From Spirochaetota bacterium (GTDB lineage: Bacteria; Spirochaetota; UBA4802; UBA5550), in the NCBI GenBank assembly GCA_050298055.1, contig JBNKTL010000008.1:1-64000 (forward strand): a stretch of 64,000 bases of DNA, in the 5' to 3' direction. Under the pieces are notes generated by a model, which did no database searches, was not told where the DNA came from, and saw only the letters and a list, made by a program, of their open reading frames with translations. Below, piece after piece: positions 1-64,000 of this stretch (position 1 is its first letter; every line of letters begins with the position of its first letter). A program made the position numbers and the translations under genes.

Positions 1-771
1 ATTATACCCCTGAATAAATCCATCATCTGTTTTTAATAATTTGCTGTCAGTGTCAGTAAGATTAACTTTTTCATTAGGATCACGGATTTCCTGCTCAACC
101 TCTTTTTCATATTTCTCTATTTTCTTTATCACAGAATTATACAATTTCTTTTGTCTTTCAATTGATGCTTTCTCTTGTTCCAATTCCTCAGGCGTTATTT
201 CCCCTTTTGTTTCCAATTCATCTATTATTTTTGCCCTGCTCACCAGCTTATTTGAAAGTTCTTTATATTTAACCATTTTCTCTTTGAAACCGGCTGCATC
301 TGAGGTCATCTCTTTAAGCGCATTACTGCTCACCCTGGTTCCATCTGTTATTATCTTGCCCCAATCTATCATTCCCATCTCATTCATGAGCATAAGAATT
401 TTTGTAAAAATTGATTCTATTTCTTCTGAAAAATCATTTATGAAATTGCAGAGCGTGGAATGATCTAACTTTCTATTACCACTTAAAAACACATATCCCA
501 AATGATTTTGCCGAATTAAAGCTTCCATCTTATGTGAAGACTTAATACCGGTAGCAAATGAATAGAGAATTACTTTCAATTTTACAAAAGGATGAATTGC
601 TTTTTGACCTGCATCATCATTATTATGTTTTAATGAAAAAGGTTCTATATCAACATTTTCATCAACAAACATGTCTATTAGTCTTTCTAAAGAATCTTCT
701 CCAAAATGCTTTCCGGGATACACTGTTAAAAAATATCCCTGGTCTTGTTCTATCTCCTTGTATCGTGCCAT
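1..771 (-). mobile_element. IS1182-family transposase, 5' part (runs off the window start)
   Basis: Not in the ORF track. Manual translation from ATG at 771: MARYKEIEQDQGYFL...HPFVKLKVILYSFATGIKSSHKME...DHSTLCNF...IITDGTRVSSNA...KVNLTDTDSKLLKTDDGFIQGYN. This matches the DUF772 region plus the DGT and TD.DS...GYN motifs typical of IS1182. Confidence 0.88.
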
Positions 772-867
772 CAAATAACCTTATAATTTATTAGTAATGA
801 TATACCAAATCATCATAATTCCCCTTAACTGTCAATTAATCGACAGACAACCCCGCAGGGGGCGCAA

Positions 868-888
868 GATATTTTCAGAATACTCTCT
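868..888 (-). mobile_element. Probable left terminal inverted repeat of the IS1182 element
   Basis: Minus strand reads GAGAGTATTCTGAAAATATC about 115 bp upstream of the transposase start. The partner end lies outside the window, so it cannot be verified. Confidence 0.4.
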
Positions 889-1064
889 TATGCCCCCTCT
901 GGGGGTTAGGGGGTCTTCTATTGTTTTTATAGACAATGCTAATGAATTAATACTGACTTATATCAAAAATAAATTGATTAACATTTTTCTTTTTGATATA
1001 ATCCTGTTACAATAATCTATTATTCCTCTGCGCAGGAATGATTATACGCCGGATGGTACGGCTG

Positions 1065-2984
1065 ATGGAAAAAATTCTGCTGATCAACGATAATGAATTA
1101 ACAAATAAAAACTATATCAGTTTCCTGAAAAATAAGGGATATAAGGTTGTTACCTCATTAAACGGCCGGGATGGTATAAAAAAGGCCGGTGAAGAAGATC
1201 CGGACCTCATTATACTCGATGTGAAGATGCCCGGTCTCAATGGATATGAAACTGCTTCAGAGATAAGAAAACAGAAAAACTCCAGCCACACACCCATCAT
1301 TTTTATTTCATCTGTTGTGAATGACCCGGAATCAAGGATCAGGGGATTTGAATCGGGAGGGAATGATTTTCTTACCGAACCGGTTAATTTTGATTTAATG
1401 CATTCGAAGATAAAATCATTTATCAAAGAGAAACAGTATACGGATGAGATTGAAAAAATCAGCGCAAAACTGAAAACCAGTGAGGAGAAACACAGGCTTG
1501 TTCTCGAAACCATGACAGAGGGTTATTTTGAACTTGACCTTAAGGGTAGAGTAACATTCTGCAATGATTCAATCTGCAGGATATCCGGGTATTCCCGGGA
1601 TGAACTTCTCGGTATGAACAGCCGTGACCTGACAACAGAGGATATGTCAGAGACTATTTCAAACATATTAAAGGAGATGCATGATGAGGGGAAGTCTCCC
1701 GGAATTATTAACTACCTTATGAAAAGGAAGGATGGGGGTGATGTCTTTCTGGAATTGTCGCTGGGATTGATTTTTGAGGACAGGGTGATTACCGGATTTC
1801 ATGGCATTGTTCGTGACGTTACTGAAAGGAGAGAAAAAGAGCATGAGTTAATGATAATGGGAAAGGCCCTGGAAAACTCCCTTAATGCAATCGCGGTCTC
1901 GGATATTGACGGGAACATCGAATATGTCAATAACGCGTTTTATCTCATGTGGGGACTTGAATACAGGGATAAAATCCCCGGCATTAATATCAGGGATTTC
2001 CTTAAAACCTGTCCCGAAAATTCAGAGATCATGCAGGGTCTCAGGGATATGGGGTGCTGGCTTGGGGAGCTCAATGTCCGGAACAGCAGGGGGATTGACT
2101 TTAATGTTTTTCTTTCTTCTTCACTGATAAGGGACGATAAGGGTGAAACAATCGGTATTGTGTCAACCTTTGTTGATATAACCATGAGAAAAAAGGCCGA
2201 GCAGAAGTTGAAGGAGAGCCAATCCAGGCTCACGGAACGGAACGAAGCCATTGAACGTGACCTGAAGTTAGCGCAGTATGCCCAGAATGAACTGATCAAG
2301 GTCAGGGTGCCGAAGAGTAACCTGCTGACTATCGGGTACAGGTACAAGCCTCTTGATAAAATCGGGGGTGACTACTTCTCTTTTTCCGTTCAGAGGGAAG
2401 GGACCATCGGTATTTTCCTGGGTGATGTTTCCGGTCACGGTGTTGCTTCAGCCCTCTTTATATCCCTTCTCAAGTCTGTGTCCGACAGGGTGCTCCGACG
2501 GTTCAGCACCCGGCCTTCCCGGTACATTACCATGCTCAACAGGGAACTTCTCGGGAACATGTCATCATATTATATTACGGGTATTTACGGAATATTTGGA
2601 AAAAAAAGTAACGGGGATGTTACCTTTACATTTACCAACGGCGGACATCCTTCACCTCTTGTGGTTGATTCACGGGGAGAGGTCAAACTGCTCAGGGGGA
2701 AAAGCATGGTTATAGGGGTGAAAAAGACTGAAAAGTTTGAGGAACAGGAGATTGTCCTTAAAAAAGGGGACAGGGTTTTTCTCTATACGGACGGTATCCC
2801 CGAAACAATGAATGAGAAGTCGGATATGCTGGGTTTTGATGAGAGGCTGATCAATATGTTCGCGGAAGGTTCAAAACTGAATCTCGAAGGCAATCTCGAT
2901 TTTATCTTTAAGTGTGTTGATGATTTTCGTGGCAATGCTGAAGTTCACGATGACATGCTGCTCATCGGGTTTGAGGTCCTTTAA
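1065..2984 (+). CDS. Response regulator receiver-PAS-PAS-SpoIIE/PP2C serine phosphatase (RsbU/RsbP-like)
   Basis: REC (DLIILDVKMPGLNG), two PAS domains, PP2C motifs GGDYF, DVSGHG, LYTDGI and DDMLL. Start placed at MEKILL; the ORF track starts at 1038. Confidence 0.9.
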   Translation: MEKILLINDNELTNKNYISFLKNKGYKVVTSLNGRDGIKKAGEEDPDLIILDVKMPGLNGYETASEIRKQKNSSHTPIIFISSVVNDPESRIRGFESGGNDFLTEPVNFDLMHSKIKSFIKEKQYTDEIEKISAKLKTSEEKHRLVLETMTEGYFELDLKGRVTFCNDSICRISGYSRDELLGMNSRDLTTEDMSETISNILKEMHDEGKSPGIINYLMKRKDGGDVFLELSLGLIFEDRVITGFHGIVRDVTERREKEHELMIMGKALENSLNAIAVSDIDGNIEYVNNAFYLMWGLEYRDKIPGINIRDFLKTCPENSEIMQGLRDMGCWLGELNVRNSRGIDFNVFLSSSLIRDDKGETIGIVSTFVDITMRKKAEQKLKESQSRLTERNEAIERDLKLAQYAQNELIKVRVPKSNLLTIGYRYKPLDKIGGDYFSFSVQREGTIGIFLGDVSGHGVASALFISLLKSVSDRVLRRFSTRPSRYITMLNRELLGNMSSYYITGIYGIFGKKSNGDVTFTFTNGGHPSPLVVDSRGEVKLLRGKSMVIGVKKTEKFEEQEIVLKKGDRVFLYTDGIPETMNEKSDMLGFDERLINMFAEGSKLNLEGNLDFIFKCVDDFRGNAEVHDDMLLIGFEVL

Positions 2985-3001
2985 TGAAAAGTCTTAAATA
3001 T

Positions 3002-3031
3002 AACAGGCGCAACATCCCTGTGGCGCCTGTT
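3002..3031. terminator. Hairpin between convergent genes
   Basis: AACAGGCGC...GCGCCTGTT inverted repeat. Confidence 0.45.
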
Positions 3032-3080
3032 GAAATAATTCGGAGAGAATGAAAATATCAGGGAACCTCTAAAAATTAAA

Positions 3081-3953
3081 TCAGTGGTCGTATTTTTTTG
3101 AAGCTTCCGCATTGTTGTACATGGCTTCGTTAAATTTTTTCTTCCCATAATCTTTAATAAGTGACTGCCCCTTTTCTGATGCCAGGAGTTTGATAAACTT
3201 GAGAGCCAGATCATAATTTTTCCCATTCCCTTTTGCAATGCTCAGGGCATGGTATGTATTAATCAAATAGGGATCTCCCCTGAATAAAACAGAAATATTT
3301 TCCAGACCCTTTTTCCCTGCAACCCATGTACTGCTGTCTGTCATGAAATGGCCTTTCTGCTTGTTTGCTTTAATTAAAGTCGCCATCATGAAGTCTTTTG
3401 TTATTATATACCAGTCACCTGAAGGATTTACGGCGGCATTCTTCCAGATTGCCATCTCCTTCTTGTGGGTTCCTGAATTATCTCCCCTGGATAAAAACGG
3501 AGACTTTGCAGCGGCTATCTTTTTGTATGCATCTGCAGCTGAGGAAGCTTTTCGGATACCGGCCGGGTCATTTTTTGGGCCTACGATATAAAATTCATTG
3601 GAACCGATGAGTGTTCTGTTCGCTGCCCAGCCCTCCTTGACAGCAAGTTTTTCCGCTTTTGGCGCATGGACCATAACAAGGTCAACTTTCTTTGCTTTAA
3701 GGAGTTTCAGGGACTTTCCCGAACCGGCTTTTACCCAGCACAGGGACGTATCATTTTTTGAGTTGAATTCATTGGCAAGTGTTTCAAGGAGTCCCAGCTC
3801 CCCGGGGCTTCCCGTTGCCAGTTTGAGTACTGTTTTCCCTTTACCAAAAACCTTCTTGCACTGTACTTTCTGTTCAGACTTTGAGCAACCTGTAATAAAT
3901 ATTGCAGTTGTTAACAGCAGGATTAATTTGGTGAGAATATTGTTTTTTTTCAT
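3081..3953 (-). CDS. tupA: Tungstate/oxyanion ABC transporter substrate-binding lipoprotein (TupA-like)
   Basis: Lipobox ITGC; motifs LATGSPGELGLL, GSGKSL, DLVMVHAP, FLSRGDNSGTHKKE and N.YH. Confidence 0.75.
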   Translation of the reverse strand: MKKNNILTKLILLLTTAIFITGCSKSEQKVQCKKVFGKGKTVLKLATGSPGELGLLETLANEFNSKNDTSLCWVKAGSGKSLKLLKAKKVDLVMVHAPKAEKLAVKEGWAANRTLIGSNEFYIVGPKNDPAGIRKASSAADAYKKIAAAKSPFLSRGDNSGTHKKEMAIWKNAAVNPSGDWYIITKDFMMATLIKANKQKGHFMTDSSTWVAGKKGLENISVLFRGDPYLINTYHALSIAKGNGKNYDLALKFIKLLASEKGQSLIKDYGKKKFNEAMYNNAEASKKYDH

Positions 3954-4218
3954 ATAACCTCCAGACTATTGAATTAATGTGATGAGTATAAGATAAATTC
4001 AATAAGTCAAGAAAAATATTACAAAATATTACAATATAATACAAATGCAGGTCAATATTTACTTATTGCAGTTTATAAAGAAATGGATTTCCATTATCAT
4101 GTCATTAAGTCTTCCCGGTTTGGTGTATTAATCGTGAAGTTAACCTGCATTATAAAGTGTGAGTATGTTCCTGTTTGACCTGGGTAATTGTGCTATGCAT
4201 TATTTACTTCCTTGCCGG

Positions 4219-5529
4219 TCAATATATTCTTTTGAAGCTTTCCCTTTTATTTGTAATATATATGCGGAGCTTCCTGTTTTTCAGTCCTGCACCCAGGAGA
4301 AGTGTTCCCGTTCCGTCAATAAGCGGATACAGGTTGGATGCAAGTTCACTTCCCAGGGCAAGCTTCGTATTTATAACTGTCCCCCTTCCGTTTCTCTGAA
4401 TATTGTGGAGTTCCGTGAAGTCCTGAACGGGAAGGATAATATCATTAATCCCGTCGGAATTGAAGTCGGATACAACCGCGTTGTGGAGGTTCCGGGACCC
4501 GTTTTTGTGGGTTGAATATCCTCTGGCAGAATGAACAAGCTTCAGTTTTCTTTTCTCCAGCCTGTAAAACTCCAGGATTCCGTCAGTGTGGGGGGTCCTG
4601 ACGCCGACTATTTCCATTATCTGTTTTTTCCCCATCTTTGCGGCAGCAACAAGGTGGACCCATCTGTTTCCCGTGCCCGGAGGGTCGGACTCTGCAATCA
4701 ACCTGCCGTTTTCGGAAAATACCTGGAGCCGGGAACCCCGGAACAGGCGGCTCTTTGTTATTATCACTTCTCTCTGACCATCGCCGTTTATATCCTTCCA
4801 GATCGGGAAAAGCGATTCAAAAAATCCGTCTCTTTCTATTATATACGATATTGACTTCCTGAATGCCGACCCTGTATCCAGGATCATAAAACCTGTTGCC
4901 TCGTAAATATCTCCAAGTATACCGTGCCGGTAACCCTGTGAGTTGCCGGTCAGCATGAGAATTTTCCAGTTGTTTCCAACAACAATTCTCGAATCCCTGA
5001 GAATATTTCTGAAGATTCTCCTTTTTCTCTTTCCAGCGGTAAGGTAGAGATCGCAGCTGTTGTCCAGGTGAACAAATCTCTCGGTTCCAATTGGGACGGG
5101 AAATGTGTGGAAGTTCCATCCGTAAAGCTCGTCGGGAAGCATTACGTAATTATTCCCACTCCTGACCAGAACGGGTATTTTCAGATGCCTGTTTTTCTCC
5201 CGGTATCTTATGCGGGAGTAGATCTTCCTGTTTTTGACCTCTATCCTCCATATGCTTCCGCTGGTAAGTGTGACATACCATACACTTCCTCCCTGAACCG
5301 GGTGGGCTGTTATCCAGACAGGAATATTATCAAGCCCGCTTTCGATATAATTTTTCGGGGAGATAATTCCACTGCTTTCGATGTAGTGGTTTCCGTCTGC
5401 TGACGGGATAATTGTGTAGTATGGCCTGTAGATACTCTGATCTGAACTTGAATTTTTTCCGCCCAGAAAGAGGAATGTAAGTGATATGAGAATGAGAGTG
5501 CGAATACTCGTATGGTTTTTCTTCATCAA
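4219..5529 (-). CDS. Exported VCBS/FG-GAP repeat protein
   Basis: Signal peptide; Ca-binding-type repeats DINGDGQRE and DFNSDGIND; YRHGILGD motif. Confidence 0.65.
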   Translation of the reverse strand: MMKKNHTSIRTLILISLTFLFLGGKNSSSDQSIYRPYYTIIPSADGNHYIESSGIISPKNYIESGLDNIPVWITAHPVQGGSVWYVTLTSGSIWRIEVKNRKIYSRIRYREKNRHLKIPVLVRSGNNYVMLPDELYGWNFHTFPVPIGTERFVHLDNSCDLYLTAGKRKRRIFRNILRDSRIVVGNNWKILMLTGNSQGYRHGILGDIYEATGFMILDTGSAFRKSISYIIERDGFFESLFPIWKDINGDGQREVIITKSRLFRGSRLQVFSENGRLIAESDPPGTGNRWVHLVAAAKMGKKQIMEIVGVRTPHTDGILEFYRLEKRKLKLVHSARGYSTHKNGSRNLHNAVVSDFNSDGINDIILPVQDFTELHNIQRNGRGTVINTKLALGSELASNLYPLIDGTGTLLLGAGLKNRKLRIYITNKRESFKRIY

Positions 5530-7949
5530 TTTGCAAGATAGCTTTCTATCATCCTCAGAAGGACTGTTTTATCAATTGGCTTGGTAAGATAATTGTTACA
5601 GCCGCAGTTTATGCAGAGGTCCCTTTCACTTTTCATTGCTGACGCGGTAATTGCAATGATCGGTATCCCGATTTCCATCCCTTTCTCATTCTCCATTTCC
5701 CTGATCTTTTTCGTTGTCTGGAAACCGTCCAATTCCGGCATCTGGATATCCATGAGTACAAGGTCAATCGTCGGTTTGCTGTTCATTCTCACTAAGGTCT
5801 CAAAGCCGTTATCTGCCGTTTCAACAATATAGCCTTCCTTTTCAAGAATTGTTTTCAGAAGTTTTTGATTGATAATGTTGTCCTCTGCAACCAGTATTCT
5901 CATTTCCTCAACAGGTCCGGCAATTCTCATTGTATCTCTGTCTGCCGGTTTCATTTCATCTGACGGGATATAAGGAAGAGTGAAATAGAATGTTGATCCT
6001 TTTTTCTTTCCGGTATTGGACTTTGCCCATATATTGCCGCCCATGAGATTTATCAGTTTTTTTGATATGGTAAGCCCCAGCCCGGTCCCTGTATGGATCT
6101 TGGACATGCTGTTGTCAACCTGCGTGAAGGATTCAAAAATAATGTCATGGTAACCGGAGGGTATGCCTATACCTGAATCTTCTACATGGAAAAGGAGTGT
6201 TTTTTCGTCACTGAGTCTGCAGCCAAAATCAATATGGCCCCTGTCGGTAAACTTAACCGCATTATACATGAGATTGTAGAGGACCTGCTGAAGCCTGATG
6301 GGATCGCTCATAACAAATCTGCTGATATCGGAGGAGAGGTTCCCGGTAAGTTTAATATTCTTCTCCTTGTCCTTTAATAATATGCGGCTTGTCTGCTCTA
6401 CCTGTTTAAAGATATTTTCCAGTGAAACGGAGGTAAGTTCGGTCCTTATTGCTCCCGCTTCTATCTTTGAAAGATCAAGAATATCATCGATTATGGAAAG
6501 CAGAAGGCCCCCGCTCTCTTTAATGATGTTCAGGTATTCCCGGTGATTTATTAAGGATTCATCATCCAGCATCAGGTCCGTATACCCGATTATCGCGTTC
6601 ATGGGTGTTCGTATTTCATGTGACAGATTTGTAAGAAATTCGGTCTTTATCCTGTTTGATTTTTCCGCGTGAGTTTTTGCCTCTACAAGTTTTTCCTCGG
6701 TACGTTTTCTGCTTGTAATATCTTTCAGAAGCACCCAGAGGCCGGAAAAGTTCTCATCAGGATCAAGGATCGGGGTTATTGAAATATCGAAGTAGGTTAT
6801 CGTCCTGTCCTGATTTACATGAACGAGGCTGTTAATTTCAACATGCTCTTTTTTCGTAACGGCGTTATTAAATGCTTTCTGTGCCTTTATTCTGCTGTCT
6901 TCGTTGAGAAGCTCCAGGATATTTTTCCCCCTGAGGTCCTGTTTAAAACAATGAAGAATTTTAAGGGCCTCACTGTTGAAGAAAGTTATGTTGAATGTGT
7001 CATCGACTTCAATGTAGGCGTCATTGATCTGGTTGAGGATTGAATAGAATTTTTCTCTCTGCTCCTGAATGTATTGATCTGATTTTTTTACTTCTGTGAT
7101 ATCCCTTGCATTAAAAAGAATGCACATGGCTTCACCGTCAGGATTTACTTTACTTTTAAGATTTCCTTCAAAATAAAGGAGTGTTTTGTTCTTATGGGCA
7201 AACCTGATTATTATTGAGATTCCTTTTTCAGGAAGTTTTTCTATTTCGAAAATTCTTTTTAATGAATCAGCGTCATCAGGATGAATGAAGTTCAGTATAT
7301 TCTCGCCGATGAAATCTAATTGCTCTATTCCGGTAATATTCTTTATAGAAGGACTTATTGATAAAATGGTCCCGTCACAGGCAAGAATAGAATAGATATC
7401 CGAAGAGTTTTCTATAAGTGATTTGTAGTACTGTTTTACTTTAAGCAGGTTGGGGTCTGTTTCTTTAAATCCGTCAATGTTTCGAATAATCCCTATTGTA
7501 CCCAGAAAAGATTTCTTTTTTTTACTTGTTTCATCGTAAATACCCATGGAATATATTTCACCATGGATATCTTTTTTTCTTAAAAATCTTTCCCAGTTTT
7601 TCGGTATCAGCCTGATATTCAGGTTCTTTGTAATACGTTCTCCGGTCCTTCTTTCAGCAAACAGCTTCGGTTCAATTTTCCTGGTTTTCAGTACATAACT
7701 GTTTTTCAGGATGGTGTCTCTCTTTACACTGCTTATGTCCTCCGGGTGTAAAAGGATGGAATAGTGCATGCCAACAAGCTCTCCCGGTTCATAACCGAGT
7801 ATGTTGATGGAGTCACTTATATACTGGAAGAATCCGCCTGAATCAATTTTATAGACAATATCGGGCAGTATGTGTGTTGTATTCTCTTCGGTTTTGACTA
7901 TCACTTTTTTTTGCCTGATTTTCTTCATCAACCCGGAAGGAAACATCAT
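5526..7949 (-). CDS. PAS-domain hybrid sensor histidine kinase with C-terminal receiver
   Basis: Three PAS domains, H-box SHEIRTPMN, NAVKFT, DSGIG, GTGLGL, REC DLVLMDIQMP. Confidence 0.93.
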   Translation of the reverse strand: MMFPSGLMKKIRQKKVIVKTEENTTHILPDIVYKIDSGGFFQYISDSINILGYEPGELVGMHYSILLHPEDISSVKRDTILKNSYVLKTRKIEPKLFAERRTGERITKNLNIRLIPKNWERFLRKKDIHGEIYSMGIYDETSKKKKSFLGTIGIIRNIDGFKETDPNLLKVKQYYKSLIENSSDIYSILACDGTILSISPSIKNITGIEQLDFIGENILNFIHPDDADSLKRIFEIEKLPEKGISIIIRFAHKNKTLLYFEGNLKSKVNPDGEAMCILFNARDITEVKKSDQYIQEQREKFYSILNQINDAYIEVDDTFNITFFNSEALKILHCFKQDLRGKNILELLNEDSRIKAQKAFNNAVTKKEHVEINSLVHVNQDRTITYFDISITPILDPDENFSGLWVLLKDITSRKRTEEKLVEAKTHAEKSNRIKTEFLTNLSHEIRTPMNAIIGYTDLMLDDESLINHREYLNIIKESGGLLLSIIDDILDLSKIEAGAIRTELTSVSLENIFKQVEQTSRILLKDKEKNIKLTGNLSSDISRFVMSDPIRLQQVLYNLMYNAVKFTDRGHIDFGCRLSDEKTLLFHVEDSGIGIPSGYHDIIFESFTQVDNSMSKIHTGTGLGLTISKKLINLMGGNIWAKSNTGKKKGSTFYFTLPYIPSDEMKPADRDTMRIAGPVEEMRILVAEDNIINQKLLKTILEKEGYIVETADNGFETLVRMNSKPTIDLVLMDIQMPELDGFQTTKKIREMENEKGMEIGIPIIAITASAMKSERDLCINCGCNNYLTKPIDKTVLLRMIESYLAN

Positions 7950-8486
7950 GCAATAATTTATGAATGTTCCTTATACCTTGATGTGGCCCTTATGTTAATT
8001 TTCGTAGTGAATCGGATATATGGTTTAAAATGTCCAGATCAATAAAAATATTAATGTCTCCACCGTCTTCGGATGTGAAGTGATGTCGCTTCTGTTTTTC
8101 TTAATGAGTAAAACTTGCTGAGAAATATGATTGTTTTTATACATACCTGAGTAGTTAATTATTTTCATTTTTTCAGGAATGCCCTTTTTTTACATCCGTG
8201 ATTACTCATTTTACTCATGATTATGTCAATAATTAATTTACAGGTAAATATATAAAAAACCGGTATTTTCCATAATGTAAAATTTTATATGTAGATTTTA
8301 TAATAAAAAACGCCATTAAAAAATGGTCTCCCTTCTCTTTCAAATTTGATATATATAGTGTCATGAATGCGCAATGTTTGACAAAAAAAATTATCGGATC
8401 ATACTACTCAACAAGCTGAGTTGCAAAAACAGATTGGTGCAAAATCATACCGGCTCAGTACTGGTAAAAACAGAGTGAATTTATCT

Positions 8487-9269
8487 TTATGCAGGTTTTC
8501 TCAGCCTGAGCATCCTGAGCAGGAAGTATGTGGAATATGAGGCTGACAGGTGCTTTATTGTATGTCCGCTGATTAATTCTCCCGCGGAATAGATTTTATA
8601 ATCGAATATTTCAAACCCTTTAGCCAGGGCATAGATCAGAATAACAAAAATAAAATCCCTGTTCCTTGTGTAGCGGGAGGGAAACATGCATATAATTAAT
8701 GGGATGAGAAGAACAGGGAAATACTGTACAAGGATATAAGGCCTCAGGTCTCCGTTACCTGCTCTCTCACCCAGGTACCAGTAGACAACACTTGCTGTTC
8801 CGAAGATGAGCAGGGGGACCAGGAGAACCCGGGCGGACTTTATGCTGATATGCTCGTTGATAATTACAGTAAAGAAAGAGATAAAAGCCACTGTCATGGG
8901 AAGCCTGTCCCAGAAGAGTCCCGGGTTGTCCGTTCTGATATGATAGTATGATGATCCAATACCGGTGAGTAAAATTCCCGTGAAAAAAATGGCGTAGTAA
9001 ACCGGGTCAATTCTCCGGGAGAAATTATCTTCCAATTTCCCCCTCCTGATCTTTAATAAATGGACCAGCCCGAGAATCCCGAACAGTATGAAGGGGAGAT
9101 TTGACACAACATTGAAAAAATTCGGTATGCCGAAGATCTCTCTTCTGTCCGCAAAGAGATGGTAACTTTTCTCCTGGGAAATGGGGTCCATCAGGAAGAT
9201 AAGAATGACTCCTGCGGCAGAGAGAAGGATGATTCCCGCATGTTTGCTTTTCAGATTTGAGAAAGCCAT
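8487..9269 (-). CDS. Ceramidase-domain (CREST superfamily) membrane protein
   Basis: Multiple TM segments; SNLPF, GSSYYH, WDRLPM and SGHTIKHL motifs. Confidence 0.8.
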   Translation of the reverse strand: MAFSNLKSKHAGIILLSAAGVILIFLMDPISQEKSYHLFADRREIFGIPNFFNVVSNLPFILFGILGLVHLLKIRRGKLEDNFSRRIDPVYYAIFFTGILLTGIGSSYYHIRTDNPGLFWDRLPMTVAFISFFTVIINEHISIKSARVLLVPLLIFGTASVVYWYLGERAGNGDLRPYILVQYFPVLLIPLIICMFPSRYTRNRDFIFVILIYALAKGFEIFDYKIYSAGELISGHTIKHLSASYSTYFLLRMLRLRKPA

Positions 9270-9477
9270 ATTACCAGGTACCGTTTAAAGAACATTTAAA
9301 TGAATATATCTTTGAAGGTCAATAAAGAAAATCCGGGTTTTTAAACTTGACACATTTCCTTTCGCCGTATAGGTTTAAATTTTTTAAATCATAAATTTTT
9401 TCGTTTTAATTTTTAAATTTAAATGCTACTACTCAGCTATATTAATAGAATGAATGTATTTATAAGAATATTAGCAA

Positions 9478-9510
9478 TATGTCCCCGCCGCCGAAGGCGG
9501 CGGGGACATA
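9478..9510. repeat. REP-like GC palindrome family A, copy 1
   Basis: TATGTCCCCGCCGCC-GAA-GGCGGCGGGGACATA; four copies in the window. Confidence 0.9.
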
Positions 9511-9607
9511 CCAGTTATGTTTTTCAATAGATATAATTATTCCTATGCATAGGAGAGTAGCAATATCTCATTAATAATTTTATATTATTGACTTCCCGGT
9601 AAAAGAG

Positions 9608-11161
9608 ATGAAAGAAAAAATTAATAAATTCTTCTTGAGAAGATATGAAGAGAGAGATTACAGTGACCAGCAGAAGGCAAAGGTCATTGTGGTTTTCTCC
9701 TTTTCTATTGCCCTTCTTCTCCTTATTGTCATGCTTGCACTTCTCATCGTCCAGAAGAAGGATATGACCTATCCCGGGATACTGGGCATTCTGGTAGTAG
9801 AAGGGGTTATCTTTGTTGCTTTTTTCATTAATTTATTGGGGAGAAACAAGATTGCCGCACATATGATGATTGTGGTTGTAAATACGGTTGTATGGGCGGT
9901 ATTGTTCTTAAAGACAGGGAAGAGTGATCTCGTTACAACAATCGATACTGTTGTTTATATATTTCCTTTATTTGTCGCTGCAACAATTACTACGGATAAG
10001 CCTTCCATAATTTTTTATTCAGCAGTGAACGTTGCCATGACAATGTTCTACAGCATTACCACATATAATGCGGGAGTTTTCACCAGAATACAGATGGTGG
10101 ATTTTATTGCCGATACCTCCGTCTCCCTTGCTCTTACCGGTATCTGCAGTTTTACTTTCCTCAACCTGAGTATGAAGTATTACAACATGGTGAAAGAGAG
10201 CTACAATGAGAGTCAGCGCCACAGCGGTAAACTTGACAGTATTCTTGTAAAGACCAATGACATATCAGTGAAGGTTGCCGCGTCAACCGATGAGATGGCC
10301 AATGCGGTCTCCTCGTTCTCGGAAAATGCCCAGACCCAGGCAGCCTCGGTAGAGGAGATAACGGCAACTGTTGAGGAGGTCACGGCAAGCGGGGAGAGCA
10401 TTAACGCCATGGCGGGGGAACAGCTTGACCTGACCAGGAAGGCGGAGGATGTCATGGAGGAGCTGAAGAGTATCGTAGACAGGACAAGTGACATGATGGT
10501 ATCGGCTATGCAGACCCGTGACCGGCTTGATGATGTAGTGAAAAAAACCCGGGGAGAGATCGAGGACACTCTCAGCGTTATGAACAGTGCCACTTCAAAG
10601 TTCAAGGATGTGCAGGAAACAGTTGACCTGATACAGGGGATATCGGACCAGATAAACCTTCTCTCCCTGAATGCGGCCATAGAAGCCGCCCGGGCAGGTG
10701 AGTCGGGACGGGGCTTTGCCGTGGTCGCGGATGAGATCGGAAAACTCGCGGACAACACATCCTCAAATGTGAAGACGATTAATGATCTTTTTACAATCAG
10801 TAATGATGAGATTAACAGGGCATACGTACGGTTAAACGCGCTGATCGAATCCCTGAACAACATGATGGGGTATATCTCCCAGTTCAGCAGCATGATCAGC
10901 GAGGTTGTCAAACTTGCCCGGGAGGATGTTGAGTTGAATGCGCGGGCCAGGGATTCTCTCAGCAGCGTTTTAACGGCGGCAAATGATATTCTCAATGCCA
11001 CCAACGAACAGAAAACGGCACTTGATGAGATAACCAGAAGCCTGGCAACGATCAACAACTCAACCCTGCAGATATCCGCCGGAGCGGAAGAGCTTACGGG
11101 GACCTCAAGAGAGATCGCTTTATCGGCACAGGAACTTCTCTCCGTTTCAGGGGAAGAATAG
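9608..11161 (+). CDS. Methyl-accepting chemotaxis protein with multi-TM N-terminus
   Basis: [34 protein letters not shown] signalling hairpin. Confidence 0.95.
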
Positions 11162-11199
11162 AAATATCCGCCCCGCTTATTTTACAACAGGTATAAAAG

Positions 11200-12045
11200 A
11201 TGAAGAAAATTCTGGGAATAATCGGTTCTCCCCGGGGTACGGGAAATTCAGTGACCATGATACGGGAGGTCTGCCGCAATGTTCCGGAGGAGCATGAACT
11301 TTCTCTCCTCCGGCTTTCCGATTTTAACATTAAACCGTGCCGGGCATGCTACCGGTGTCTGCTGGGAGAAAGAAAGTGTGTCATAGACGATGATGTTGAG
11401 TTTATCATAGAGCGGATGGAAGAGGCGGACGGGTATATTATATCCGCCCCCACATACTTCCTGGGGGCAAACGCTATGCTCAAGCTCTTTCTTGACAGGG
11501 GGCTCATGTTCTACGGGCATGGGGAGAGGCTCTGGGGAAAGCCCTCCATCGGCATCGGTGTTACCGGGATCCGGGGGAAGGAGGGGACCACACTCCTGGA
11601 GCTCCAGAGGTTCCAGAAGGCGCTCCTCGCGAAGATCAAGGACACTGTTGTTGTCTACGGCGCCCTTCCCGGCGAGGTCTTCCTCGATGAGGGGAACAAA
11701 AGAATTGCCGCGGCCCTGGGGCAGATGCTCTTCGGGGAACCCCGGGCTGCCGGTTCGCCCGTATGTCCCCTCTGCGGGGGAGATACCTTCAGGTTCCTGG
11801 ACAGTGAAAATGTCCGCTGCATGCTCTGCAGCAACAGGGGAAGGGTGAGTTTTCGTGACGGCAGGCCGGAATTTCTCATTGAGAAGAACGGCCATGAACT
11901 CTTTTTATCCGGGGACAGCGCCCGGGAGCATGAGAAGTGGCTTGTGGAGATGAAGGAGCGGTACCTGGAAAAGAGGGAGGAACTGGGTGAGATCACCCGG
12001 GAGTATATCGGCGACGGAAAGTGGATCAAGCAGGGGAAAGGATAG
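11200..12045 (+). CDS. Flavodoxin family / iron-sulfur flavoprotein (NADPH-dependent FMN reductase fold)
   Basis: GSPR..GNS; CRACYRC..C cluster motif; C-terminal CPLC...CMLC. Confidence 0.85.
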   Translation: MKKILGIIGSPRGTGNSVTMIREVCRNVPEEHELSLLRLSDFNIKPCRACYRCLLGERKCVIDDDVEFIIERMEEADGYIISAPTYFLGANAMLKLFLDRGLMFYGHGERLWGKPSIGIGVTGIRGKEGTTLLELQRFQKALLAKIKDTVVVYGALPGEVFLDEGNKRIAAALGQMLFGEPRAAGSPVCPLCGGDTFRFLDSENVRCMLCSNRGRVSFRDGRPEFLIEKNGHELFLSGDSAREHEKWLVEMKERYLEKREELGEITREYIGDGKWIKQGKG

Positions 12046-12294
12046 TTACGGGTTGCGGGTTCCGAGTTCCAGGTTAAGAAAAGAGAATAAACCGCTAAGG
12101 CGCAAAGTACGCGAAGGAAGAAAAGAGGGATTTTACACAGAGTTCACAGGGGGCACAAAGGAAGTGTTTTATTAATGTTGAGTTATAAATTTAAAATGTT
12201 AAATGAAAGAGACTGTTTTGATGAAAAAACTCAACATTCAACATTTAAAATTTAACATTATTTTCAACTTTGCGCTCTTTGCGCCTTTGTGGTT
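12045..12294. repeat. Nested short-period inverted-repeat element family B, copy 1
   Basis: GTTnnnn heptamers at 12045-12075; outer 9-mer arms at 12090-12116 and 12268-12294; inner heptamer arms at 12174-12204 and 12229-12259. Confidence 0.75.
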
Positions 12295-12433
12295 CAATAT
12301 CTTAAGGGTTAAGTGCTTGCCAGGGCCTGATATATGTTGTAATATAGTATCAGTTCTGTGGAAAAAATCATTGACGAATAGAGAAGAGAAAATCTAATGT
12401 TCACGTTCCGGATGAGAATTCCGGTTTACATAC

Positions 12434-12507
12434 GGTGACTGTAGCTCAGTTGGTAGAGCCCTGGATTGTGGTTCCAGTTGTCGCGGGTTCGAGCCCCGTC
12501 AGTCACC
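12434..12507 (+). tRNA. tRNA-His(GUG)
   Basis: G-1 plus acceptor GTGACTG/CAGTCAC, anticodon arm CTGGA-TTGTGGT-TCCAG, T-loop TTCGAG, C73; full CCA not encoded. Confidence 0.97.
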
Positions 12508-12513
12508 CAAATG

Positions 12514-12550
12514 AAAACCCGCAATCTTTATCAGAGGTTGCGGGTTTTTA
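12514..12550 (+). terminator. Intrinsic terminator after tRNA-His, possibly bidirectional
   Basis: AAAACCCGCAATCT...AGGTTGCGGGTTTTT. Confidence 0.8.
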
Positions 12551-12595
12551 TTTGAAATATGGTTTTTTTCTTTTTTCAATCAATAATCGCAGGTT

Positions 12596-13582
12596 TTACT
12601 GTTGCGGGTCGCCCGCCGGTTCCTGCCAGTCCAGTTGTTGCCAATCAGGTTCGCTCACTGCTTCCTTCCATTCAAAATGGAACACAACCTGGGGACGGTC
12701 CAGGCCTTGCAGCGCCAGTATCCGGCAATTGTCTGGGGCGAATAACAGTGCCTTGGTCAGGTTAATTGAACCGTCTTCCAGTGTTGCCAGGTGGCGGCCG
12801 TCCGGCAGGCTGAAGAGGTGCAGGTTCGTGTCAGAGCCCAGGGCACAGAGCAGTGCACCGTCATCGCTGATTGCAAACAGGTTTTTAAACTTGAATTTCA
12901 GCTCACCGGGAAACTGGAGTTCCGCTAGCGCTGTGGCCCCATCGGCGGCGCGGACAATGAGCAGTTGTTTTTCACCCGCCACCACCGCTCCCAGGCTTTG
13001 CCGGCCAATAAGCTGAAAATCGCCGAAAAAATCCTTTTCAAGGGCATCGTTTCTGCGCCAGATCTGACGCTCGTCCTGCAAAGATATCAGGCTCAGGGAC
13101 TTCTTCTTGACGCAGAGGGCGAGACCGGAATCCATTGGACATACAGCCTGCACCGAGTTGGATGCGGAGGACCTGGACAGCTCCTGGCCGTCCTCTGTGC
13201 GGTAGACTCCGGCGGGGCTGTGCAGAGGTTTGCAGAAGAGGCTTTCCCCATCGGCTGAAAACGACAGGCCCCCGATATACATTTCCACTTCCTGCCGCCA
13301 GCGGCATTCGCCGCTTTTCAGGTCCCATAAAGCCAGACCGCTCAGGCTCCCCCCTGCGGCGGCCACGAGGCCGCGGTCGGGGCTCAGGCAGAGCACCCGC
13401 GTATCAAAGCCTGCATTGTAACTCTGCAGTTCCTGTCCGTCCACCACGGACCAGAGGTGCAGGACCTCGTCATCGCCGGCGCTGATCACTCTCTCCGGGT
13501 CAATAAATACCGCGCAGTGGGCGCCGGAGCTTTCCGGCGCCTTGTGTACCGGTCCTTCAATTATTGCAAGTTGTCGAATCAT
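12596..13582 (-). CDS. WD40-like beta-propeller protein
   Basis: Repeats such as ISAGDDEVLHLWSV, LALWDLKSGE and LHLFSLPDG; visibly more GC-rich than its flanks. Confidence 0.7.
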   Translation of the reverse strand: MIRQLAIIEGPVHKAPESSGAHCAVFIDPERVISAGDDEVLHLWSVVDGQELQSYNAGFDTRVLCLSPDRGLVAAAGGSLSGLALWDLKSGECRWRQEVEMYIGGLSFSADGESLFCKPLHSPAGVYRTEDGQELSRSSASNSVQAVCPMDSGLALCVKKKSLSLISLQDERQIWRRNDALEKDFFGDFQLIGRQSLGAVVAGEKQLLIVRAADGATALAELQFPGELKFKFKNLFAISDDGALLCALGSDTNLHLFSLPDGRHLATLEDGSINLTKALLFAPDNCRILALQGLDRPQVVFHFEWKEAVSEPDWQQLDWQEPAGDPQQ

Positions 13583-13744
13583 GTTTCTTCCCCAATAAAT
13601 AATGTATATATCTTATGGGAGCCATGTACAGGGAAATGTTCAGGAATGCAATAATTAATTAGATTTTAATTACCGGTCGCATGCAGGGGTGTCCAGTCAA
13701 TAGAAAATCGTTTTTTGAACATTCACACGTTCTGCACCCAAAAT

Positions 13745-13784
13745 ATAAAATAAGCCCCGGGTTTAAACCCGGGGCTTATTTTAT
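13745..13784. repeat. 40-bp perfect palindrome (family C, copy 1)
   Basis: ATAAAATAAGCCCCGGGTTT|AAACCCGGGGCTTATTTTAT. Confidence 0.9.
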
Positions 13785-13910
13785 TGGGGATAAATATTTC
13801 TCCATAAAAAATGTATGGACATTATCCGTACATTAATATATATTGAAATTGACATGTATAAAGCTGTGAAAAAAAAATTATATCTATAAAAAACGTGATG
13901 GTATTCAATT

Positions 13911-14183
13911 ATGAAAACAAAAACAACCAAATCTGATAGAATTGAAGTGCGTGTCTCCCCTGATACAAAGGCCCTGATTGAGCGCGCGGCACAGGAAAGG
14001 GGCATATCCATAAGCGCTTTTGCCACGGCAACCCTCGTTGAAACCGCCAAAGAAGTGATAGAAAAATCAGGCAGGATACAATTAAGCAGTGGTGATCAGG
14101 AGATCTTTTTAAAGGCCCTGGATAAGGGACCCAATAAAGCACTGGTAAAAGCCGCGCAGAAGTATAAGGGAAACCTCTCTTGA
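13911..14183 (+). CDS. DUF1778 ribbon-helix-helix antitoxin (TacA/AtaR-like)
   Basis: RIEVRVSPDTKALIERAA...ISAFATATLVETAKEVI...IQLS...FLKALD; overlaps the GNAT gene. Confidence 0.9.
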   Translation: MKTKTTKSDRIEVRVSPDTKALIERAAQERGISISAFATATLVETAKEVIEKSGRIQLSSGDQEIFLKALDKGPNKALVKAAQKYKGNLS

Positions 14184-14701
14184 TGAGTTTTAATGAAAAA
14201 GATATTATTAGAGAAAGAATTAATAAATCCCATGATTGTGGATCATTTCAATGCGGCAATCCCGGTCTGGATTCGTATCTGCAAAAATATGCCCGGCAGA
14301 ATGATATCTCTGGTGTGGGGCGTACTTACATTGCGCGGTTTAAAAATTCCCGAAAAGTTATCGGCTACTATACAATAGCGTCATCTTCAATTGAAGGGTC
14401 ATCTCTGCCTGAGAAATTGTCAAAAATATTGCCACGATACCCGGTTCCCTGCGCTTTACTGGGCCGCCTTGCTGTTTCCGAAGATCATCAGGGTATGGGA
14501 CTGGGAGAATTCCTTCTCATGGATGCTCTTTTTCGAATATTAACTATTAGTGAACAAATCGGGCTCTTTGCGATAGTTGTTGAAGCTGTGGACATTAAGG
14601 CGCGGGACTTCTATAAGAAATACGGATTTGAACCCTTTCGTGATGATAAACGGCGTCTTGTTCTCTCGATTAAAGCCGTTAAAAAGGCCTTTGATTTGTG
14701 A
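14180..14701 (+). CDS. GNAT acetyltransferase toxin (TacT/AtaT-like)
   Basis: FQCGNPGLDSYL, VIGYYTI, PCALLGRLAVSEDHQGMGLG, FYKKYGF. Confidence 0.92.
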   Translation: MMSFNEKDIIRERINKSHDCGSFQCGNPGLDSYLQKYARQNDISGVGRTYIARFKNSRKVIGYYTIASSSIEGSSLPEKLSKILPRYPVPCALLGRLAVSEDHQGMGLGEFLLMDALFRILTISEQIGLFAIVVEAVDIKARDFYKKYGFEPFRDDKRRLVLSIKAVKKAFDL

Positions 14702-14765
14702 CCTTCAATCCGGCATTATCATAACTTTATCCATATCCCTAAACCGGTAATCCGAAAATACCCTT

Positions 14766-14860
14766 CACATGTTGTTCATTACACTCCACGTAGCGTTCAT
14801 TACATATTATATAGCATTCATGACACGTAACTTGACATATAATTTTTGTTAGTCTATAAA
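14766..14860 (+). promoter_or_regulatory. Sigma70 promoter of the RHS gene with three 21-bp-period direct repeats
   Basis: TTGACA(14832)-N17-TATAAA(14855); TTCAT cores at 14775, 14796 and 14817. Confidence 0.7.
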
Positions 14861-14986
14861 GAAACATTCTCATTTCCAGAGATCTCTGAAAATGGGAAGA
14901 CAGGATGAAAAAATGATGTAATGATCGCTCTTAAAATCGCACTATAAAATATTAACAACATAAGAAATCAGGTAAGAGGGGGCCCC

Positions 14987-17900
14987 ATGAAAACGATTAA
15001 AACTTCAGGTATATTTTTTGTATTCATTTCACTTTTGAGTGCCGCGTTTTTCACCACAGATGTTTACGCCAATGTGGGCCCAGACGGGTCCTTTAACTAC
15101 TCGGTGGACATCAAGCTCCCTCCCGGGACCAGGGGAATGGCACCGAAATTGTCCCTGTCATACAACTCCAACGCCGGTAACGGTATTATGGGGAAGGGCT
15201 GGTCGTTGCAGGGGCTTCCTTATATTACACGGGACACTACCTATCCCATAAACTACAACGGCACCGATAAATATGTGGGTCCCGGGGGAAGGCTGGTCCA
15301 GGCCAATGATCCCGGCTATACGGGTTCAGCAGTAATATATCATACTGAATATGAGGGCTTTTCCCGTTTTGAGATGTTTGGGGGGCAGGGCGGTAATGCA
15401 AATGAGCCTTCTTACTGGGTGGAGACAAAGCCCGACGGGACGAAATACTATTACGGCTATAATGATAATTCACAGGATTCACAGGTAACTGCCAATGATC
15501 ACAGTCCCTGTATAAGAGTCTGGGCCCTTTCAAAGGTTGAGGACATCTATGGTAACTACTACCTGGTGAAGTATGTTCAGGACAACGGGGAGTTTTATCC
15601 TGATAAGATCATCTATACCCTGAATGATAAAGGGGGGGTCTTAAAGTACAGGACTGTTGAGTTTGAGTATGAGGTGAGAAGTGATTATTATAAGATAAAT
15701 ACATCCAATACTTCAGTCCAGACAACTCAGCGGTTAAAGAATGTGATTATTAAAACCGGTGTTGTTGATGTTTTTGGGGTGAGTTTTTTGGGGGATTTGG
15801 TGAGGAGATATGAGTTGACATACAGCGAAAGCTCTAATCCGGTTTTTAGCAGATTAACCGGTATAAAAGAATATGGGGATGATGATGTAACTTTTAAAAC
15901 TGAAGAATTTGAATGGCAGATAAGTGGTAGCAGTATAGATTTCTGGACATATTCCGGTCTTCCGAGTACCGGTGCGATTAAGGATTATGAGCATTATTTT
16001 GCAGATATAAACGGTGATGGCAGGACAGACTGGATACAAATTTCCCGATTATATAATAAGAGCTATATAGGTCTTGGTCAGGCAGATGGGAGTATAAATT
16101 TCTGGACACATACAAATACTCAGCATGATTGTGCGGTTAATAATTATGCACATTATTTTGCAGATATAAATGGAGATGGAAGATCAGACTGGATCCAGGT
16201 TTCTCGAACAGATGATGTTGGCTATATAAGCCTTGGTCAGGCAGATGGGAGTATAGATTTCTGGACACAATACGGTTTTTTGGTCGGTTCGGCTAATGGT
16301 TATAGTCATTACTTTGCAGATGTTAATGGAGACGGTAGGGCAGACTGGATACAAGCTTCTCGATCAAGTAATAGTGGTTGTATAGGCCTTGGACAGTCTG
16401 ATGGTAATATAAATTTTTGGACATATACCGGTCTTCCTGCTGGTGCGACGGATGATTACAATCATTATTTTGTAGATATAAATGGAGATAGGGGATCTGA
16501 TTGGATTCAAGTCAATAAAAATTATAATATCGGACATATTGGATTAAAAAACACTCCCTCCTCGACTGCTATTGTCAGGGTAAAAACATCGTTGTCAGGT
16601 AATATAAATATAACGTATAAACCAGCTGCTCAAATGACAGGTGTAATCGATAGTAATGAATCAATATATCCGGTAATAACAAATTCAACCCCCCGAAACC
16701 TTGTAACATCAATCACCACCGAAGACGGGCGGGGTGCGTCCTACGAGACCACCTATGCCTATAAAAACGGAAAGATCCAGACAGGATATCCCCAGAACAA
16801 AGCGGACCTCTTCTTTGAAAACATAACCCAGACAAACCCCGACAGCACAAAACTCATATCCTACTATAACCAGACCGGGAAAGACTACGCGGGCAGGGTC
16901 TCGAAGATCGAAAAAAAAGGGAGCGACGACAGCCTCATTGAGGTCCGGGACTATGCTTATTCATCTGTAATAACAACAATCTTCGGTACAAAATGGGTCA
17001 AACTGGATTCAGAGACCAGCACCACCTACGAAGACGGGGAGGTGCTGTTCAGCAACACGGTGACAAATACCTATGATGATTACGGAAACATCACCGCTTC
17101 AGCGTCGACTTCACCTGGAAGTGGTCTGGACCCGGTAACAACAGAGATTACCTATAACCGTGACGATTCACGCTGGATCCTGAACCGTCCCTCAATAATA
17201 ACAAAATTATCCAACGGCAGTTTCACCGTACAGAGACAGGTATTTATCTATTCAGGGGATTATAATATCCAGAAGAAGGACTCCGTTGATTCCGGCACTA
17301 TTCTCACAACATATATTGCCCTTGATGCCTACGGTAATCCCCAGTCTACAACCGATCCGGACGGGGTTTCAACAACCATAAGCTATGACAGCGATTATCA
17401 AACATTTCCGGTAAAAATAACGAAATCCGGCGGTTCCGAATCCATTGATCTTCTGAAAAGCGCGGAATATGATCCCAGGTATGGGGTAAAGCTCTGGGAT
17501 ATTAATGCCAACAACCTCCAGACCAACTACGAATACGACGCATTCGGAAGGCCCACAGAAGTGCGGCAGGGAAGTACGGTCTTGAAGCAGGTGGAGTATA
17601 AAGATTTCGGTAATCCGGACCTGCAACGTGTAATAACAAAGGTCTTTGATAATTCAACAGAAGGAGACTCTGCGGGCTATCACTACACGAAAGAGTACTT
17701 CGACGGCCTGGGGAGAAAGTATAAGATCGTAAAAAAGGCCTCGGGGAAGCACTCCCTGGAGTATGTGACCCATGTGGAGTTTGATACGGCCGGACGTGTG
17801 TCAAAAAAGTCCCGGCCCTATCTTGAGGGGATCGATACCCGGTATGACTCTGTCTATTCATATGACAACGCGGGAAGGATCAGCACTCTGACCCTGCCTG

Positions 17901-20866
17901 ACGGCATGACGAAGACCTATTCATATGACAACAACTGGGACAAGACCCTTACCGTAAAGACCATCTATGACGGGAAGTCATATGAAAAGATCTTCAATGC
18001 CAGGGGACAGCTCATAAAGAAGAACGAGCCTATGGACGCGAACATCATTTACAGCTACTATCCCTCGGGAAAGCTTAAAACCATCAAGGACACCAACGGC
18101 CTCACGACCTCGGTGAGCTATGACTTGCTGGGGAGAAAAACATCCATGACCGATCCCAACACCGGGACCTGGACATACGGCTACCAGGGGACCCGCCTGA
18201 AGACCCAGACCGACGTGGCGGGGAACGTCACAAGCTACAACTACGACACCCTGGGAAGGATCTCTAACATAGACTACCAGGACAGCACCGGGAAAGCCTA
18301 TACAACTCCCGATGTCTTCTACACCTATGGTGACGGTTCAAAGAACGACCTGGGAAAGGTGTCCGGTATCATGACCAGTACCGACGGCGGGTCGACTTTT
18401 ATCTCAAAAACCACCTTTGCCTACAACATTCAGGGCGCGCCAACGGTAAAGAGAGTGGAGATGGACGGGAGAACATTCATCTTCAACATGGACTACGATG
18501 TGATGAACAGGCTTAACTCCATCACTTACCCTGACGGGAAGACAATCACCCGGGAGTACTCCGACACGGGACAGCTTGCCTCTGTGAAGTGGGGCGGGTT
18601 TCCCGTTGTGAGCTACGGGCGCTTTGAGACCGACGATGACGGTTCTATCATCAGCTATGCCAATACCATCCACAGGCTCACGGGGAACGGCGTACGGTCC
18701 GATGTAGATTATGATCCCGTTACATTACGGCCTACAAAACTTGTAACGAAAAAGGACTCCACCATCCATGAAGACCTGAACTTCAGCTATTTCAATGACG
18801 GGAAGATAAAGGAGATCCTTGATAACGATCTCACCGATGGTGTGGACTCAAAACAGACTTTCAGCTACGATGACCTGAACCGTCTCGTATCCGCCCAGGG
18901 GGCAAGCAGCGATTATATCTATGGCAGCCTCTCCTTCAACTACGACCTCAACGGGAACCTCCGGTCGAAGGACGGGAACACCCTTTACTACAACGATGCC
19001 AGCCACCCCTACGCCGTAACCGGCATCAACGGGGTGACGAAGTACCAGTACGACGCCAACGGAAACATGACAACACGGGACGGGAAGCAGCTTGTCTACG
19101 ACGCGAAGAACAGGCTTGTCCAGATCTGGAACGGGACTGTGAAGGAGGAGGAGTATGTCTACTCGTCATCGGGCCACAGGATCAAGAAGATCAAGAGCGA
19201 CGGGACGGTGACCTACAACATGGAGGGTCTCTATGAGCTGAACCTGGTCCCGGGAAGGGACGACCACTATACCAAGTATATCTTCGGCATGGACAACGAA
19301 CTTGCCGCCCAGGCAACGGAGATCAACAGCACCCTGCTCACCCTGAACACACCCTCGGTGATAAATAAATATTATAATACCGCGAGCCTCAAGGGATTTT
19401 TCCTGGCGGCCTACAGGTATTTGAACTACTTTTCAACCAGTCCCCGGATCTTAAGGATGGTCTATCTTTCTCTCCTGGCCCTCTTCTTCATATTTTTGCT
19501 CTGTGTGTTCATCTACAATCTCAGGAACAGGAGGTTCGGGTACAGGGGGATGTCCCGGTGGGTCCATCACTCCGCCTTTGCCACACTCTTTATGGTCTTT
19601 TCCGTCTTCGGGATGACAGGGTGTGAGTTGACGGACAACCTTACGGGGACCGCTCCCTGGGAGAGCCTTGACTACGAGACCGGCATTACAACCAACAATA
19701 TGCCCACCCGGGGGATGTACTTCTTCCACTCAGACTATACCGGGAACATCAGCTTTGTCACCGACAACTCCGGTGCCAAGGTGAACCAGCTCTACTACAA
19801 GCCCTACGGGGAGATCGCCATGCAGACCGGGACCGATGTGCACAGGCACAAGTACGGCTCCCAGGAGAATGACGGGAGTACGGGGCTGCTGTATTATAAG
19901 GCGCGGTTCTATGACCCGGCTGTGGGGAGGTTTATTTCTGCGGACTCAATTGTTCCGGACCCGGTAAAGAGCCAGGCTTTGAACAGGTATATGTATGTTA
20001 TGGGAAGCCCTATTGATTTTGGTGATCCAAGCGGGCATAGTTGGTTAAGTAAAACTATAGATGCAATTGGAAATGCCGTTAGTGATGCAACAGGGAGTGA
20101 TAAATTAGGTCAGGTTGTCCATGATATTATTAATACGGCAACTCTTAACAGTGCTTATGAACAAGGTGGCTGGGACAATGTTGGTTGGACCCTTGTTTCT
20201 GCAGGCATGATAACTCATACAGATGAAGGTGGTTGGGGGTTTACTTTAGGTGGGAATATACCTGGAACACCTTTCTTTGCAGGTATACATTACCAGCAGA
20301 ATGGTCAGAATAGTGGTTTTAGCTATTATTATGGTGTTGGTTTTAATGTCAATGGCATGTCCGGTGGGGCATCTTATTCCTATAATGTAAATAATGGAAA
20401 CACAACAGTGGGATTAACTCTTGGTTATGGAGGTCAATATGGACAGGCAGGTGTAACGTATAGTATTACAATGGATTCTAACGGAAGAGTTATTAATAAG
20501 GGATTATCTGGTTATGGTAAAATAAATTATCAATTATTACTCCCTACAAAAGATAATAATGAACGGATTGAAAGAGTAAAACATTATGAAGATGGAGACA
20601 GTTTTTGTTTTGGTCCTGAAGGTTCTGAAGGTGGTTGGTTGGCAATTTTTGATGTAATTGGTTTTCATGCTACTGCAGTTTTTCATGATTTTTTAGTAGT
20701 GATGGATATATTTCCTGCACATCCATCAGGAGATATATCACGATTACAAAATGAAATAGCAACTGTTGGTTTTTTGGTCGGTTATGCAGGAGGTAATATA
20801 CTTGCAGGTCAGAATTATACTTACAATCCATATTCGCAGTCTGAAGGATGGGGTTGGTCATATTAA
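14987..20866 (+). CDS. Secreted SpvB / FG-GAP / TcdB-midN / YD-RHS repeat protein (TcB-TcC-like fusion)
   Basis: Signal peptide; SpvB N-terminus (PPGTRGMAPKLSLSYNS...GKGWSL); four F(A/V)D(I/V)NGD repeats; YD repeats; RHS core GLLYYKARFYDPAVGRFISAD...DPSGH. Confidence 0.92.
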   Translation: MKTIKTSGIFFVFISLLSAAFFTTDVYANVGPDGSFNYSVDIKLPPGTRGMAPKLSLSYNSNAGNGIMGKGWSLQGLPYITRDTTYPINYNGTDKYVGPGGRLVQANDPGYTGSAVIYHTEYEGFSRFEMFGGQGGNANEPSYWVETKPDGTKYYYGYNDNSQDSQVTANDHSPCIRVWALSKVEDIYGNYYLVKYVQDNGEFYPDKIIYTLNDKGGVLKYRTVEFEYEVRSDYYKINTSNTSVQTTQRLKNVIIKTGVVDVFGVSFLGDLVRRYELTYSESSNPVFSRLTGIKEYGDDDVTFKTEEFEWQISGSSIDFWTYSGLPSTGAIKDYEHYFADINGDGRTDWIQISRLYNKSYIGLGQADGSINFWTHTNTQHDCAVNNYAHYFADINGDGRSDWIQVSRTDDVGYISLGQADGSIDFWTQYGFLVGSANGYSHYFADVNGDGRADWIQASRSSNSGCIGLGQSDGNINFWTYTGLPAGATDDYNHYFVDINGDRGSDWIQVNKNYNIGHIGLKNTPSSTAIVRVKTSLSGNINITYKPAAQMTGVIDSNESIYPVITNSTPRNLVTSITTEDGRGASYETTYAYKNGKIQTGYPQNKADLFFENITQTNPDSTKLISYYNQTGKDYAGRVSKIEKKGSDDSLIEVRDYAYSSVITTIFGTKWVKLDSETSTTYEDGEVLFSNTVTNTYDDYGNITASASTSPGSGLDPVTTEITYNRDDSRWILNRPSIITKLSNGSFTVQRQVFIYSGDYNIQKKDSVDSGTILTTYIALDAYGNPQSTTDPDGVSTTISYDSDYQTFPVKITKSGGSESIDLLKSAEYDPRYGVKLWDINANNLQTNYEYDAFGRPTEVRQGSTVLKQVEYKDFGNPDLQRVITKVFDNSTEGDSAGYHYTKEYFDGLGRKYKIVKKASGKHSLEYVTHVEFDTAGRVSKKSRPYLEGIDTRYDSVYSYDNAGRISTLTLPDGMTKTYSYDNNWDKTLTVKTIYDGKSYEKIFNARGQLIKKNEPMDANIIYSYYPSGKLKTIKDTNGLTTSVSYDLLGRKTSMTDPNTGTWTYGYQGTRLKTQTDVAGNVTSYNYDTLGRISNIDYQDSTGKAYTTPDVFYTYGDGSKNDLGKVSGIMTSTDGGSTFISKTTFAYNIQGAPTVKRVEMDGRTFIFNMDYDVMNRLNSITYPDGKTITREYSDTGQLASVKWGGFPVVSYGRFETDDDGSIISYANTIHRLTGNGVRSDVDYDPVTLRPTKLVTKKDSTIHEDLNFSYFNDGKIKEILDNDLTDGVDSKQTFSYDDLNRLVSAQGASSDYIYGSLSFNYDLNGNLRSKDGNTLYYNDASHPYAVTGINGVTKYQYDANGNMTTRDGKQLVYDAKNRLVQIWNGTVKEEEYVYSSSGHRIKKIKSDGTVTYNMEGLYELNLVPGRDDHYTKYIFGMDNELAAQATEINSTLLTLNTPSVINKYYNTASLKGFFLAAYRYLNYFSTSPRILRMVYLSLLALFFIFLLCVFIYNLRNRRFGYRGMSRWVHHSAFATLFMVFSVFGMTGCELTDNLTGTAPWESLDYETGITTNNMPTRGMYFFHSDYTGNISFVTDNSGAKVNQLYYKPYGEIAMQTGTDVHRHKYGSQENDGSTGLLYYKARFYDPAVGRFISADSIVPDPVKSQALNRYMYVMGSPIDFGDPSGHSWLSKTIDAIGNAVSDATGSDKLGQVVHDIINTATLNSAYEQGGWDNVGWTLVSAGMITHTDEGGWGFTLGGNIPGTPFFAGIHYQQNGQNSGFSYYYGVGFNVNGMSGGASYSYNVNNGNTTVGLTLGYGGQYGQAGVTYSITMDSNGRVINKGLSGYGKINYQLLLPTKDNNERIERVKHYEDGDSFCFGPEGSEGGWLAIFDVIGFHATAVFHDFLVVMDIFPAHPSGDISRLQNEIATVGFLVGYAGGNILAGQNYTYNPYSQSEGWGWSY

Positions 20867-20954
20867 ATAGAAATTATATATTCAATCAGAGATCATGACA
20901 GTTGAGTTCTTCCCTGGTGTGAGGTTTTGAAAATACAAATAAATTTTTGGGAAA

Positions 20955-20988
20955 AAAGAGCCCCGGGATTAAACCCGGAGCTCCTTTT
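20955..20988. repeat. Palindrome family C, copy 2 (probable terminator)
   Basis: GAGCCCCGGGATTAAACCCGGAGCTC, a near match to the 13745-13784 core. Confidence 0.75.
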
Positions 20989-21242
20989 TCAGTTCAGGAA
21001 TTTTATTTGAGATGACATCCCAGATAATATCATAATCGATGGAAAAATATCCATGAATTAATCTGTCTCTTATGCCCGCAATTTTCCTCCACTCAATATC
21101 CGGATGATCATTTTTATATTCAACCGAAAGGTTCTTAACAGCTTCACCGATAATCTCAATGCTTCTGACAAAAGCTCTTTTTAATATATCATCTTTAAGA
21201 AACTCTTCTTTCGTGTTCCAGGTACTCTATATCAGATTTCAA
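20969..21242 (-). pseudogene. DUF86/HepT HEPN RNase toxin, frameshifted
   Basis: TTG start gives MKSDIEYLEH and then an early stop. Another frame encodes TKEEFLKDDILKRAFVRSIEIIGEAVK...WRKIAGIRDRLIHGYF...IPELKKELRV* with no start codon. Confidence 0.85.
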
Positions 21243-21534
21243 GGTACTCAACCTCGGGGAAAATGTTTGATTTCAGGTTGCTGCTGAGAGATTCAGGCGT
21301 GATTAAATCCACCTTATGATGAAGAATATCTTCAAGTAGGAACGAGAGATCCATAAAATTATCAAAGTTCTTTTTCTTTTTTGAAAATACAACGAGTATA
21401 TCTATATCACTGTTGTCATCGGCATCCCCCCTCGCATATGAGCCGAAAAGACCAAGTTTATCCACACCAAGTAATTTGATTTTTTGCTTATTATGCGCAA
21501 TTGAAGATTTTATTATCTCTTTATTCGATATCAT
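21232..21534 (-). CDS. MNT nucleotidyltransferase antitoxin (MntA-like)
   Basis: LFGSYARG...SDIDILV...KVDL. Confidence 0.9.
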   Translation of the reverse strand: MISNKEIIKSSIAHNKQKIKLLGVDKLGLFGSYARGDADDNSDIDILVVFSKKKKNFDNFMDLSFLLEDILHHKVDLITPESLSSNLKSNIFPEVEYLEI

Positions 21535-21616
21535 TGTTTTTAACGCAATTCCCGGAATGTTTGATGATAATAAATAACTGAGTAAATAATGGTGAGTTTG
21601 TCAAGTAAAAGTCTTT

Positions 21617-21916
21617 TTACAATTCAAACCCGTTTTTTTCAACATCTTCGGAAAAACCGGAAGGATCATGACCTTTGATAAAAAGATGCGGTTCAATCCT
21701 TACATCTACACGGTGCCTTGCCCGGTAGAGTTTTTTTAACAGTGAGAGATAATCTTCATGTAACGAATCAACAAATATGCCGATATCTATATCGCTTGTT
21801 TCATCGGCTTTTCCGCTGGCATATGATCCGAAGATAAACGCCTTCCTGTAACTGATTGTATTCTCAATTATTTTCAGGTATTCCCTTGCTTTCCTCACAG
21901 CTTCTGCTTTATCCAT
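21617..21916 (-). CDS. Minimal nucleotidyltransferase (MNT) domain protein
   Basis: IFGSYASG...SDIDIGIF...RIEPH. Confidence 0.88.
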   Translation of the reverse strand: MDKAEAVRKAREYLKIIENTISYRKAFIFGSYASGKADETSDIDIGIFVDSLHEDYLSLLKKLYRARHRVDVRIEPHLFIKGHDPSGFSEDVEKNGFEL

Positions 21917-22281
21917 AAATGCAAATCCCTTGTTTTATTTAAAATACTTTCAGAATATTTTTTGTCCATTTTACTTATTAAAGCGTCTTTATATGTGGGA
22001 TACCGGGCTTCAATATTAAGAGGTTCAAGCTCGTCAATAAAATCGGATAAATCGGATGATAATAATTCACTCAATCCAGTGTTCTTAAAAAGTAATGAGA
22101 GATTGTGTGTTTTAGGAGGCAGTTCATTTTTAATATGCTGCCAGTATCCTTTTATAATTTTTTCAATTACCTGATGGCACATGAAACCAACATAGAGGTA
22201 ACGCCCGGTTTCAAGCATGGATTTGGCCGTATCAAGATCATACTCTGATAAATCGACCCAGTATTTTGTTTTTTCATCCAT
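21895..22281 (-). CDS. HEPN domain protein
   Basis: W...SEYDLDTA, FMCHQVIEK, PKTHNL and IEARYP motifs; overlaps the MNT gene. Confidence 0.9.
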   Translation of the reverse strand: MDEKTKYWVDLSEYDLDTAKSMLETGRYLYVGFMCHQVIEKIIKGYWQHIKNELPPKTHNLSLLFKNTGLSELLSSDLSDFIDELEPLNIEARYPTYKDALISKMDKKYSESILNKTRDLHLWIKQKL

Positions 22282-22371
22282 GGGATAATTAATATATTTT
22301 CTCCGTTGAATGTCAAATGAAATATAACAATACCATTCCGCTTGTGGCGGGTTTGCGCCGTCAATCCTTCC

Positions 22372-23613
22372 TCAATTCTCAGGAGCCAACCTGCTGCTCA
22401 CTTTTGACCCGTCATACCCTTTCTTATTGCGTACACGGGAGACCAGCGGATCAATACCCGTGGAGATGATGGGGGCCTCCTCCGCGCTCTGCCACGGCCT
22501 TTCCGGCCACCAGCGGACAGGTTTTGGTGGTTTGACACTTTCAAAGATCTCCCCGGGCCGGGGGATAACAAGGCTGATCCCGTATTTTTTCGCCGCGGCC
22601 ATCGACCTTTCCGCCGGCTCTGTCCAGTTGTGCAGGGCCAGGTCGAAGGTTCCCCAGTGCACCGGCATCATCAGTTTCCCCCGGACCATGATGTGGGCCT
22701 CAACCGCCTGTTCCGGTCCAATATGTACATCGGGCCAGAGGGAGTTGTAGGCGCCGGCTTCTATAAGTGTCAGGTCAAAGGGCCCCAGGCGTTCGCCGAT
22801 AGCCGTGAACCCGGGAAACATTGCGGTGTCCCCGCTGTAGTAGACACGGTGTTTCGGGCTGGCAACGGACCATCCGCACCAGAGGGTATCGTTGGAGTAG
22901 AGAGTGGTCACGGAACGTCCGGAGAAGTGCCGCGCGGGGGTGGCGGTAATTGTGAGTTTCCCGGTTTTAACTTCACCCCACCAGTCCCGCTCAACAATTT
23001 TTTTCGGGTCCACACCCCACTTCTCAAGGTAAGCGCCCACACCCAGGGGTACGGCAAAGAGAGGGACGCGGTCTTTCAGGGCTTTAATAGTCTTTTCGTC
23101 AAGATGGTCGAAGTGGTTGTGGGATATGATCACCGCATCCAGTTTTGGAAGCTCCTTCAACGAAAGGGGAGGAGGGAAGAAACGTTTGGGGCCCGCAAAG
23201 GAAACAGGTGAGACCCTTTCACTCCACACCGGGTCGGTGAGCACCCTGTAACCGTCGATCTCCATGAGGACACCGGAGTGTCCCATCCAGGTGATACGAA
23301 GACCCCCTGAGGAGGGGATATCATACTCTTCACCCCTTCGCTTTTGTACCGGGAGCGGTTTTTTCGGTACCCTGTATTTTGCCTTGCTTCGGACCCAATT
23401 GCCAAGCATCTCCCATTTTGAACCAATATACGATTTCAGTCCGTTATGGAACTTTCCCTCCTTCCACTGGGGTGAGTTCTTTATCATTTCGTACCGGGGG
23501 CCTGATCTCTTCAGAGCTGTGGTATTGCATGAGAGCCCGATAACCAGCCCGGTAACAGCAACGAGTATTATTCCTGTTATCATCATTACTCTTCCTTTTG
23601 ATATTGTTTTCAT
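22372..23613 (-). CDS. MBL-fold metallohydrolase (RomA/NAPE-PLD-like), probable lipoprotein
   Basis: TWMGHS, SHNHFDHLD, PARHFSGR, SGDT and PVHWGTF motifs. Confidence 0.88.
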   Translation of the reverse strand: MKTISKGRVMMITGIILVAVTGLVIGLSCNTTALKRSGPRYEMIKNSPQWKEGKFHNGLKSYIGSKWEMLGNWVRSKAKYRVPKKPLPVQKRRGEEYDIPSSGGLRITWMGHSGVLMEIDGYRVLTDPVWSERVSPVSFAGPKRFFPPPLSLKELPKLDAVIISHNHFDHLDEKTIKALKDRVPLFAVPLGVGAYLEKWGVDPKKIVERDWWGEVKTGKLTITATPARHFSGRSVTTLYSNDTLWCGWSVASPKHRVYYSGDTAMFPGFTAIGERLGPFDLTLIEAGAYNSLWPDVHIGPEQAVEAHIMVRGKLMMPVHWGTFDLALHNWTEPAERSMAAAKKYGISLVIPRPGEIFESVKPPKPVRWWPERPWQSAEEAPIISTGIDPLVSRVRNKKGYDGSKVSSRLAPEN

Positions 23614-23650
23614 TTAATTCTCATTAAGTAACGACTTATGTTAAAAACAT

Positions 23651-24223
23651 TTATCTCTTCAACCCGTCCCAGCAGGACTCAGCCGCTAAGCGTTTGTGTT
23701 TATCACTAAATGCAAAACTGCCGGATAGTTGCAGCTTAGCACTACTTACCAGAGAACCGCTGATGAGCGACAGGAGAAGCTCCATCTCCATCTTCTTCAG
23801 GTGCTGGGATTTAATGCCTTCTTCAATAAATTCTATGAGCGGGGCATAGTACCGGATAGTTGCTTCCCGGGTCTCTTCAGTAATAAGTGGTGAGGTTGAA
23901 CACTGCTCCACAAAAGAGAGCTTTAATGGATTTGCGATGAGGTAATCAAAGTAGTTCATCCAGATCTGAAAAAACCTCTTTTTGTAGGAAGCGCTTTTCG
24001 TATAAGCGTGAAAAGCGACATCAAGGCTCTCTTTTTTCATTTCAATGTATAGTGTATTGATAATCTCCTCTTTACTGGAAAAGTAGTGGTAAATTGTTCC
24101 CACGGATACACCTGAACGGATACTCACCTGGGACATGGGTGTATTGTGGAGGCCATACTCCGCAATCAGTTCCATGGTCGCATCAAGGATGAGCTTTCTC
24201 TTCTCTTTGGATCGAACGTTCAT
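23651..24223 (-). CDS. TetR/AcrR family transcriptional regulator
   Basis: HTH GVSVGTIYHYFSSKEEI. Confidence 0.93.
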   Translation of the reverse strand: MNVRSKEKRKLILDATMELIAEYGLHNTPMSQVSIRSGVSVGTIYHYFSSKEEIINTLYIEMKKESLDVAFHAYTKSASYKKRFFQIWMNYFDYLIANPLKLSFVEQCSTSPLITEETREATIRYYAPLIEFIEEGIKSQHLKKMEMELLLSLISGSLVSSAKLQLSGSFAFSDKHKRLAAESCWDGLKR

Positions 24224-24229
24224 TCTATA

Positions 24230-24257
24230 AATGTATTAAATAATTTTAATTTGTCAA
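24230..24257 (-). promoter_or_regulatory. Putative promoter of a leaderless tetR transcript
   Basis: TTGACA-N16-TACATT ending 6 nt before the ATG; no Shine-Dalgarno sequence. Confidence 0.55.
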
Positions 24258-24284
24258 CAGGGAAAGTAAAAAAAAGCAGGTTCT

Positions 24285-24773
24285 TTAATCGGTTTGATTG
24301 ATATTTTTGTATGAATTGGTAAACTCTTCCAAGGTGTTTTGGTCTGTTTTCCCTAATATTGATGTAAAATGATGGATTCCCTTTATCTTTTTATATATAT
24401 AAACAAAATCTCGATCATAGTTATCCTCAGTATTTTGATTATTCCCACCACTGAGTTCTTCTTTGATTTCATCAAGATAATTAATAATAGCAAAAGCTAT
24501 CAACCACGAAACAGAGTACTTAAAGTTCCTTCTTAAATCCAAATCCTTCTCATAGAATACAGGTTCAAGAGTAATATGCTCTATCTTCCAGATAATATCT
24601 GGATCACTCTCCTGGTAACTGACAGCTTTATACATTTTCGGTTTTAAACTGCTTTTATTGATAATTTTCATAAGAAGCAGAGTAATTAATTTATTCTGTG
24701 AAACTTCCATGGCCTGTGCTACATTTTTCAGTCTTTTCAACAAAAGTGTATTGATGTAAATTGTGGTCCTCAT
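24285..24773 (-). CDS. Hypothetical protein with RHH-like N-terminus (possibly spirochaete DUF1564-like)
   Basis: MRTTIYIN..LLKRL..VA; SD AGGAG; family call tentative. Confidence 0.5.
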   Translation of the reverse strand: MRTTIYINTLLLKRLKNVAQAMEVSQNKLITLLLMKIINKSSLKPKMYKAVSYQESDPDIIWKIEHITLEPVFYEKDLDLRRNFKYSVSWLIAFAIINYLDEIKEELSGGNNQNTEDNYDRDFVYIYKKIKGIHHFTSILGKTDQNTLEEFTNSYKNINQTD

Positions 24774-25073
24774 TTTCTTACTCCTCCTGAGAATTAATTC
24801 CTGATAATATGATAATAGACATGGTTTTTATTAATACGATTGAGGTCCGGGAAAAATAAAAATTTTTTTCGGAAGAGTAAGAAAAGTTCCGTTAAGAAAT
24901 AAAAACAATTTCTTGAAATTCAAAAAAGAATTGTATAACTCTGCTGATACAGGTATAGTCAATTGATGGATTTTCATTAAGCAAATTTTCATCACTTCAC
25001 TCTTTTGCTTGACATCTTAATATCCATCAGTTATTGAAATTTGTATGAAAACTTGACAATGGGGATAACTATC

Positions 25074-26276
25074 ATGGCAGATGCTTATATCTTTGATGCC
25101 GTACGAACACCCAGGGGCAAGGGGAAAAAAGACGGTTCCCTTTATACCACAAAGCCCGTAGACCTTCTTGTTACACTTCTCAGGGCACTGCAGGAGAGAA
25201 ACAGTCTTCATACCGCGCAGGTTGATGATGTGATAACCGGCTGTGTCACCCAGATTGGGGAGCAGGGAGCAAATCCCGCGCGGATAGCCGCACTCTATGC
25301 GGGCTGGGACGTGACAGTACCGGGGGTGACCCTTAATCGCTGGTGTGCCTCGGGGCTTGAAGCAATAAACCTCGCGGCCATGAAGGTGATGTCCGGTATG
25401 GATGATCTTATTGTTGCCGGTGGAGTGGAATCCATGTCCCGGGTGCCCATGGCCTCCGACGGCGGGGCCTGGTTTAACGATCCCGCGGTGAATGACGCCC
25501 TTTCGTTTATACCCCAGGGGGTCTCCGCGGACCTCATCGCGTCCATGGAGGGGTTTTCCCGGGAAGACCTTGACGGCTTCGCGATCACGTCTCATAAGAA
25601 GGCCGCCCAGGCCCGGAAGGCGGGGAGGTTCAAATCCCTTATACCGGTGAAGGACCTCAACGGAGTCATGCTCCTCGACCATGATGAGACAATACGGGAG
25701 AACACCACTCTTGAGATCCTTGCCGGGCTCAAACCCTCATTTAAAATGCCGGGGGAGATGGGTTTTGATACAACGGCCCTCAGGCAGTATCCCCACGTTG
25801 AAAAAATAAACCATCTCCACCACGCGGGAAATTCATCGGGTATTGTTGACGGGGCGGCCCTTACCCTTGTGGGCAGCCGGGAAAAGGGGAAGGAGCTGGG
25901 GCTCAGGCCCCGGGGAAAGATCAGGGGGCTTGCGGTTGTGGGCACGGAACCCACCATCATGCTTACGGGGCCCATACCCTCCACTCTGAAGGCCCTGGAG
26001 AAAGCCGGCATGAAAATATCAGACATCGACCTCTTTGAAATTAACGAGGCCTTTGCCTCGGTTGTCCTGAAAGCGGTGAAAGAGCTGGATATCGATCCCG
26101 GGAAGGTCAATGTCAACGGCGGGGCCATCGCCATGGGGCACCCCCTGGGAGCAACGGGGGCCGTGCTCGTAAGCACCCTCCTGGATGAGATGGAAGAGCA
26201 GGATAAAGGCCTCGGTCTCTGTACCCTCTGTGTGGGCGGGGGGATGGGGATAGCCACTGTGATAGAACGGGTTTAA
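25074..26276 (+). CDS. fadA: Acetyl-CoA C-acyltransferase (thiolase)
   Basis: NRWCASG, NEAFA, GHPLGATG and CVGGGMG motifs. Confidence 0.95.
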   Translation: MADAYIFDAVRTPRGKGKKDGSLYTTKPVDLLVTLLRALQERNSLHTAQVDDVITGCVTQIGEQGANPARIAALYAGWDVTVPGVTLNRWCASGLEAINLAAMKVMSGMDDLIVAGGVESMSRVPMASDGGAWFNDPAVNDALSFIPQGVSADLIASMEGFSREDLDGFAITSHKKAAQARKAGRFKSLIPVKDLNGVMLLDHDETIRENTTLEILAGLKPSFKMPGEMGFDTTALRQYPHVEKINHLHHAGNSSGIVDGAALTLVGSREKGKELGLRPRGKIRGLAVVGTEPTIMLTGPIPSTLKALEKAGMKISDIDLFEINEAFASVVLKAVKELDIDPGKVNVNGGAIAMGHPLGATGAVLVSTLLDEMEEQDKGLGLCTLCVGGGMGIATVIERV

Positions 26277-26289
26277 TGAGGAGGCGGAT

Positions 26290-28425
26290 ATGAGTACGGG
26301 ATATGAAAAGGACAAACAGAACATCGTTACCATTACTCTTGATAAGCCGGACAGCAGTGTCAACCTTATCGATAACGAGTTTACAAAGTTGTTTGCGGAA
26401 AACCTTGCGAAGCTGGAATCTGAAAAGGAACTGGCCGGCGTTATCATAACATCGGCAAAGGAGAACAACTTCATGGCGGGGGCCGATATTGACGGCCTCT
26501 ACGCCATAACAGACGCCGAGATAGCCGCGCAGATGACCGACTACCTCAAAGGCCTGTTCCGAAAGCTTGAGACACTGGGAAAACCGGTTGTTGCCGCAAT
26601 CAACGGTACGGTCCTGGGAGGGGGATACGAACTTGCCCTCTCATGCCATCACAGGATCGCCATGAACAACCCGAAGGCCCGGATAGGACTTCCCGAGGTC
26701 ACCATCGGTGTTCTTCCCGGGGGAGGGGGAACGCAGAGGCTCCCCCGGATCATCGGGATACAGAACGCCCTGCAGTTCATCACCGAGGGACGTCTCGTAA
26801 GCCCGGAGAAGGCCCTGGAGAGCGGACTTGTTGACGCACTGGCAGGGGACAGAAAGGAGATGCTCTCCCTGGCAAAGAAATGGATTGAGGAGAACCCGGA
26901 ATCAAAGCAGCCCTGGGACAGGGAGGGGTTCAACTGGCCGGGGGGGAACCCCACAAGTCCCGGGATCGTGCAGATGTGGGCCATCATCCCCTCCATTGCC
27001 AATACAAAGACCCGGGGGAACTATCCCGCGGTAAAGAACATCCTGTCGTGTGTCTATGAAGGAGGGCTGGTGGATTTCGATACGGCATGCAGGATCGAGT
27101 CAAAGTACTTTGCCAGCCTCGCGGTGGGGAAAACCGCCAAGAATATGATGGGAACCTTCTGGTACCAGCTGAACAGTATAAAGAAGGGAGAGAGCAGGCC
27201 GGAGGGTTTTGACAGGTATACAACCAAGAAGCTGGGTGTCCTGGGCGCGGGAATGATGGGATCGGGAATTGCCTATGTCTCCGCGAATTCCGGGATTGAT
27301 GTTGTTCTCAAGGATGTAAGTGTTGAAGCGGCGGAGAAGGGGAAGGGATATTCAACCGCTCTTCTCGACAAGGGAATAAAGCGGGGCAGGGTCACAGAAG
27401 AGAAAAAGAAGGAGGTCCTGGACAGGATAAAGGCCACGGAGAGTGCGGAGGACCTTAAGGGGTGCGACCTTGTCATTGAGGCGGTCTTTGAAGAGAGGGA
27501 GCTTAAAAGCAGGGTGACCGCGGAAGCTGAAGCAGTCATGCTTAAGGAGGGGGTCTTTGCGTCAAATACGTCAACTCTCCCCATAACCGGGCTGGCGGAA
27601 AAGTCCCGCAGGCCCGAAAAGTTTATCGGGCTCCACTTCTTTTCACCGGTGGACAGAATGCAGCTTGTGGAGATCATTGTAGGCGAAAAGACCGGTGAGG
27701 AGACACTGTCACGGGCCTTCGACTATGTTCTCCAGATAAAGAAGATCCCTATTGTGGTTAATGACAGCAGGGGGTTCTACACCTCCCGGGTCTTCAGTAC
27801 CTACACCAGGGAGGGGATGGCCCTTCTGGCGGAGGGTCAGAGCCCCGCATCCATTGAAGCGGCGGGACTGAAAGGCGGCATGGCCGTAGGCCCCCTTACT
27901 GTGTCCGACGAGATAAGCCTTTCACTTATATGGCATATTCTCGAACAGACAAGGAAGGACCTGGAGTCTGAAGGTATTACCATTCCGGTCCATCCCGGTA
28001 CGGAGGTGGTGAACAGGATGGTCAATGAAAAAGGCCGTACCGGAAAGAAGGAGAAGAAGGGATTCTATGAATATCCGGAAGAGGGGAAAAAGTACCTCTG
28101 GCCCGGCCTTAAGGATATGTTTCCTCTCCGGGAGGAGCAGTACAGCCAGGAGGAGATCATTGACCGGATACTCTTTGCCCAGGTCATTGAGACCATCCGC
28201 TGTTACCAGGAGAAGGTCCTCACCTCTGTGGCCGCCGCGAATATCGGAAGCATCTTCGGCTGGGGATTTCCTCCCTTCAAGGGGGGGACCCTGCAGTTTG
28301 TTAATGATTACGGGGTTCCTGAATTTCTCGCCCGGTCACGGGAATTAGCGGAAAAATATGGAGAGCGATTCGAGCCGCCTGAACTCCTTGTGGAGATGGC
28401 GGAGAAAAACCGGAGATTTGAGTAA
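26290..28425 (+). CDS. fadB: Fatty acid oxidation multifunctional enzyme (enoyl-CoA hydratase/3-hydroxyacyl-CoA dehydrogenase)
   Basis: GGGYE and PEVTIG crotonase motifs; GAGMMG, SNTSTLPI and HFFSPV dehydrogenase motifs. Confidence 0.95.
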   Translation: MSTGYEKDKQNIVTITLDKPDSSVNLIDNEFTKLFAENLAKLESEKELAGVIITSAKENNFMAGADIDGLYAITDAEIAAQMTDYLKGLFRKLETLGKPVVAAINGTVLGGGYELALSCHHRIAMNNPKARIGLPEVTIGVLPGGGGTQRLPRIIGIQNALQFITEGRLVSPEKALESGLVDALAGDRKEMLSLAKKWIEENPESKQPWDREGFNWPGGNPTSPGIVQMWAIIPSIANTKTRGNYPAVKNILSCVYEGGLVDFDTACRIESKYFASLAVGKTAKNMMGTFWYQLNSIKKGESRPEGFDRYTTKKLGVLGAGMMGSGIAYVSANSGIDVVLKDVSVEAAEKGKGYSTALLDKGIKRGRVTEEKKKEVLDRIKATESAEDLKGCDLVIEAVFEERELKSRVTAEAEAVMLKEGVFASNTSTLPITGLAEKSRRPEKFIGLHFFSPVDRMQLVEIIVGEKTGEETLSRAFDYVLQIKKIPIVVNDSRGFYTSRVFSTYTREGMALLAEGQSPASIEAAGLKGGMAVGPLTVSDEISLSLIWHILEQTRKDLESEGITIPVHPGTEVVNRMVNEKGRTGKKEKKGFYEYPEEGKKYLWPGLKDMFPLREEQYSQEEIIDRILFAQVIETIRCYQEKVLTSVAAANIGSIFGWGFPPFKGGTLQFVNDYGVPEFLARSRELAEKYGERFEPPELLVEMAEKNRRFE

Positions 28426-28436
28426 TCCGGAACCAC

Positions 28437-29207
28437 CTATTTACCGGCAATAAAAAAGAGCCTCTTGAAGGGGAAAAGCACCTTCCCGTTTTTTTGCCGG
28501 GGATAATGTTTATTAATGCTTTTAAAAACGAGACTTTCAAAATCACTTTTTTCTTCTTCACTCCCGAGTCCTTCAAGATAGGGCTTCAGCCCGGTACTTC
28601 TTATCATTTCCAGAATTGAATTGTGCGAGTCCATTGCATGTATGTAACTTGTTTCCCATATCTCAATGGAATTGAATATTCCGGACAGTCTATCATAGTA
28701 CCAGGGACTGTTGTGAATTGTAAACAGGGTCGTTGCGTCTTTTGTTAATGAATTCCATCTTTTGTTCCGGGCGATCTCTTCGATGCTTTTCCCCAGGGGC
28801 ATATCCCGGGACAGAGGGACCTGGACTGCAAGCAGGCCGTTGTTATTTAACAGGCTGTGAAATTTCCTCAACAGTTTTTCATGACCGGGTATCCATTGAA
28901 TGGCAGCATTTGAAAAAACAATGTCATACTTTTCTTCTATCACATCTTTACCCGCGTCCCTGAGCTTCCAGTTTCCGTCAGGGAAATCCGTGGCGGCCTT
29001 CTTAATCATTGCCGGTGAACTGTCTATTCCGGTAACTGATGCATCGGGCCATCTCCGGGCAAGCATCTGCGTACTGTTCCCGGGACCGCAGCCTATATCG
29101 ATTATTTTTTCCGGTTTTTCATAATTTATCCGGGATATTAAATCTCTTGAAGGCTGAATTCTCTCCCTGTTAAACTTTAAATAGAGATCCGGATTCCAGT
29201 CTTTCAT
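28437..29207 (-). CDS. tam: Trans-aconitate 2-methyltransferase-like SAM methyltransferase
   Basis: Start at MKDWNPDLYLKF (TAATG overlap with the upstream gene); DIGCGPGNST, SNAAIQW, FPFKRLFFIA. Confidence 0.85.
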   Translation of the reverse strand: MKDWNPDLYLKFNRERIQPSRDLISRINYEKPEKIIDIGCGPGNSTQMLARRWPDASVTGIDSSPAMIKKAATDFPDGNWKLRDAGKDVIEEKYDIVFSNAAIQWIPGHEKLLRKFHSLLNNNGLLAVQVPLSRDMPLGKSIEEIARNKRWNSLTKDATTLFTIHNSPWYYDRLSGIFNSIEIWETSYIHAMDSHNSILEMIRSTGLKPYLEGLGSEEEKSDFESLVFKSINKHYPRQKNGKVLFPFKRLFFIAGK

Positions 29208-30355
29208 TACAGCCCCATGCTCCGGGATATGATCATTTTCATGACCTCGGAGGTCCCCGCGTATATGGTCTGTATCCGTGCGTCCGCATAGAACCGGGAT
29301 ATGGGATACTCCCTGCTGTATCCGTATCCCCCGAAAAACTGAAGACACCTGTCCGCTACCCTCTGCGCCATCTCGCATACCCAGAGTTTTGCCATGCATG
29401 TTTCCCGGGCCACCTGGTTCCCTGCAGTATGATTGTTGATAAGGTCATCTATAAAGCTTCTTCCCACTGCGATCTCAGCAGCAAGGTCGGCCAGGACAAA
29501 CTGTGTGTTCTGGAATTTTGATATGGGCCTTCCAAACTGTTCTCTTTCTTTGACATAGTCTATGGTCATTTCGAGACATCTTTCCGCCGCAGCCTGTGAT
29601 CCCAGGGCGCAGACCAGTCTTTCCTGCTGGAGTTTTTCCATGAGATAGGTAAAGCCCATCCCCTCTTCTCCCAGCAGGTTGTCAGCGGGGATCCTGCAGT
29701 CATCGAAGAAGAGTTCCGCGGTGTCCTGGGCAAGGAGACCTATTTTTTTTATGGGTTTTCCCCTTGTGAAACCGGGAGTGTCCCTTTCCACCACAAAAAG
29801 GCTTACCGACTGGTGCGGCGGTGTGTCCCTGTCACCGGTCTTTGCGGCAACGATAATGATATCCGAAGATATTCCGTTGGAGATAAATGTTTTTTGTCCA
29901 TTGAGCACCCAGGAGTCCCCCACCTTTACCGCTTTTGTCTTCAGGGAAGCAAGGTCTGACCCGGCTTCAGGCTCTGTCATGGCTATGGCAAGGACCGCGT
30001 CCCCCGAGGCGCACCGGGGGAGCCACCGCGTCTTCTGTTTTTCTGTTCCGTAAGAATTTATATAGGGAGCCACTATATCGCTGTGGAGTCCCATAAAAAG
30101 ACTTCCGTATCCGGCTCGTGAAATTTCTTCAATAATGATTACCGAATAAAGAAAATCCGCTCCGGGCCCCCCGTATTTCTCATCAAGCCAGGGGAGAAGA
30201 AAGCCGTTCTCCCCGAACTTTTTCCAGAGCTCCCGGGGAATAATGCCGTTCTCTTCCCACTGTTCATAGTTGTCCGCAACATGTTTATGGATGAATCTTC
30301 TTATGGTTTCACGGAAGATCCGGTGCTCTTCCTGGAATTTAACTGCTCTTTCCAT
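29207..30355 (-). CDS. Acyl-CoA dehydrogenase
   Basis: AMTEPEAGSD, GQKTFISNG, REQFG, GGYGY and IYAGTSE motifs. Confidence 0.95.
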   Translation of the reverse strand: MERAVKFQEEHRIFRETIRRFIHKHVADNYEQWEENGIIPRELWKKFGENGFLLPWLDEKYGGPGADFLYSVIIIEEISRAGYGSLFMGLHSDIVAPYINSYGTEKQKTRWLPRCASGDAVLAIAMTEPEAGSDLASLKTKAVKVGDSWVLNGQKTFISNGISSDIIIVAAKTGDRDTPPHQSVSLFVVERDTPGFTRGKPIKKIGLLAQDTAELFFDDCRIPADNLLGEEGMGFTYLMEKLQQERLVCALGSQAAAERCLEMTIDYVKEREQFGRPISKFQNTQFVLADLAAEIAVGRSFIDDLINNHTAGNQVARETCMAKLWVCEMAQRVADRCLQFFGGYGYSREYPISRFYADARIQTIYAGTSEVMKMIISRSMGL

Positions 30356-30710
30356 AAACAATCTCCCTTTCAATTAAAGAAATGATAGCAGACCGGCTTA
30401 ACTGCCAGTGCTGAGCCCGCGTGATTTTGCACTAACCTGTTTCTGTAACCCTGGTTCATTCAGTAGTTACATTTTGTAATTAGTTAAAAAACACGCAGTC
30501 GAAGTACCGGTGAATTATCCCCCCGGGACAGGATGTTATAAGGTTTGGATGCTTATATCATGTGTGTCAAGTTATATTAATGCTGAGCATTGATAAGAAT
30601 TAAAGATATGAGCCGATGGGTTTAAACAGCAAAAAGAATCGGTTGACTTCTGGTTTTTATCTGTTAAAAGGTGAGACAGGATAATATATACAGAATCGGG
30701 GAATAATAAT

Positions 30711-31532
30711 ATGGAAGAGGCGGATAGAGCTGTATTCATTACCGGCGGTGCAAGCGGAATCGGTAAGTCCCTTGCCCAGCAGTATATTAAAAAAGGCCAC
30801 AGCGTGGTAATCTTTGATATCAATCCCGGGACGAAGGTCATAAGAGAATTGAATTCCCTCTGTACTGATGAAGAACAGAGGGTAACCGGGCACAAGCTGG
30901 ATATCCGGAAAGCCTCCGAGGTTAAAAAAGCGGTAAACAGGGCAGTGAAGGAACTGGGCAGACCCTGCCGGGCCATAAACTGCGCGGGGGTCCAGCGGGC
31001 CGACATCTTTGAGGAATCAAAAGAGGAGGACTACAGGTTTGTTGTTGAGACAAACCTCTTCGGAAGCCGGAACTTTGCGGCGGCTGTCATACCCCATATG
31101 AAGGAGGGCGCAAAGCTTGCCTTTGTCTCATCCCTTGCCGGCATAGTATCAAACTATACTTATGCCGCGTACAGTTCATCAAAGTTCGGTGTGGTCGGGC
31201 TTGCGGGGGTCCTTCGTATTGAGCTTAAGCCGAAAGGGATAGGTGTCTCCGTTATCTGTCCCCCTGAAATTATAACACCCCTGGTTGAAAAGCAGCTTAA
31301 AACAATGCATCCTGTAACCAGGAAACTGAAAAATGTTGCGGGAACACTATCACTGGACAGGGCTTCTGTTTCAATCTGCAGGGACCTGGAAAAGGGCAGG
31401 TTTATGATAGTCCCCGGTTTCAGGGCGAAAATAACCACTCTGCTGAACAGATTCCTTCCCGATTATATAAGGCACTTCATCACGGACCGAATTGTACAAA
31501 AGGTGCTTGCCGGGCTGGATAATGACGGATAG
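30711..31532 (+). CDS. Short-chain dehydrogenase/reductase (KDSR-like)
   Basis: TGGASGIG, NCAG, YSSSK, CPP. Confidence 0.88.
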   Translation: MEEADRAVFITGGASGIGKSLAQQYIKKGHSVVIFDINPGTKVIRELNSLCTDEEQRVTGHKLDIRKASEVKKAVNRAVKELGRPCRAINCAGVQRADIFEESKEEDYRFVVETNLFGSRNFAAAVIPHMKEGAKLAFVSSLAGIVSNYTYAAYSSSKFGVVGLAGVLRIELKPKGIGVSVICPPEIITPLVEKQLKTMHPVTRKLKNVAGTLSLDRASVSICRDLEKGRFMIVPGFRAKITTLLNRFLPDYIRHFITDRIVQKVLAGLDNDG

Positions 31533-32480
31533 CTATTTTTCAACATTGATGTCGATGACTTTGCTTTCCCAGAGGTCCTTTTTCAAACCGGTAGCCGTAA
31601 CCTGAAAGCCTCTTGAGAGGGCCAGTTTCTCCTTTTCCCTGACACTCCAGAAGCCGTTCCCGGTGAGTTTGTCCCTGTCGAGCCATTTGACCCGGTTTAC
31701 CGTGAAAAACGCAACAAGAGTGTCGGTACCTGCCGGTTTGCTTACCGTAATTTCAAAGGTGTCATTCCCGGAGGGTATCCGGTAATGTCTGCCGGCTTCT
31801 ATTTGGTTTGAAGGATGCATATCGTTAGGAAAGAGAATAACAACATCTCCTCCCGGCTGGATATCCACAATTGTCAGGTAGCCGTTCCTGTTGGAACTGA
31901 AATTGAAGACAACCTTTTCACCGATCTTCGTTGTGCCCCTGCTTTCAATTTTTTTCCCGGAAGAGTTTTCTATCCAGAATTTCAGGTCAATCTCCCTGCT
32001 CTCATTTCTGAGGGATTTTAACTTCTCCCGGGCAAGGTGTACCTCAATTCCCGATGCAAGCCTGTCTGCGAGCAAGCTTCCCGCTGCTTTTTCAACTGAT
32101 GCCGCGGTAATGATCTTCTGTGTTTCAATATCAATGACCCGGGCGGATATCCTGTTGCGTGAAATTGTTCCCGTGATCATCAGCTGGAGACCATGGACCT
32201 TCCCTGCCTTTGCCGCTGTTTTTTCATCTACCAGACCGGACTGCCCCAGAACTATCTCTTTGATCAGCTTATCGGTTTCCGCCCTTTCGATGAGATCGAT
32301 AAACCTGTATCCCGCAAGGCCCGATATAATATCCGACAACACCTCTTTTGACCTCTTGCTCCTGCTGTTCCCGGCGGTTGTATCATAGAAAGGCATCACC
32401 CCTGTTCTCAGCCGGCTGCTTTCCGCGTAAGAAGTAAAAGAGAGAATAAGGATGAGTAACAGTATTCCGGGAATTTTCAT
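31533..32480 (-). CDS. Exported CsgG/FlgO-like plus DUF4384 domain protein
   Basis: Signal peptide; LIER...KE..LGQSGLVDEKTAAKAG; GYLTIVDI..GG.V.ILFPN. Confidence 0.7.
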   Translation of the reverse strand: MKIPGILLLILILSFTSYAESSRLRTGVMPFYDTTAGNSRSKRSKEVLSDIISGLAGYRFIDLIERAETDKLIKEIVLGQSGLVDEKTAAKAGKVHGLQLMITGTISRNRISARVIDIETQKIITAASVEKAAGSLLADRLASGIEVHLAREKLKSLRNESREIDLKFWIENSSGKKIESRGTTKIGEKVVFNFSSNRNGYLTIVDIQPGGDVVILFPNDMHPSNQIEAGRHYRIPSGNDTFEITVSKPAGTDTLVAFFTVNRVKWLDRDKLTGNGFWSVREKEKLALSRGFQVTATGLKKDLWESKVIDINVEK

Positions 32481-32863
32481 TTTTGCCCCCCATACTTTTG
32501 ACTAGCTTCATTATCGATGTTCCTTATTTCAGCATGAAGGCCTTTCTCCTTCATGGCTTTTAATGCCTTTGCCTTAAGCTGAACGGCCTCGTTATAGTCT
32601 GCTTCCGCTTTTTTAAAAAGTTTTTCGTTTTCAGGGGTTTTACTGCTTTGGAACTTCATTTGAGCATTTTTAAGTTCTCTCTCTTTCTGGTAGAGGTTAT
32701 TGGTACATGATTTATAGACAAATTTTCTTTTATCAGCATCGGTGAAGCCAACAACCATGAATACAACTACGGCCATAAAGCCCATGGTTATTACAACAAG
32801 TATGATCCTGACAAGCCTGGCAAATTCCCTTCTCTTCACCGGGTCTGTGGGTACAAGGTCCAT
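32477..32863 (-). CDS. Hypothetical single-TM coiled-coil protein
   Basis: ORF with SD GGAGG; ATGA overlap with the downstream gene. Confidence 0.65.
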   Translation of the reverse strand: MDLVPTDPVKRREFARLVRIILVVITMGFMAVVVFMVVGFTDADKRKFVYKSCTNNLYQKERELKNAQMKFQSSKTPENEKLFKKAEADYNEAVQLKAKALKAMKEKGLHAEIRNIDNEASQKYGGQK

Positions 32864-33136
32864 TTATATCCTCCGAATTGAACGAGATTGTATTAACAAT
32901 AACCGGTTATTATGAAATGATGTCAACTATTAATAGCCAAGAGACGGTAACAACCGGTCTGCATATTCTGTACCATTTTGGCTTTTTTCTTCGGAAGATA
33001 ATTTGCTCGATCGGGTAGTGCTTGAACTCTATTACAGGTTCGGTTTTTGGGGAGAGCGGAAGACCCATGGACTCGGATGTTATATTAAATTTTTAGCGGT
33101 TAAACGGGATGAGCGTAAATAACCGCTTACAAACCA

Positions 33137-33250
33137 TCAGAGCTTGTTCAGGATATCATCCTCCTGCTTCCTGTTAAGCCGGTAGCTGCCGCCCAGAAGG
33201 AGAGCAACAGCAAGTATTATAAGAAAAATTGTAACGAGATGTAGATCCAT
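33137..33250 (-). CDS. Putative 37-aa small membrane protein
   Basis: MDLHLVTIFLIILAVALLLGGSYRLNRKQEDDILNKL; SD-like AAGGTG upstream; too short for the ORF track. Confidence 0.45.
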   Translation of the reverse strand: MDLHLVTIFLIILAVALLLGGSYRLNRKQEDDILNKL

Positions 33251-33458
33251 TAAAGCACCTTTAATGTGACATAAGATATTTTACAGAACAAAGTAATAAT
33301 GGGCAGGGTAAAAGTCAAGTGGCAGAGAAAAAAAAAGGAAAAAAAATTTATAATAATGAGGGCATTTGTTGTAGTATTGTACAGTTTTTTAACTCTGATA
33401 ATTGTTATAATAATTCCTTGACAGGAGGAAGCAACAGTAAATAGTAACGATATAAAAT

Positions 33459-33531
33459 GCGCCCGTAGCTCAATGGATAGAGCGTCGGACTTCGAATCCG
33501 TGCGTTGGAGGTTCGAATCCTCCCGGGCGTG
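33459..33531 (+). tRNA. tRNA-Arg(UCG)
   Basis: Acceptor GCGCCCG/CGGGCGT, anticodon loop CTTCGAA, T arm GGAGG-TTCGAAT-CCTCC; CCA not encoded. Confidence 0.95.
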
Positions 33532-33684
33532 CATTTTTTTAACCTGTTATACGGGACCCTTTCTTTAATATTTCAGAATTTACTGGAAAATCATTGTAAC
33601 CATTGCATAAGTTAAATAATCTTAACATTGAGGTAACTGATCGGCCATGTATGAAAATAATCTAATTCGATAAAATGATTACTG

Positions 33685-33719
33685 ATGTGTCCCCGCCGCC
33701 CAGAGCGGCGGGGACACAT
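33685..33719. repeat. REP-like palindrome family A, copy 2
   Basis: ATGTGTCCCCGCCGC-CCAGA-GCGGCGGGGACACAT. Confidence 0.9.
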
Positions 33720-33753
33720 TATTTATAGTGTAGTCAATGAAAGGAATAGAATC

Positions 33754-34056
33754 ATGAATGTCATAATGGATTTATGTGTTGTGCCCATGGGAGTGGGTGT
33801 TTCGGTTTCAAAATATATTGCCGCGTGCGAGGAGGTTCTTAAAGACTCGGGCCTGAAGACCGCTCTCCATGCCTACGGGACAAATATTGAGGGTGAATGG
33901 GACGATGTCATGGCTTCGGTGAAAAAATGTCATGAGAAGGTCCATGAGATGGGGGCGCCGAGAATTACCACAACAATTAAACTGGGGACCCGTACTGACA
34001 GGGAACAGTCCATGGAAGATAAAATCGAGAGTGTTAACAGAAAAATCCGCAGGTAA
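33754..34056 (+). CDS. MTH1187/YqgV thiamine-binding family protein (DUF77)
   Basis: VVPMG.G.SVSKYIA...HAYGTNIEGEWD...RITT.IK..TR.D; SD AAGGA. Confidence 0.9.
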   Translation: MNVIMDLCVVPMGVGVSVSKYIAACEEVLKDSGLKTALHAYGTNIEGEWDDVMASVKKCHEKVHEMGAPRITTTIKLGTRTDREQSMEDKIESVNRKIRR

Positions 34057-34069
34057 GCTCACGGAATCA

Positions 34070-34885
34070 ATGATGAAACCTGAAAAACTCTACATATACG
34101 AGATAGAGGGAATTTTGAATCCCCGGAGAAACAGTATGGGAGAGAGTTTCATGGGATGCTGGAACGAGGCGGGACACTCCTACCTCTTCTTTTCTTCACC
34201 GGGGAAGGTCCTGGTTGATGAGATTATCGGGTCCCGGGATGATCTCAATCTTGCAGGTGAAATCGAGATGGACTATGAGGACTGGGAACCTGAAGACGCA
34301 TTTATCCCCTTTGAAATACCTCCGCTGAGATTTGTTCCCCCCTGGATGGACCCGGGTGAAGGGATGATGAAAACCGTGAGTATCGATCCCGGTGTTGTCT
34401 TCGGCGCGGGGACCCACAGCACTACCTTCAAATGCATTGAGTTCCTGGTTGATCTCATGGAGAGGCAGTGTATAGATACAGTCCTTGATCTCGGTACGGG
34501 GACAGGGATTCTCGCTGTGTCCGCCGCACTGCTGGGGGCCGGTGATGTAACGGCAGTGGACAACAACAATCTCGCAGTTGAAACTGCCGGGAGAAATGTT
34601 GAATTAAATAAGCTGGGTCATGTTGTTCGATGTGAAACAGGGGACGCGTCAGGTTACATGGAGACCGGTGCGGATCTTGTCCTGGCCAATATCATAGCCT
34701 GGAAGCTTACGGAGATGTTCATGGCTGGGAGAAAACTTGCCGCCCGGTATTATATCATTTCCGGGATCAGGGAGTCCCAGCTGGGGGAAATCCTGGAAAC
34801 TCTTTACCCTCACAACCTGGAGGTCTTAAAAACAGAAACGGACAACTCCTGGAGCACACTTCTTTTAAAGAACAGGCTTATATAA
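34070..34885 (+). CDS. prmA: Ribosomal protein L11 methyltransferase-like SAM methyltransferase
   Basis: IDPGVVFGAGTHSTT, VLDLGTGTGILA, LVLANI, IISGI; divergent N-terminus. Confidence 0.7.
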   Translation: MMKPEKLYIYEIEGILNPRRNSMGESFMGCWNEAGHSYLFFSSPGKVLVDEIIGSRDDLNLAGEIEMDYEDWEPEDAFIPFEIPPLRFVPPWMDPGEGMMKTVSIDPGVVFGAGTHSTTFKCIEFLVDLMERQCIDTVLDLGTGTGILAVSAALLGAGDVTAVDNNNLAVETAGRNVELNKLGHVVRCETGDASGYMETGADLVLANIIAWKLTEMFMAGRKLAARYYIISGIRESQLGEILETLYPHNLEVLKTETDNSWSTLLLKNRLI

Positions 34886-35016
34886 ATATTATTTGTTTTA
34901 TTCAGGGAAAATTTATTTGAAATTTAGAAAATTAAGGGGAATAATTCCTTTTATTATAGAAAAAAATTTGAAAGTTGATTTGCCGGCGGTTCATACCCGT
35001 CCGGTAAGCAGGATTA

Positions 35017-38000
35017 ATGATGAAAAAATACCGCGTAGGTTTTGATATAGGGACAGATTCCATTCACTCTCTTGTTCTTGACACTGAAGGAGAACCTGTC
35101 TCTTCCCCGGAGACTCTCTTTCATTTTGGCAACCCGGTAGAGGCACTGCAGGACCTCTATTCGGACATTATTGACGAATTCGGTTATGATAATATAGAAA
35201 CAGTGGCCTTTACAGGGAGCGGGGGAAGTTTCATCGCCGAGGCCCTGGGCGCCCCCTTTACTCACGACACCATTACTATTCCGGAAGGGATGCACTGCAT
35301 AGAGCCGGAAGCTGATTATGTATTTCATATAGGGGCAAAGGACGCCTACTATTTTGAAATGGAGAGAGTAAACTCCGGTAACGGCAGGAAGGTCTTTACG
35401 CCGGACCACAGCACGGGGACAAAGTGCGGGGGGGGAAGCGGTATTCTCATTACAAAGCAGTGCCGCAGATTTTTTGAAAATCTCTTCCCCGTAAAGCTTG
35501 ACGGCAGCAGAAAGAAGAACCGGCTGATCATGCAGGAGAGGCTTGAGAAGGTATACGGGCGCGCGGAAGAGGAGATGAGCGAGGCCGGTAAAGAACTGAG
35601 TGTGGGGGGCAGGTGCGGAGTTGTTATTCAGTCGGATATGATCCATCTCCAGAACAGGGGTGAAAGTATCAAAAACATCCTCAACGGCATGTACAGAAGG
35701 GTCATAAAAAATTACCGTACCGATGTACTGAAGACCAGAACCTTTAAAAGCGGCCTCAAAGGTGCGGTATCCGGGGGCATCTTCAGGAACAGGCTCCTTG
35801 TGGAAATGCTGAGAGATGAACTGGGTATCGAGATAATCGTTCCTGAACATCTTGAAGCTGCCGGGGCCCTGGGCGCACTCCTCAAGGCGGGAAAGAAGAA
35901 ATTCAGGTTTCGTCCGGAAGACCTTAATGAAGCGGCAGGCAGGGAGAGGGGCAGGGTCGAATTTGCCCCTTCACTGCGGAGTTCTCTGAAAAGTGTGAAG
36001 ATCTACCCGGAAGATACGGTTGAAGCTCTCAGGGAGGACCTCAGGCTCTATATCACGGAGAACGGCAGGATACGGGACGTGGTCATCGGACTTGACGGCG
36101 GCTCAACAACCACGAAAGCGATCATTGCCGAGACGGGCACATTGAAAATTATCGGGGAGATATGCCTCTCTACAAACGGAAAGCCGCTGCAGACAGCGCA
36201 GGAGATATTCAGACAGGTAAACCTCTACCTGGGCGAGAGGATAAATATTAAAGGGATCGCCTATACGGGCTCTTCGGGATCATTCTACCACAGGCTCTTC
36301 ACCGATACCGGCAGGGAGAGAGAGATTAAGGACGTGGACATGGTCAAGGATGAGATAACCTGCCATGCCCTGGGTGTCAGGAACTACAACAGTGACGTTG
36401 ATACGGTCTTTGAACTGGGAGGACAGGATGCAAAGTTCACCCTCTTTAACGGTGATGGCAGCGTAAAAAAATCGAAGATGAACCTGAGCTGCATGGCGGG
36501 GACCGGCCAGACAATGCAGAACATGGTGGAGATGCTTGGCCTTGATATAAATTCCTCATTCCACCAGTTTGCCCTGAGCGCTGAAAGGACCCCCGTTGTT
36601 GACGATACCTGCGGCGTTTTCACCGAGGCGGGTATTGCCAAACTCATAGCCCTGGGCTTTCCCCGGGAGGAAGTTGCCGCTGCCATTGTTTACGGTTTCA
36701 TGGGCGGGTATGTGAACAAGTTCATCGGTAACGAACAGTTTGGGGACTTTGCGTCCGCCCAGGGGGGGCCCTTTAACGGCGAATCGTGCCTTGCCGCCCT
36801 TGCCATGCTTACGGGGATGAAGATCCATGCCTTTCCCCACAGGCAGCTCTTCGGCGCCCTTGGTGCGGCAATTGCCGTGAACAACGAGATTGAACAGTGC
36901 ATTAGGGAAGGGATTGGATATACAAGCAGGTTCAGAGGGCTTGAGATATACAAAACCGAATTCAAGCCGGGAATAAAGCAGTGCAACAGCCTTATAAAGG
37001 ACTCATGCGGGGTTAAGGACTGTGTGCTCCAGGTGTTTCATGTCGACGGGGACCCTGTCTATTCCGGCGGGGCGTGTCCCAAAGGGAATTCAGGCTCAAG
37101 CAGGGATAAGGCCCCCAACTATGTAGATTTATACCGGAGAATACTGGAGAAGCACCTTGCCAGGTTTTCCTCTGATCTGGATAATCCGAAAGAAAGGGAG
37201 AGGGTGCTGATACCGAGGAGTCTTACCTTTCTCAACGAAAAAGGTGTCTATTATACCGCCTTTTATCACAGCCTGGGATTTGATGTTGCCGTATCACCCC
37301 CTTCCGATGATGAAATCGTTGAGGAGGGGATAAAGGCTTCTCATTCGGAAACATGTTTCCCGGTCAAACTTGCCCATGGCCATGCAGCCAGACTGAAAAA
37401 AAAGATGAGACCGGGGCGTGATAAGATACTTCTTCTGAACGCGCTGGGTGTGGGGTCAACCCGCTTCTGTCCCTATGTGGCCGGAGACGGTTTTCTCACA
37501 AAGGAGGCATTAAAGATTGACAACAGCCAGGCGCTTCTTCCTGTTCTTCATTTCGAGAACCCGGACCACAGGGTAGACAGGACCCTGTTCAATGACCTTA
37601 AAAGGGTGTTCGGTTCACGGTTCGGCATGAAGCAGGTAAAGAGCGCACTTGAAAAGGCCGAAGAGGCGGAGAAGGAGTTTCTTGATGAGATACAGAACAC
37701 CGGTGAGAAGATCGTCGCATCCCTCAAAAAAAAGAATGAGAATATCTATATCGCCATAGGGAGGGGATACACCATCTTTGATGATATGGCAAGCTCAAAG
37801 ATCCATGAACTCTTTGCTTCCAACGGTATGCATTTTCTCCCCTCGTTTTTCCTGAAAAACCCCGACTATGATATCGAAGAGATATCGGAGAACATGTACT
37901 GGTACCAGGGGAAAAGGATTATCAATTACAGCCTGATGACAGCTATGGACCCGGACATGTTTCCGGTGCGGGAGACCAACTTCAACTGCGGGACCGATTC

Positions 38001-39468
38001 CATGATCACCTATCATGAGGAATATATTCTCAACAAGGCGGAGAAGCCGCACCTTATTCTCCAGACGGACGGCCATTCAAGCAACGCGCAGTTCGGGACC
38101 AGGGCCCTGGCCAACAACGAGGTTGTGAAGGATTACAGTCACAAAACCCTGGAGAAGAAGGACTTTCTCAGGGGTGTGAACCATCCCCGGATTGATAAGA
38201 GGATCGTGGGGATTCCCTATATGGGCGAAAACGCCTATATGGTCGCCGCATCACTGAGGGCCATAAACATTGAGTCGGAGGTGATGAAGACCCGCACGGA
38301 GAATTCCGCACGGCTTGCCAGGAAGTTTGTCACCTCCAACGCATGCAGTCCCTTTTCATTCCAGGTTGGCGATTGTCTTGCCTGGCTCTATGAACTGCAG
38401 GAGAGGGGGATCGATCCCAATACCCGGGCATCGGTTTTCCAGCCCATGGCCAAGGGGCCGTGCCGGTTCGGGCAGTACTATGTTCTCCTGAGAAACTTTA
38501 TCGATGAAAACGGTTTTCCCGGCGTGGGAATACTCAGCCCCGACAGTGATAAAGATTATTCCAATATTCCCGTTAACAGCGAGGACATGTCGAGGCTTAT
38601 CCGCATCTACTTCAAGGGAACATTCTGCAACGACCTGCTGGAAGATTCCCTTCTCAGGGTGAGGCCCTACGAAAAGGACCCCGGTTCCGCGGAAAATCTC
38701 TACAGGGAGCTTGCTCCCGGTCTGGTGGCACTCATTGAAGCGGGGGCGGAAACCGAAAAACTGGTGAACTTCATGAGGGAAGCCGCTCCCCGTTACTGGG
38801 AGCTTATGGATAGATCTCATAAGAGAAAACCCCTGGTGGTTATGAACGGTGAAATATTCGTCAGGTCACACCCGGAAGCCAACCAGCATTCCATAAAACT
38901 CCTGGAGAAATACGGGCTTGAGGTGAAGCTTGCGTCCCTCAACCAGTGGTTTGAGTATACCAATAAAAAATCCATACGACAGTACAGAAAATCCCATGAA
39001 TGGAAAAACATGCTCAAGGCTACAATTAAAAGACAATACATGAGAATGACCGGTGAAAAACTTTCGGCCCCCTTCCGGGAACTCCTGGAAGGGAGGGAAG
39101 GGCATGATACCGATCATATGATCAGCTGCGCCCAGGAGGCCCTGATCTATGACAAGCTGATCACCGGTGAATCTCCCCTCACCATCGGGGAAGCGCACCT
39201 CTTTACCAGGGGGGAACTCCACGGGATTTCCGGTATTTATCATGTGGGCCCCTTCGGGTGCATGCACGAAACAGCTGCAACATCGCAGATCCAGTCACTT
39301 ACCCAGAAACAGAGGACGGAGGCCGTATCAATTAATGACAGGATCATTCCCTTCATGGATGCTGTTTTCGGTGATTCCGAGCTCTCGAACCTTGAAGCGG
39401 AGATTGCCGCCTTTGCGGAAAAGTGTTATATAAAACAGGAGATCTCATTGAGGGAGAACCGGAACTGA
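35017..39468 (+). CDS. Acyl-CoA dehydratase activase fusion (2x BcrAD/BadFG ATPase + DUF2229 + dehydratase-like domains)
   Basis: GFDIGTDS, CGGGSG, GLDGGSTTTK, GGQDAK, CMAGTG, CFPVKLAHGH, GPCRFGQY, PFGCM. Confidence 0.88.
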   Translation: MMKKYRVGFDIGTDSIHSLVLDTEGEPVSSPETLFHFGNPVEALQDLYSDIIDEFGYDNIETVAFTGSGGSFIAEALGAPFTHDTITIPEGMHCIEPEADYVFHIGAKDAYYFEMERVNSGNGRKVFTPDHSTGTKCGGGSGILITKQCRRFFENLFPVKLDGSRKKNRLIMQERLEKVYGRAEEEMSEAGKELSVGGRCGVVIQSDMIHLQNRGESIKNILNGMYRRVIKNYRTDVLKTRTFKSGLKGAVSGGIFRNRLLVEMLRDELGIEIIVPEHLEAAGALGALLKAGKKKFRFRPEDLNEAAGRERGRVEFAPSLRSSLKSVKIYPEDTVEALREDLRLYITENGRIRDVVIGLDGGSTTTKAIIAETGTLKIIGEICLSTNGKPLQTAQEIFRQVNLYLGERINIKGIAYTGSSGSFYHRLFTDTGREREIKDVDMVKDEITCHALGVRNYNSDVDTVFELGGQDAKFTLFNGDGSVKKSKMNLSCMAGTGQTMQNMVEMLGLDINSSFHQFALSAERTPVVDDTCGVFTEAGIAKLIALGFPREEVAAAIVYGFMGGYVNKFIGNEQFGDFASAQGGPFNGESCLAALAMLTGMKIHAFPHRQLFGALGAAIAVNNEIEQCIREGIGYTSRFRGLEIYKTEFKPGIKQCNSLIKDSCGVKDCVLQVFHVDGDPVYSGGACPKGNSGSSRDKAPNYVDLYRRILEKHLARFSSDLDNPKERERVLIPRSLTFLNEKGVYYTAFYHSLGFDVAVSPPSDDEIVEEGIKASHSETCFPVKLAHGHAARLKKKMRPGRDKILLLNALGVGSTRFCPYVAGDGFLTKEALKIDNSQALLPVLHFENPDHRVDRTLFNDLKRVFGSRFGMKQVKSALEKAEEAEKEFLDEIQNTGEKIVASLKKKNENIYIAIGRGYTIFDDMASSKIHELFASNGMHFLPSFFLKNPDYDIEEISENMYWYQGKRIINYSLMTAMDPDMFPVRETNFNCGTDSMITYHEEYILNKAEKPHLILQTDGHSSNAQFGTRALANNEVVKDYSHKTLEKKDFLRGVNHPRIDKRIVGIPYMGENAYMVAASLRAINIESEVMKTRTENSARLARKFVTSNACSPFSFQVGDCLAWLYELQERGIDPNTRASVFQPMAKGPCRFGQYYVLLRNFIDENGFPGVGILSPDSDKDYSNIPVNSEDMSRLIRIYFKGTFCNDLLEDSLLRVRPYEKDPGSAENLYRELAPGLVALIEAGAETEKLVNFMREAAPRYWELMDRSHKRKPLVVMNGEIFVRSHPEANQHSIKLLEKYGLEVKLASLNQWFEYTNKKSIRQYRKSHEWKNMLKATIKRQYMRMTGEKLSAPFRELLEGREGHDTDHMISCAQEALIYDKLITGESPLTIGEAHLFTRGELHGISGIYHVGPFGCMHETAATSQIQSLTQKQRTEAVSINDRIIPFMDAVFGDSELSNLEAEIAAFAEKCYIKQEISLRENRN

Positions 39469-39499
39469 TCCCGGAGTCACTGAGAGGAGAGGCCGGTCA

Positions 39500-40204
39500 A
39501 TGGATGAAAAAGATGACCTCATGAAGCTTGCGGGCTTCATAATAAACAGGACAACTAAATCTGACCTCAGGACCATACTCGACGCGTTCCGGTACAGGGT
39601 CGGCGGCAGTGAAGGGAGCAATCCTCTATCGGACCACCGGCTTGCAGGGAAAAATGATCTCAAATGGGCCGTTGATTATATCACCCGGAGGATGTCACCC
39701 GGTGAAATTGAACTGGTAAAGGGCGCCATTGAACGGAGGGTGGAACGGGAGACCGCTCCCTCTCTCAAACCTTCCACAGGAGGGGACCACGGGGCCTCTG
39801 ATATTATCAACAGCCTCCAGAAACAGATGGACGGGATTGCGGATTCTATCCGTAAGACCACCAGGATGGTCGCCGCGGACCTGATCCTCACCAGTGTTCC
39901 CGACATTCCCGATGAACACCTGCAGGTTCTCCTGGACGAATGGGTCCCGGTAACGGAAACATATAAGTTGGGGAGGCAGATACCCCCGGAACTCATGTAC
40001 ACCATGGTCGACCAGTTTGTGGCATACGGGCTCGGGAAGATTCCGGAGGAGGAACTGGAGGATTTTCCCGAAGGGTGGGCAACAAAGTACTGGGAGACTT
40101 TCCCCGAGTACATAAAACGGTATACGGGACTTCTCCTCCTCGGGAAGATAGAAGGGGACCTCTTCTGGAAGAAGATCGCGGAGTACCTGAAGGTTAAGAT
40201 ATAA
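39500..40204 (+). CDS. Hypothetical protein
   Basis: ORF with SD GGAGAGG directly downstream of the activase gene. Confidence 0.7.
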   Translation: MDEKDDLMKLAGFIINRTTKSDLRTILDAFRYRVGGSEGSNPLSDHRLAGKNDLKWAVDYITRRMSPGEIELVKGAIERRVERETAPSLKPSTGGDHGASDIINSLQKQMDGIADSIRKTTRMVAADLILTSVPDIPDEHLQVLLDEWVPVTETYKLGRQIPPELMYTMVDQFVAYGLGKIPEEELEDFPEGWATKYWETFPEYIKRYTGLLLLGKIEGDLFWKKIAEYLKVKI

Positions 40205-40471
40205 CAGACCGGCGCTCAGATATCTTCGGCATTTATTTTTTCATACCAGCCGATTAATTATTATGCCTAAATAAATTACAGTAATTGACAAGATCCACTG
40301 TTTATATTAAAAGTTCAGTATTAATTCCTGAACTTCATCTATTACTCTGCAACTGAAATAGATTAGAGGGAATTTTATGGTTGTTAATTATGTGTAAATG
40401 CAAAGAAGCAGTTGAAATAATTATTAATACTCTGTGCCTCTGTGGCAGATTTAAAAATTTAGGATAAAACC

Positions 40472-42460
40472 ATGTCAATGGAAAATATAGAAAAAGAACT
40501 GAAGGGCATCTACAACTGGCAGCTGGTATCGGGGAAGAAGATCGTTCTGAAAAACCTGGAGAGCGCCCTGGAGAAGGATGAAAAAATCCATGACCTCCTT
40601 GACGGCTTCTTTTCGGGAAAACCGGTAAAGAATGAAGAGGGGGACATCCCGGGTGTTCTTTTCCTTACAGATAAGAGGGTTCTCTTTGTCCCCGGAGAGA
40701 AGAGCGGGAAGAAGTTTGAAGCGGTTTCCTATGATGATCTTAAAGACGTGGAGTACAGGAAAAGCAGTACATCGGTACTGCTGAAATTTACCACAGCCGA
40801 TTATACGGCCGGCTTCAAATCTTTTGTTACACAGTCCGCGGTGAAGAAATTTGTGGCTTTCGTGGAAGAGAAGATGGATGGAGGGATAAGCTACGGCGAT
40901 GATTCCACCGGTCTCCTGAACGACGTAACGAATCTGTTTATTAACAGAATATCCCTTCCCGGATTATTAGAGAGGATTGGCAAACAGGAAGAGGAGGTCA
41001 GGGAAACCGGGGAAGAAATTAATACCAGAGATAACAGCAGTGATGTGGTAAACCTGAACGTCCTCTTTGTGGAAGCAAAGAAGATATACAATCTGCTGAA
41101 AGAATTTGAGAAGCTGAAGGGCCTTCCCGGCATCAGGGGATCCATGACCAATGATCTTGTGATTCTCTCTTCTCTCTGCAGTATGGCCGACGGGAGGCTT
41201 TCCGGTGATGAACTGACATTGATATCCATGGTGCTCATGCCCTTCAATCCCGACGGTTCGGAGGATATCGCCCGAAAGGCCGGGAAGCTCTACAGCTACG
41301 ACCTCTTTCCCATGGACTACAGGGATACGGTTGACGGGTACTGGAACAGTATCTCGCGGTACATCAAAAACTCGAACCTCGATATCCAGGGGAACACCCT
41401 GGAGTCCCTCGCGGAGATGAAGGAATACGACAGTAAGAACGGGACGAAGAACTTTCACAGGCTTGCCACGGCATACTACGCCTATGCCCAGTGCCTCATG
41501 AAATCGGACGGTTCACTTAACGAAAAAGAGGAGGAGAGGCTCAAACAGATAAGCCTTCTTCTTTTTAACAGGGATAATTTCGTTCCCGGTGATGATACAC
41601 AAGCTGAGGTAGAAGAAGAGGAGGAGACCCTTGAAGAGGTCATGGAGAAGATCAACGGCCTGGTGGGGATGAAGAAGATCAAGGAAGAGATCAATACCTT
41701 TATTAACCTGATCAGGGTCCAGAAGGAGAGGGAGGAGCGGGGATTTGCGGTAACGCCTCTTTCCCTTCACGCGGTTTTCCATGGTCCTCCCGGAACGGGG
41801 AAGACAACCATCGCCAGGCTCCTGGGCAAGGTCTACAGGTGTCTCGGGCTCCTGAAAAAAGGGCACCTTATTGAAACTGACAGGGCGGGGCTTGTTGCCG
41901 GGTACGTGGGACAGACAGCCATAAAGGTGGATGAGCTTGTGCAGAAGGCGCTGGACGGGATCCTCTTTATCGATGAAGCGTATGCCCTGAGTCCCTCCGG
42001 GGGAGGAAGCGACTTCGGGCAGGAGGCCATCGACACCATGCTCAAGAGGATGGAGGACTACAGGGAGAAACTGGTTATAATCGTAGCCGGCTATCCCGAC
42101 GAGATGAAAAGGTTCATCAACTCCAACCCGGGCCTCAAGTCGCGGTTCAGCAGGTATTTCTACTTCGACCACTATACACCGGATGAACTTATCCTGATTT
42201 TCGATATCTTCTGCAAAAACGTTGATTTTACCGTGGATGAAAAGGCCCGCGGTAAATTTCACGGGCTCCTGGATGAACTCTACCGGGAGAGGGACCGGAC
42301 CTTCGGAAACGGCAGGCTGGTCAGGAACCTCTTTGAGAAAATGGTAGAGAAACAGGCTAACAGGATTGCCGGCATCTCCCCCCTTACCGATGAACTGCTC
42401 TGTACTATCAAAGAGGAAGATATCCCGGAAAGAGAGGATGTTTCAATACACCGTTCCTGA
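40472..42460 (+). CDS. CbbX/SpoVK-family AAA+ ATPase with N-terminal bacterial PH-like and TerB-like regions
   Basis: GPPGTGKT, LVAGYVGQTA, LFIDEAY, NPGLKSRF, FGNGRLVRN; N-terminal GVLFLTDKRVLF; ADG.LS..E and SDG.LN..E motifs. Confidence 0.85.
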   Translation: MSMENIEKELKGIYNWQLVSGKKIVLKNLESALEKDEKIHDLLDGFFSGKPVKNEEGDIPGVLFLTDKRVLFVPGEKSGKKFEAVSYDDLKDVEYRKSSTSVLLKFTTADYTAGFKSFVTQSAVKKFVAFVEEKMDGGISYGDDSTGLLNDVTNLFINRISLPGLLERIGKQEEEVRETGEEINTRDNSSDVVNLNVLFVEAKKIYNLLKEFEKLKGLPGIRGSMTNDLVILSSLCSMADGRLSGDELTLISMVLMPFNPDGSEDIARKAGKLYSYDLFPMDYRDTVDGYWNSISRYIKNSNLDIQGNTLESLAEMKEYDSKNGTKNFHRLATAYYAYAQCLMKSDGSLNEKEEERLKQISLLLFNRDNFVPGDDTQAEVEEEEETLEEVMEKINGLVGMKKIKEEINTFINLIRVQKEREERGFAVTPLSLHAVFHGPPGTGKTTIARLLGKVYRCLGLLKKGHLIETDRAGLVAGYVGQTAIKVDELVQKALDGILFIDEAYALSPSGGGSDFGQEAIDTMLKRMEDYREKLVIIVAGYPDEMKRFINSNPGLKSRFSRYFYFDHYTPDELILIFDIFCKNVDFTVDEKARGKFHGLLDELYRERDRTFGNGRLVRNLFEKMVEKQANRIAGISPLTDELLCTIKEEDIPEREDVSIHRS

Positions 42461-42508
42461 TTCTCCCCGCTTTTTTGGACCGGTAAAATGTAAAGTTTTT
42501 TAAGATTA

Positions 42509-42668
42509 TTTCACACAGAGCTCGCAAAGTTTAAGAAAATGTTAAATGTTGAATTTTAAATGTTAAATAATCTTATTCTAAAACGGTTTCTTGAATTTAA
42601 CATTCAAAATTTAAAACTCAACATTAATAAAACTCTTCCTTCGTGCGCTCTGTGAGCTTCGTGTGAAA
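42509..42668. repeat. Nested inverted-repeat element family B, copy 2 (inverted relative to copy 1)
   Basis: Reverse complement aligns by eye with 12131-12275 (e.g. AAGGAAG.GTTTTATTAATGTTGAGTT.TAAATTT..AATGTTAAAT). Confidence 0.8.
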
Positions 42669-42743
42669 CCTCTTCTTTCTTTTTCTGTTTTTTTTATCGT
42701 CTGTAATTTATTTGTTTCTTATACGCAATACTGTAGAACAGGG

Positions 42744-43727
42744 TCACTCTTCTTTTGTGTTGCTGTTGGTATATGTCACGGCAAAGACAATGGATTTCAT
42801 TTCCAGACCGTTGAGAAATTTTTCGTTATACCATCCGGTTTCCGATGTTATATATCCCCCGATACTCGCTGAAAAAGAGAGGTTCTTTGTGGTTACCAGG
42901 GTGACAGATAATCCTACCATAGACGCGTTAATGCTTTCGGTATCAAGGGATTCGGTAGCTGTTGTCGCCGAAAAAGGAAATGGAGGGGTAAATGTCATGT
43001 CCGCGTCAGCCTCCGGTTTATTCAAACTGCGGATATAGAGGTAGTAGGGAGTGATTTTCAGTTTATCAAGTATCTTAAATGAGACGGCAAATCCTCCGGA
43101 CAAACCGTAGAGAATCCCACTGCCGGAAGCCTTTGCTTCAAATGAATTGCTGAGATATGACTCCCGCGGCATCTCAACATCCAGGTTGTAGTGCAGAATA
43201 AAGGGGCCTAAATAAAGGGGAAGAGAAAACCATTTATTAGAGAGTATTTCATAACCGGCGCCGGGTGAAAAGAAAACCGAGCGGTAACTTATATCCGCTT
43301 CAATGACCGGGAGCGGGTCCTGATACATTTTCCCTGAGATGTTCCCTTTGAAATTCTGGACTGCCAGTATTCCGTAGAATAAAAGTCTTTCATTGAAGGC
43401 ATATCCTCCCCCAAGTCCTGCCGCCCAGCCTTTTAAATCCTCTCCCCTGACTTCAGGGTCATCATAAACCTGGTTTATCTGAAAATACGCGGGGACAAAA
43501 GTTATTAAATATTCTTTCTCCTGCCAGAATGTCATGGGAATAAATGAGTCTTTGATAAGGGAAGAAGAAACATTCATAAGCCCGTCAACAGTTTTACCTG
43601 TTGTTTCTTTTTCGAGACTCTCTAAACTTACCGTTTGAGTGAATGCGGGCGTGTGGACCAGTATTAAACAAATTATAAAAGAAGAAATTAAAGTTCTCGT
43701 GTGGGAAAATAAAAATTTTTTTCGCAT
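42744..43727 (-). CDS. Hypothetical exported protein, probable outer-membrane beta-barrel
   Basis: Signal peptide; alternating aromatic/Gly beta-strand pattern. Confidence 0.55.
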   Translation of the reverse strand: MRKKFLFSHTRTLISSFIICLILVHTPAFTQTVSLESLEKETTGKTVDGLMNVSSSLIKDSFIPMTFWQEKEYLITFVPAYFQINQVYDDPEVRGEDLKGWAAGLGGGYAFNERLLFYGILAVQNFKGNISGKMYQDPLPVIEADISYRSVFFSPGAGYEILSNKWFSLPLYLGPFILHYNLDVEMPRESYLSNSFEAKASGSGILYGLSGGFAVSFKILDKLKITPYYLYIRSLNKPEADADMTFTPPFPFSATTATESLDTESINASMVGLSVTLVTTKNLSFSASIGGYITSETGWYNEKFLNGLEMKSIVFAVTYTNSNTKEE

Positions 43728-43882
43728 TTATCCATGGCTCCATTTTTAAATTGAGAATGCTAAAAATTGCACACTTGATAAAAATAATAAATTATTCTTT
43801 TTAGGCAAGATTTTTTTATTAATAAGAGTCGTGAATTATAAATTCATCCGTTTTTGCCGGTTTTTCCCCCGGCAGCTGACCC

Positions 43883-46800
43883 TTATTTGCTATCCAATAC
43901 TGTACGCACCCTTGCCGCCAGTTCCTGTTTTGAAAAGGGTTTTTGAATAAAGTTGACACCTTCTTTCAATAGATCCTGGTGGTCCATGGCTTTACCCGTA
44001 TATCCGGACATGAAGAGGCATTTGAGTTTCGGGCAAAGATGAGTAAGATTTTCCGCCAGTTCCCGGCCGGTCATCTCGGGCATGATCATATCGGTTATCA
44101 GCAGGTCAAGAGCGATGTATTTATCGGTGGCAATCAGGATGGCCTCTTTCGGTTTCGATGATGTGAGCACCGTGTATCCGAACTCTTCAAGCATCATCTT
44201 TACCATGTTAAGGACTTCAGTCTCGTCTTCTACCAGGAGGATTGTTTCGTCGCCCCCCGGGGGGAGGTCAGTGCCGCTTTCCCTTTCCATCTGCTCGCCA
44301 TCAACAGTATACCGGGGAAAGTAAATCCTGAAGGTCGAGCCGTGTCCCGGTTCGCTGTAGACATTGAGAAAGCCGGCATTCTGTTTGACGATGCCGTAGA
44401 CCGTTGCCAGCCCGAGACCGGTACCTCTCCCCAGTCCCTTGGTGGTGAAAAAAGGCTCGAATATCTTCTCTAAAATTCGTTTGTCCATGCCGCTGCCATT
44501 ATCACTCACAGCCAGCATAACATACTCACCGGGGAAAAATCCCTCGCGTTCAGTCCAGTAGTTGTCGTCAAAAACGGCCTTTTTCGTTTCAATTGTAATC
44601 TTGCCCACTCCTGGAATGGCATCCCGGGCATTGACACAGAGATTGGCCAGAATCTGGTCGATCTGGGATGGGTCTATCTTTATCTGCCAAAGCTCCGGTC
44701 CCGGCTGCCAGGTAAGTTTGATATCTTCACCGATAAGCCGCTGAAGCAGCTTGAGCATCCCTTCAACTGTCCTGTTCAGATCAAGGACCTTCGGCATGAC
44801 GGTCTGTTTGCGGGCAAAGGCAAGCAGCTGCCGTGTTATCTCCATGGAACGAAGACTCGCTTCCCGGATGGCTTCAATGTTCTTGCGCAGGGGATCATCC
44901 CTGGCGGCCTTTTCCAGGGTCATCTCCGCGTAGCCGAAGATCACGCCCAGCATATTGTTGAAGTCGTGGGCAATCCCCCCGGCCAGTTGCCCGATGGCTT
45001 CCATTTTCTGGGTATGGCGAAGTTGTTCTTCAAGTCTTTTTTGTTCCGTTATGTCTTCTTTGACTCCCACGTAGTGCGTGATAACGTTTTCAGAATTTCT
45101 TACGGGAGCAACTGTTGCGTGCTCCCAGAACAAGTCGCCGTTTTTTTTGCGATTGTGAAAGACTCCCTGCCAGACGCCGCCTGAACTGATGGTATCCCAA
45201 AATTCTTTGTATTCCTCACTTGTTGTTTCTCCTGACTGCAGAATGCGGGGGTTTTCTCCCAGGACCTCGGAAAAAGTATAGCCGGTTGTTTTTGTAAACT
45301 GTGAATTGACGAACTCGATCTTTCCCTCAACATCGGTGATTATGATAGATACCGGGCTCTGCTCGATGGCCTGGGAGAGCTTCCTGATCGACTGCTCCGC
45401 CCGCTTCTGTTCTGTGATATCTTCGGATATGCCCAGCAGGTACTGGGGTGTTCCGTTTTCATCCAGGATGGGTATTTTTTTTGTGTGAAGTATCCGCTCT
45501 TTTTTGTCTTTGGTGGTAATGGTTTCTTCCGGTATGTCAAAGAGCTCCTTTGAATGGAGGACCTGGTTGTCTTTTTGGTTAATTTGGTCTGCTTTTTTTT
45601 CGGGGAAAAAGTCATGAACAGTTTTACCGATCAGTTCTTCCTGCCGGTATCCCAGAAGATCTTCTCCTGCCCTGTTGAATCTTACAAAGCTGAGGTTTCG
45701 GGCGTCCTTTACGAAAATCATGTTGGGAATATGTTCAATGACCTTATTGAGAAATTCTTCATTTTTACGCAGATCACGGAAGGAGAGAAGACTGCTCAGG
45801 GCATCGGACATGCGCCTGCCAATGGCTTCAAACAGTCTCGCCTCCTCTGCTGTCCATATTCTCTCAGAGGAGCACTGGTGAATGCCAAACTGCCAGGCGT
45901 TAGTAACTTTTGGATAAAGTGCCATTGCTATCATGGAGCGAACTCCATAATTTTTAAATGGTTGTTTTAATTGCGGATAGTCACCCCCTGGTCCAAATGT
46001 CACAGGGCCCTCTGTAGCGAGCAGAATGCGAAGATTTTCTGCCAGGCTGGGCTGCATGGGGAGCTCCAGGTTATCTCTGAAGACAAATCCTTCATAGTCG
46101 GGTTTGCTGCTCTCCATGGGGACACTCCAGGTTTCAGACCGGTGATCACAGGGATACTGGAGATAAACCCTGTCGCAATCAAAGATTGAAAGAACCACAT
46201 CGAGGGCATTCTTCATCATCTGTTCGAGGTTGTCCGCTTTCTGGATGGCCTTGTTGATCCTGTCCATGCTTTCAAAGAACCTGAGATTGGCCAGGCGTTC
46301 CTTTTCCGCCTTTTTGATTTCTGTAATGTCAACAAGCGCCGCGATATTACCGCTGATGTGTCCCTGAGAATCGTGGAGAGGTGACGCGTAGATGCTGTAA
46401 TCAATGGGTGTTCCGTCGCGTTTTTGCCGGTTTACTTCCAAACCCTCCAGGTTCATCCCTTTCTGTATTTCTTTCCGAAACTCCCTGAATTCCTCCTTGT
46501 TATCAGAAGGAAAACTGGGTAACGGTTGTCCCATCACTTCCTCTTTCTTCCAGCCGAGCATTTTTTCTGCCGCCGGGTTCCAGACCGATTGAACATTTCC
46601 ATCCAGGTCCAGGCCAATTATAGCCACGGGAACTGCTTCGATTATAGTATGCAGCAGGTCGTTGGAACGCTGCAGTTCCTCCCGGGCCTGCCTGCGCTCA
46701 AGCCGGTTCTCAGCATCCTCAAGGGCCCTTCTGACGGCCGAAGGAAGGCGCGACAGATTGTCTTTGAGGACATAGTCGGTAGCTCCCTGTGTCAGGGCCT

Positions 46801-47083
46801 CAATGGCCGCTTCCTCACCCATGGTACCGGAAACAAAGATAAAAGGAATATCGGGGTAAAACTCCATGGACAACCGGAGCGCGGAGATACCGTCATACAT
46901 TGGCAGTTTGTAATCTGCAATGACAATATCCACCCCGTTCCTGCTCAGGGCAGTCTCGAATTCATCTCGGGTCTGTGCATTGGTTATCCGGTATTCCAGA
47001 CCGGCATCATTCAGTACGGCTTTAACGAGTTCAATATCGGGCGGGTCATCTTCCAGGTGAAGGATATGGATCTGTTTTGCCAT
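43883..47083 (-). CDS. Hybrid histidine kinase (REC-PAS-GAF-PAS-PAS-HisKA-HATPase-REC; CckA-type kinase core)
   Basis: AHDFNN H-box, [18 protein letters not shown], two receivers; start at MAKQIH. Confidence 0.93.
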
Positions 47084-47306
47084 GGTTGAGAATAGTTCTC
47101 TCTTTATAATCGCTGTTATGGTCAATCCCCGGCTGCCGTCCCGTGCTTGCAGACGGATAAAGGGCATCCCTTATTGTTAACATGAAAATTGTGTCATGTC
47201 AACAGAATACACGGCATCCTTTGAAAAAAAAGGTACCGTGTATTCTGATCCATCCTTATTACAATCCGGAGGGAATGAATCGTTATTATGATAAATCTTT
47301 TAAAAA

Positions 47307-47783
47307 TTATGGCAGGCCGATCAGTGTAATGTTATACTCACCGTACAAACCTGTAATATTAGGAGATGAGGGAGGATTGACCGGATTGCTGGTGGAACCG
47401 CCATACCATGCTTTTGCTTCCCATTTGCTGGAATCATCCGGATCCATATTGGCAAGATCAAATGGAGTATAGAGATCATAACCTGCAAGCAGGTAATAGC
47501 TTCCTGCCGGTACATCGCTTGTATCAATCTCATAACTTACTGAGGTAACATCAGTGGTTGGACTGATGATTTCTCGTTTTATATACCCGTTACTTTCATC
47601 TGTATCATTATCAAGGATCACATAATACGCACTGTTGGCATTCCCATTATGCGTAAGTGTTCCGTAGATCTTACCGCTTTCATTTCCACTTTCACTGTCA
47701 TTGAAACATGCATGAAAGAATGTTAAGGCTGAAAGAAGCAGAAAGATAAAAGTAAGATAACAAAATTTTCTCTGTTTGCTCAC
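47307..47783 (-). CDS. Hypothetical lipoprotein
   Basis: Signal peptide ending FHAC; SD AGGAG. Confidence 0.65.
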   Translation of the reverse strand: MSKQRKFCYLTFIFLLLSALTFFHACFNDSESGNESGKIYGTLTHNGNANSAYYVILDNDTDESNGYIKREIISPTTDVTSVSYEIDTSDVPAGSYYLLAGYDLYTPFDLANMDPDDSSKWEAKAWYGGSTSNPVNPPSSPNITGLYGEYNITLIGLP

Positions 47784-47871
47784 GTTGGTTACTCCTTTAT
47801 GGTTTTTAGAGATTTTAAAGCTTACACCTTCACACTTTTTGATATTGTAATAAATAAAAACAGCTATCGTC

Positions 47872-47893
47872 GTCCTATTATGTAAAATGGGAC
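47872..47893. promoter_or_regulatory. Candidate operator between the AraC gene and the lipoprotein gene
   Basis: GTCCTATT-N6-AATGGGAC imperfect inverted repeat. Confidence 0.4.
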
Positions 47894-47941
47894 AAAAAAA
47901 CAGAAATAACAGATTTTTTAAGAAAAGCGATTGTGAAGAAT

Positions 47942-49087
47942 TTAATTATTCCCTTTCTGTTTAATAAACCGGGAAGGAGAGATCCCCGTCTTTTCTTTAA
48001 AGACCCTGTTGAAGGTACTTTTTGAGGGAAATCCCGCGTCAAATGCAATTTCAAGGATTGACTGATACCGGTGTGCACCATTTTTTATCCGGTCCGAAAA
48101 GTAATCGAGGCGCCGGGTATTCAGCAGGTCCCTGAAACCAGTATTGAGGCACTGGTTGACCGCAAAAGAGAGACGGTTTGTGTGTACATTAAATTCTGCC
48201 GCAAAATCGGATATGGTGAGATCGGGATTTCGAAAAGCGCCTTCTGAAAAACGCTTCTCAATAAGGCCCACCAGGTAATCGCACTCTTCTTCGGAACATA
48301 ACCGCTCTTTTTGAATATTCACTGTTTTTTTTTCCGGGGAGGAGAGTTCGGGTGTTATCATAAGAAGGAATGAGACCGTATAGATAAGCACAACCATTGT
48401 CATTGAAAGAATTAAAAAGGGTGTTGTTGTTCCGTGTATCAGGCGCGCGGTAGCGGACGGGTTTACTGCAACATATGAAAAGGAAAGCAGGACAAGGAGC
48501 GGTATAATGACCAGTGATCTGAGCCAGAGACGCTTGGGATAGGAGAGACGGTTCGTGTTTGGGCCAAAAGCAATCCGCATGGATAAAAATACATAGACCA
48601 GGTTAAAAATGACCTTTATACCATTCCTTAAAAGCAACCAGAGCGGAGGATTACCGGAAAAGACATTATGAATTAAATGGGTATACTCTCCGGTGTTCAT
48701 TGAAAGAAGAGTATATGATACCGCTGTAACTTCAAAAAAATAGGGCAGGAGATGAAGAATGAAGTATCGTGGATAATTTGAGGTGTCACTCACTAATTCC
48801 CGAATAGAGAACCAGAGTAAGGGACCGAAAAGAAAAGGGAGCGGGGCAGTGAGAGGATAGACCCACGGGTATGACAGCAAAATACCGGGAGACCATGTGG
48901 GAATTGTTGCCAGGCGGAGTGAAAAGACGATAAGCAGTAATGCAAGCGGCATGTTCTTTCGATGCCGAAACCTGAAGAGAATTAACAGGAGAATGACAAT
49001 TCCCTGAACCGCTCCCATTGATGTTATTATTGTCAGTGCATACATTACAGGTGTAAGGTTAAAATCGACAGGTAGATAATCAAGCAT
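47942..49087 (-). CDS. Membrane-anchored (multi-TM) AraC family regulator
   Basis: About 7 TM segments; C-terminal SILEIAFDAGFPSKSTFNRVFKEKTGISPS. Confidence 0.9.
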   Translation of the reverse strand: MLDYLPVDFNLTPVMYALTIITSMGAVQGIVILLLILFRFRHRKNMPLALLLIVFSLRLATIPTWSPGILLSYPWVYPLTAPLPFLFGPLLWFSIRELVSDTSNYPRYFILHLLPYFFEVTAVSYTLLSMNTGEYTHLIHNVFSGNPPLWLLLRNGIKVIFNLVYVFLSMRIAFGPNTNRLSYPKRLWLRSLVIIPLLVLLSFSYVAVNPSATARLIHGTTTPFLILSMTMVVLIYTVSFLLMITPELSSPEKKTVNIQKERLCSEEECDYLVGLIEKRFSEGAFRNPDLTISDFAAEFNVHTNRLSFAVNQCLNTGFRDLLNTRRLDYFSDRIKNGAHRYQSILEIAFDAGFPSKSTFNRVFKEKTGISPSRFIKQKGNN

Positions 49088-49235
49088 TATTGAAAGAGAA
49101 ATTATAATTTGAATTAAACCAGGCTGAATATCCCTGAATCAGGCAAAAAACAGAATACTTATCAAGCATATTTGTGAGATACCAATGCACTGTTGCGGAC
49201 TAAAATGCAGTATGTTTATGAAATATGAAAAATTA

Positions 49236-49264
49236 AAAGGGGCCCCTGTTTGGGATACCCCTTT
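49236..49264 (-). terminator. Probable intrinsic terminator of the 49282-49737 gene
   Basis: AAAAGGGG-CCC...GGG-ATA-CCCCTTT hairpin with T-tract on the minus strand. Confidence 0.55.
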
Positions 49265-49281
49265 CAATTTCCTGTTTTTTC

Positions 49282-49737
49282 TTAGAATATATGAGTATCA
49301 TCAAAATCAATATTTATGCTCACATCTCCTCCTTCCGGAATTGTGACAGGAGTGAGAGAACCGTTAATATCAACATCGTCATAAAATTCATAATGTTCAC
49401 CTGATGAAAGATCCCAACTATTATCTGCATCTACATAAAGAACGATATAATATGTCCCTGGATCTATTTCACCTGTAGCTGAACCTGAAGAAGTTTCCAA
49501 ATATTGACTGCCATAATATTCATCGACATCTAGATTGCCGGCTTTTGCAGCAGCTTCCGTTGTATAGAGATCAATCCAAATAAGTGATGTTGAACTGACA
49601 GCTTCTGGTCCGGTATAATTAACTGAGGTTGTCAGGTATCCCGGGTTTGATTTTTTTTCATCATCTTTATTAAAATCACAGCCGGTAAATAATCCAATCA
49701 AGATGAGAAAAGAGAGAAAAGTAGACGGTTTTTTCAT
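49282..49737 (-). CDS. Hypothetical acidic lipoprotein (Ig-like, possible Ca-binding loop)
   Basis: Lipobox FTGC; PGTYYIVLYVDADNSWDLSSGE. Confidence 0.7.
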   Translation of the reverse strand: MKKPSTFLSFLILIGLFTGCDFNKDDEKKSNPGYLTTSVNYTGPEAVSSTSLIWIDLYTTEAAAKAGNLDVDEYYGSQYLETSSGSATGEIDPGTYYIVLYVDADNSWDLSSGEHYEFYDDVDINGSLTPVTIPEGGDVSINIDFDDTHIF

Positions 49738-50140
49738 AAAAATACTCCTTAAACTTAGAAATCATCACACTTTAATTTTGTGTAATTTGTTTGAAATTTA
49801 TTTCAAGAGATTCTTTTACCCATTTCACATTATGAATAAAAGAGATCTCTTGGAGAAAATAGTAATGATTATTGTTAAAACAATATAAAGTCTTGAACTT
49901 ACACAGAGGAAATATAGTAAATAGAATAAATTCTGTCAATAAACATTAATAGATATTTATTAATATATGTAATGAATGCTGCATGGAGTAGTGAATAACA
50001 TCGAAAAAATATTTTGTCTAAATTTCGGTCTCCACAGGATGAAAGGTTATTCTTGTTGACAATTTGCTCAATTTCCATGAAGATACTTAAGCTATGGAAA
50101 TGTAACGCTTGCTATAACGCAAATAATCCCGGGAGATCTT

Positions 50141-50644
50141 ATGGATATCAGCAGATTTCACAACCTCGATGTTATTATGCTCTGCGGCCTCTACGGTTCC
50201 GGTAAAACCGGTTTCGGAATGGTCCACTTCAGGGAGAAGGAGAGACTCAGAATCAGCAGATCGGAGATACGGAAGAACATCTACGAAATGATGCATTTCG
50301 GAAAGCCCTGGGGCCCCGGGCATTTCAATGAAGAGGATGATATCCTTGTAAAGCATATTGAGAGAAAGATGGTGGAACATTTTGCGCACCATAAAAAGAA
50401 AATACTCATTGTTAATACATTTGTCACAAGAAAGTCAAGGGAACGTACAATCAGGATCATTAAGGGCCTGAAAAAAACCGTTGGCATTATTTTTTTGAAT
50501 ACTCCTCTTGAGAAGTGTATTGAGAGAAACAGGGAGAACCCGGTCAAGGTAACGGATAATATTATTGTCAGTCTCAGTACGAAGCTCGAGCTCCCGGAAA
50601 AGAACGAGGGTTTTAACGAGATACTGGTTCTGAATGATTATTAG
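50141..50644 (+). CDS. AAA_33 / polynucleotide-kinase-like P-loop kinase
   Basis: MLCGLYGSGKT; C.ERN..; LELP..NEGF. Confidence 0.75.
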   Translation: MDISRFHNLDVIMLCGLYGSGKTGFGMVHFREKERLRISRSEIRKNIYEMMHFGKPWGPGHFNEEDDILVKHIERKMVEHFAHHKKKILIVNTFVTRKSRERTIRIIKGLKKTVGIIFLNTPLEKCIERNRENPVKVTDNIIVSLSTKLELPEKNEGFNEILVLNDY

Positions 50645-50706
50645 TGTAAAAATAACTGCATAAGCTTGGTATAAGAATAATCATATTCATGAAAAAAACA
50701 TAATTG

Positions 50707-50741
50707 ATATGTCCCCGCCGCCGACCGCGGCGGGGACATAT
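50707..50741. repeat. REP-like palindrome family A, copy 3
   Basis: ATATGTCCCCGCCGC-CGACC-GCGGCGGGGACATAT. Confidence 0.9.
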
Positions 50742-50890
50742 TGTTGATATATTAGCAAATAAATATATTTTAACTCTCTATTACCGAGTAGTTATGTGCA
50801 AAAAAAGTAAATATACTTGAAATATCAGGGGGTCTGTTTGTATTGGTTAAATCCTGATATTTTGGAATTAAATGTTAAGAGGAGATACAG

Positions 50891-51271
50891 ATGATAGAGC
50901 TCGATTTTGCAAAAGGGGAAGGGCTTGTCCCTGTTATCGCGCAGGACTTCCGGTCCGGGGAAGTTCTGATGATGGCATATGTTAACGAGGAATCGTGGAA
51001 ACTTACCCTGGAAACCGGGGTGGTCCACTACTGGAGCCGTTCGAGAAGCAAGCTCTGGAAGAAGGGGGAGTCCTCAGGAAATGTCCAGGAAGTGAAAGAG
51101 ATCAGGGTGGACTGTGACAATGATTGTGTGCTGATTAAGGTCAACCAGGTCGGTGAGGCGGCATGCCATACGGGCTTTGTAAGCTGTTTTTACAGAAAAG
51201 TGGAAGGTGATGAATTAAAGGAAGACGGGAAAAAGGCCTTCGATCCCGATGAAGTTTACGGAAAAAAATAG
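50891..51271 (+). CDS. hisI: Phosphoribosyl-AMP cyclohydrolase
   Basis: YWSRSR..LW.KGE.SGN, DCDND, ACHTG..SCF. Confidence 0.96.
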
Positions 51272-51285
51272 GAGTAGAGTTACCC

Positions 51286-52179
51286 ATGAGCAACAAGATT
51301 AAACTGGGAATTCCCAAGGGGAGCCTTGAGAAGGCGACAATAGAGCTTTTTAAAAAGGCCGGATGGAAGATATCCGTTTCCTCCCGGAACTATTTCCCTG
51401 CCATAGACGATGCTGAGATTGAATGTTCACTGATAAGGGCCCAGGAGATGGCCCACTATATTGAAAACGGGATACTCGACCTGGGGCTTACAGGTATCGA
51501 CTGGATCATGGAGAATGATTCGGATGTTGAGATCATATCCGACCTGATCTACTCAAAGGTCAGTACCCGGAAGGCACGGTGGGTCCTTGCGGTCCCGGAA
51601 GATTCGGAGATCAAGTCAGTTGAAGACTGTAAGAATAAAACAATCTCCACAGAGCTTGTAGGTTTTACAAAAAGATATTTCCAGGAGAGGGACATTCCCG
51701 TCAATGTGGAATTCTCCTGGGGGGCAACAGAGGGGAAGGTCGTTGAAGGACTGGCGGACGCTATCGTTGAGGTAACGGAAACCGGTTCAACAATCAGGGC
51801 CCACGGTTTGAAAATTATCCATACCCTCCTTGAGACAAATACCAAGCTTGCCGCGAATAAAGAGAGCGTGAAGGACCCCTGGAAAAAGAAGAAGATAAAC
51901 CAGGTTGCCCTTCTCTTAAAGGGGGCTCTCCACGCGGAGAACCTCGTGGGCATAAAGATGAATGTCCCTGAAAAGAACCTCGAAGAGGTTGTAAAGCTGA
52001 TCCCGAGCCTCAACGCGCCGACAATATCAAAGCTTTACAACAGCGACTGGCTCTCTGTTGAGTCGGTCATCGAGGAATCAGTGGTCAGGGAGATCATTCC
52101 CGGGCTTATTTCCGCGGGGGCCGACGGGATCATTGAGTATCCGTTGAACAAGGTCATCAGCACAGAAGATTTCAGCTGA
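51286..52179 (+). CDS. hisG: ATP phosphoribosyltransferase (long form)
   Basis: [33 protein letters not shown]-terminal regulatory domain. Confidence 0.96.
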
Positions 52180-52224
52180 TATTAATTTCTTGAAATTATT
52201 CCGGCGGTATGGTAATTGAATTTA

Positions 52225-52303
52225 GTTGCAAGTTATTAGTTACAAGTTACACGTTACAGGTGCCTCTTTAACTTGGAACTTGTAACTTGAAACTCGAAAC
52301 TAA
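52225..52303. repeat. Inverted heptamer tandem repeat
   Basis: 5x GTTnnnn, a short spacer, then 5x nAACTnn. Confidence 0.8.
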
Positions 52304-52326
52304 TAAATAGTATCCCGGAATAGCTG

Positions 52327-53061
52327 ATGAAGTTTTATAAAAAGAGATACCCCTGTATACTGCTCATTTTACTCATACTCACCGCGTATTATCCTCCTGT
52401 CACAATGGGTGAGAATAATGCCGGGGAGAGAGTTGTCATATCCTCGTTCACCACATCCGTTACTCACCAGAGCTTTGAGGTAAAACAGAACATTTCAATT
52501 GCCTGCGGCAGGCTTGACGGGACACTCCTTGCTCCCGGGAAGGTCTTTTCATTCAATGAAACAGTGGGTGAGGGTTCACCGGCAAACGGGTTCTCTTCGG
52601 GACAGGTCCTTTACATGGATGAAACCAGAATGGAACCGGGGGGCGGGCTCTGCCAGGTCTCGTCCACACTCTTTAATGCCCTTCTTGCGGCGGGATTCAG
52701 GGTGGTTGAACGGCACAGGCATTACCAGCCTGTTTCCTATGTTCCCCTGGGTCTGGACGCTACCATCAAATACGGGAAGAAGGACCTCAGGGTGCAAAAT
52801 CCCCACCACCAGACCATGCAGATTGTTACCTATATGAATGAGAAGAGCCTGGTCATCAAGATAACCGGTGACAGGAAGCTCAGGTACAGGTATCTCATCG
52901 ACACGGAAGAAGAGGACCTGGAGATACCCTTCTCTGAAAAGAGGGACATCATCAGGAACGGCCTGGTGGTCTATGTTTACCGGAAAAAATTCAGGGGAAA
53001 CAGGTTCATGGAGAGCTTCCTTATCCACAAGGACTTCTATCCCCCTGTTTACAGAAAATAA
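52327..53061 (+). CDS. VanW-family exported protein
   Basis: FSFNETVG, GGGLCQVSSTLFNA, ERHRH, YVPLGLDATI, DLR..N. Confidence 0.92.
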   Translation: MKFYKKRYPCILLILLILTAYYPPVTMGENNAGERVVISSFTTSVTHQSFEVKQNISIACGRLDGTLLAPGKVFSFNETVGEGSPANGFSSGQVLYMDETRMEPGGGLCQVSSTLFNALLAAGFRVVERHRHYQPVSYVPLGLDATIKYGKKDLRVQNPHHQTMQIVTYMNEKSLVIKITGDRKLRYRYLIDTEEEDLEIPFSEKRDIIRNGLVVYVYRKKFRGNRFMESFLIHKDFYPPVYRK

Positions 53062-53063
53062 TT

Positions 53064-53711
53064 ATGAGAAAAAAAACCGGGACTATCATACTCCTTCTTT
53101 TTTTCCTGGCGGCACAGGGCAGACCGGTTACCGGTTCTTCTTATGCTGGACTTGAAAAGTGGGAGAAATATGCCGCATCTTCCGGTGCGGCCAGGATGCT
53201 CTCCTGGGCCAGAGAACTGGTGATGAAGGAACTGGACCGCAGTCTCACCACCCGGAAGAAAAGCAGAGAGAATGAATTTCCGGACAACTCTCCTCCTTTT
53301 TTCGGGAGGCTTGGTCTCTTTGTGACATTTGTCAAAGAGGGCCGTGTGCGGGGATGTTACGGCGCGTTTCAACACAGGAGTCATGACCTGAGGTCGGTAC
53401 TCACTTCTTACATCAGGGGGGCCCTGAGATATGATCCCCGGTACAGGCCCCTGGGAATTGAAGAAGCGGGGGACGCTGATATTATCATAACCATCGCTTC
53501 TCAGCCCCTCATGGTAAATGATCTCTACAGTGTGGATATATCACGATACGGAATTGTCTTTACCCTTGAAAACGGTGTAAGCCTGGTATTTGTACCATCA
53601 GAGATAAAGACCCACAATTACCTGGAGAGGAAACTTGGGAAAAGAAGGCCTTCAGGAATTTCTGCCTTCAGGGCAGTGACAATTAAAGCAAGCAGAGGAG
53701 ATGCCAGATGA
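53064..53711 (+). CDS. AMMECR1-domain protein with signal peptide
   Basis: GLFVTF.K.G.VRGCYG, DPRYRPL, YGIVF...FVPS; hydrophobic N-terminus. Confidence 0.8.
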   Translation: MRKKTGTIILLLFFLAAQGRPVTGSSYAGLEKWEKYAASSGAARMLSWARELVMKELDRSLTTRKKSRENEFPDNSPPFFGRLGLFVTFVKEGRVRGCYGAFQHRSHDLRSVLTSYIRGALRYDPRYRPLGIEEAGDADIIITIASQPLMVNDLYSVDISRYGIVFTLENGVSLVFVPSEIKTHNYLERKLGKRRPSGISAFRAVTIKASRGDAR

Positions 53712-56700
53712 ACCGTACGATTTTCAGATTAGCGACAGTGACTCTTTTGGCGGCAGCAGTTTCATGCGCCTCCGTAACAATGAATAAGAGGGAGGGCGGT
53801 GCCCGGCTGTATAAAAAGAATAAGGGGGCATCCCTCAGTGAAGAGAAGAGTATAAAGGGAAAAATTATTAACAGCAAGAACAGGAAACCGGTCCCCGGCG
53901 CCCGGGTTGAGGTGAAGAATGCCAATATGGGTATCGGGTATTATCTCACAAAGAGTGATTCGGAGGGCAGCTTCAGGATCGATAATTTTATTCCGCAGCT
54001 CAGTTACATTGTAGAAGTTGAAGCTGAAGGTTATGTGAGCTACAGGTCAAGCGGGGGGATAAGTCCCGGTGAGCAGAAGATCTATCTTGATCCCGAATCG
54101 ATTATCAGGGGACAGGTCACCGACAGCGGAGGGAGGCCCCTGAAAGGCGTGGATGTAAAGATTAAAAAAGGATACAGCTACCGGTATTCCTCCTTCAAAC
54201 CTCTTATTACCAAAACAGACAGCACGGGAGCTTACAGCTTTAACAAGATCCCCGAGGGAAGGTATTATGTATTCTTTGAGAAGCCGGGCTACATCTCAGA
54301 ATCCGTGAGTCTGAAATATATCAGGAAGGGTGAAAGTTTCAGCCTTCCCATGAGACTCTACAGGCCCGCCGGCATAAGCGGGAAGATCGTTATCCAGGGA
54401 TTTGATGTCCCCGCAGTGGACGTAAACGTGACCGCCCGGGGAGCACGGAACCACTCCGCGTCCACCTTCCAGGACGGCACATTCCAGCTGGTTGACCTGA
54501 AGCCGGGAAAGTATAAACTGAGTGTGACCCACGAGGGGTTCTATACCATAAAAACTCCCGTTCTTTATATCCGTGAAGGATCGGAAAATAAAAACTACAA
54601 CTTTACGGTCAAGCCGAAACCTCCCGAAGTCAAGGTCTACTCCTACAGGTACACCTTTGCCCCGGGAAACAAGGTGAGCTTCAACCTCAGGACATTCAGG
54701 CTTGAAAACGTAAAGGCCACTGTTTACAGTGTTCCGGTGGAGACCTTTCTCAGGGGAAAATCAGACCCCGGTGATATCGACCCTGAAAAGGAAAAGTTCA
54801 GGGTCAAGACCGGGTGGGACGAACCCGTGAGGGACTTCAAACCCTACCAGTGGAGGTACCAGACCCTGGATGTGAAGGAGCCCCTGCCCACAGGGGGGTA
54901 CTGCATGGAAGTACGGGGTGCCGGCAGGGTCATAGACAGGAAGTTCTTTACCGTCACATCGGTGGGTGTGGTCTTTAAGAGGTCCCGCTACTCGGTCTAT
55001 TCTTATGTCACCAACCTGGTTACCAATAAGCCGGTTCCCGGGGCGGATGTTGTTGTTTTTGATTCAACACCGGTGAAAAAGAGGTACAGGTATACAAGTT
55101 ATACTTACAAGGCCCCCAAGAGGATCGAAGAGCTCCCGGTAAGGATCGTGGGGAGGGGCAAAACCGATGAATCGGGGATATTCAACCGGAAACTTACCAC
55201 GGACAAGCACCTGTCGGTCCTTGCCATCAGCGGCGACGGCAGCTACGCCCTGACCAGTACCGGTTCCCCTGCCGCCTTTCAGAGGGAGAGGATCAAGTAC
55301 ATGGTCTATACGGAACGGCCGGTCTACAGGTCGGGGGACACTGTCTACTACAAGATCATCGGCAAGAAGAGGAACAGGAAGTTCACCCCGCTCTCGGGAA
55401 ACAGGCTTTATTACCAGATCAGGAACCAGGACAACGGCAAGGAGCTTGATAAGGGAAGTGTGAAGCTCGATGACTGGGGGACCGCGCATGATAAGATAGA
55501 GATCAAACAGAGATACGGCCTCGGTGTATACGAGATAAGGGTGGGTCCCTCCCTGAAGAACCTCTACGCCTCGGGGCACTTTTATGTTGAGGAATACAGG
55601 AAGCCGGAGTTTAAAATTGATATTAAGCCTTCAAATTCCTACTATATAAACGGTGATACCGTGGAGTTCAAGGTTGAGGCCAAGTATTTTTTCGGCGCGC
55701 CGCTGAAGAACGGCCTGGTGAGATACAGGTTCTATGAAACGAGACTGAGGGACACCGATACGGTCTACTGGTGGGAGGAGGATTCGCCCTCTCAATCATA
55801 CAGCAGGCTGAAGCTGGAGGGTGAGCGGTATCTTGACAACAACGGGGTCATGGCGCTCCGGGTCCATTCCGGTAACGTGCCCTATGACAGGGAAATCACC
55901 CTGGAGGCAACCATAACCGACCAGTCAAATATCAGCATTACCTCCCGGGGAAAGGTCCGTGTGGGAAGGGGAGAGTTCTATATCAAGATCAACCCGAAGC
56001 AGAACTTCTTTGCCAGCAACGAGAAGAAGAAGGAGATAGAGATACGGACTCTCTCCCAGGACGGGAAACCTGTTCCCGCGCGGCTTGACCTGAAACTCTT
56101 CAGGTATATCTGGAAACCCTACCAGCGGATCTATGTCCATGAGAGGAGGCCCTACCTGACCCGGACCATCAGTACCGATACCGCCGGAAAGACGGTTGTG
56201 AGGTTCCCGGAGAACTTCATGTCCTACGGAGAGTTCGATATTGTTGTTTCCGGGACTGACAGGAGAAACAACCTGGTCACCGCGTCCCGGGTGGTGTGGA
56301 TCTACAACTACAGGGGAGGCAGCGTGGCTTCCCGGTTCAAGAACCTTGAACTCTCCGTAAACAGGAAGAGTCTTCAGAAAGCGGGGGAGCTGACCTGTCT
56401 TTTAAAATCCAAGTACCCTGACGGCTATGTTCTCATCACCCTTGAAGGGAAGGACATCTACTGGACAAAGGTTGTAAAGCTCAAGGGGAACATCACACCG
56501 GTAAAGATCCCCGTTAAGGAAGATTATGCCCCCAACTTTTACCTCACCGCGGCCATGCAGAGGAAAAGGGCCCTCTATACACGGACCGTGGGAATATCCA
56601 TTCCCCAGCAGGACACGGGCCTCAGGATTACCATGAAACCGGGAAAGGAGAAATATCTTCCCGGTGAAAAGGCCCGTGTGAATATAAAGGTGACCGATGA

Positions 56701-59077
56701 GAGGAACAGGCCCCTGGAGGCCGACCTCTCCCTGGGGGCGGTGGATGAGTCCATCTACTACGTGAGGCCGGACCATACGCCGAGGATGAAGGACTTCTTC
56801 TACGCGAAAATATCCAACTGGGTCCTCACCGGTTACTCCTATCCCATTACCGTCCTTGCGGGTGCCGCCAAGGAGGGGAAGGTCAAGGTCAGGGAGAAAT
56901 TCGAGGACACGGCCTTCTGGAAAGCGGACATTCGGACAGACAGGTCGGGGAGGGCGCGGGTAGACTTTACCCTTCCCGATAACCTTACAACCTGGAGGCT
57001 CACTGCCCGGGGACATGATAAGAGAGGACGTGTGGGCGAGAAGAAAAGGAAGTTCCTGGTAACACAGGACCTTATCGCGCGTATAGGGAAACCGAGGTTC
57101 ATGATAGAGAAGGACGATCTTTCATTGATCAGCATCGTCACCAGCAATACCAAAAGGGGTCTGCCCGGGATAGATATCGATCTCAGGGTTGACGGGAAGA
57201 CGGTACCCCCTGCCGACAGGGGGAAGATCAGCCTCCCCGGATTCGGCTCCGCGAGAAAGTACCATAAGGTCACTGTCCCGGAAAAGAGGGATGAAAGTGT
57301 CGTTCAGCTCACGGCCAGGGGTGATGCCCGGGCAAAGGACGCCCTGAAGATAAAGATCCCCGTGGAAAAGAGGGGGGCCGCTTACAAGCTCTTCGGGCTG
57401 GGGGATTTCACCGCCAACAGGAAGATAGAGCTTGAAGCAATGAAGAAGAGCAATGACTTTACCTTTGTTCCCGAGAGGGTCACCCTCTCCCTCAATCCTT
57501 CGCCCCTTCAGAAGATGCTTAAGGCCACAAAGTTCCTGGTTGAGTATCCCTACGGCTGTGTTGAACAGACCATAAACAGGTTCATTCCCCTTCTCGCTGT
57601 GAACAGGCTGATCCGTGACAGCAGGTATTCGGGGCTTGTGAGCAATATCAGCAGCGGGAAACTGGACAGCATGGTGCGCGCGGGGATATCACGGCTCCAG
57701 GTTGCGCAGAACTCAGACGGCAGCTGGGGCTGGTGGGGAGGTGACAGGGGCAACGAGTTTATCACCGGCTATGTCCTCTATTCCCTGAAACTGGCAAAGG
57801 ACTTCGGGTATGATGTGAGTAATGATACTGTCAAGAGAGGGACAGGGGCCGTGGGCAGGATGCTGCGTTCGGGGAACCGGATGAGTAACGACGCCAGGGC
57901 TTTTCTCCTCTCTGTCTACTCCCTCTGGGGGTACTGGAACGCGGATGCCTACCTGAGGCTTATGGGCACGAAAAGGTCCGTCTATTCCACTGCTTTCCTC
58001 CTCAGGTCTGTTGCAACGGTAAAGGGAGACCTGTTTAAAAGAAAATCGGCGGTTGCGGGAAGCAGGGAGTCTGTTCTCAAAAAGCTTGCCGGGGAGATAA
58101 AGGAGAAGAGGAAAATGGATTCCCGGGGAATATACTGGCAGGGGAGAAGGGAACAGAGATGGGGCTGGCCGGGAAGCAGGACCGAGATATCCGCCCATGT
58201 GCTTGCCGCCCTGGTTGAGGCCGGCGACAGGTCCCCGGTAAGCTCTCAAATCGTCAGTTCTCTCTCAAAAAGGTCCCGGGGGAGCTACTGGAGGACAACC
58301 AAGGAGACGGCAACGGTTATCCTTGCCCTCTATGACTATATGAAGAAGAGGAAGGGGAGTGTGGGCGGACCGGCGGATGTAAAGTTCAGCGTTAACGGAA
58401 AACCGGCGGCCGAACTGAAATATGATCCCGAAACAAAAACCCGTCCCGGCGATCTCATCAAAACCGTAAAACTCTCCGGCAGCGGGGAAAAGGGAAAGGT
58501 GGTGGTTAACGCCGCCGGTAAAGCGGGAAGTGACGCCAGCTACGACGTGACGGTCTCCGGGACCCTTTACTTTAATCCCTCGGGGTTTCTCTCTTTCTTT
58601 AAGTCCGAAAAGAAGGGACTGGACCTTCTCTCCAACGGGATCAAACTCTTCAGGAGTTTCGAGGGGATCACCCGGGTCAAAGACATGAGGAGAAACGAGT
58701 ACCTTGTCCCGGGCAGGCTCTCGTCATCAAAGGAGATAAAGGTGGGCGACCAGCTCCTGGTAAAGGTGAGGTTCCGGGCCGCCGATGACTTTGAATATCT
58801 TGTGCTTGAAGACTATCTGCCCTCTGGATTTGAAGTCATAAAAAAGGACGCCTATAACAACTACCAGCCCTATGTCCGCTCCGAGAGGTGGGACAACAGG
58901 ATGGTCTATTTCTTTAACAATGTATCAAAGGGGAAGGTCTATGAGATCGCCTATATTATCAGGGCGGAGCTTCCCGGCAGGTTCATGGTCAGGCCCGCCA
59001 GGATGGAGTGCATGTATGATCCCGAGATACAGGGCTGGTCATCACCGACGATTATTGAAGTAAAAAAGAAAAAATGA
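53708..59077 (+). CDS. Bacterial alpha-2-macroglobulin lipoprotein with N-terminal carboxypeptidase-regulatory-like repeats
   Basis: Lipobox AVSC; TERPVYRSGD, VEEYRKPEF, VREKFEDTAFW, LPDNLTTW, thioester GCVEQ, EDYLPSGFE, MYDPE. Confidence 0.95.
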   Translation: MNRTIFRLATVTLLAAAVSCASVTMNKREGGARLYKKNKGASLSEEKSIKGKIINSKNRKPVPGARVEVKNANMGIGYYLTKSDSEGSFRIDNFIPQLSYIVEVEAEGYVSYRSSGGISPGEQKIYLDPESIIRGQVTDSGGRPLKGVDVKIKKGYSYRYSSFKPLITKTDSTGAYSFNKIPEGRYYVFFEKPGYISESVSLKYIRKGESFSLPMRLYRPAGISGKIVIQGFDVPAVDVNVTARGARNHSASTFQDGTFQLVDLKPGKYKLSVTHEGFYTIKTPVLYIREGSENKNYNFTVKPKPPEVKVYSYRYTFAPGNKVSFNLRTFRLENVKATVYSVPVETFLRGKSDPGDIDPEKEKFRVKTGWDEPVRDFKPYQWRYQTLDVKEPLPTGGYCMEVRGAGRVIDRKFFTVTSVGVVFKRSRYSVYSYVTNLVTNKPVPGADVVVFDSTPVKKRYRYTSYTYKAPKRIEELPVRIVGRGKTDESGIFNRKLTTDKHLSVLAISGDGSYALTSTGSPAAFQRERIKYMVYTERPVYRSGDTVYYKIIGKKRNRKFTPLSGNRLYYQIRNQDNGKELDKGSVKLDDWGTAHDKIEIKQRYGLGVYEIRVGPSLKNLYASGHFYVEEYRKPEFKIDIKPSNSYYINGDTVEFKVEAKYFFGAPLKNGLVRYRFYETRLRDTDTVYWWEEDSPSQSYSRLKLEGERYLDNNGVMALRVHSGNVPYDREITLEATITDQSNISITSRGKVRVGRGEFYIKINPKQNFFASNEKKKEIEIRTLSQDGKPVPARLDLKLFRYIWKPYQRIYVHERRPYLTRTISTDTAGKTVVRFPENFMSYGEFDIVVSGTDRRNNLVTASRVVWIYNYRGGSVASRFKNLELSVNRKSLQKAGELTCLLKSKYPDGYVLITLEGKDIYWTKVVKLKGNITPVKIPVKEDYAPNFYLTAAMQRKRALYTRTVGISIPQQDTGLRITMKPGKEKYLPGEKARVNIKVTDERNRPLEADLSLGAVDESIYYVRPDHTPRMKDFFYAKISNWVLTGYSYPITVLAGAAKEGKVKVREKFEDTAFWKADIRTDRSGRARVDFTLPDNLTTWRLTARGHDKRGRVGEKKRKFLVTQDLIARIGKPRFMIEKDDLSLISIVTSNTKRGLPGIDIDLRVDGKTVPPADRGKISLPGFGSARKYHKVTVPEKRDESVVQLTARGDARAKDALKIKIPVEKRGAAYKLFGLGDFTANRKIELEAMKKSNDFTFVPERVTLSLNPSPLQKMLKATKFLVEYPYGCVEQTINRFIPLLAVNRLIRDSRYSGLVSNISSGKLDSMVRAGISRLQVAQNSDGSWGWWGGDRGNEFITGYVLYSLKLAKDFGYDVSNDTVKRGTGAVGRMLRSGNRMSNDARAFLLSVYSLWGYWNADAYLRLMGTKRSVYSTAFLLRSVATVKGDLFKRKSAVAGSRESVLKKLAGEIKEKRKMDSRGIYWQGRREQRWGWPGSRTEISAHVLAALVEAGDRSPVSSQIVSSLSKRSRGSYWRTTKETATVILALYDYMKKRKGSVGGPADVKFSVNGKPAAELKYDPETKTRPGDLIKTVKLSGSGEKGKVVVNAAGKAGSDASYDVTVSGTLYFNPSGFLSFFKSEKKGLDLLSNGIKLFRSFEGITRVKDMRRNEYLVPGRLSSSKEIKVGDQLLVKVRFRAADDFEYLVLEDYLPSGFEVIKKDAYNNYQPYVRSERWDNRMVYFFNNVSKGKVYEIAYIIRAELPGRFMVRPARMECMYDPEIQGWSSPTIIEVKKKK

Positions 59078-59092
59078 GTGATTGCCACAGAG

Positions 59093-59286
59093 GCTCATCT
59101 CGATACGATCCTGCTCATCGAGTAGCCAGGAAATGGCATGTCGAAATGCAGGATCACTCGATGAGCATCTTATGTTCCCCGAGTGATTTGCCGCTTTATT
59201 AATACAGTGCTTTATGCTCTTTATAAGGAGCGGCAAATTGTATCGAGGGGAACAGATCATTACGTCACTTCGTTCCTCATGATGAC
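59093..59286. repeat. Structured REP-like intergenic element (two opposed hairpins)
   Basis: Stems 59093-59114/59148-59166 and 59173-59195/59229-59254 share TCGATAC and CACTCG motifs in opposite orientation. Confidence 0.65.
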
Positions 59287-59360
59287 AGTTTCTTTAATTC
59301 GGAACTATCTATAGCCGCATTTATCTGCGGTAAAATTTATTTTTATGAAATAAATTGTTT

Positions 59361-61433
59361 ATGAAAAAAACAGTTCTTATTCTTCTTCTCTTTCTTATCT
59401 CCGGGGGGGGAGCTCCCGGGAATGACGAATATTCAGCTCATTTCCCGGGACACCAGAGATCGGTAAAGATCGGCATTCTCTCGAAACAGCTGAGGCTTAT
59501 CAGGGAGAAGGGAGGGGGGATCCTGATATTTACCGCAAAGAACCCCCTTACTCTCTATGAACTTTCCACCGGGACCCTCTCTGAAACCGAATCTATAAAA
59601 CTGGCCTATGAACAGGGCTCCTGGAGGTTATGGGCGGGAGATATGCAGCCTGCCGGAAAGTTCAGCCTCCTGGTAAAAAAAACAGAAATGTCCGGTTCTC
59701 TGAAAGTGAAGATCGGCAACGAACTGAGGCGCTACCCTCTCCCCCTCACCATTACCCGGGGGGGAAAAGACCCCCTGGTAACCGTTACGGAAGAGATCAG
59801 CCGTTACTCCCTGGATTCCGCCCTGGCAGAGTATGGTGCCAGGTCTCCCCTCGAGTATGAAGCGGTGGATGCCCTGGCCCGGATCATTGAAGCCAGGGGC
59901 CTTATGGGCCTGAAAAATCCCCGCCATAAAGGGTATCACTTCTGCGACCTGACCCACTGCCAGGTCTACAGGGGCAGGAAGGGAAAAAAGGGACCCGCGC
60001 CGCCTCCCTTTTACGGCAGATGGCGGATTGACCTGAAGGGGCTGAAAAACCCTCTCCTCTTTCATTCATCCTGCGGGGGCAGGACCTTCGGACCGGAACT
60101 CTTCGCGTCGGAGCCCCCATACATGTACAGGGGGGTAAAGGACTTTCTCTACAGGGAAAACCTTCTGCTCTGCCGAAACGGCAATTCATACTGGGAGAGG
60201 ATTCTTCCCAGGGATGAAATCTTCCATATCCTGAAGCTTAAGGGCTGCTCTCCGGGAAGGGCCGGGAATTTCCTTGAATACGGGAGGAAAAAACTGCAGG
60301 TGAAGGTCCGCTGCGGGGAGAGGGAAGTGAATTATCCCCCGGAAAACTTCAGGATAAGGATCAACAGGGTGAAGGGGTGGAGCTTTATCAGGAGCAATAA
60401 CTATACGGTGCAGAGAGGAAAGGGTCAGGGAGAACTCCTCCTCAGAGGTTACGGGCTGGGGCACGGTTCCGGTTTCTGCCAGACGGGGGCCCTGGAGCTT
60501 TCCCGGAGGGGATATTCCGCGTCTGAGATTATCCGGCACTACTATCCTGATATTAATCTTGTTTCCCTTACCGGGGAAGATGACAGGTCCTCTGACATCT
60601 CGTACGCCCTCTTCGACCTCTCCACGGGGAGGATACGGGTATCAACCTCACCGTCACTGGTAAAGAGGAGGTTCCCTCCCGGTTCCCTCTGGAAGCTTGT
60701 GACCTCCCTCTACCTTGCCGGGGAGAGGCAGGACCTCCTGAGGGACTACCGGTATACCTGTACCGGGAGCGGGGGAGACGATCCCCGGCTTCCCGAAAGG
60801 TGCTGGAAGAGGGAAGGCCACGGGAACCTGGATTTCCGGGCGGCCCTTTCAGGTTCCTGTAATCTCTATTTCGCGTCCCTCTCCCGTGTCATCGATTTCA
60901 GGCGGTACAGGGAATTTGTTGAAAGACTTTTAAGGGACCTTGGAATAGCCGCTGAGATTCCCGGGATAAAAACAAAGAAAGATGAGGCACAATTCCTGGC
61001 GGGCCTCGATTTCAGGATAAGTCTCGGGATAAAAGACCTCATAAAGATCGTTGCCCTTTTTCAGCCTGTTGAGAGTAATAATAAACGTGTAAGGAAGGTC
61101 CGGAACTCTCTTCCCCTCCCGGCCAGGGACTCAATACTGGAAGCCCTTCACGGGACTTTCATCCACGGCACTGCGGCATTTCACCGGGAAAGGGAGAAAC
61201 CCGGTCTGCTGAAAAAACAGCTCATCTTCAGCGGGAAGAACGCTGAATTATTGAAGAAAAAGAGTGACGGTATCTGGGGCAAGACATCAACGGTCATCGA
61301 CGGTACCAACAGGCCCGTAAGTTACGGGATTTTCCTGGGAGCATCTGAAAATACCGGTATCATCCTCTTTTTAAAAAACGGCAACGGGCATAACGCGGCA
61401 AAATGGGGAAAGGTCATTCTCCTTGATAAATGA
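59361..61433 (+). CDS. SpoIID/LytB-domain protein fused to a penicillin-binding transpeptidase-like domain
   Basis: SpoIID: ALAE, FCDLTHCQVY, FHSSCGG, GHGSGFCQTGA, IIRHYYP. PBP: PPGSLWK, SCN, GKTST. Signal peptide present. Confidence 0.85.
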   Translation: MKKTVLILLLFLISGGGAPGNDEYSAHFPGHQRSVKIGILSKQLRLIREKGGGILIFTAKNPLTLYELSTGTLSETESIKLAYEQGSWRLWAGDMQPAGKFSLLVKKTEMSGSLKVKIGNELRRYPLPLTITRGGKDPLVTVTEEISRYSLDSALAEYGARSPLEYEAVDALARIIEARGLMGLKNPRHKGYHFCDLTHCQVYRGRKGKKGPAPPPFYGRWRIDLKGLKNPLLFHSSCGGRTFGPELFASEPPYMYRGVKDFLYRENLLLCRNGNSYWERILPRDEIFHILKLKGCSPGRAGNFLEYGRKKLQVKVRCGEREVNYPPENFRIRINRVKGWSFIRSNNYTVQRGKGQGELLLRGYGLGHGSGFCQTGALELSRRGYSASEIIRHYYPDINLVSLTGEDDRSSDISYALFDLSTGRIRVSTSPSLVKRRFPPGSLWKLVTSLYLAGERQDLLRDYRYTCTGSGGDDPRLPERCWKREGHGNLDFRAALSGSCNLYFASLSRVIDFRRYREFVERLLRDLGIAAEIPGIKTKKDEAQFLAGLDFRISLGIKDLIKIVALFQPVESNNKRVRKVRNSLPLPARDSILEALHGTFIHGTAAFHREREKPGLLKKQLIFSGKNAELLKKKSDGIWGKTSTVIDGTNRPVSYGIFLGASENTGIILFLKNGNGHNAAKWGKVILLDK

Positions 61434-61506
61434 CCCGGTGTTTATATGTACACATAACTGAAGAGAGTTTCCGGTAATATATGAATTATAACCAGGAATA
61501 ACAACA

Positions 61507-61541
61507 ATGTGTTCCCGCCGCCGAAGGCGGCGGGAACACAT
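61507..61541. repeat. REP-like palindrome family A, copy 4
   Basis: ATGTGTTCCCGCCGCC-GAA-GGCGGCGGGAACACAT. Confidence 0.9.
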
Positions 61542-61742
61542 CAGTTCTGTTTTTTAATAGAGAATATTATTAGTGAGTAATTTTTATAAAAATTTTTGTA
61601 TTGACGTATTATTGAAAAATGCTTATATTTATAATCATACAACAACAGATAACAAACATATATGAAAAGATCACTCCGTGCCTTGGCGGCAGGGAGATAT
61701 CAATGGTGTTTTGATAGATTCTGAAATGAGAAGGGGGATGAG

Positions 61743-63293
61743 GTGAGAGAGCTATTTGTTGTTCTGTTATCAGTTTTTTTTCTCGGTTTAACGGCCTGCG
61801 AGAGGTCATCTGTGATATACAACTCCTTTCAGGAATCAGTGGACGCGGAGATTGCCTCCCTGGACGCGGCGGATTTTACCTATACGGGGGCCGATAACCG
61901 GGACCACATTACCGATGACTTTACTCTCCCCACAACAGGCAGAGAAGGGACCACCATAACATGGACCAGCAGTCATCCCCAATATGTGATTGTGACCGGT
62001 GGAAACGCCGATGTGATTGCCCGCCCCGCTTACTTTGAAGGGGACTTTAAGGTGACCCTTACGGCAACGGTGAGTGTTGAGGGTGCCAGCGGGACAACGG
62101 AGATTGTTGTTGTGGTTGCCGCCGAAGAAACGCACATGATAACTCAAAAATATGTATCAGATCCCTCTGTTCAGGTAGGTGACAATTTCGGATACAGTGT
62201 ATCCATCAGCGGGGATCATGTCATAGCAGGTGTTCCCTATCAGGATCTCGGTGGCTTAACTACTGATGAATACGGTGCGGCCTATATCTTTGAGCGGAAC
62301 ACATTAGGTAACTGGAACCAGGTTCAAAAACTCAATGCCACTCCCTACAATCCAGGTGATGAATTTGGTTGCAGTGTGGCCGTCAGCGGAGACTATGCCA
62401 TTGTGGGAGCTCATAATAATGATGATTATGGGAATAATGCCGGATTAGCCTATATCTTTGAGCGGGACATAGGGGGAACATGGAACCAGGTTCAAATACT
62501 TTATGCTTCTAATTACGATGTTGATGACGAATTTGGTTACAGTGTGGCCATCAGCGGAGACTATGCCATTGTTGCTGCTTATAATTATAGCGGTTCTTCC
62601 GGCGCAATATATATTTTTGAGCGGGAAGGGGGCACCTGGAATGAAAAACAAACATTTACGGCTGAATCTGGTGGTGATTATTATGGAGAAAGTGTCTCCA
62701 TAAGCGGGAATTATGCTATTGTAGGAGCTTACTTTCATGATCCCGGTGGCGTATCTAACGCCGGAGCAGCCTATATCATTGAGCGGGACGCGGGGGGAAA
62801 CTGGAACCAGGTTCAAAAACTTACTGCCGATATTCCCGCTGTGAATGAGAACTTTGGCAATAGTGTTTCCATCAGCGGAAATTATGCCATTGTGGGCGCT
62901 TTTCAAAATATTGATTTGGGGTTTCAGGCCGGTGCGGCCTATATTTTTGAGCGGAACACATCAGGAAACTGGAACCGGGTTCAAAAACTCACTGCATCTA
63001 ATGGAGGGATTAATGACCGGTTTGGCACCAGTGTATCCATCAACAGGGGCTTTGCCGTAATAGGGGCTCCTTATGAAGATGACATAAGCAATAATGATAA
63101 TGGCGCAATATATGTTTTTAAGCGTAACAACAGCGGCAGCTGGTATGAAGATAAGATCATTCGGGCATCTCCGGAAGAGGATGATGCTTATTTTGGCTTT
63201 TATGTATCTATCAGTGAAGACTCTGTTATTGTGGGCGCTCACATGGAAGACAGCGGTGCAACAGATGGCGGTGCGATCTATATATTGTATTAG
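61743..63293 (+). CDS. Lipoprotein with an Ig-like domain and seven FG-GAP repeats (beta-propeller)
   Basis: Lipobox LTAC; LPTTG..GTTITWTSS Ig-like motif; repeated FG.SV.ISG..AIVGA...GAAYIFER. Confidence 0.88.
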   Translation: MRELFVVLLSVFFLGLTACERSSVIYNSFQESVDAEIASLDAADFTYTGADNRDHITDDFTLPTTGREGTTITWTSSHPQYVIVTGGNADVIARPAYFEGDFKVTLTATVSVEGASGTTEIVVVVAAEETHMITQKYVSDPSVQVGDNFGYSVSISGDHVIAGVPYQDLGGLTTDEYGAAYIFERNTLGNWNQVQKLNATPYNPGDEFGCSVAVSGDYAIVGAHNNDDYGNNAGLAYIFERDIGGTWNQVQILYASNYDVDDEFGYSVAISGDYAIVAAYNYSGSSGAIYIFEREGGTWNEKQTFTAESGGDYYGESVSISGNYAIVGAYFHDPGGVSNAGAAYIIERDAGGNWNQVQKLTADIPAVNENFGNSVSISGNYAIVGAFQNIDLGFQAGAAYIFERNTSGNWNRVQKLTASNGGINDRFGTSVSINRGFAVIGAPYEDDISNNDNGAIYVFKRNNSGSWYEDKIIRASPEEDDAYFGFYVSISEDSVIVGAHMEDSGATDGGAIYILY

Positions 63294-63322
63294 GCTGTTT
63301 GCTTCTATAATATAAGTATTTC

Positions 63323-63637
63323 AATATCCTCTCCAACAAAATTTCTGCGGTATTCCGGTTCGAGGCAAAAGACTTTGCGGATATATATATGATCGCGAAA
63401 AACCGGCAGTTCAATTGGGAAGAAATAGTCACTGAAGCAAAAATGAAAGAAGCCGCAGTTGATCCCATTGAATTGTATAATATTCTTCAAGCAATACCTT
63501 CCGATGCCATAAGCTCCATAAGATGTACCTCTTCTTTTGATAGTGCTCACATAAAGCGGGAACTGGCTGTTATCGCGGAGGATATCTTTAAAAGTACTGA
63601 AAATTCATTAAATGATGGTTCCCATGTGCCTGGTTAA
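63323..63637 (+). pseudogene. 5'-truncated AbiEii-like nucleotidyltransferase toxin remnant
   Basis: In frame upstream of the listed ORF: NILSNKISAVFRFEAKDFADIY (K...R...KD..D motif); an in-frame stop lies just upstream and the N-terminal half is missing. Confidence 0.65.
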
Positions 63638-63746
63638 TGCTGAATTCAAAACTAACCCCAACCGATAATTTTTTCTATTGACGTCTCTTTTGATCGGTAT
63701 GATCTTGTGGCAGAAACATGATTATCTTTAAAAAGGACTATTGCCT

Positions 63747-64000
63747 GTGATATTGACCCAGAGACCTCCCGTGGAAGACCTTCAAAAACTGGGAATCCCC
63801 TTTCAGAACAAAGTGGGTGCCTCCCGTAAAGTAAACAACCTCATTGAGGAGCTCAGTCATCCCAACATTGACTGGAAAACCGCCGTGGGGGAGATCAGGT
63901 CGTATCTCTTTGACTACATCCATGAGATCGCCCCGGAGGGTCCTGATATCCTCCCCATACTTTTCTACTTTCTCTACGAGGCAACGGCCCGGAAAAAGGG
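63747..64000 (+). CDS. Partial CDS, possibly the N-terminus of a large PEP/pyruvate-binding (PPDK-like) protein
   Basis: GTG start with SD AAGGA, open to the window end (MILTQRPPVEDLQKLG...LIEELSHPNIDWKTAVGEIRSYLFDY); product call is a weak resemblance only. Confidence 0.55.
   Translation, partial: MILTQRPPVEDLQKLGIPFQNKVGASRKVNNLIEELSHPNIDWKTAVGEIRSYLFDYIHEIAPEGPDILPILFYFLYEATARKK

Follow-up and report, generated by a model that had tools for sequence, protein, structure and literature searches.

Bacterial alpha-2-macroglobulins (A2Ms) are already known from two sorts of operon. In type I, exemplified by yfhM-pbpC of E. coli (ECAM) and by Sa-A2M of Salmonella, the A2M and PBP1c have been proposed to act as trap plus repair (PMC5764988, PMC4498604; these and the other papers given by PMC number were available as partial text, to which the statements resting on them are limited). 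In type II, the yfa operon of E. coli and the mag operon of P. aeruginosa, it has been described that mag shields the cell from the wall-targeting T6SS effectors VgrG3 and Tae1 (PMC12663445), and that MagE is cytoplasmic and stands outside the Mag complex (PMC3735191). Here we analyse a four-gene set from a spirochaete, encoding a VanW protein, an AMMECR1-family protein, an A2M and a SpoIID-transpeptidase fusion, which we regard as an undescribed variant of the yfa/mag system. No description of these four genes as a system was found in the literature searched, in keeping with the earlier note on this DNA, made from the sequence alone, whose author knew of none.

The locus and its inheritance among relatives

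The window, that is, the whole stretch of 64,000 nucleotides analysed from the Spirochaetota bacterium contig JBNKTL010000008.1, carries four intact open reading frames in one orientation (+) between 52327 and 61433. The features considered are the following:

52327..53061, + strand, VanW-domain gene, 244 aa (Pfam VanW, E 1e-43)
53064..53711, + strand, AMMECR1-family gene, 215 aa (Pfam AMMECR1, E 3e-16)
53708..59077, + strand, A2M gene, 1789 aa (Pfam MG2, BRD, A2M, TED, bMG10 and three CarboxypepD_reg)
56840..56893, + strand, bait loop of the A2M, Y1045-R1062, short, aligned to ECAM R941-N963
57557..57568, + strand, thioester motif of the A2M, C1284-V-E-Q1287, with C, E and Q invariant in 27/27
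59092..59290, no strand, dispersed hairpin-rich repeat of about 200 bp between the A2M and fusion genes, found genome-wide
59355..61433, + strand, SpoIID-transpeptidase fusion gene (Pfam Transpeptidase, E 3e-5; SpoIID, E 0.04)
61505..61543, no strand, strong GC-rich hairpin 3' of the last gene, belonging to a many-copy repeat family

The earlier note had described four co-oriented genes, a 2-nt gap between VanW and AMMECR1, an ATGA overlap between AMMECR1 and A2M, and export signals throughout. The intact frames and the Pfam domains bear out the first point and the coordinates agree with the next two, while the export signals find support on two bases, a hydrophobicity heuristic and the N-terminal lipobox-like Cys of the A2M. 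The fusion gene encodes 692 aa from a TTG, the ATG at 59361 being the likelier start, and is spaced 283 nt from the A2M gene in the window. The repeat lying there (33 genome matches at E<1e-10, 12 of them of at least 150 nt, the window's own copy counted) is an insertion and no conserved part of the system; in 16 of the 24 relatives' loci holding both genes the gap is 10 nt or less, with starts assigned heuristically. No Rfam match was obtained for the repeat, nor any family in an Rfam search of 50000-64000, and the terminal hairpin is a possible terminator. Neither the hisI-hisG genes upstream nor the FG-GAP protein downstream was counted as part of the system, since the flanks vary among relatives. 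A scan of viral contigs with one protein as query returned no relative.

The synteny on which the note had made its reading depend is recovered in relatives, though linkage is often absent. All four genes stand together in 9 of the 22 relatives' loci with a full-length A2M orthologue and three of the four in 9 more, as well as in 10 of 20 further loci chosen by AMMECR1 matches. An A2M orthologue occurs in 25 of 40 relatives, and the genes are frequently unlinked there; nevertheless, they are co-inherited even where unlinked. The full fusion is present in 18 of the 25 A2M-bearing relatives versus none of the 15 without A2M, and VanW in 24 of the 25. Of the 14 genomes of one genus covered by both searches, 9 have VanW as well as the exported AMMECR1, and in the other 5 neither was found. 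These counts overstate the support, since kin are not independent.

Predicted activities of the four proteins

The only domain that Pfam finds in the VanW protein is VanW itself, in a stand-alone form of about 240 aa with a hydrophobic N-terminus. C109, H132 and D144 are invariant in 15/15 sequences and were matched to the published triad through conservation, so that the protein is predicted to be an L,D-transpeptidase; a profile search for a solved VanW structure gave none. VanW domains are now known as L,D-transpeptidases, and for this reason the peptidoglycan theme proposed in the earlier note comes out strengthened, while among foreign VanW proteins 3/7 were active and 4/7 without activity (PMC11348318). 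The likeness to Ldt4/Ldt5 of C. difficile lies in the invariant Cys, His and Asp of the domain; the locus protein differs in standing alone, in belonging to a diderm phylum and in being tied to an A2M (PMC11348318).

The AMMECR1 protein retains the motifs RGCxG (C98), DxR and PxE180, and R96, G97, C98, G100, D124, R126, P178 and E180 are found in 120/120 homologues. No reaction of this family is known from the literature searched. The motifs suggested to form its active site, RGChG and DxRa, are present together with the duplicated RAGNYA fold, and the likeness to AMMECR1 and AmmeMemoRadiSam protein A extends to structure (Z 11.3 to 1zq7, rmsd 6.2, 168 aligned; PMC2034487). In contrast to ordinary AMMECR1, the locus protein has a hydrophobic N-terminus, as do 111 of the 120 homologues by the heuristic, and it is likely secreted; a role in RNA modification is unlikely outside the cytoplasm. 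The exported proteins form a separate subfamily (E<1e-40, versus >1e-18 for ordinary AMMECR1; two matches fall in between), whose gene lies directly upstream of A2M in 13/13 loci having it, and not, as in the AmmeMemoRadiSam setting, beside radical SAM and Memo genes. Complex prediction for AMMECR1 (26-211) with A2M 870-1640, the sole pair modelled, scored 0.00 and was counted neither for nor against. No fusion of AMMECR1 to A2M turned up, either in a search of low power among longer proteins, whose 2 matches were both Memo fusions, or within residues 1-450 of the A2M frames surveyed.

The A2M is arranged as three N-terminal CarboxypepD_reg repeats, MG domains, bait, thioester domain and MG10. 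It carries both hallmarks of type I A2Ms, CVEQ at 1284-1287 and a lipobox, Cys20 behind a hydrophobic stretch, judged by inspection. A lipobox-like N-terminal Cys recurs in 17/19 A2M sequences, and the protein is probably a lipoprotein, membrane-anchored through Cys20.

In the fusion, a SpoIID-like part (about aa 35-405) precedes a class-B-like transpeptidase (about aa 412-692). The weak Pfam calls are backed by PDB profiles (C. difficile PBP3, E 3e-14; SpoIID, E 4e-12) and by structure, an AlphaFold model (pLDDT 84) giving Foldseek matches to both folds. The SpoIID half is a predicted lytic transglycosylase: E159, presumably the SpoIID catalytic Glu, is found in 79/81 sequences, and C197 and C202 in 80/81. 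The alignment with SpoIID (5i1t) begins past E159, and the His/Cys segment and GHG motif align. In the transpeptidase motifs S444xxK447, S501-C-N503 and K643-T644, the residues S444, K447, S501, N503, K643 and T644 are found in 81/81, the third KTx residue among the 81 being S in 49, A in 23 and G in 9, and the zinc tetrad C469/C483/H489/C502 is kept in 80-81 of 81. SxxK, SxN, KT(G/S) and tetrad, the features of a zinc-binding class B D,D-transpeptidase, are all present. Moreover, the Cys-Cys-His-Cys(SCN) tetrad aligns residue for residue with C. difficile PBP3/SpoVD (PMC9334274). Compared with this enzyme and with SpoIID, the locus protein fuses both and is devoid of the class-B pedestal domain.

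Trap, bait and wall: the competing readings

The reading that we favour, with some reserve, is that the locus is a conserved, thioester-keeping yfa/mag variant protecting the periplasmic wall by trap and repair against proteases and wall-degrading enzymes. The probably anchored A2M would form a covalent trap for invading proteases or wall-degrading peptidases; its partners, predicted to cut and cross-link the wall, would trim damaged peptidoglycan and re-cross-link it, and the likely secreted AMMECR1 would be an accessory cysteine enzyme. From what is known of the families, the thioester would form and then fire upon bait cleavage, SpoIID would cut glycan strands, and the SxxK domain and VanW would make 4-3 and 3-3 cross-links, respectively. 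The context suggests that VanW and AMMECR1 may fill the slot held elsewhere by YfaT/MagC and that the attackers may be competitor or predator enzymes. The protection afforded by mag and the trap-plus-repair proposal for type I speak in its favour. Against this reading, the fusion is dispensable, having no full-length match in 7 of the 25 A2M-bearing relatives (2 of the 7 being fragmented or incomplete genomes), and the short conserved bait is a poor fit to a broad-spectrum trap; the frequent lack of linkage, the four inactive foreign VanW proteins and the cytoplasmic location of MagE, outside the Mag complex, also count against it.

It is the bait that brings in the strongest alternative, unlikely in our judgement, whereby the partners would act on the A2M itself: VanW would link K1055, as acyl acceptor, to a stem peptide, the SpoIID-transpeptidase would deliver the wall fragment or trim it, and the trap would turn into a decoy for wall hydrolases or a sensor of them. 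L,D-transpeptidases link Lpp to the peptidoglycan stem peptide. Their coupling of proteins to the wall (PMC12729407) favours this idea, as does the block of a glycan hydrolase by MagD, which a plain protease trap leaves unexplained (PMC12663445). Furthermore, G1052 of the bait is found in 27/27 and K1055 in 26/27 A2Ms, the latter being one of 3 among 167 Lys columns with at least 90% conservation in these 27. The bait segment measures 20-21 aa with a Lys in 38/38 spirochaete orthologues and 19-29 aa with a Lys in 12/12 VanW-adjacent A2Ms, versus 38-46 aa in 30/30 YfaT-linked ones (eight stretches without an anchor, L103, L159, L170, L176, L192, L193, L195 and L196, were excluded, and the L192 and L170 baits were read by eye). 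That VanW-linked A2Ms combine a short bait with a conserved lysine, the YfaT-linked loop being about twice as long, is a new observation, corresponding to only two to three independent events, with two supported contrasts and a sign test p of 0.5. Six short-bait A2Ms without adjacent VanW (L108, L109, L115, L133, L154, L166) have a VanW elsewhere in the genome, and these VanWs cluster with those encoded in the operons of the closest relatives of the A2M concerned. In a genome with two A2M paralogues, the short Lys bait belongs to the one next to VanW, and the AMMECR1-only one has a bait of 35 aa.

However, other observations weigh against the acceptor role of K1055. In L167, VanW occurs together with a 29-aa bait; in 30/30 YfaT-kit baits, too, a Lys lies 4-16 residues ahead of the anchor; and the ECAM bait (numbering from PMC4498604) is likewise short, with Gly-Gly-Asp and Lys. 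Because of the last two features, a short bait with Lys may be an ancestral trait or a mere trypsin-type cut site. Moreover, a side-chain tether gives no evident route to thioester firing, and the literature searched, part of it as partial text, gave no case of a VanW enzyme attaching a protein. The related idea that the bait Lys is lost after a genome loses VanW lost ground: VanW genes persist in both genomes that have long AMMECR1-only baits, in one of them adjoining its second A2M, and the long bait of L164 still has a Lys.

An extension of the same chemistry, which we consider quite unlikely, is that VanW puts a stem peptide on the bait lysine and so makes a thioester trap baited with wall, which would catch wall-degrading enzymes (T6SS or predator hydrolases) and not ordinary proteases, AMMECR1 being a cysteine enzyme of the priming pathway. 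If true, it would explain how Mag-type A2Ms block wall-targeting effectors, and provide the first substrate for AMMECR1.

Housekeeping wall remodelling, with the A2M as scaffold or regulator and not as a defence trap, appears decidedly improbable. The set is inherited stably and in single copy across the order, and the locus VanW is the sole VanW, and the only recognisable L,D-transpeptidase, of the 98%-complete genome, where no YkuD-type enzyme was found; nevertheless, the thioester is invariant, and the whole set was not found in 15 of the 40 relatives, several of them more than 90% complete, which fits an accessory function. Finally, a surface thioester adhesin, covalent to foreign surfaces and displayed with the aid of the wall enzymes, for which the short bait and the three additional CarboxypepD_reg/transthyretin-like repeats as a possible stalk might speak, is very improbable, given that the shorter sister A2M examined (about 1500-1550 aa) has no such repeats and that the shielding tyrosine motifs YPYG and xMY are retained as in trap-type A2Ms (PMC4498604).

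Place among bacterial A2M systems

The earlier note held that the locus fits neither classical context. This stands in so far as a thioester A2M occurs without an adjacent PBP1C, and fails in that the A2M groups with the YfaS type, that the fusion corresponds to a YfaQ domain swap, and that sister A2Ms with an intact thioester sit in near-canonical yfaT-A2M-yfaP-yfaQ-like operons. The score of the A2M is higher with YfaS (164 bits) than with YfhM (99 bits). In a tree built without eukaryotic outgroup or AU test, YfaS-type rows nest with the locus A2M (SH-aLRT 95) and five PbpC-linked rows stand apart (SH-aLRT 99). A larger FastTree run also sets PbpC-linked A2Ms apart, at 94; there, YfaS is a long branch just outside a 48-row clade, and the path from the locus A2M to YfaS about equals that to YfhM. 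Judged by its sequence, the locus A2M belongs to a broad thioester-bearing clade within which the thioester-less E. coli YfaS nests. Among 80 clade loci from many phyla, YfaT occurs in 33, VanW/AMMECR1 in 19 and both in none, and PbpC adjoins A2M in 0/80; the membrane partner in Armatimonadota matched no named family.

By sequence comparison, the fusion is YfaQ/MagE with its two domains swapped. BLASTP against YfaQ gives E 2e-5, the profile of the transpeptidase half matches the YfaQ N-terminus at 17 and 27 bits, where the highest of 500 shuffles reached 1.8, and the SpoIID half reaches 99.9% by hhalign with an alignment made from 2 YfaQ and 4 YfaQ-order proteins. The SpoIID-first order occurs in only 5 loci of the 80-locus survey, all spirochaete. 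Among the best 150 profile matches, full-length proteins of the same order form one high-scoring block, and 15 lower multi-stretch ones have SpoIID at the C-terminal side.

Altogether, this suggests that the type I/type II split of bacterial A2Ms is incomplete, a large multi-phylum thioester-bearing clade including the yfa/mag lineage, whose thioester loss therefore looks derived. Since the swapped version retains all transpeptidase motifs, testable activities can be assigned to YfaQ/MagE, which gives a handle on how MagD guards against wall-targeting T6SS effectors; likewise, the exported AMMECR1 and the predicted L,D-transpeptidase of VanW type are each connected with a single candidate substrate and a single residue, K1055.

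With type II, magABCDEF of P. aeruginosa and yfaA-yfaT-yfaS-yfaQ-yfaP of E. coli, the locus shares an A2M of the same lineage, an adjoining homologue of YfaQ/MagE that has both a SpoIID and a transpeptidase-like domain, and several exported partners in one gene run. It differs in that its A2M retains the thioester and the lipobox Cys, both absent from MagD (PMC3735191), and in having VanW and AMMECR1 in place of YfaA, YfaT and YfaP: none of YfaA/MagB, YfaT/MagC and YfaP/MagA,F was found at the locus, nor any DUF1175 match in the whole genome. Compared with YfaQ, which has SLWK, SCG and KTW, the fusion is reversed in domain order, keeps all three PBP motifs intact and lacks the C-terminal HExxH segment. 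With type I it shares a lipoprotein CxEQ A2M beside a penicillin-binding-type gene and the same trap-and-repair logic (PMC5764988, PMC4498604), but its A2M lies on the separate branch described above, and the partner joins a SpoIID hydrolase to a class-B-like zinc transpeptidase in place of the glycosyltransferase-transpeptidase PBP1C.

Genes of the locus and their conserved residues

ORF calling and family searches bore out the four open reading frames as first described.

52327-53061, + strand, VanW gene
53064-53711, + strand, AMMECR1 gene
53708-59077, + strand, alpha-2-macroglobulin (A2M) gene
59355-61433, + strand, SpoIID-transpeptidase fusion gene, its start likely the ATG at 59361

The 2-nt gap between VanW and AMMECR1 and the ATGA overlap with the A2M gene, both pointed out in the earlier note, can be read in the sequence, as can the CVEQ at 1284. 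A2M and fusion genes lie 283 nt apart in the window, with a hairpin-rich repeat (59092-59290; 33 matches across the genome) between them; since this gap is at most 10 nt in 16 of 24 relatives' loci, a coupled gene run seems to have been interrupted in the window by a recent insertion. Export signals were predicted by a heuristic based on hydrophobicity and by a Cys resembling that of a lipobox, and those homologues that bear names are labelled Spirochaetes or Spirochaetota. Three distinct dispersed repeat families with many genome copies (52222-52306, 59092-59290 and 61497-61572) flank or interrupt the locus. A putative lipoprotein downstream of the 3′ hairpin (61743-63293) combines an Ig-like domain with seven FG-GAP repeats, and its adjacency to the locus is not conserved; elsewhere in the window, a 1959-aa protein with an SpvB-like N-terminus, FG-GAP and RHS repeats (14987-20866) looks like a polymorphic-toxin-type carrier.

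Regarding catalysis, C109, H132 and D144 of VanW, the single VanW of this genome, are kept in 15/15 sequences, and a search of the genome for a YkuD match found none. VanW domains are described as L,D-transpeptidases with a Cys-His-Asp triad, only three of seven foreign VanWs being active (PMC11348318, in excerpt). The AMMECR1 motifs RGCxG, DxR and PxE are kept in 120/120 homologues, the first two forming the proposed active site (PMC2034487, in excerpt), and the predicted model matches 1zq7 (Z 11.3, rmsd 6.2). Structure modelling and structural matches predict a SpoIID plus PBP transpeptidase fold for the fusion, whose SxxK, SCN and KT motifs occur in 81/81 homologues. Its E159, which we take to be the SpoIID catalytic Glu, is kept in 79 of the 81. 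Furthermore, a Cys-Cys-His-Cys tetrad aligns to that of C. difficile PBP3 (PMC9334274, in excerpt).

Conservation and partner genes

A full-length A2M orthologue exists in 25 of 40 relatives (47-63% identity; three split over contigs). VanW accompanies it in 24 of these 25 and the full fusion in 18, the latter being found in 0/15 relatives lacking the orthologue. The neighbourhood survey proposed in the earlier note, covering the loci of 22 of the 25, found synteny kept: 9 loci hold all four genes, 9 hold three, 2 hold two and 2 hold A2M alone; all four also occur in 10 of 20 further loci picked via AMMECR1 matches. A non-adjacent VanW is usually present elsewhere in the same genome. A 401-genome sample of the phylum yielded 47 genomes with exported-type AMMECR1 (E<1e-40), of which 46 belong to this order; the one outlier (G307) likewise carries VanW-AMMECR1-A2M. 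The four-gene locus is real and conserved; because the relatives are kin and not independent, what the counts show is genes inherited together rather than a large number of separate events.

Beyond the phylum, two A2M patterns run against GTDB genomes picked up more than 590 stretches, of which the best 80, ranked by similarity to a yfa-type spirochaete A2M, were taken; one pattern includes the thioester, whose prevalence is thus in part a product of the search itself, and Acidobacteria make up a disproportionate share. Among these 80 loci the partners were YfaT (33), YfaP (5), VanW (15), AMMECR1 (13, directly upstream of A2M in 13/13), SpoIID (32) and transpeptidase (34), with no PbpC or YfaA; YfaT never occurred together with VanW or AMMECR1, many loci ending at contig edges. 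The VanW/AMMECR1 kit, as we call these partner genes, is found in Armatimonadota, Abditibacteriota, Sericytochromatia, Obscuribacterales, a cyanobacterium, Omnitrophota, Geobacter and Spirochaetota. According to PMC10318531 (in excerpt), YfaT (DUF1175/MagC) binds peptidoglycan and resembles NlpC/P60 enzymes but is inactive; cells without MagC lack the 100-kDa MagD form (PMC5764988, in excerpt).

In Armatimonadota and Abditibacterium, a very hydrophobic protein occupies AMMECR1's slot directly upstream of the VanW-kit A2M; six of the seven match one another by BLAST (L125 does not), and it is a candidate MagB-like membrane anchor. In Acidobacteria a conserved membrane protein lies between A2M and a YfaQ-order fusion. 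Other loci hold a tandem pair of thioester A2Ms with an OmpA-domain gene in between (L113:7602-19669) and, in Deinococcus, an A2M in which no CxEQ was matched and whose gene follows one for a C39 peptidase (L176:2293-7805).

Proteins without a Pfam match in surveyed loci (L numbers)
Hydrophobic, 450-650 aa: L108:1338-3023, L112:5587-7290, L125:340-1707, L133:1836-3407, L146:4330-5277, L158:3206-4930, L165:5365-7311
Membrane, ~255-300 aa: L096:12882-13649, L099:12780-13544, L124:9064-9930, and other Acidobacteria loci

The bait segment and the proposed function

The locus is reasonably likely to be a periplasmic trap-and-repair module, of which we infer every functional step: a lipid-anchored thioester A2M would capture intruding peptidases, and the predicted SpoIID, D,D- and L,D-transpeptidase activities would restore the nearby wall. 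By analogy, the closest functional evidence is the protection that the mag operon gives against VgrG3 and Tae1 (PMC12663445, in excerpt).

The leading rival, itself rather unlikely, is that the locus enzymes prime or tether A2M through the Lys of its bait loop. A column-by-column comparison of the kits singled out A2M residues 1045-1055, which align with the ECAM bait (positioned in PMC4498604, in excerpt). Among 27 AMMECR1-kit A2Ms, G1052 is invariant and K1055 present in 26; Lys columns at least 90% conserved number only 3/167. Measured between fixed anchors, the segment spans 20-21 aa in 38/38 spirochaete orthologues, 19-29 aa in 12/12 VanW-adjacent A2Ms and 38-46 aa in 30/30 YfaT-linked ones. 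For six short-bait A2Ms that lack a neighbouring VanW, the genome encodes one of operon type at another site, and a VanW match was absent in four of five long-bait-branch genomes searched (four YfaT-linked, one without listed partners). The pattern calls for caution, because the association of bait with kit comprises only two supported contrasts (p 0.5), Lys also occurs in YfaT-kit baits and the ECAM bait is likewise short. A housekeeping role, which seems improbable, and an adhesin role for A2M, more improbable still, both fit more poorly than bait-Lys priming and the trap-and-repair module.

Relation to known A2M systems

Budd et al. 2004 reportedly defined the two bacterial A2M contexts. 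The full-text literature searched, which mostly excludes subscription journals, gave nothing relevant for bacterial macroglobulin with SpoIID, no paper with macroglobulin and VanW as whole words, and single mentions only for AMMECR1 with bacteria and periplasm. The VanW-AMMECR1-A2M-fusion arrangement is not described in those main texts and is apparently undescribed, as the earlier note had suspected; A2Ms of the yfa type with a thioester may have been mentioned before.

Of YfaS and YfhM, YfaS gives the higher score with the window A2M. In a 26-row IQ-TREE, built like the other A2M tree without a eukaryotic root or an AU test, the two YfaS rows from gammaproteobacteria fall together with the window's clade (support 95) and five PbpC-linked A2M rows stand apart (99); in a 57-row FastTree (28 loci, mostly Acidobacteria, dropped from 79 rows for thinning, six named rows added), YfaS forms a long branch that attaches immediately beyond the 48-row clade.

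E. coli YfaQ (L046:6152-7798) is annotated as a tandem DUF2300 and reads as a degenerate transpeptidase and SpoIID with an HExxH motif at the C-terminus; in Deinococcota loci, small HExxH proteins lie 3′ of A2M. The transpeptidase half of the window fusion matches the YfaQ N-terminus (E 2e-5), and its profile reaches 17-27 bits against YfaQ (500 shuffles reach 1.8). Because the SpoIID domain then follows in YfaQ, the window fusion is, judged by sequence, a YfaQ with reversed domain order: SpoIID then transpeptidase, whereas YfaQ has transpeptidase then SpoIID. Moreover, two genomes of the same order, G038 (L048:5162-13956) and G032 (L049), carry a near-canonical yfa operon with the thioester intact, ordered yfaT, A2M, yfaP, stand-alone transpeptidase, stand-alone SpoIID and a 217-aa HExxH protein; G038 additionally has a lone window-type A2M and a VanW-AMMECR1 pair at other sites. 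Such separate transpeptidase and SpoIID genes would offer a route to either fusion order.
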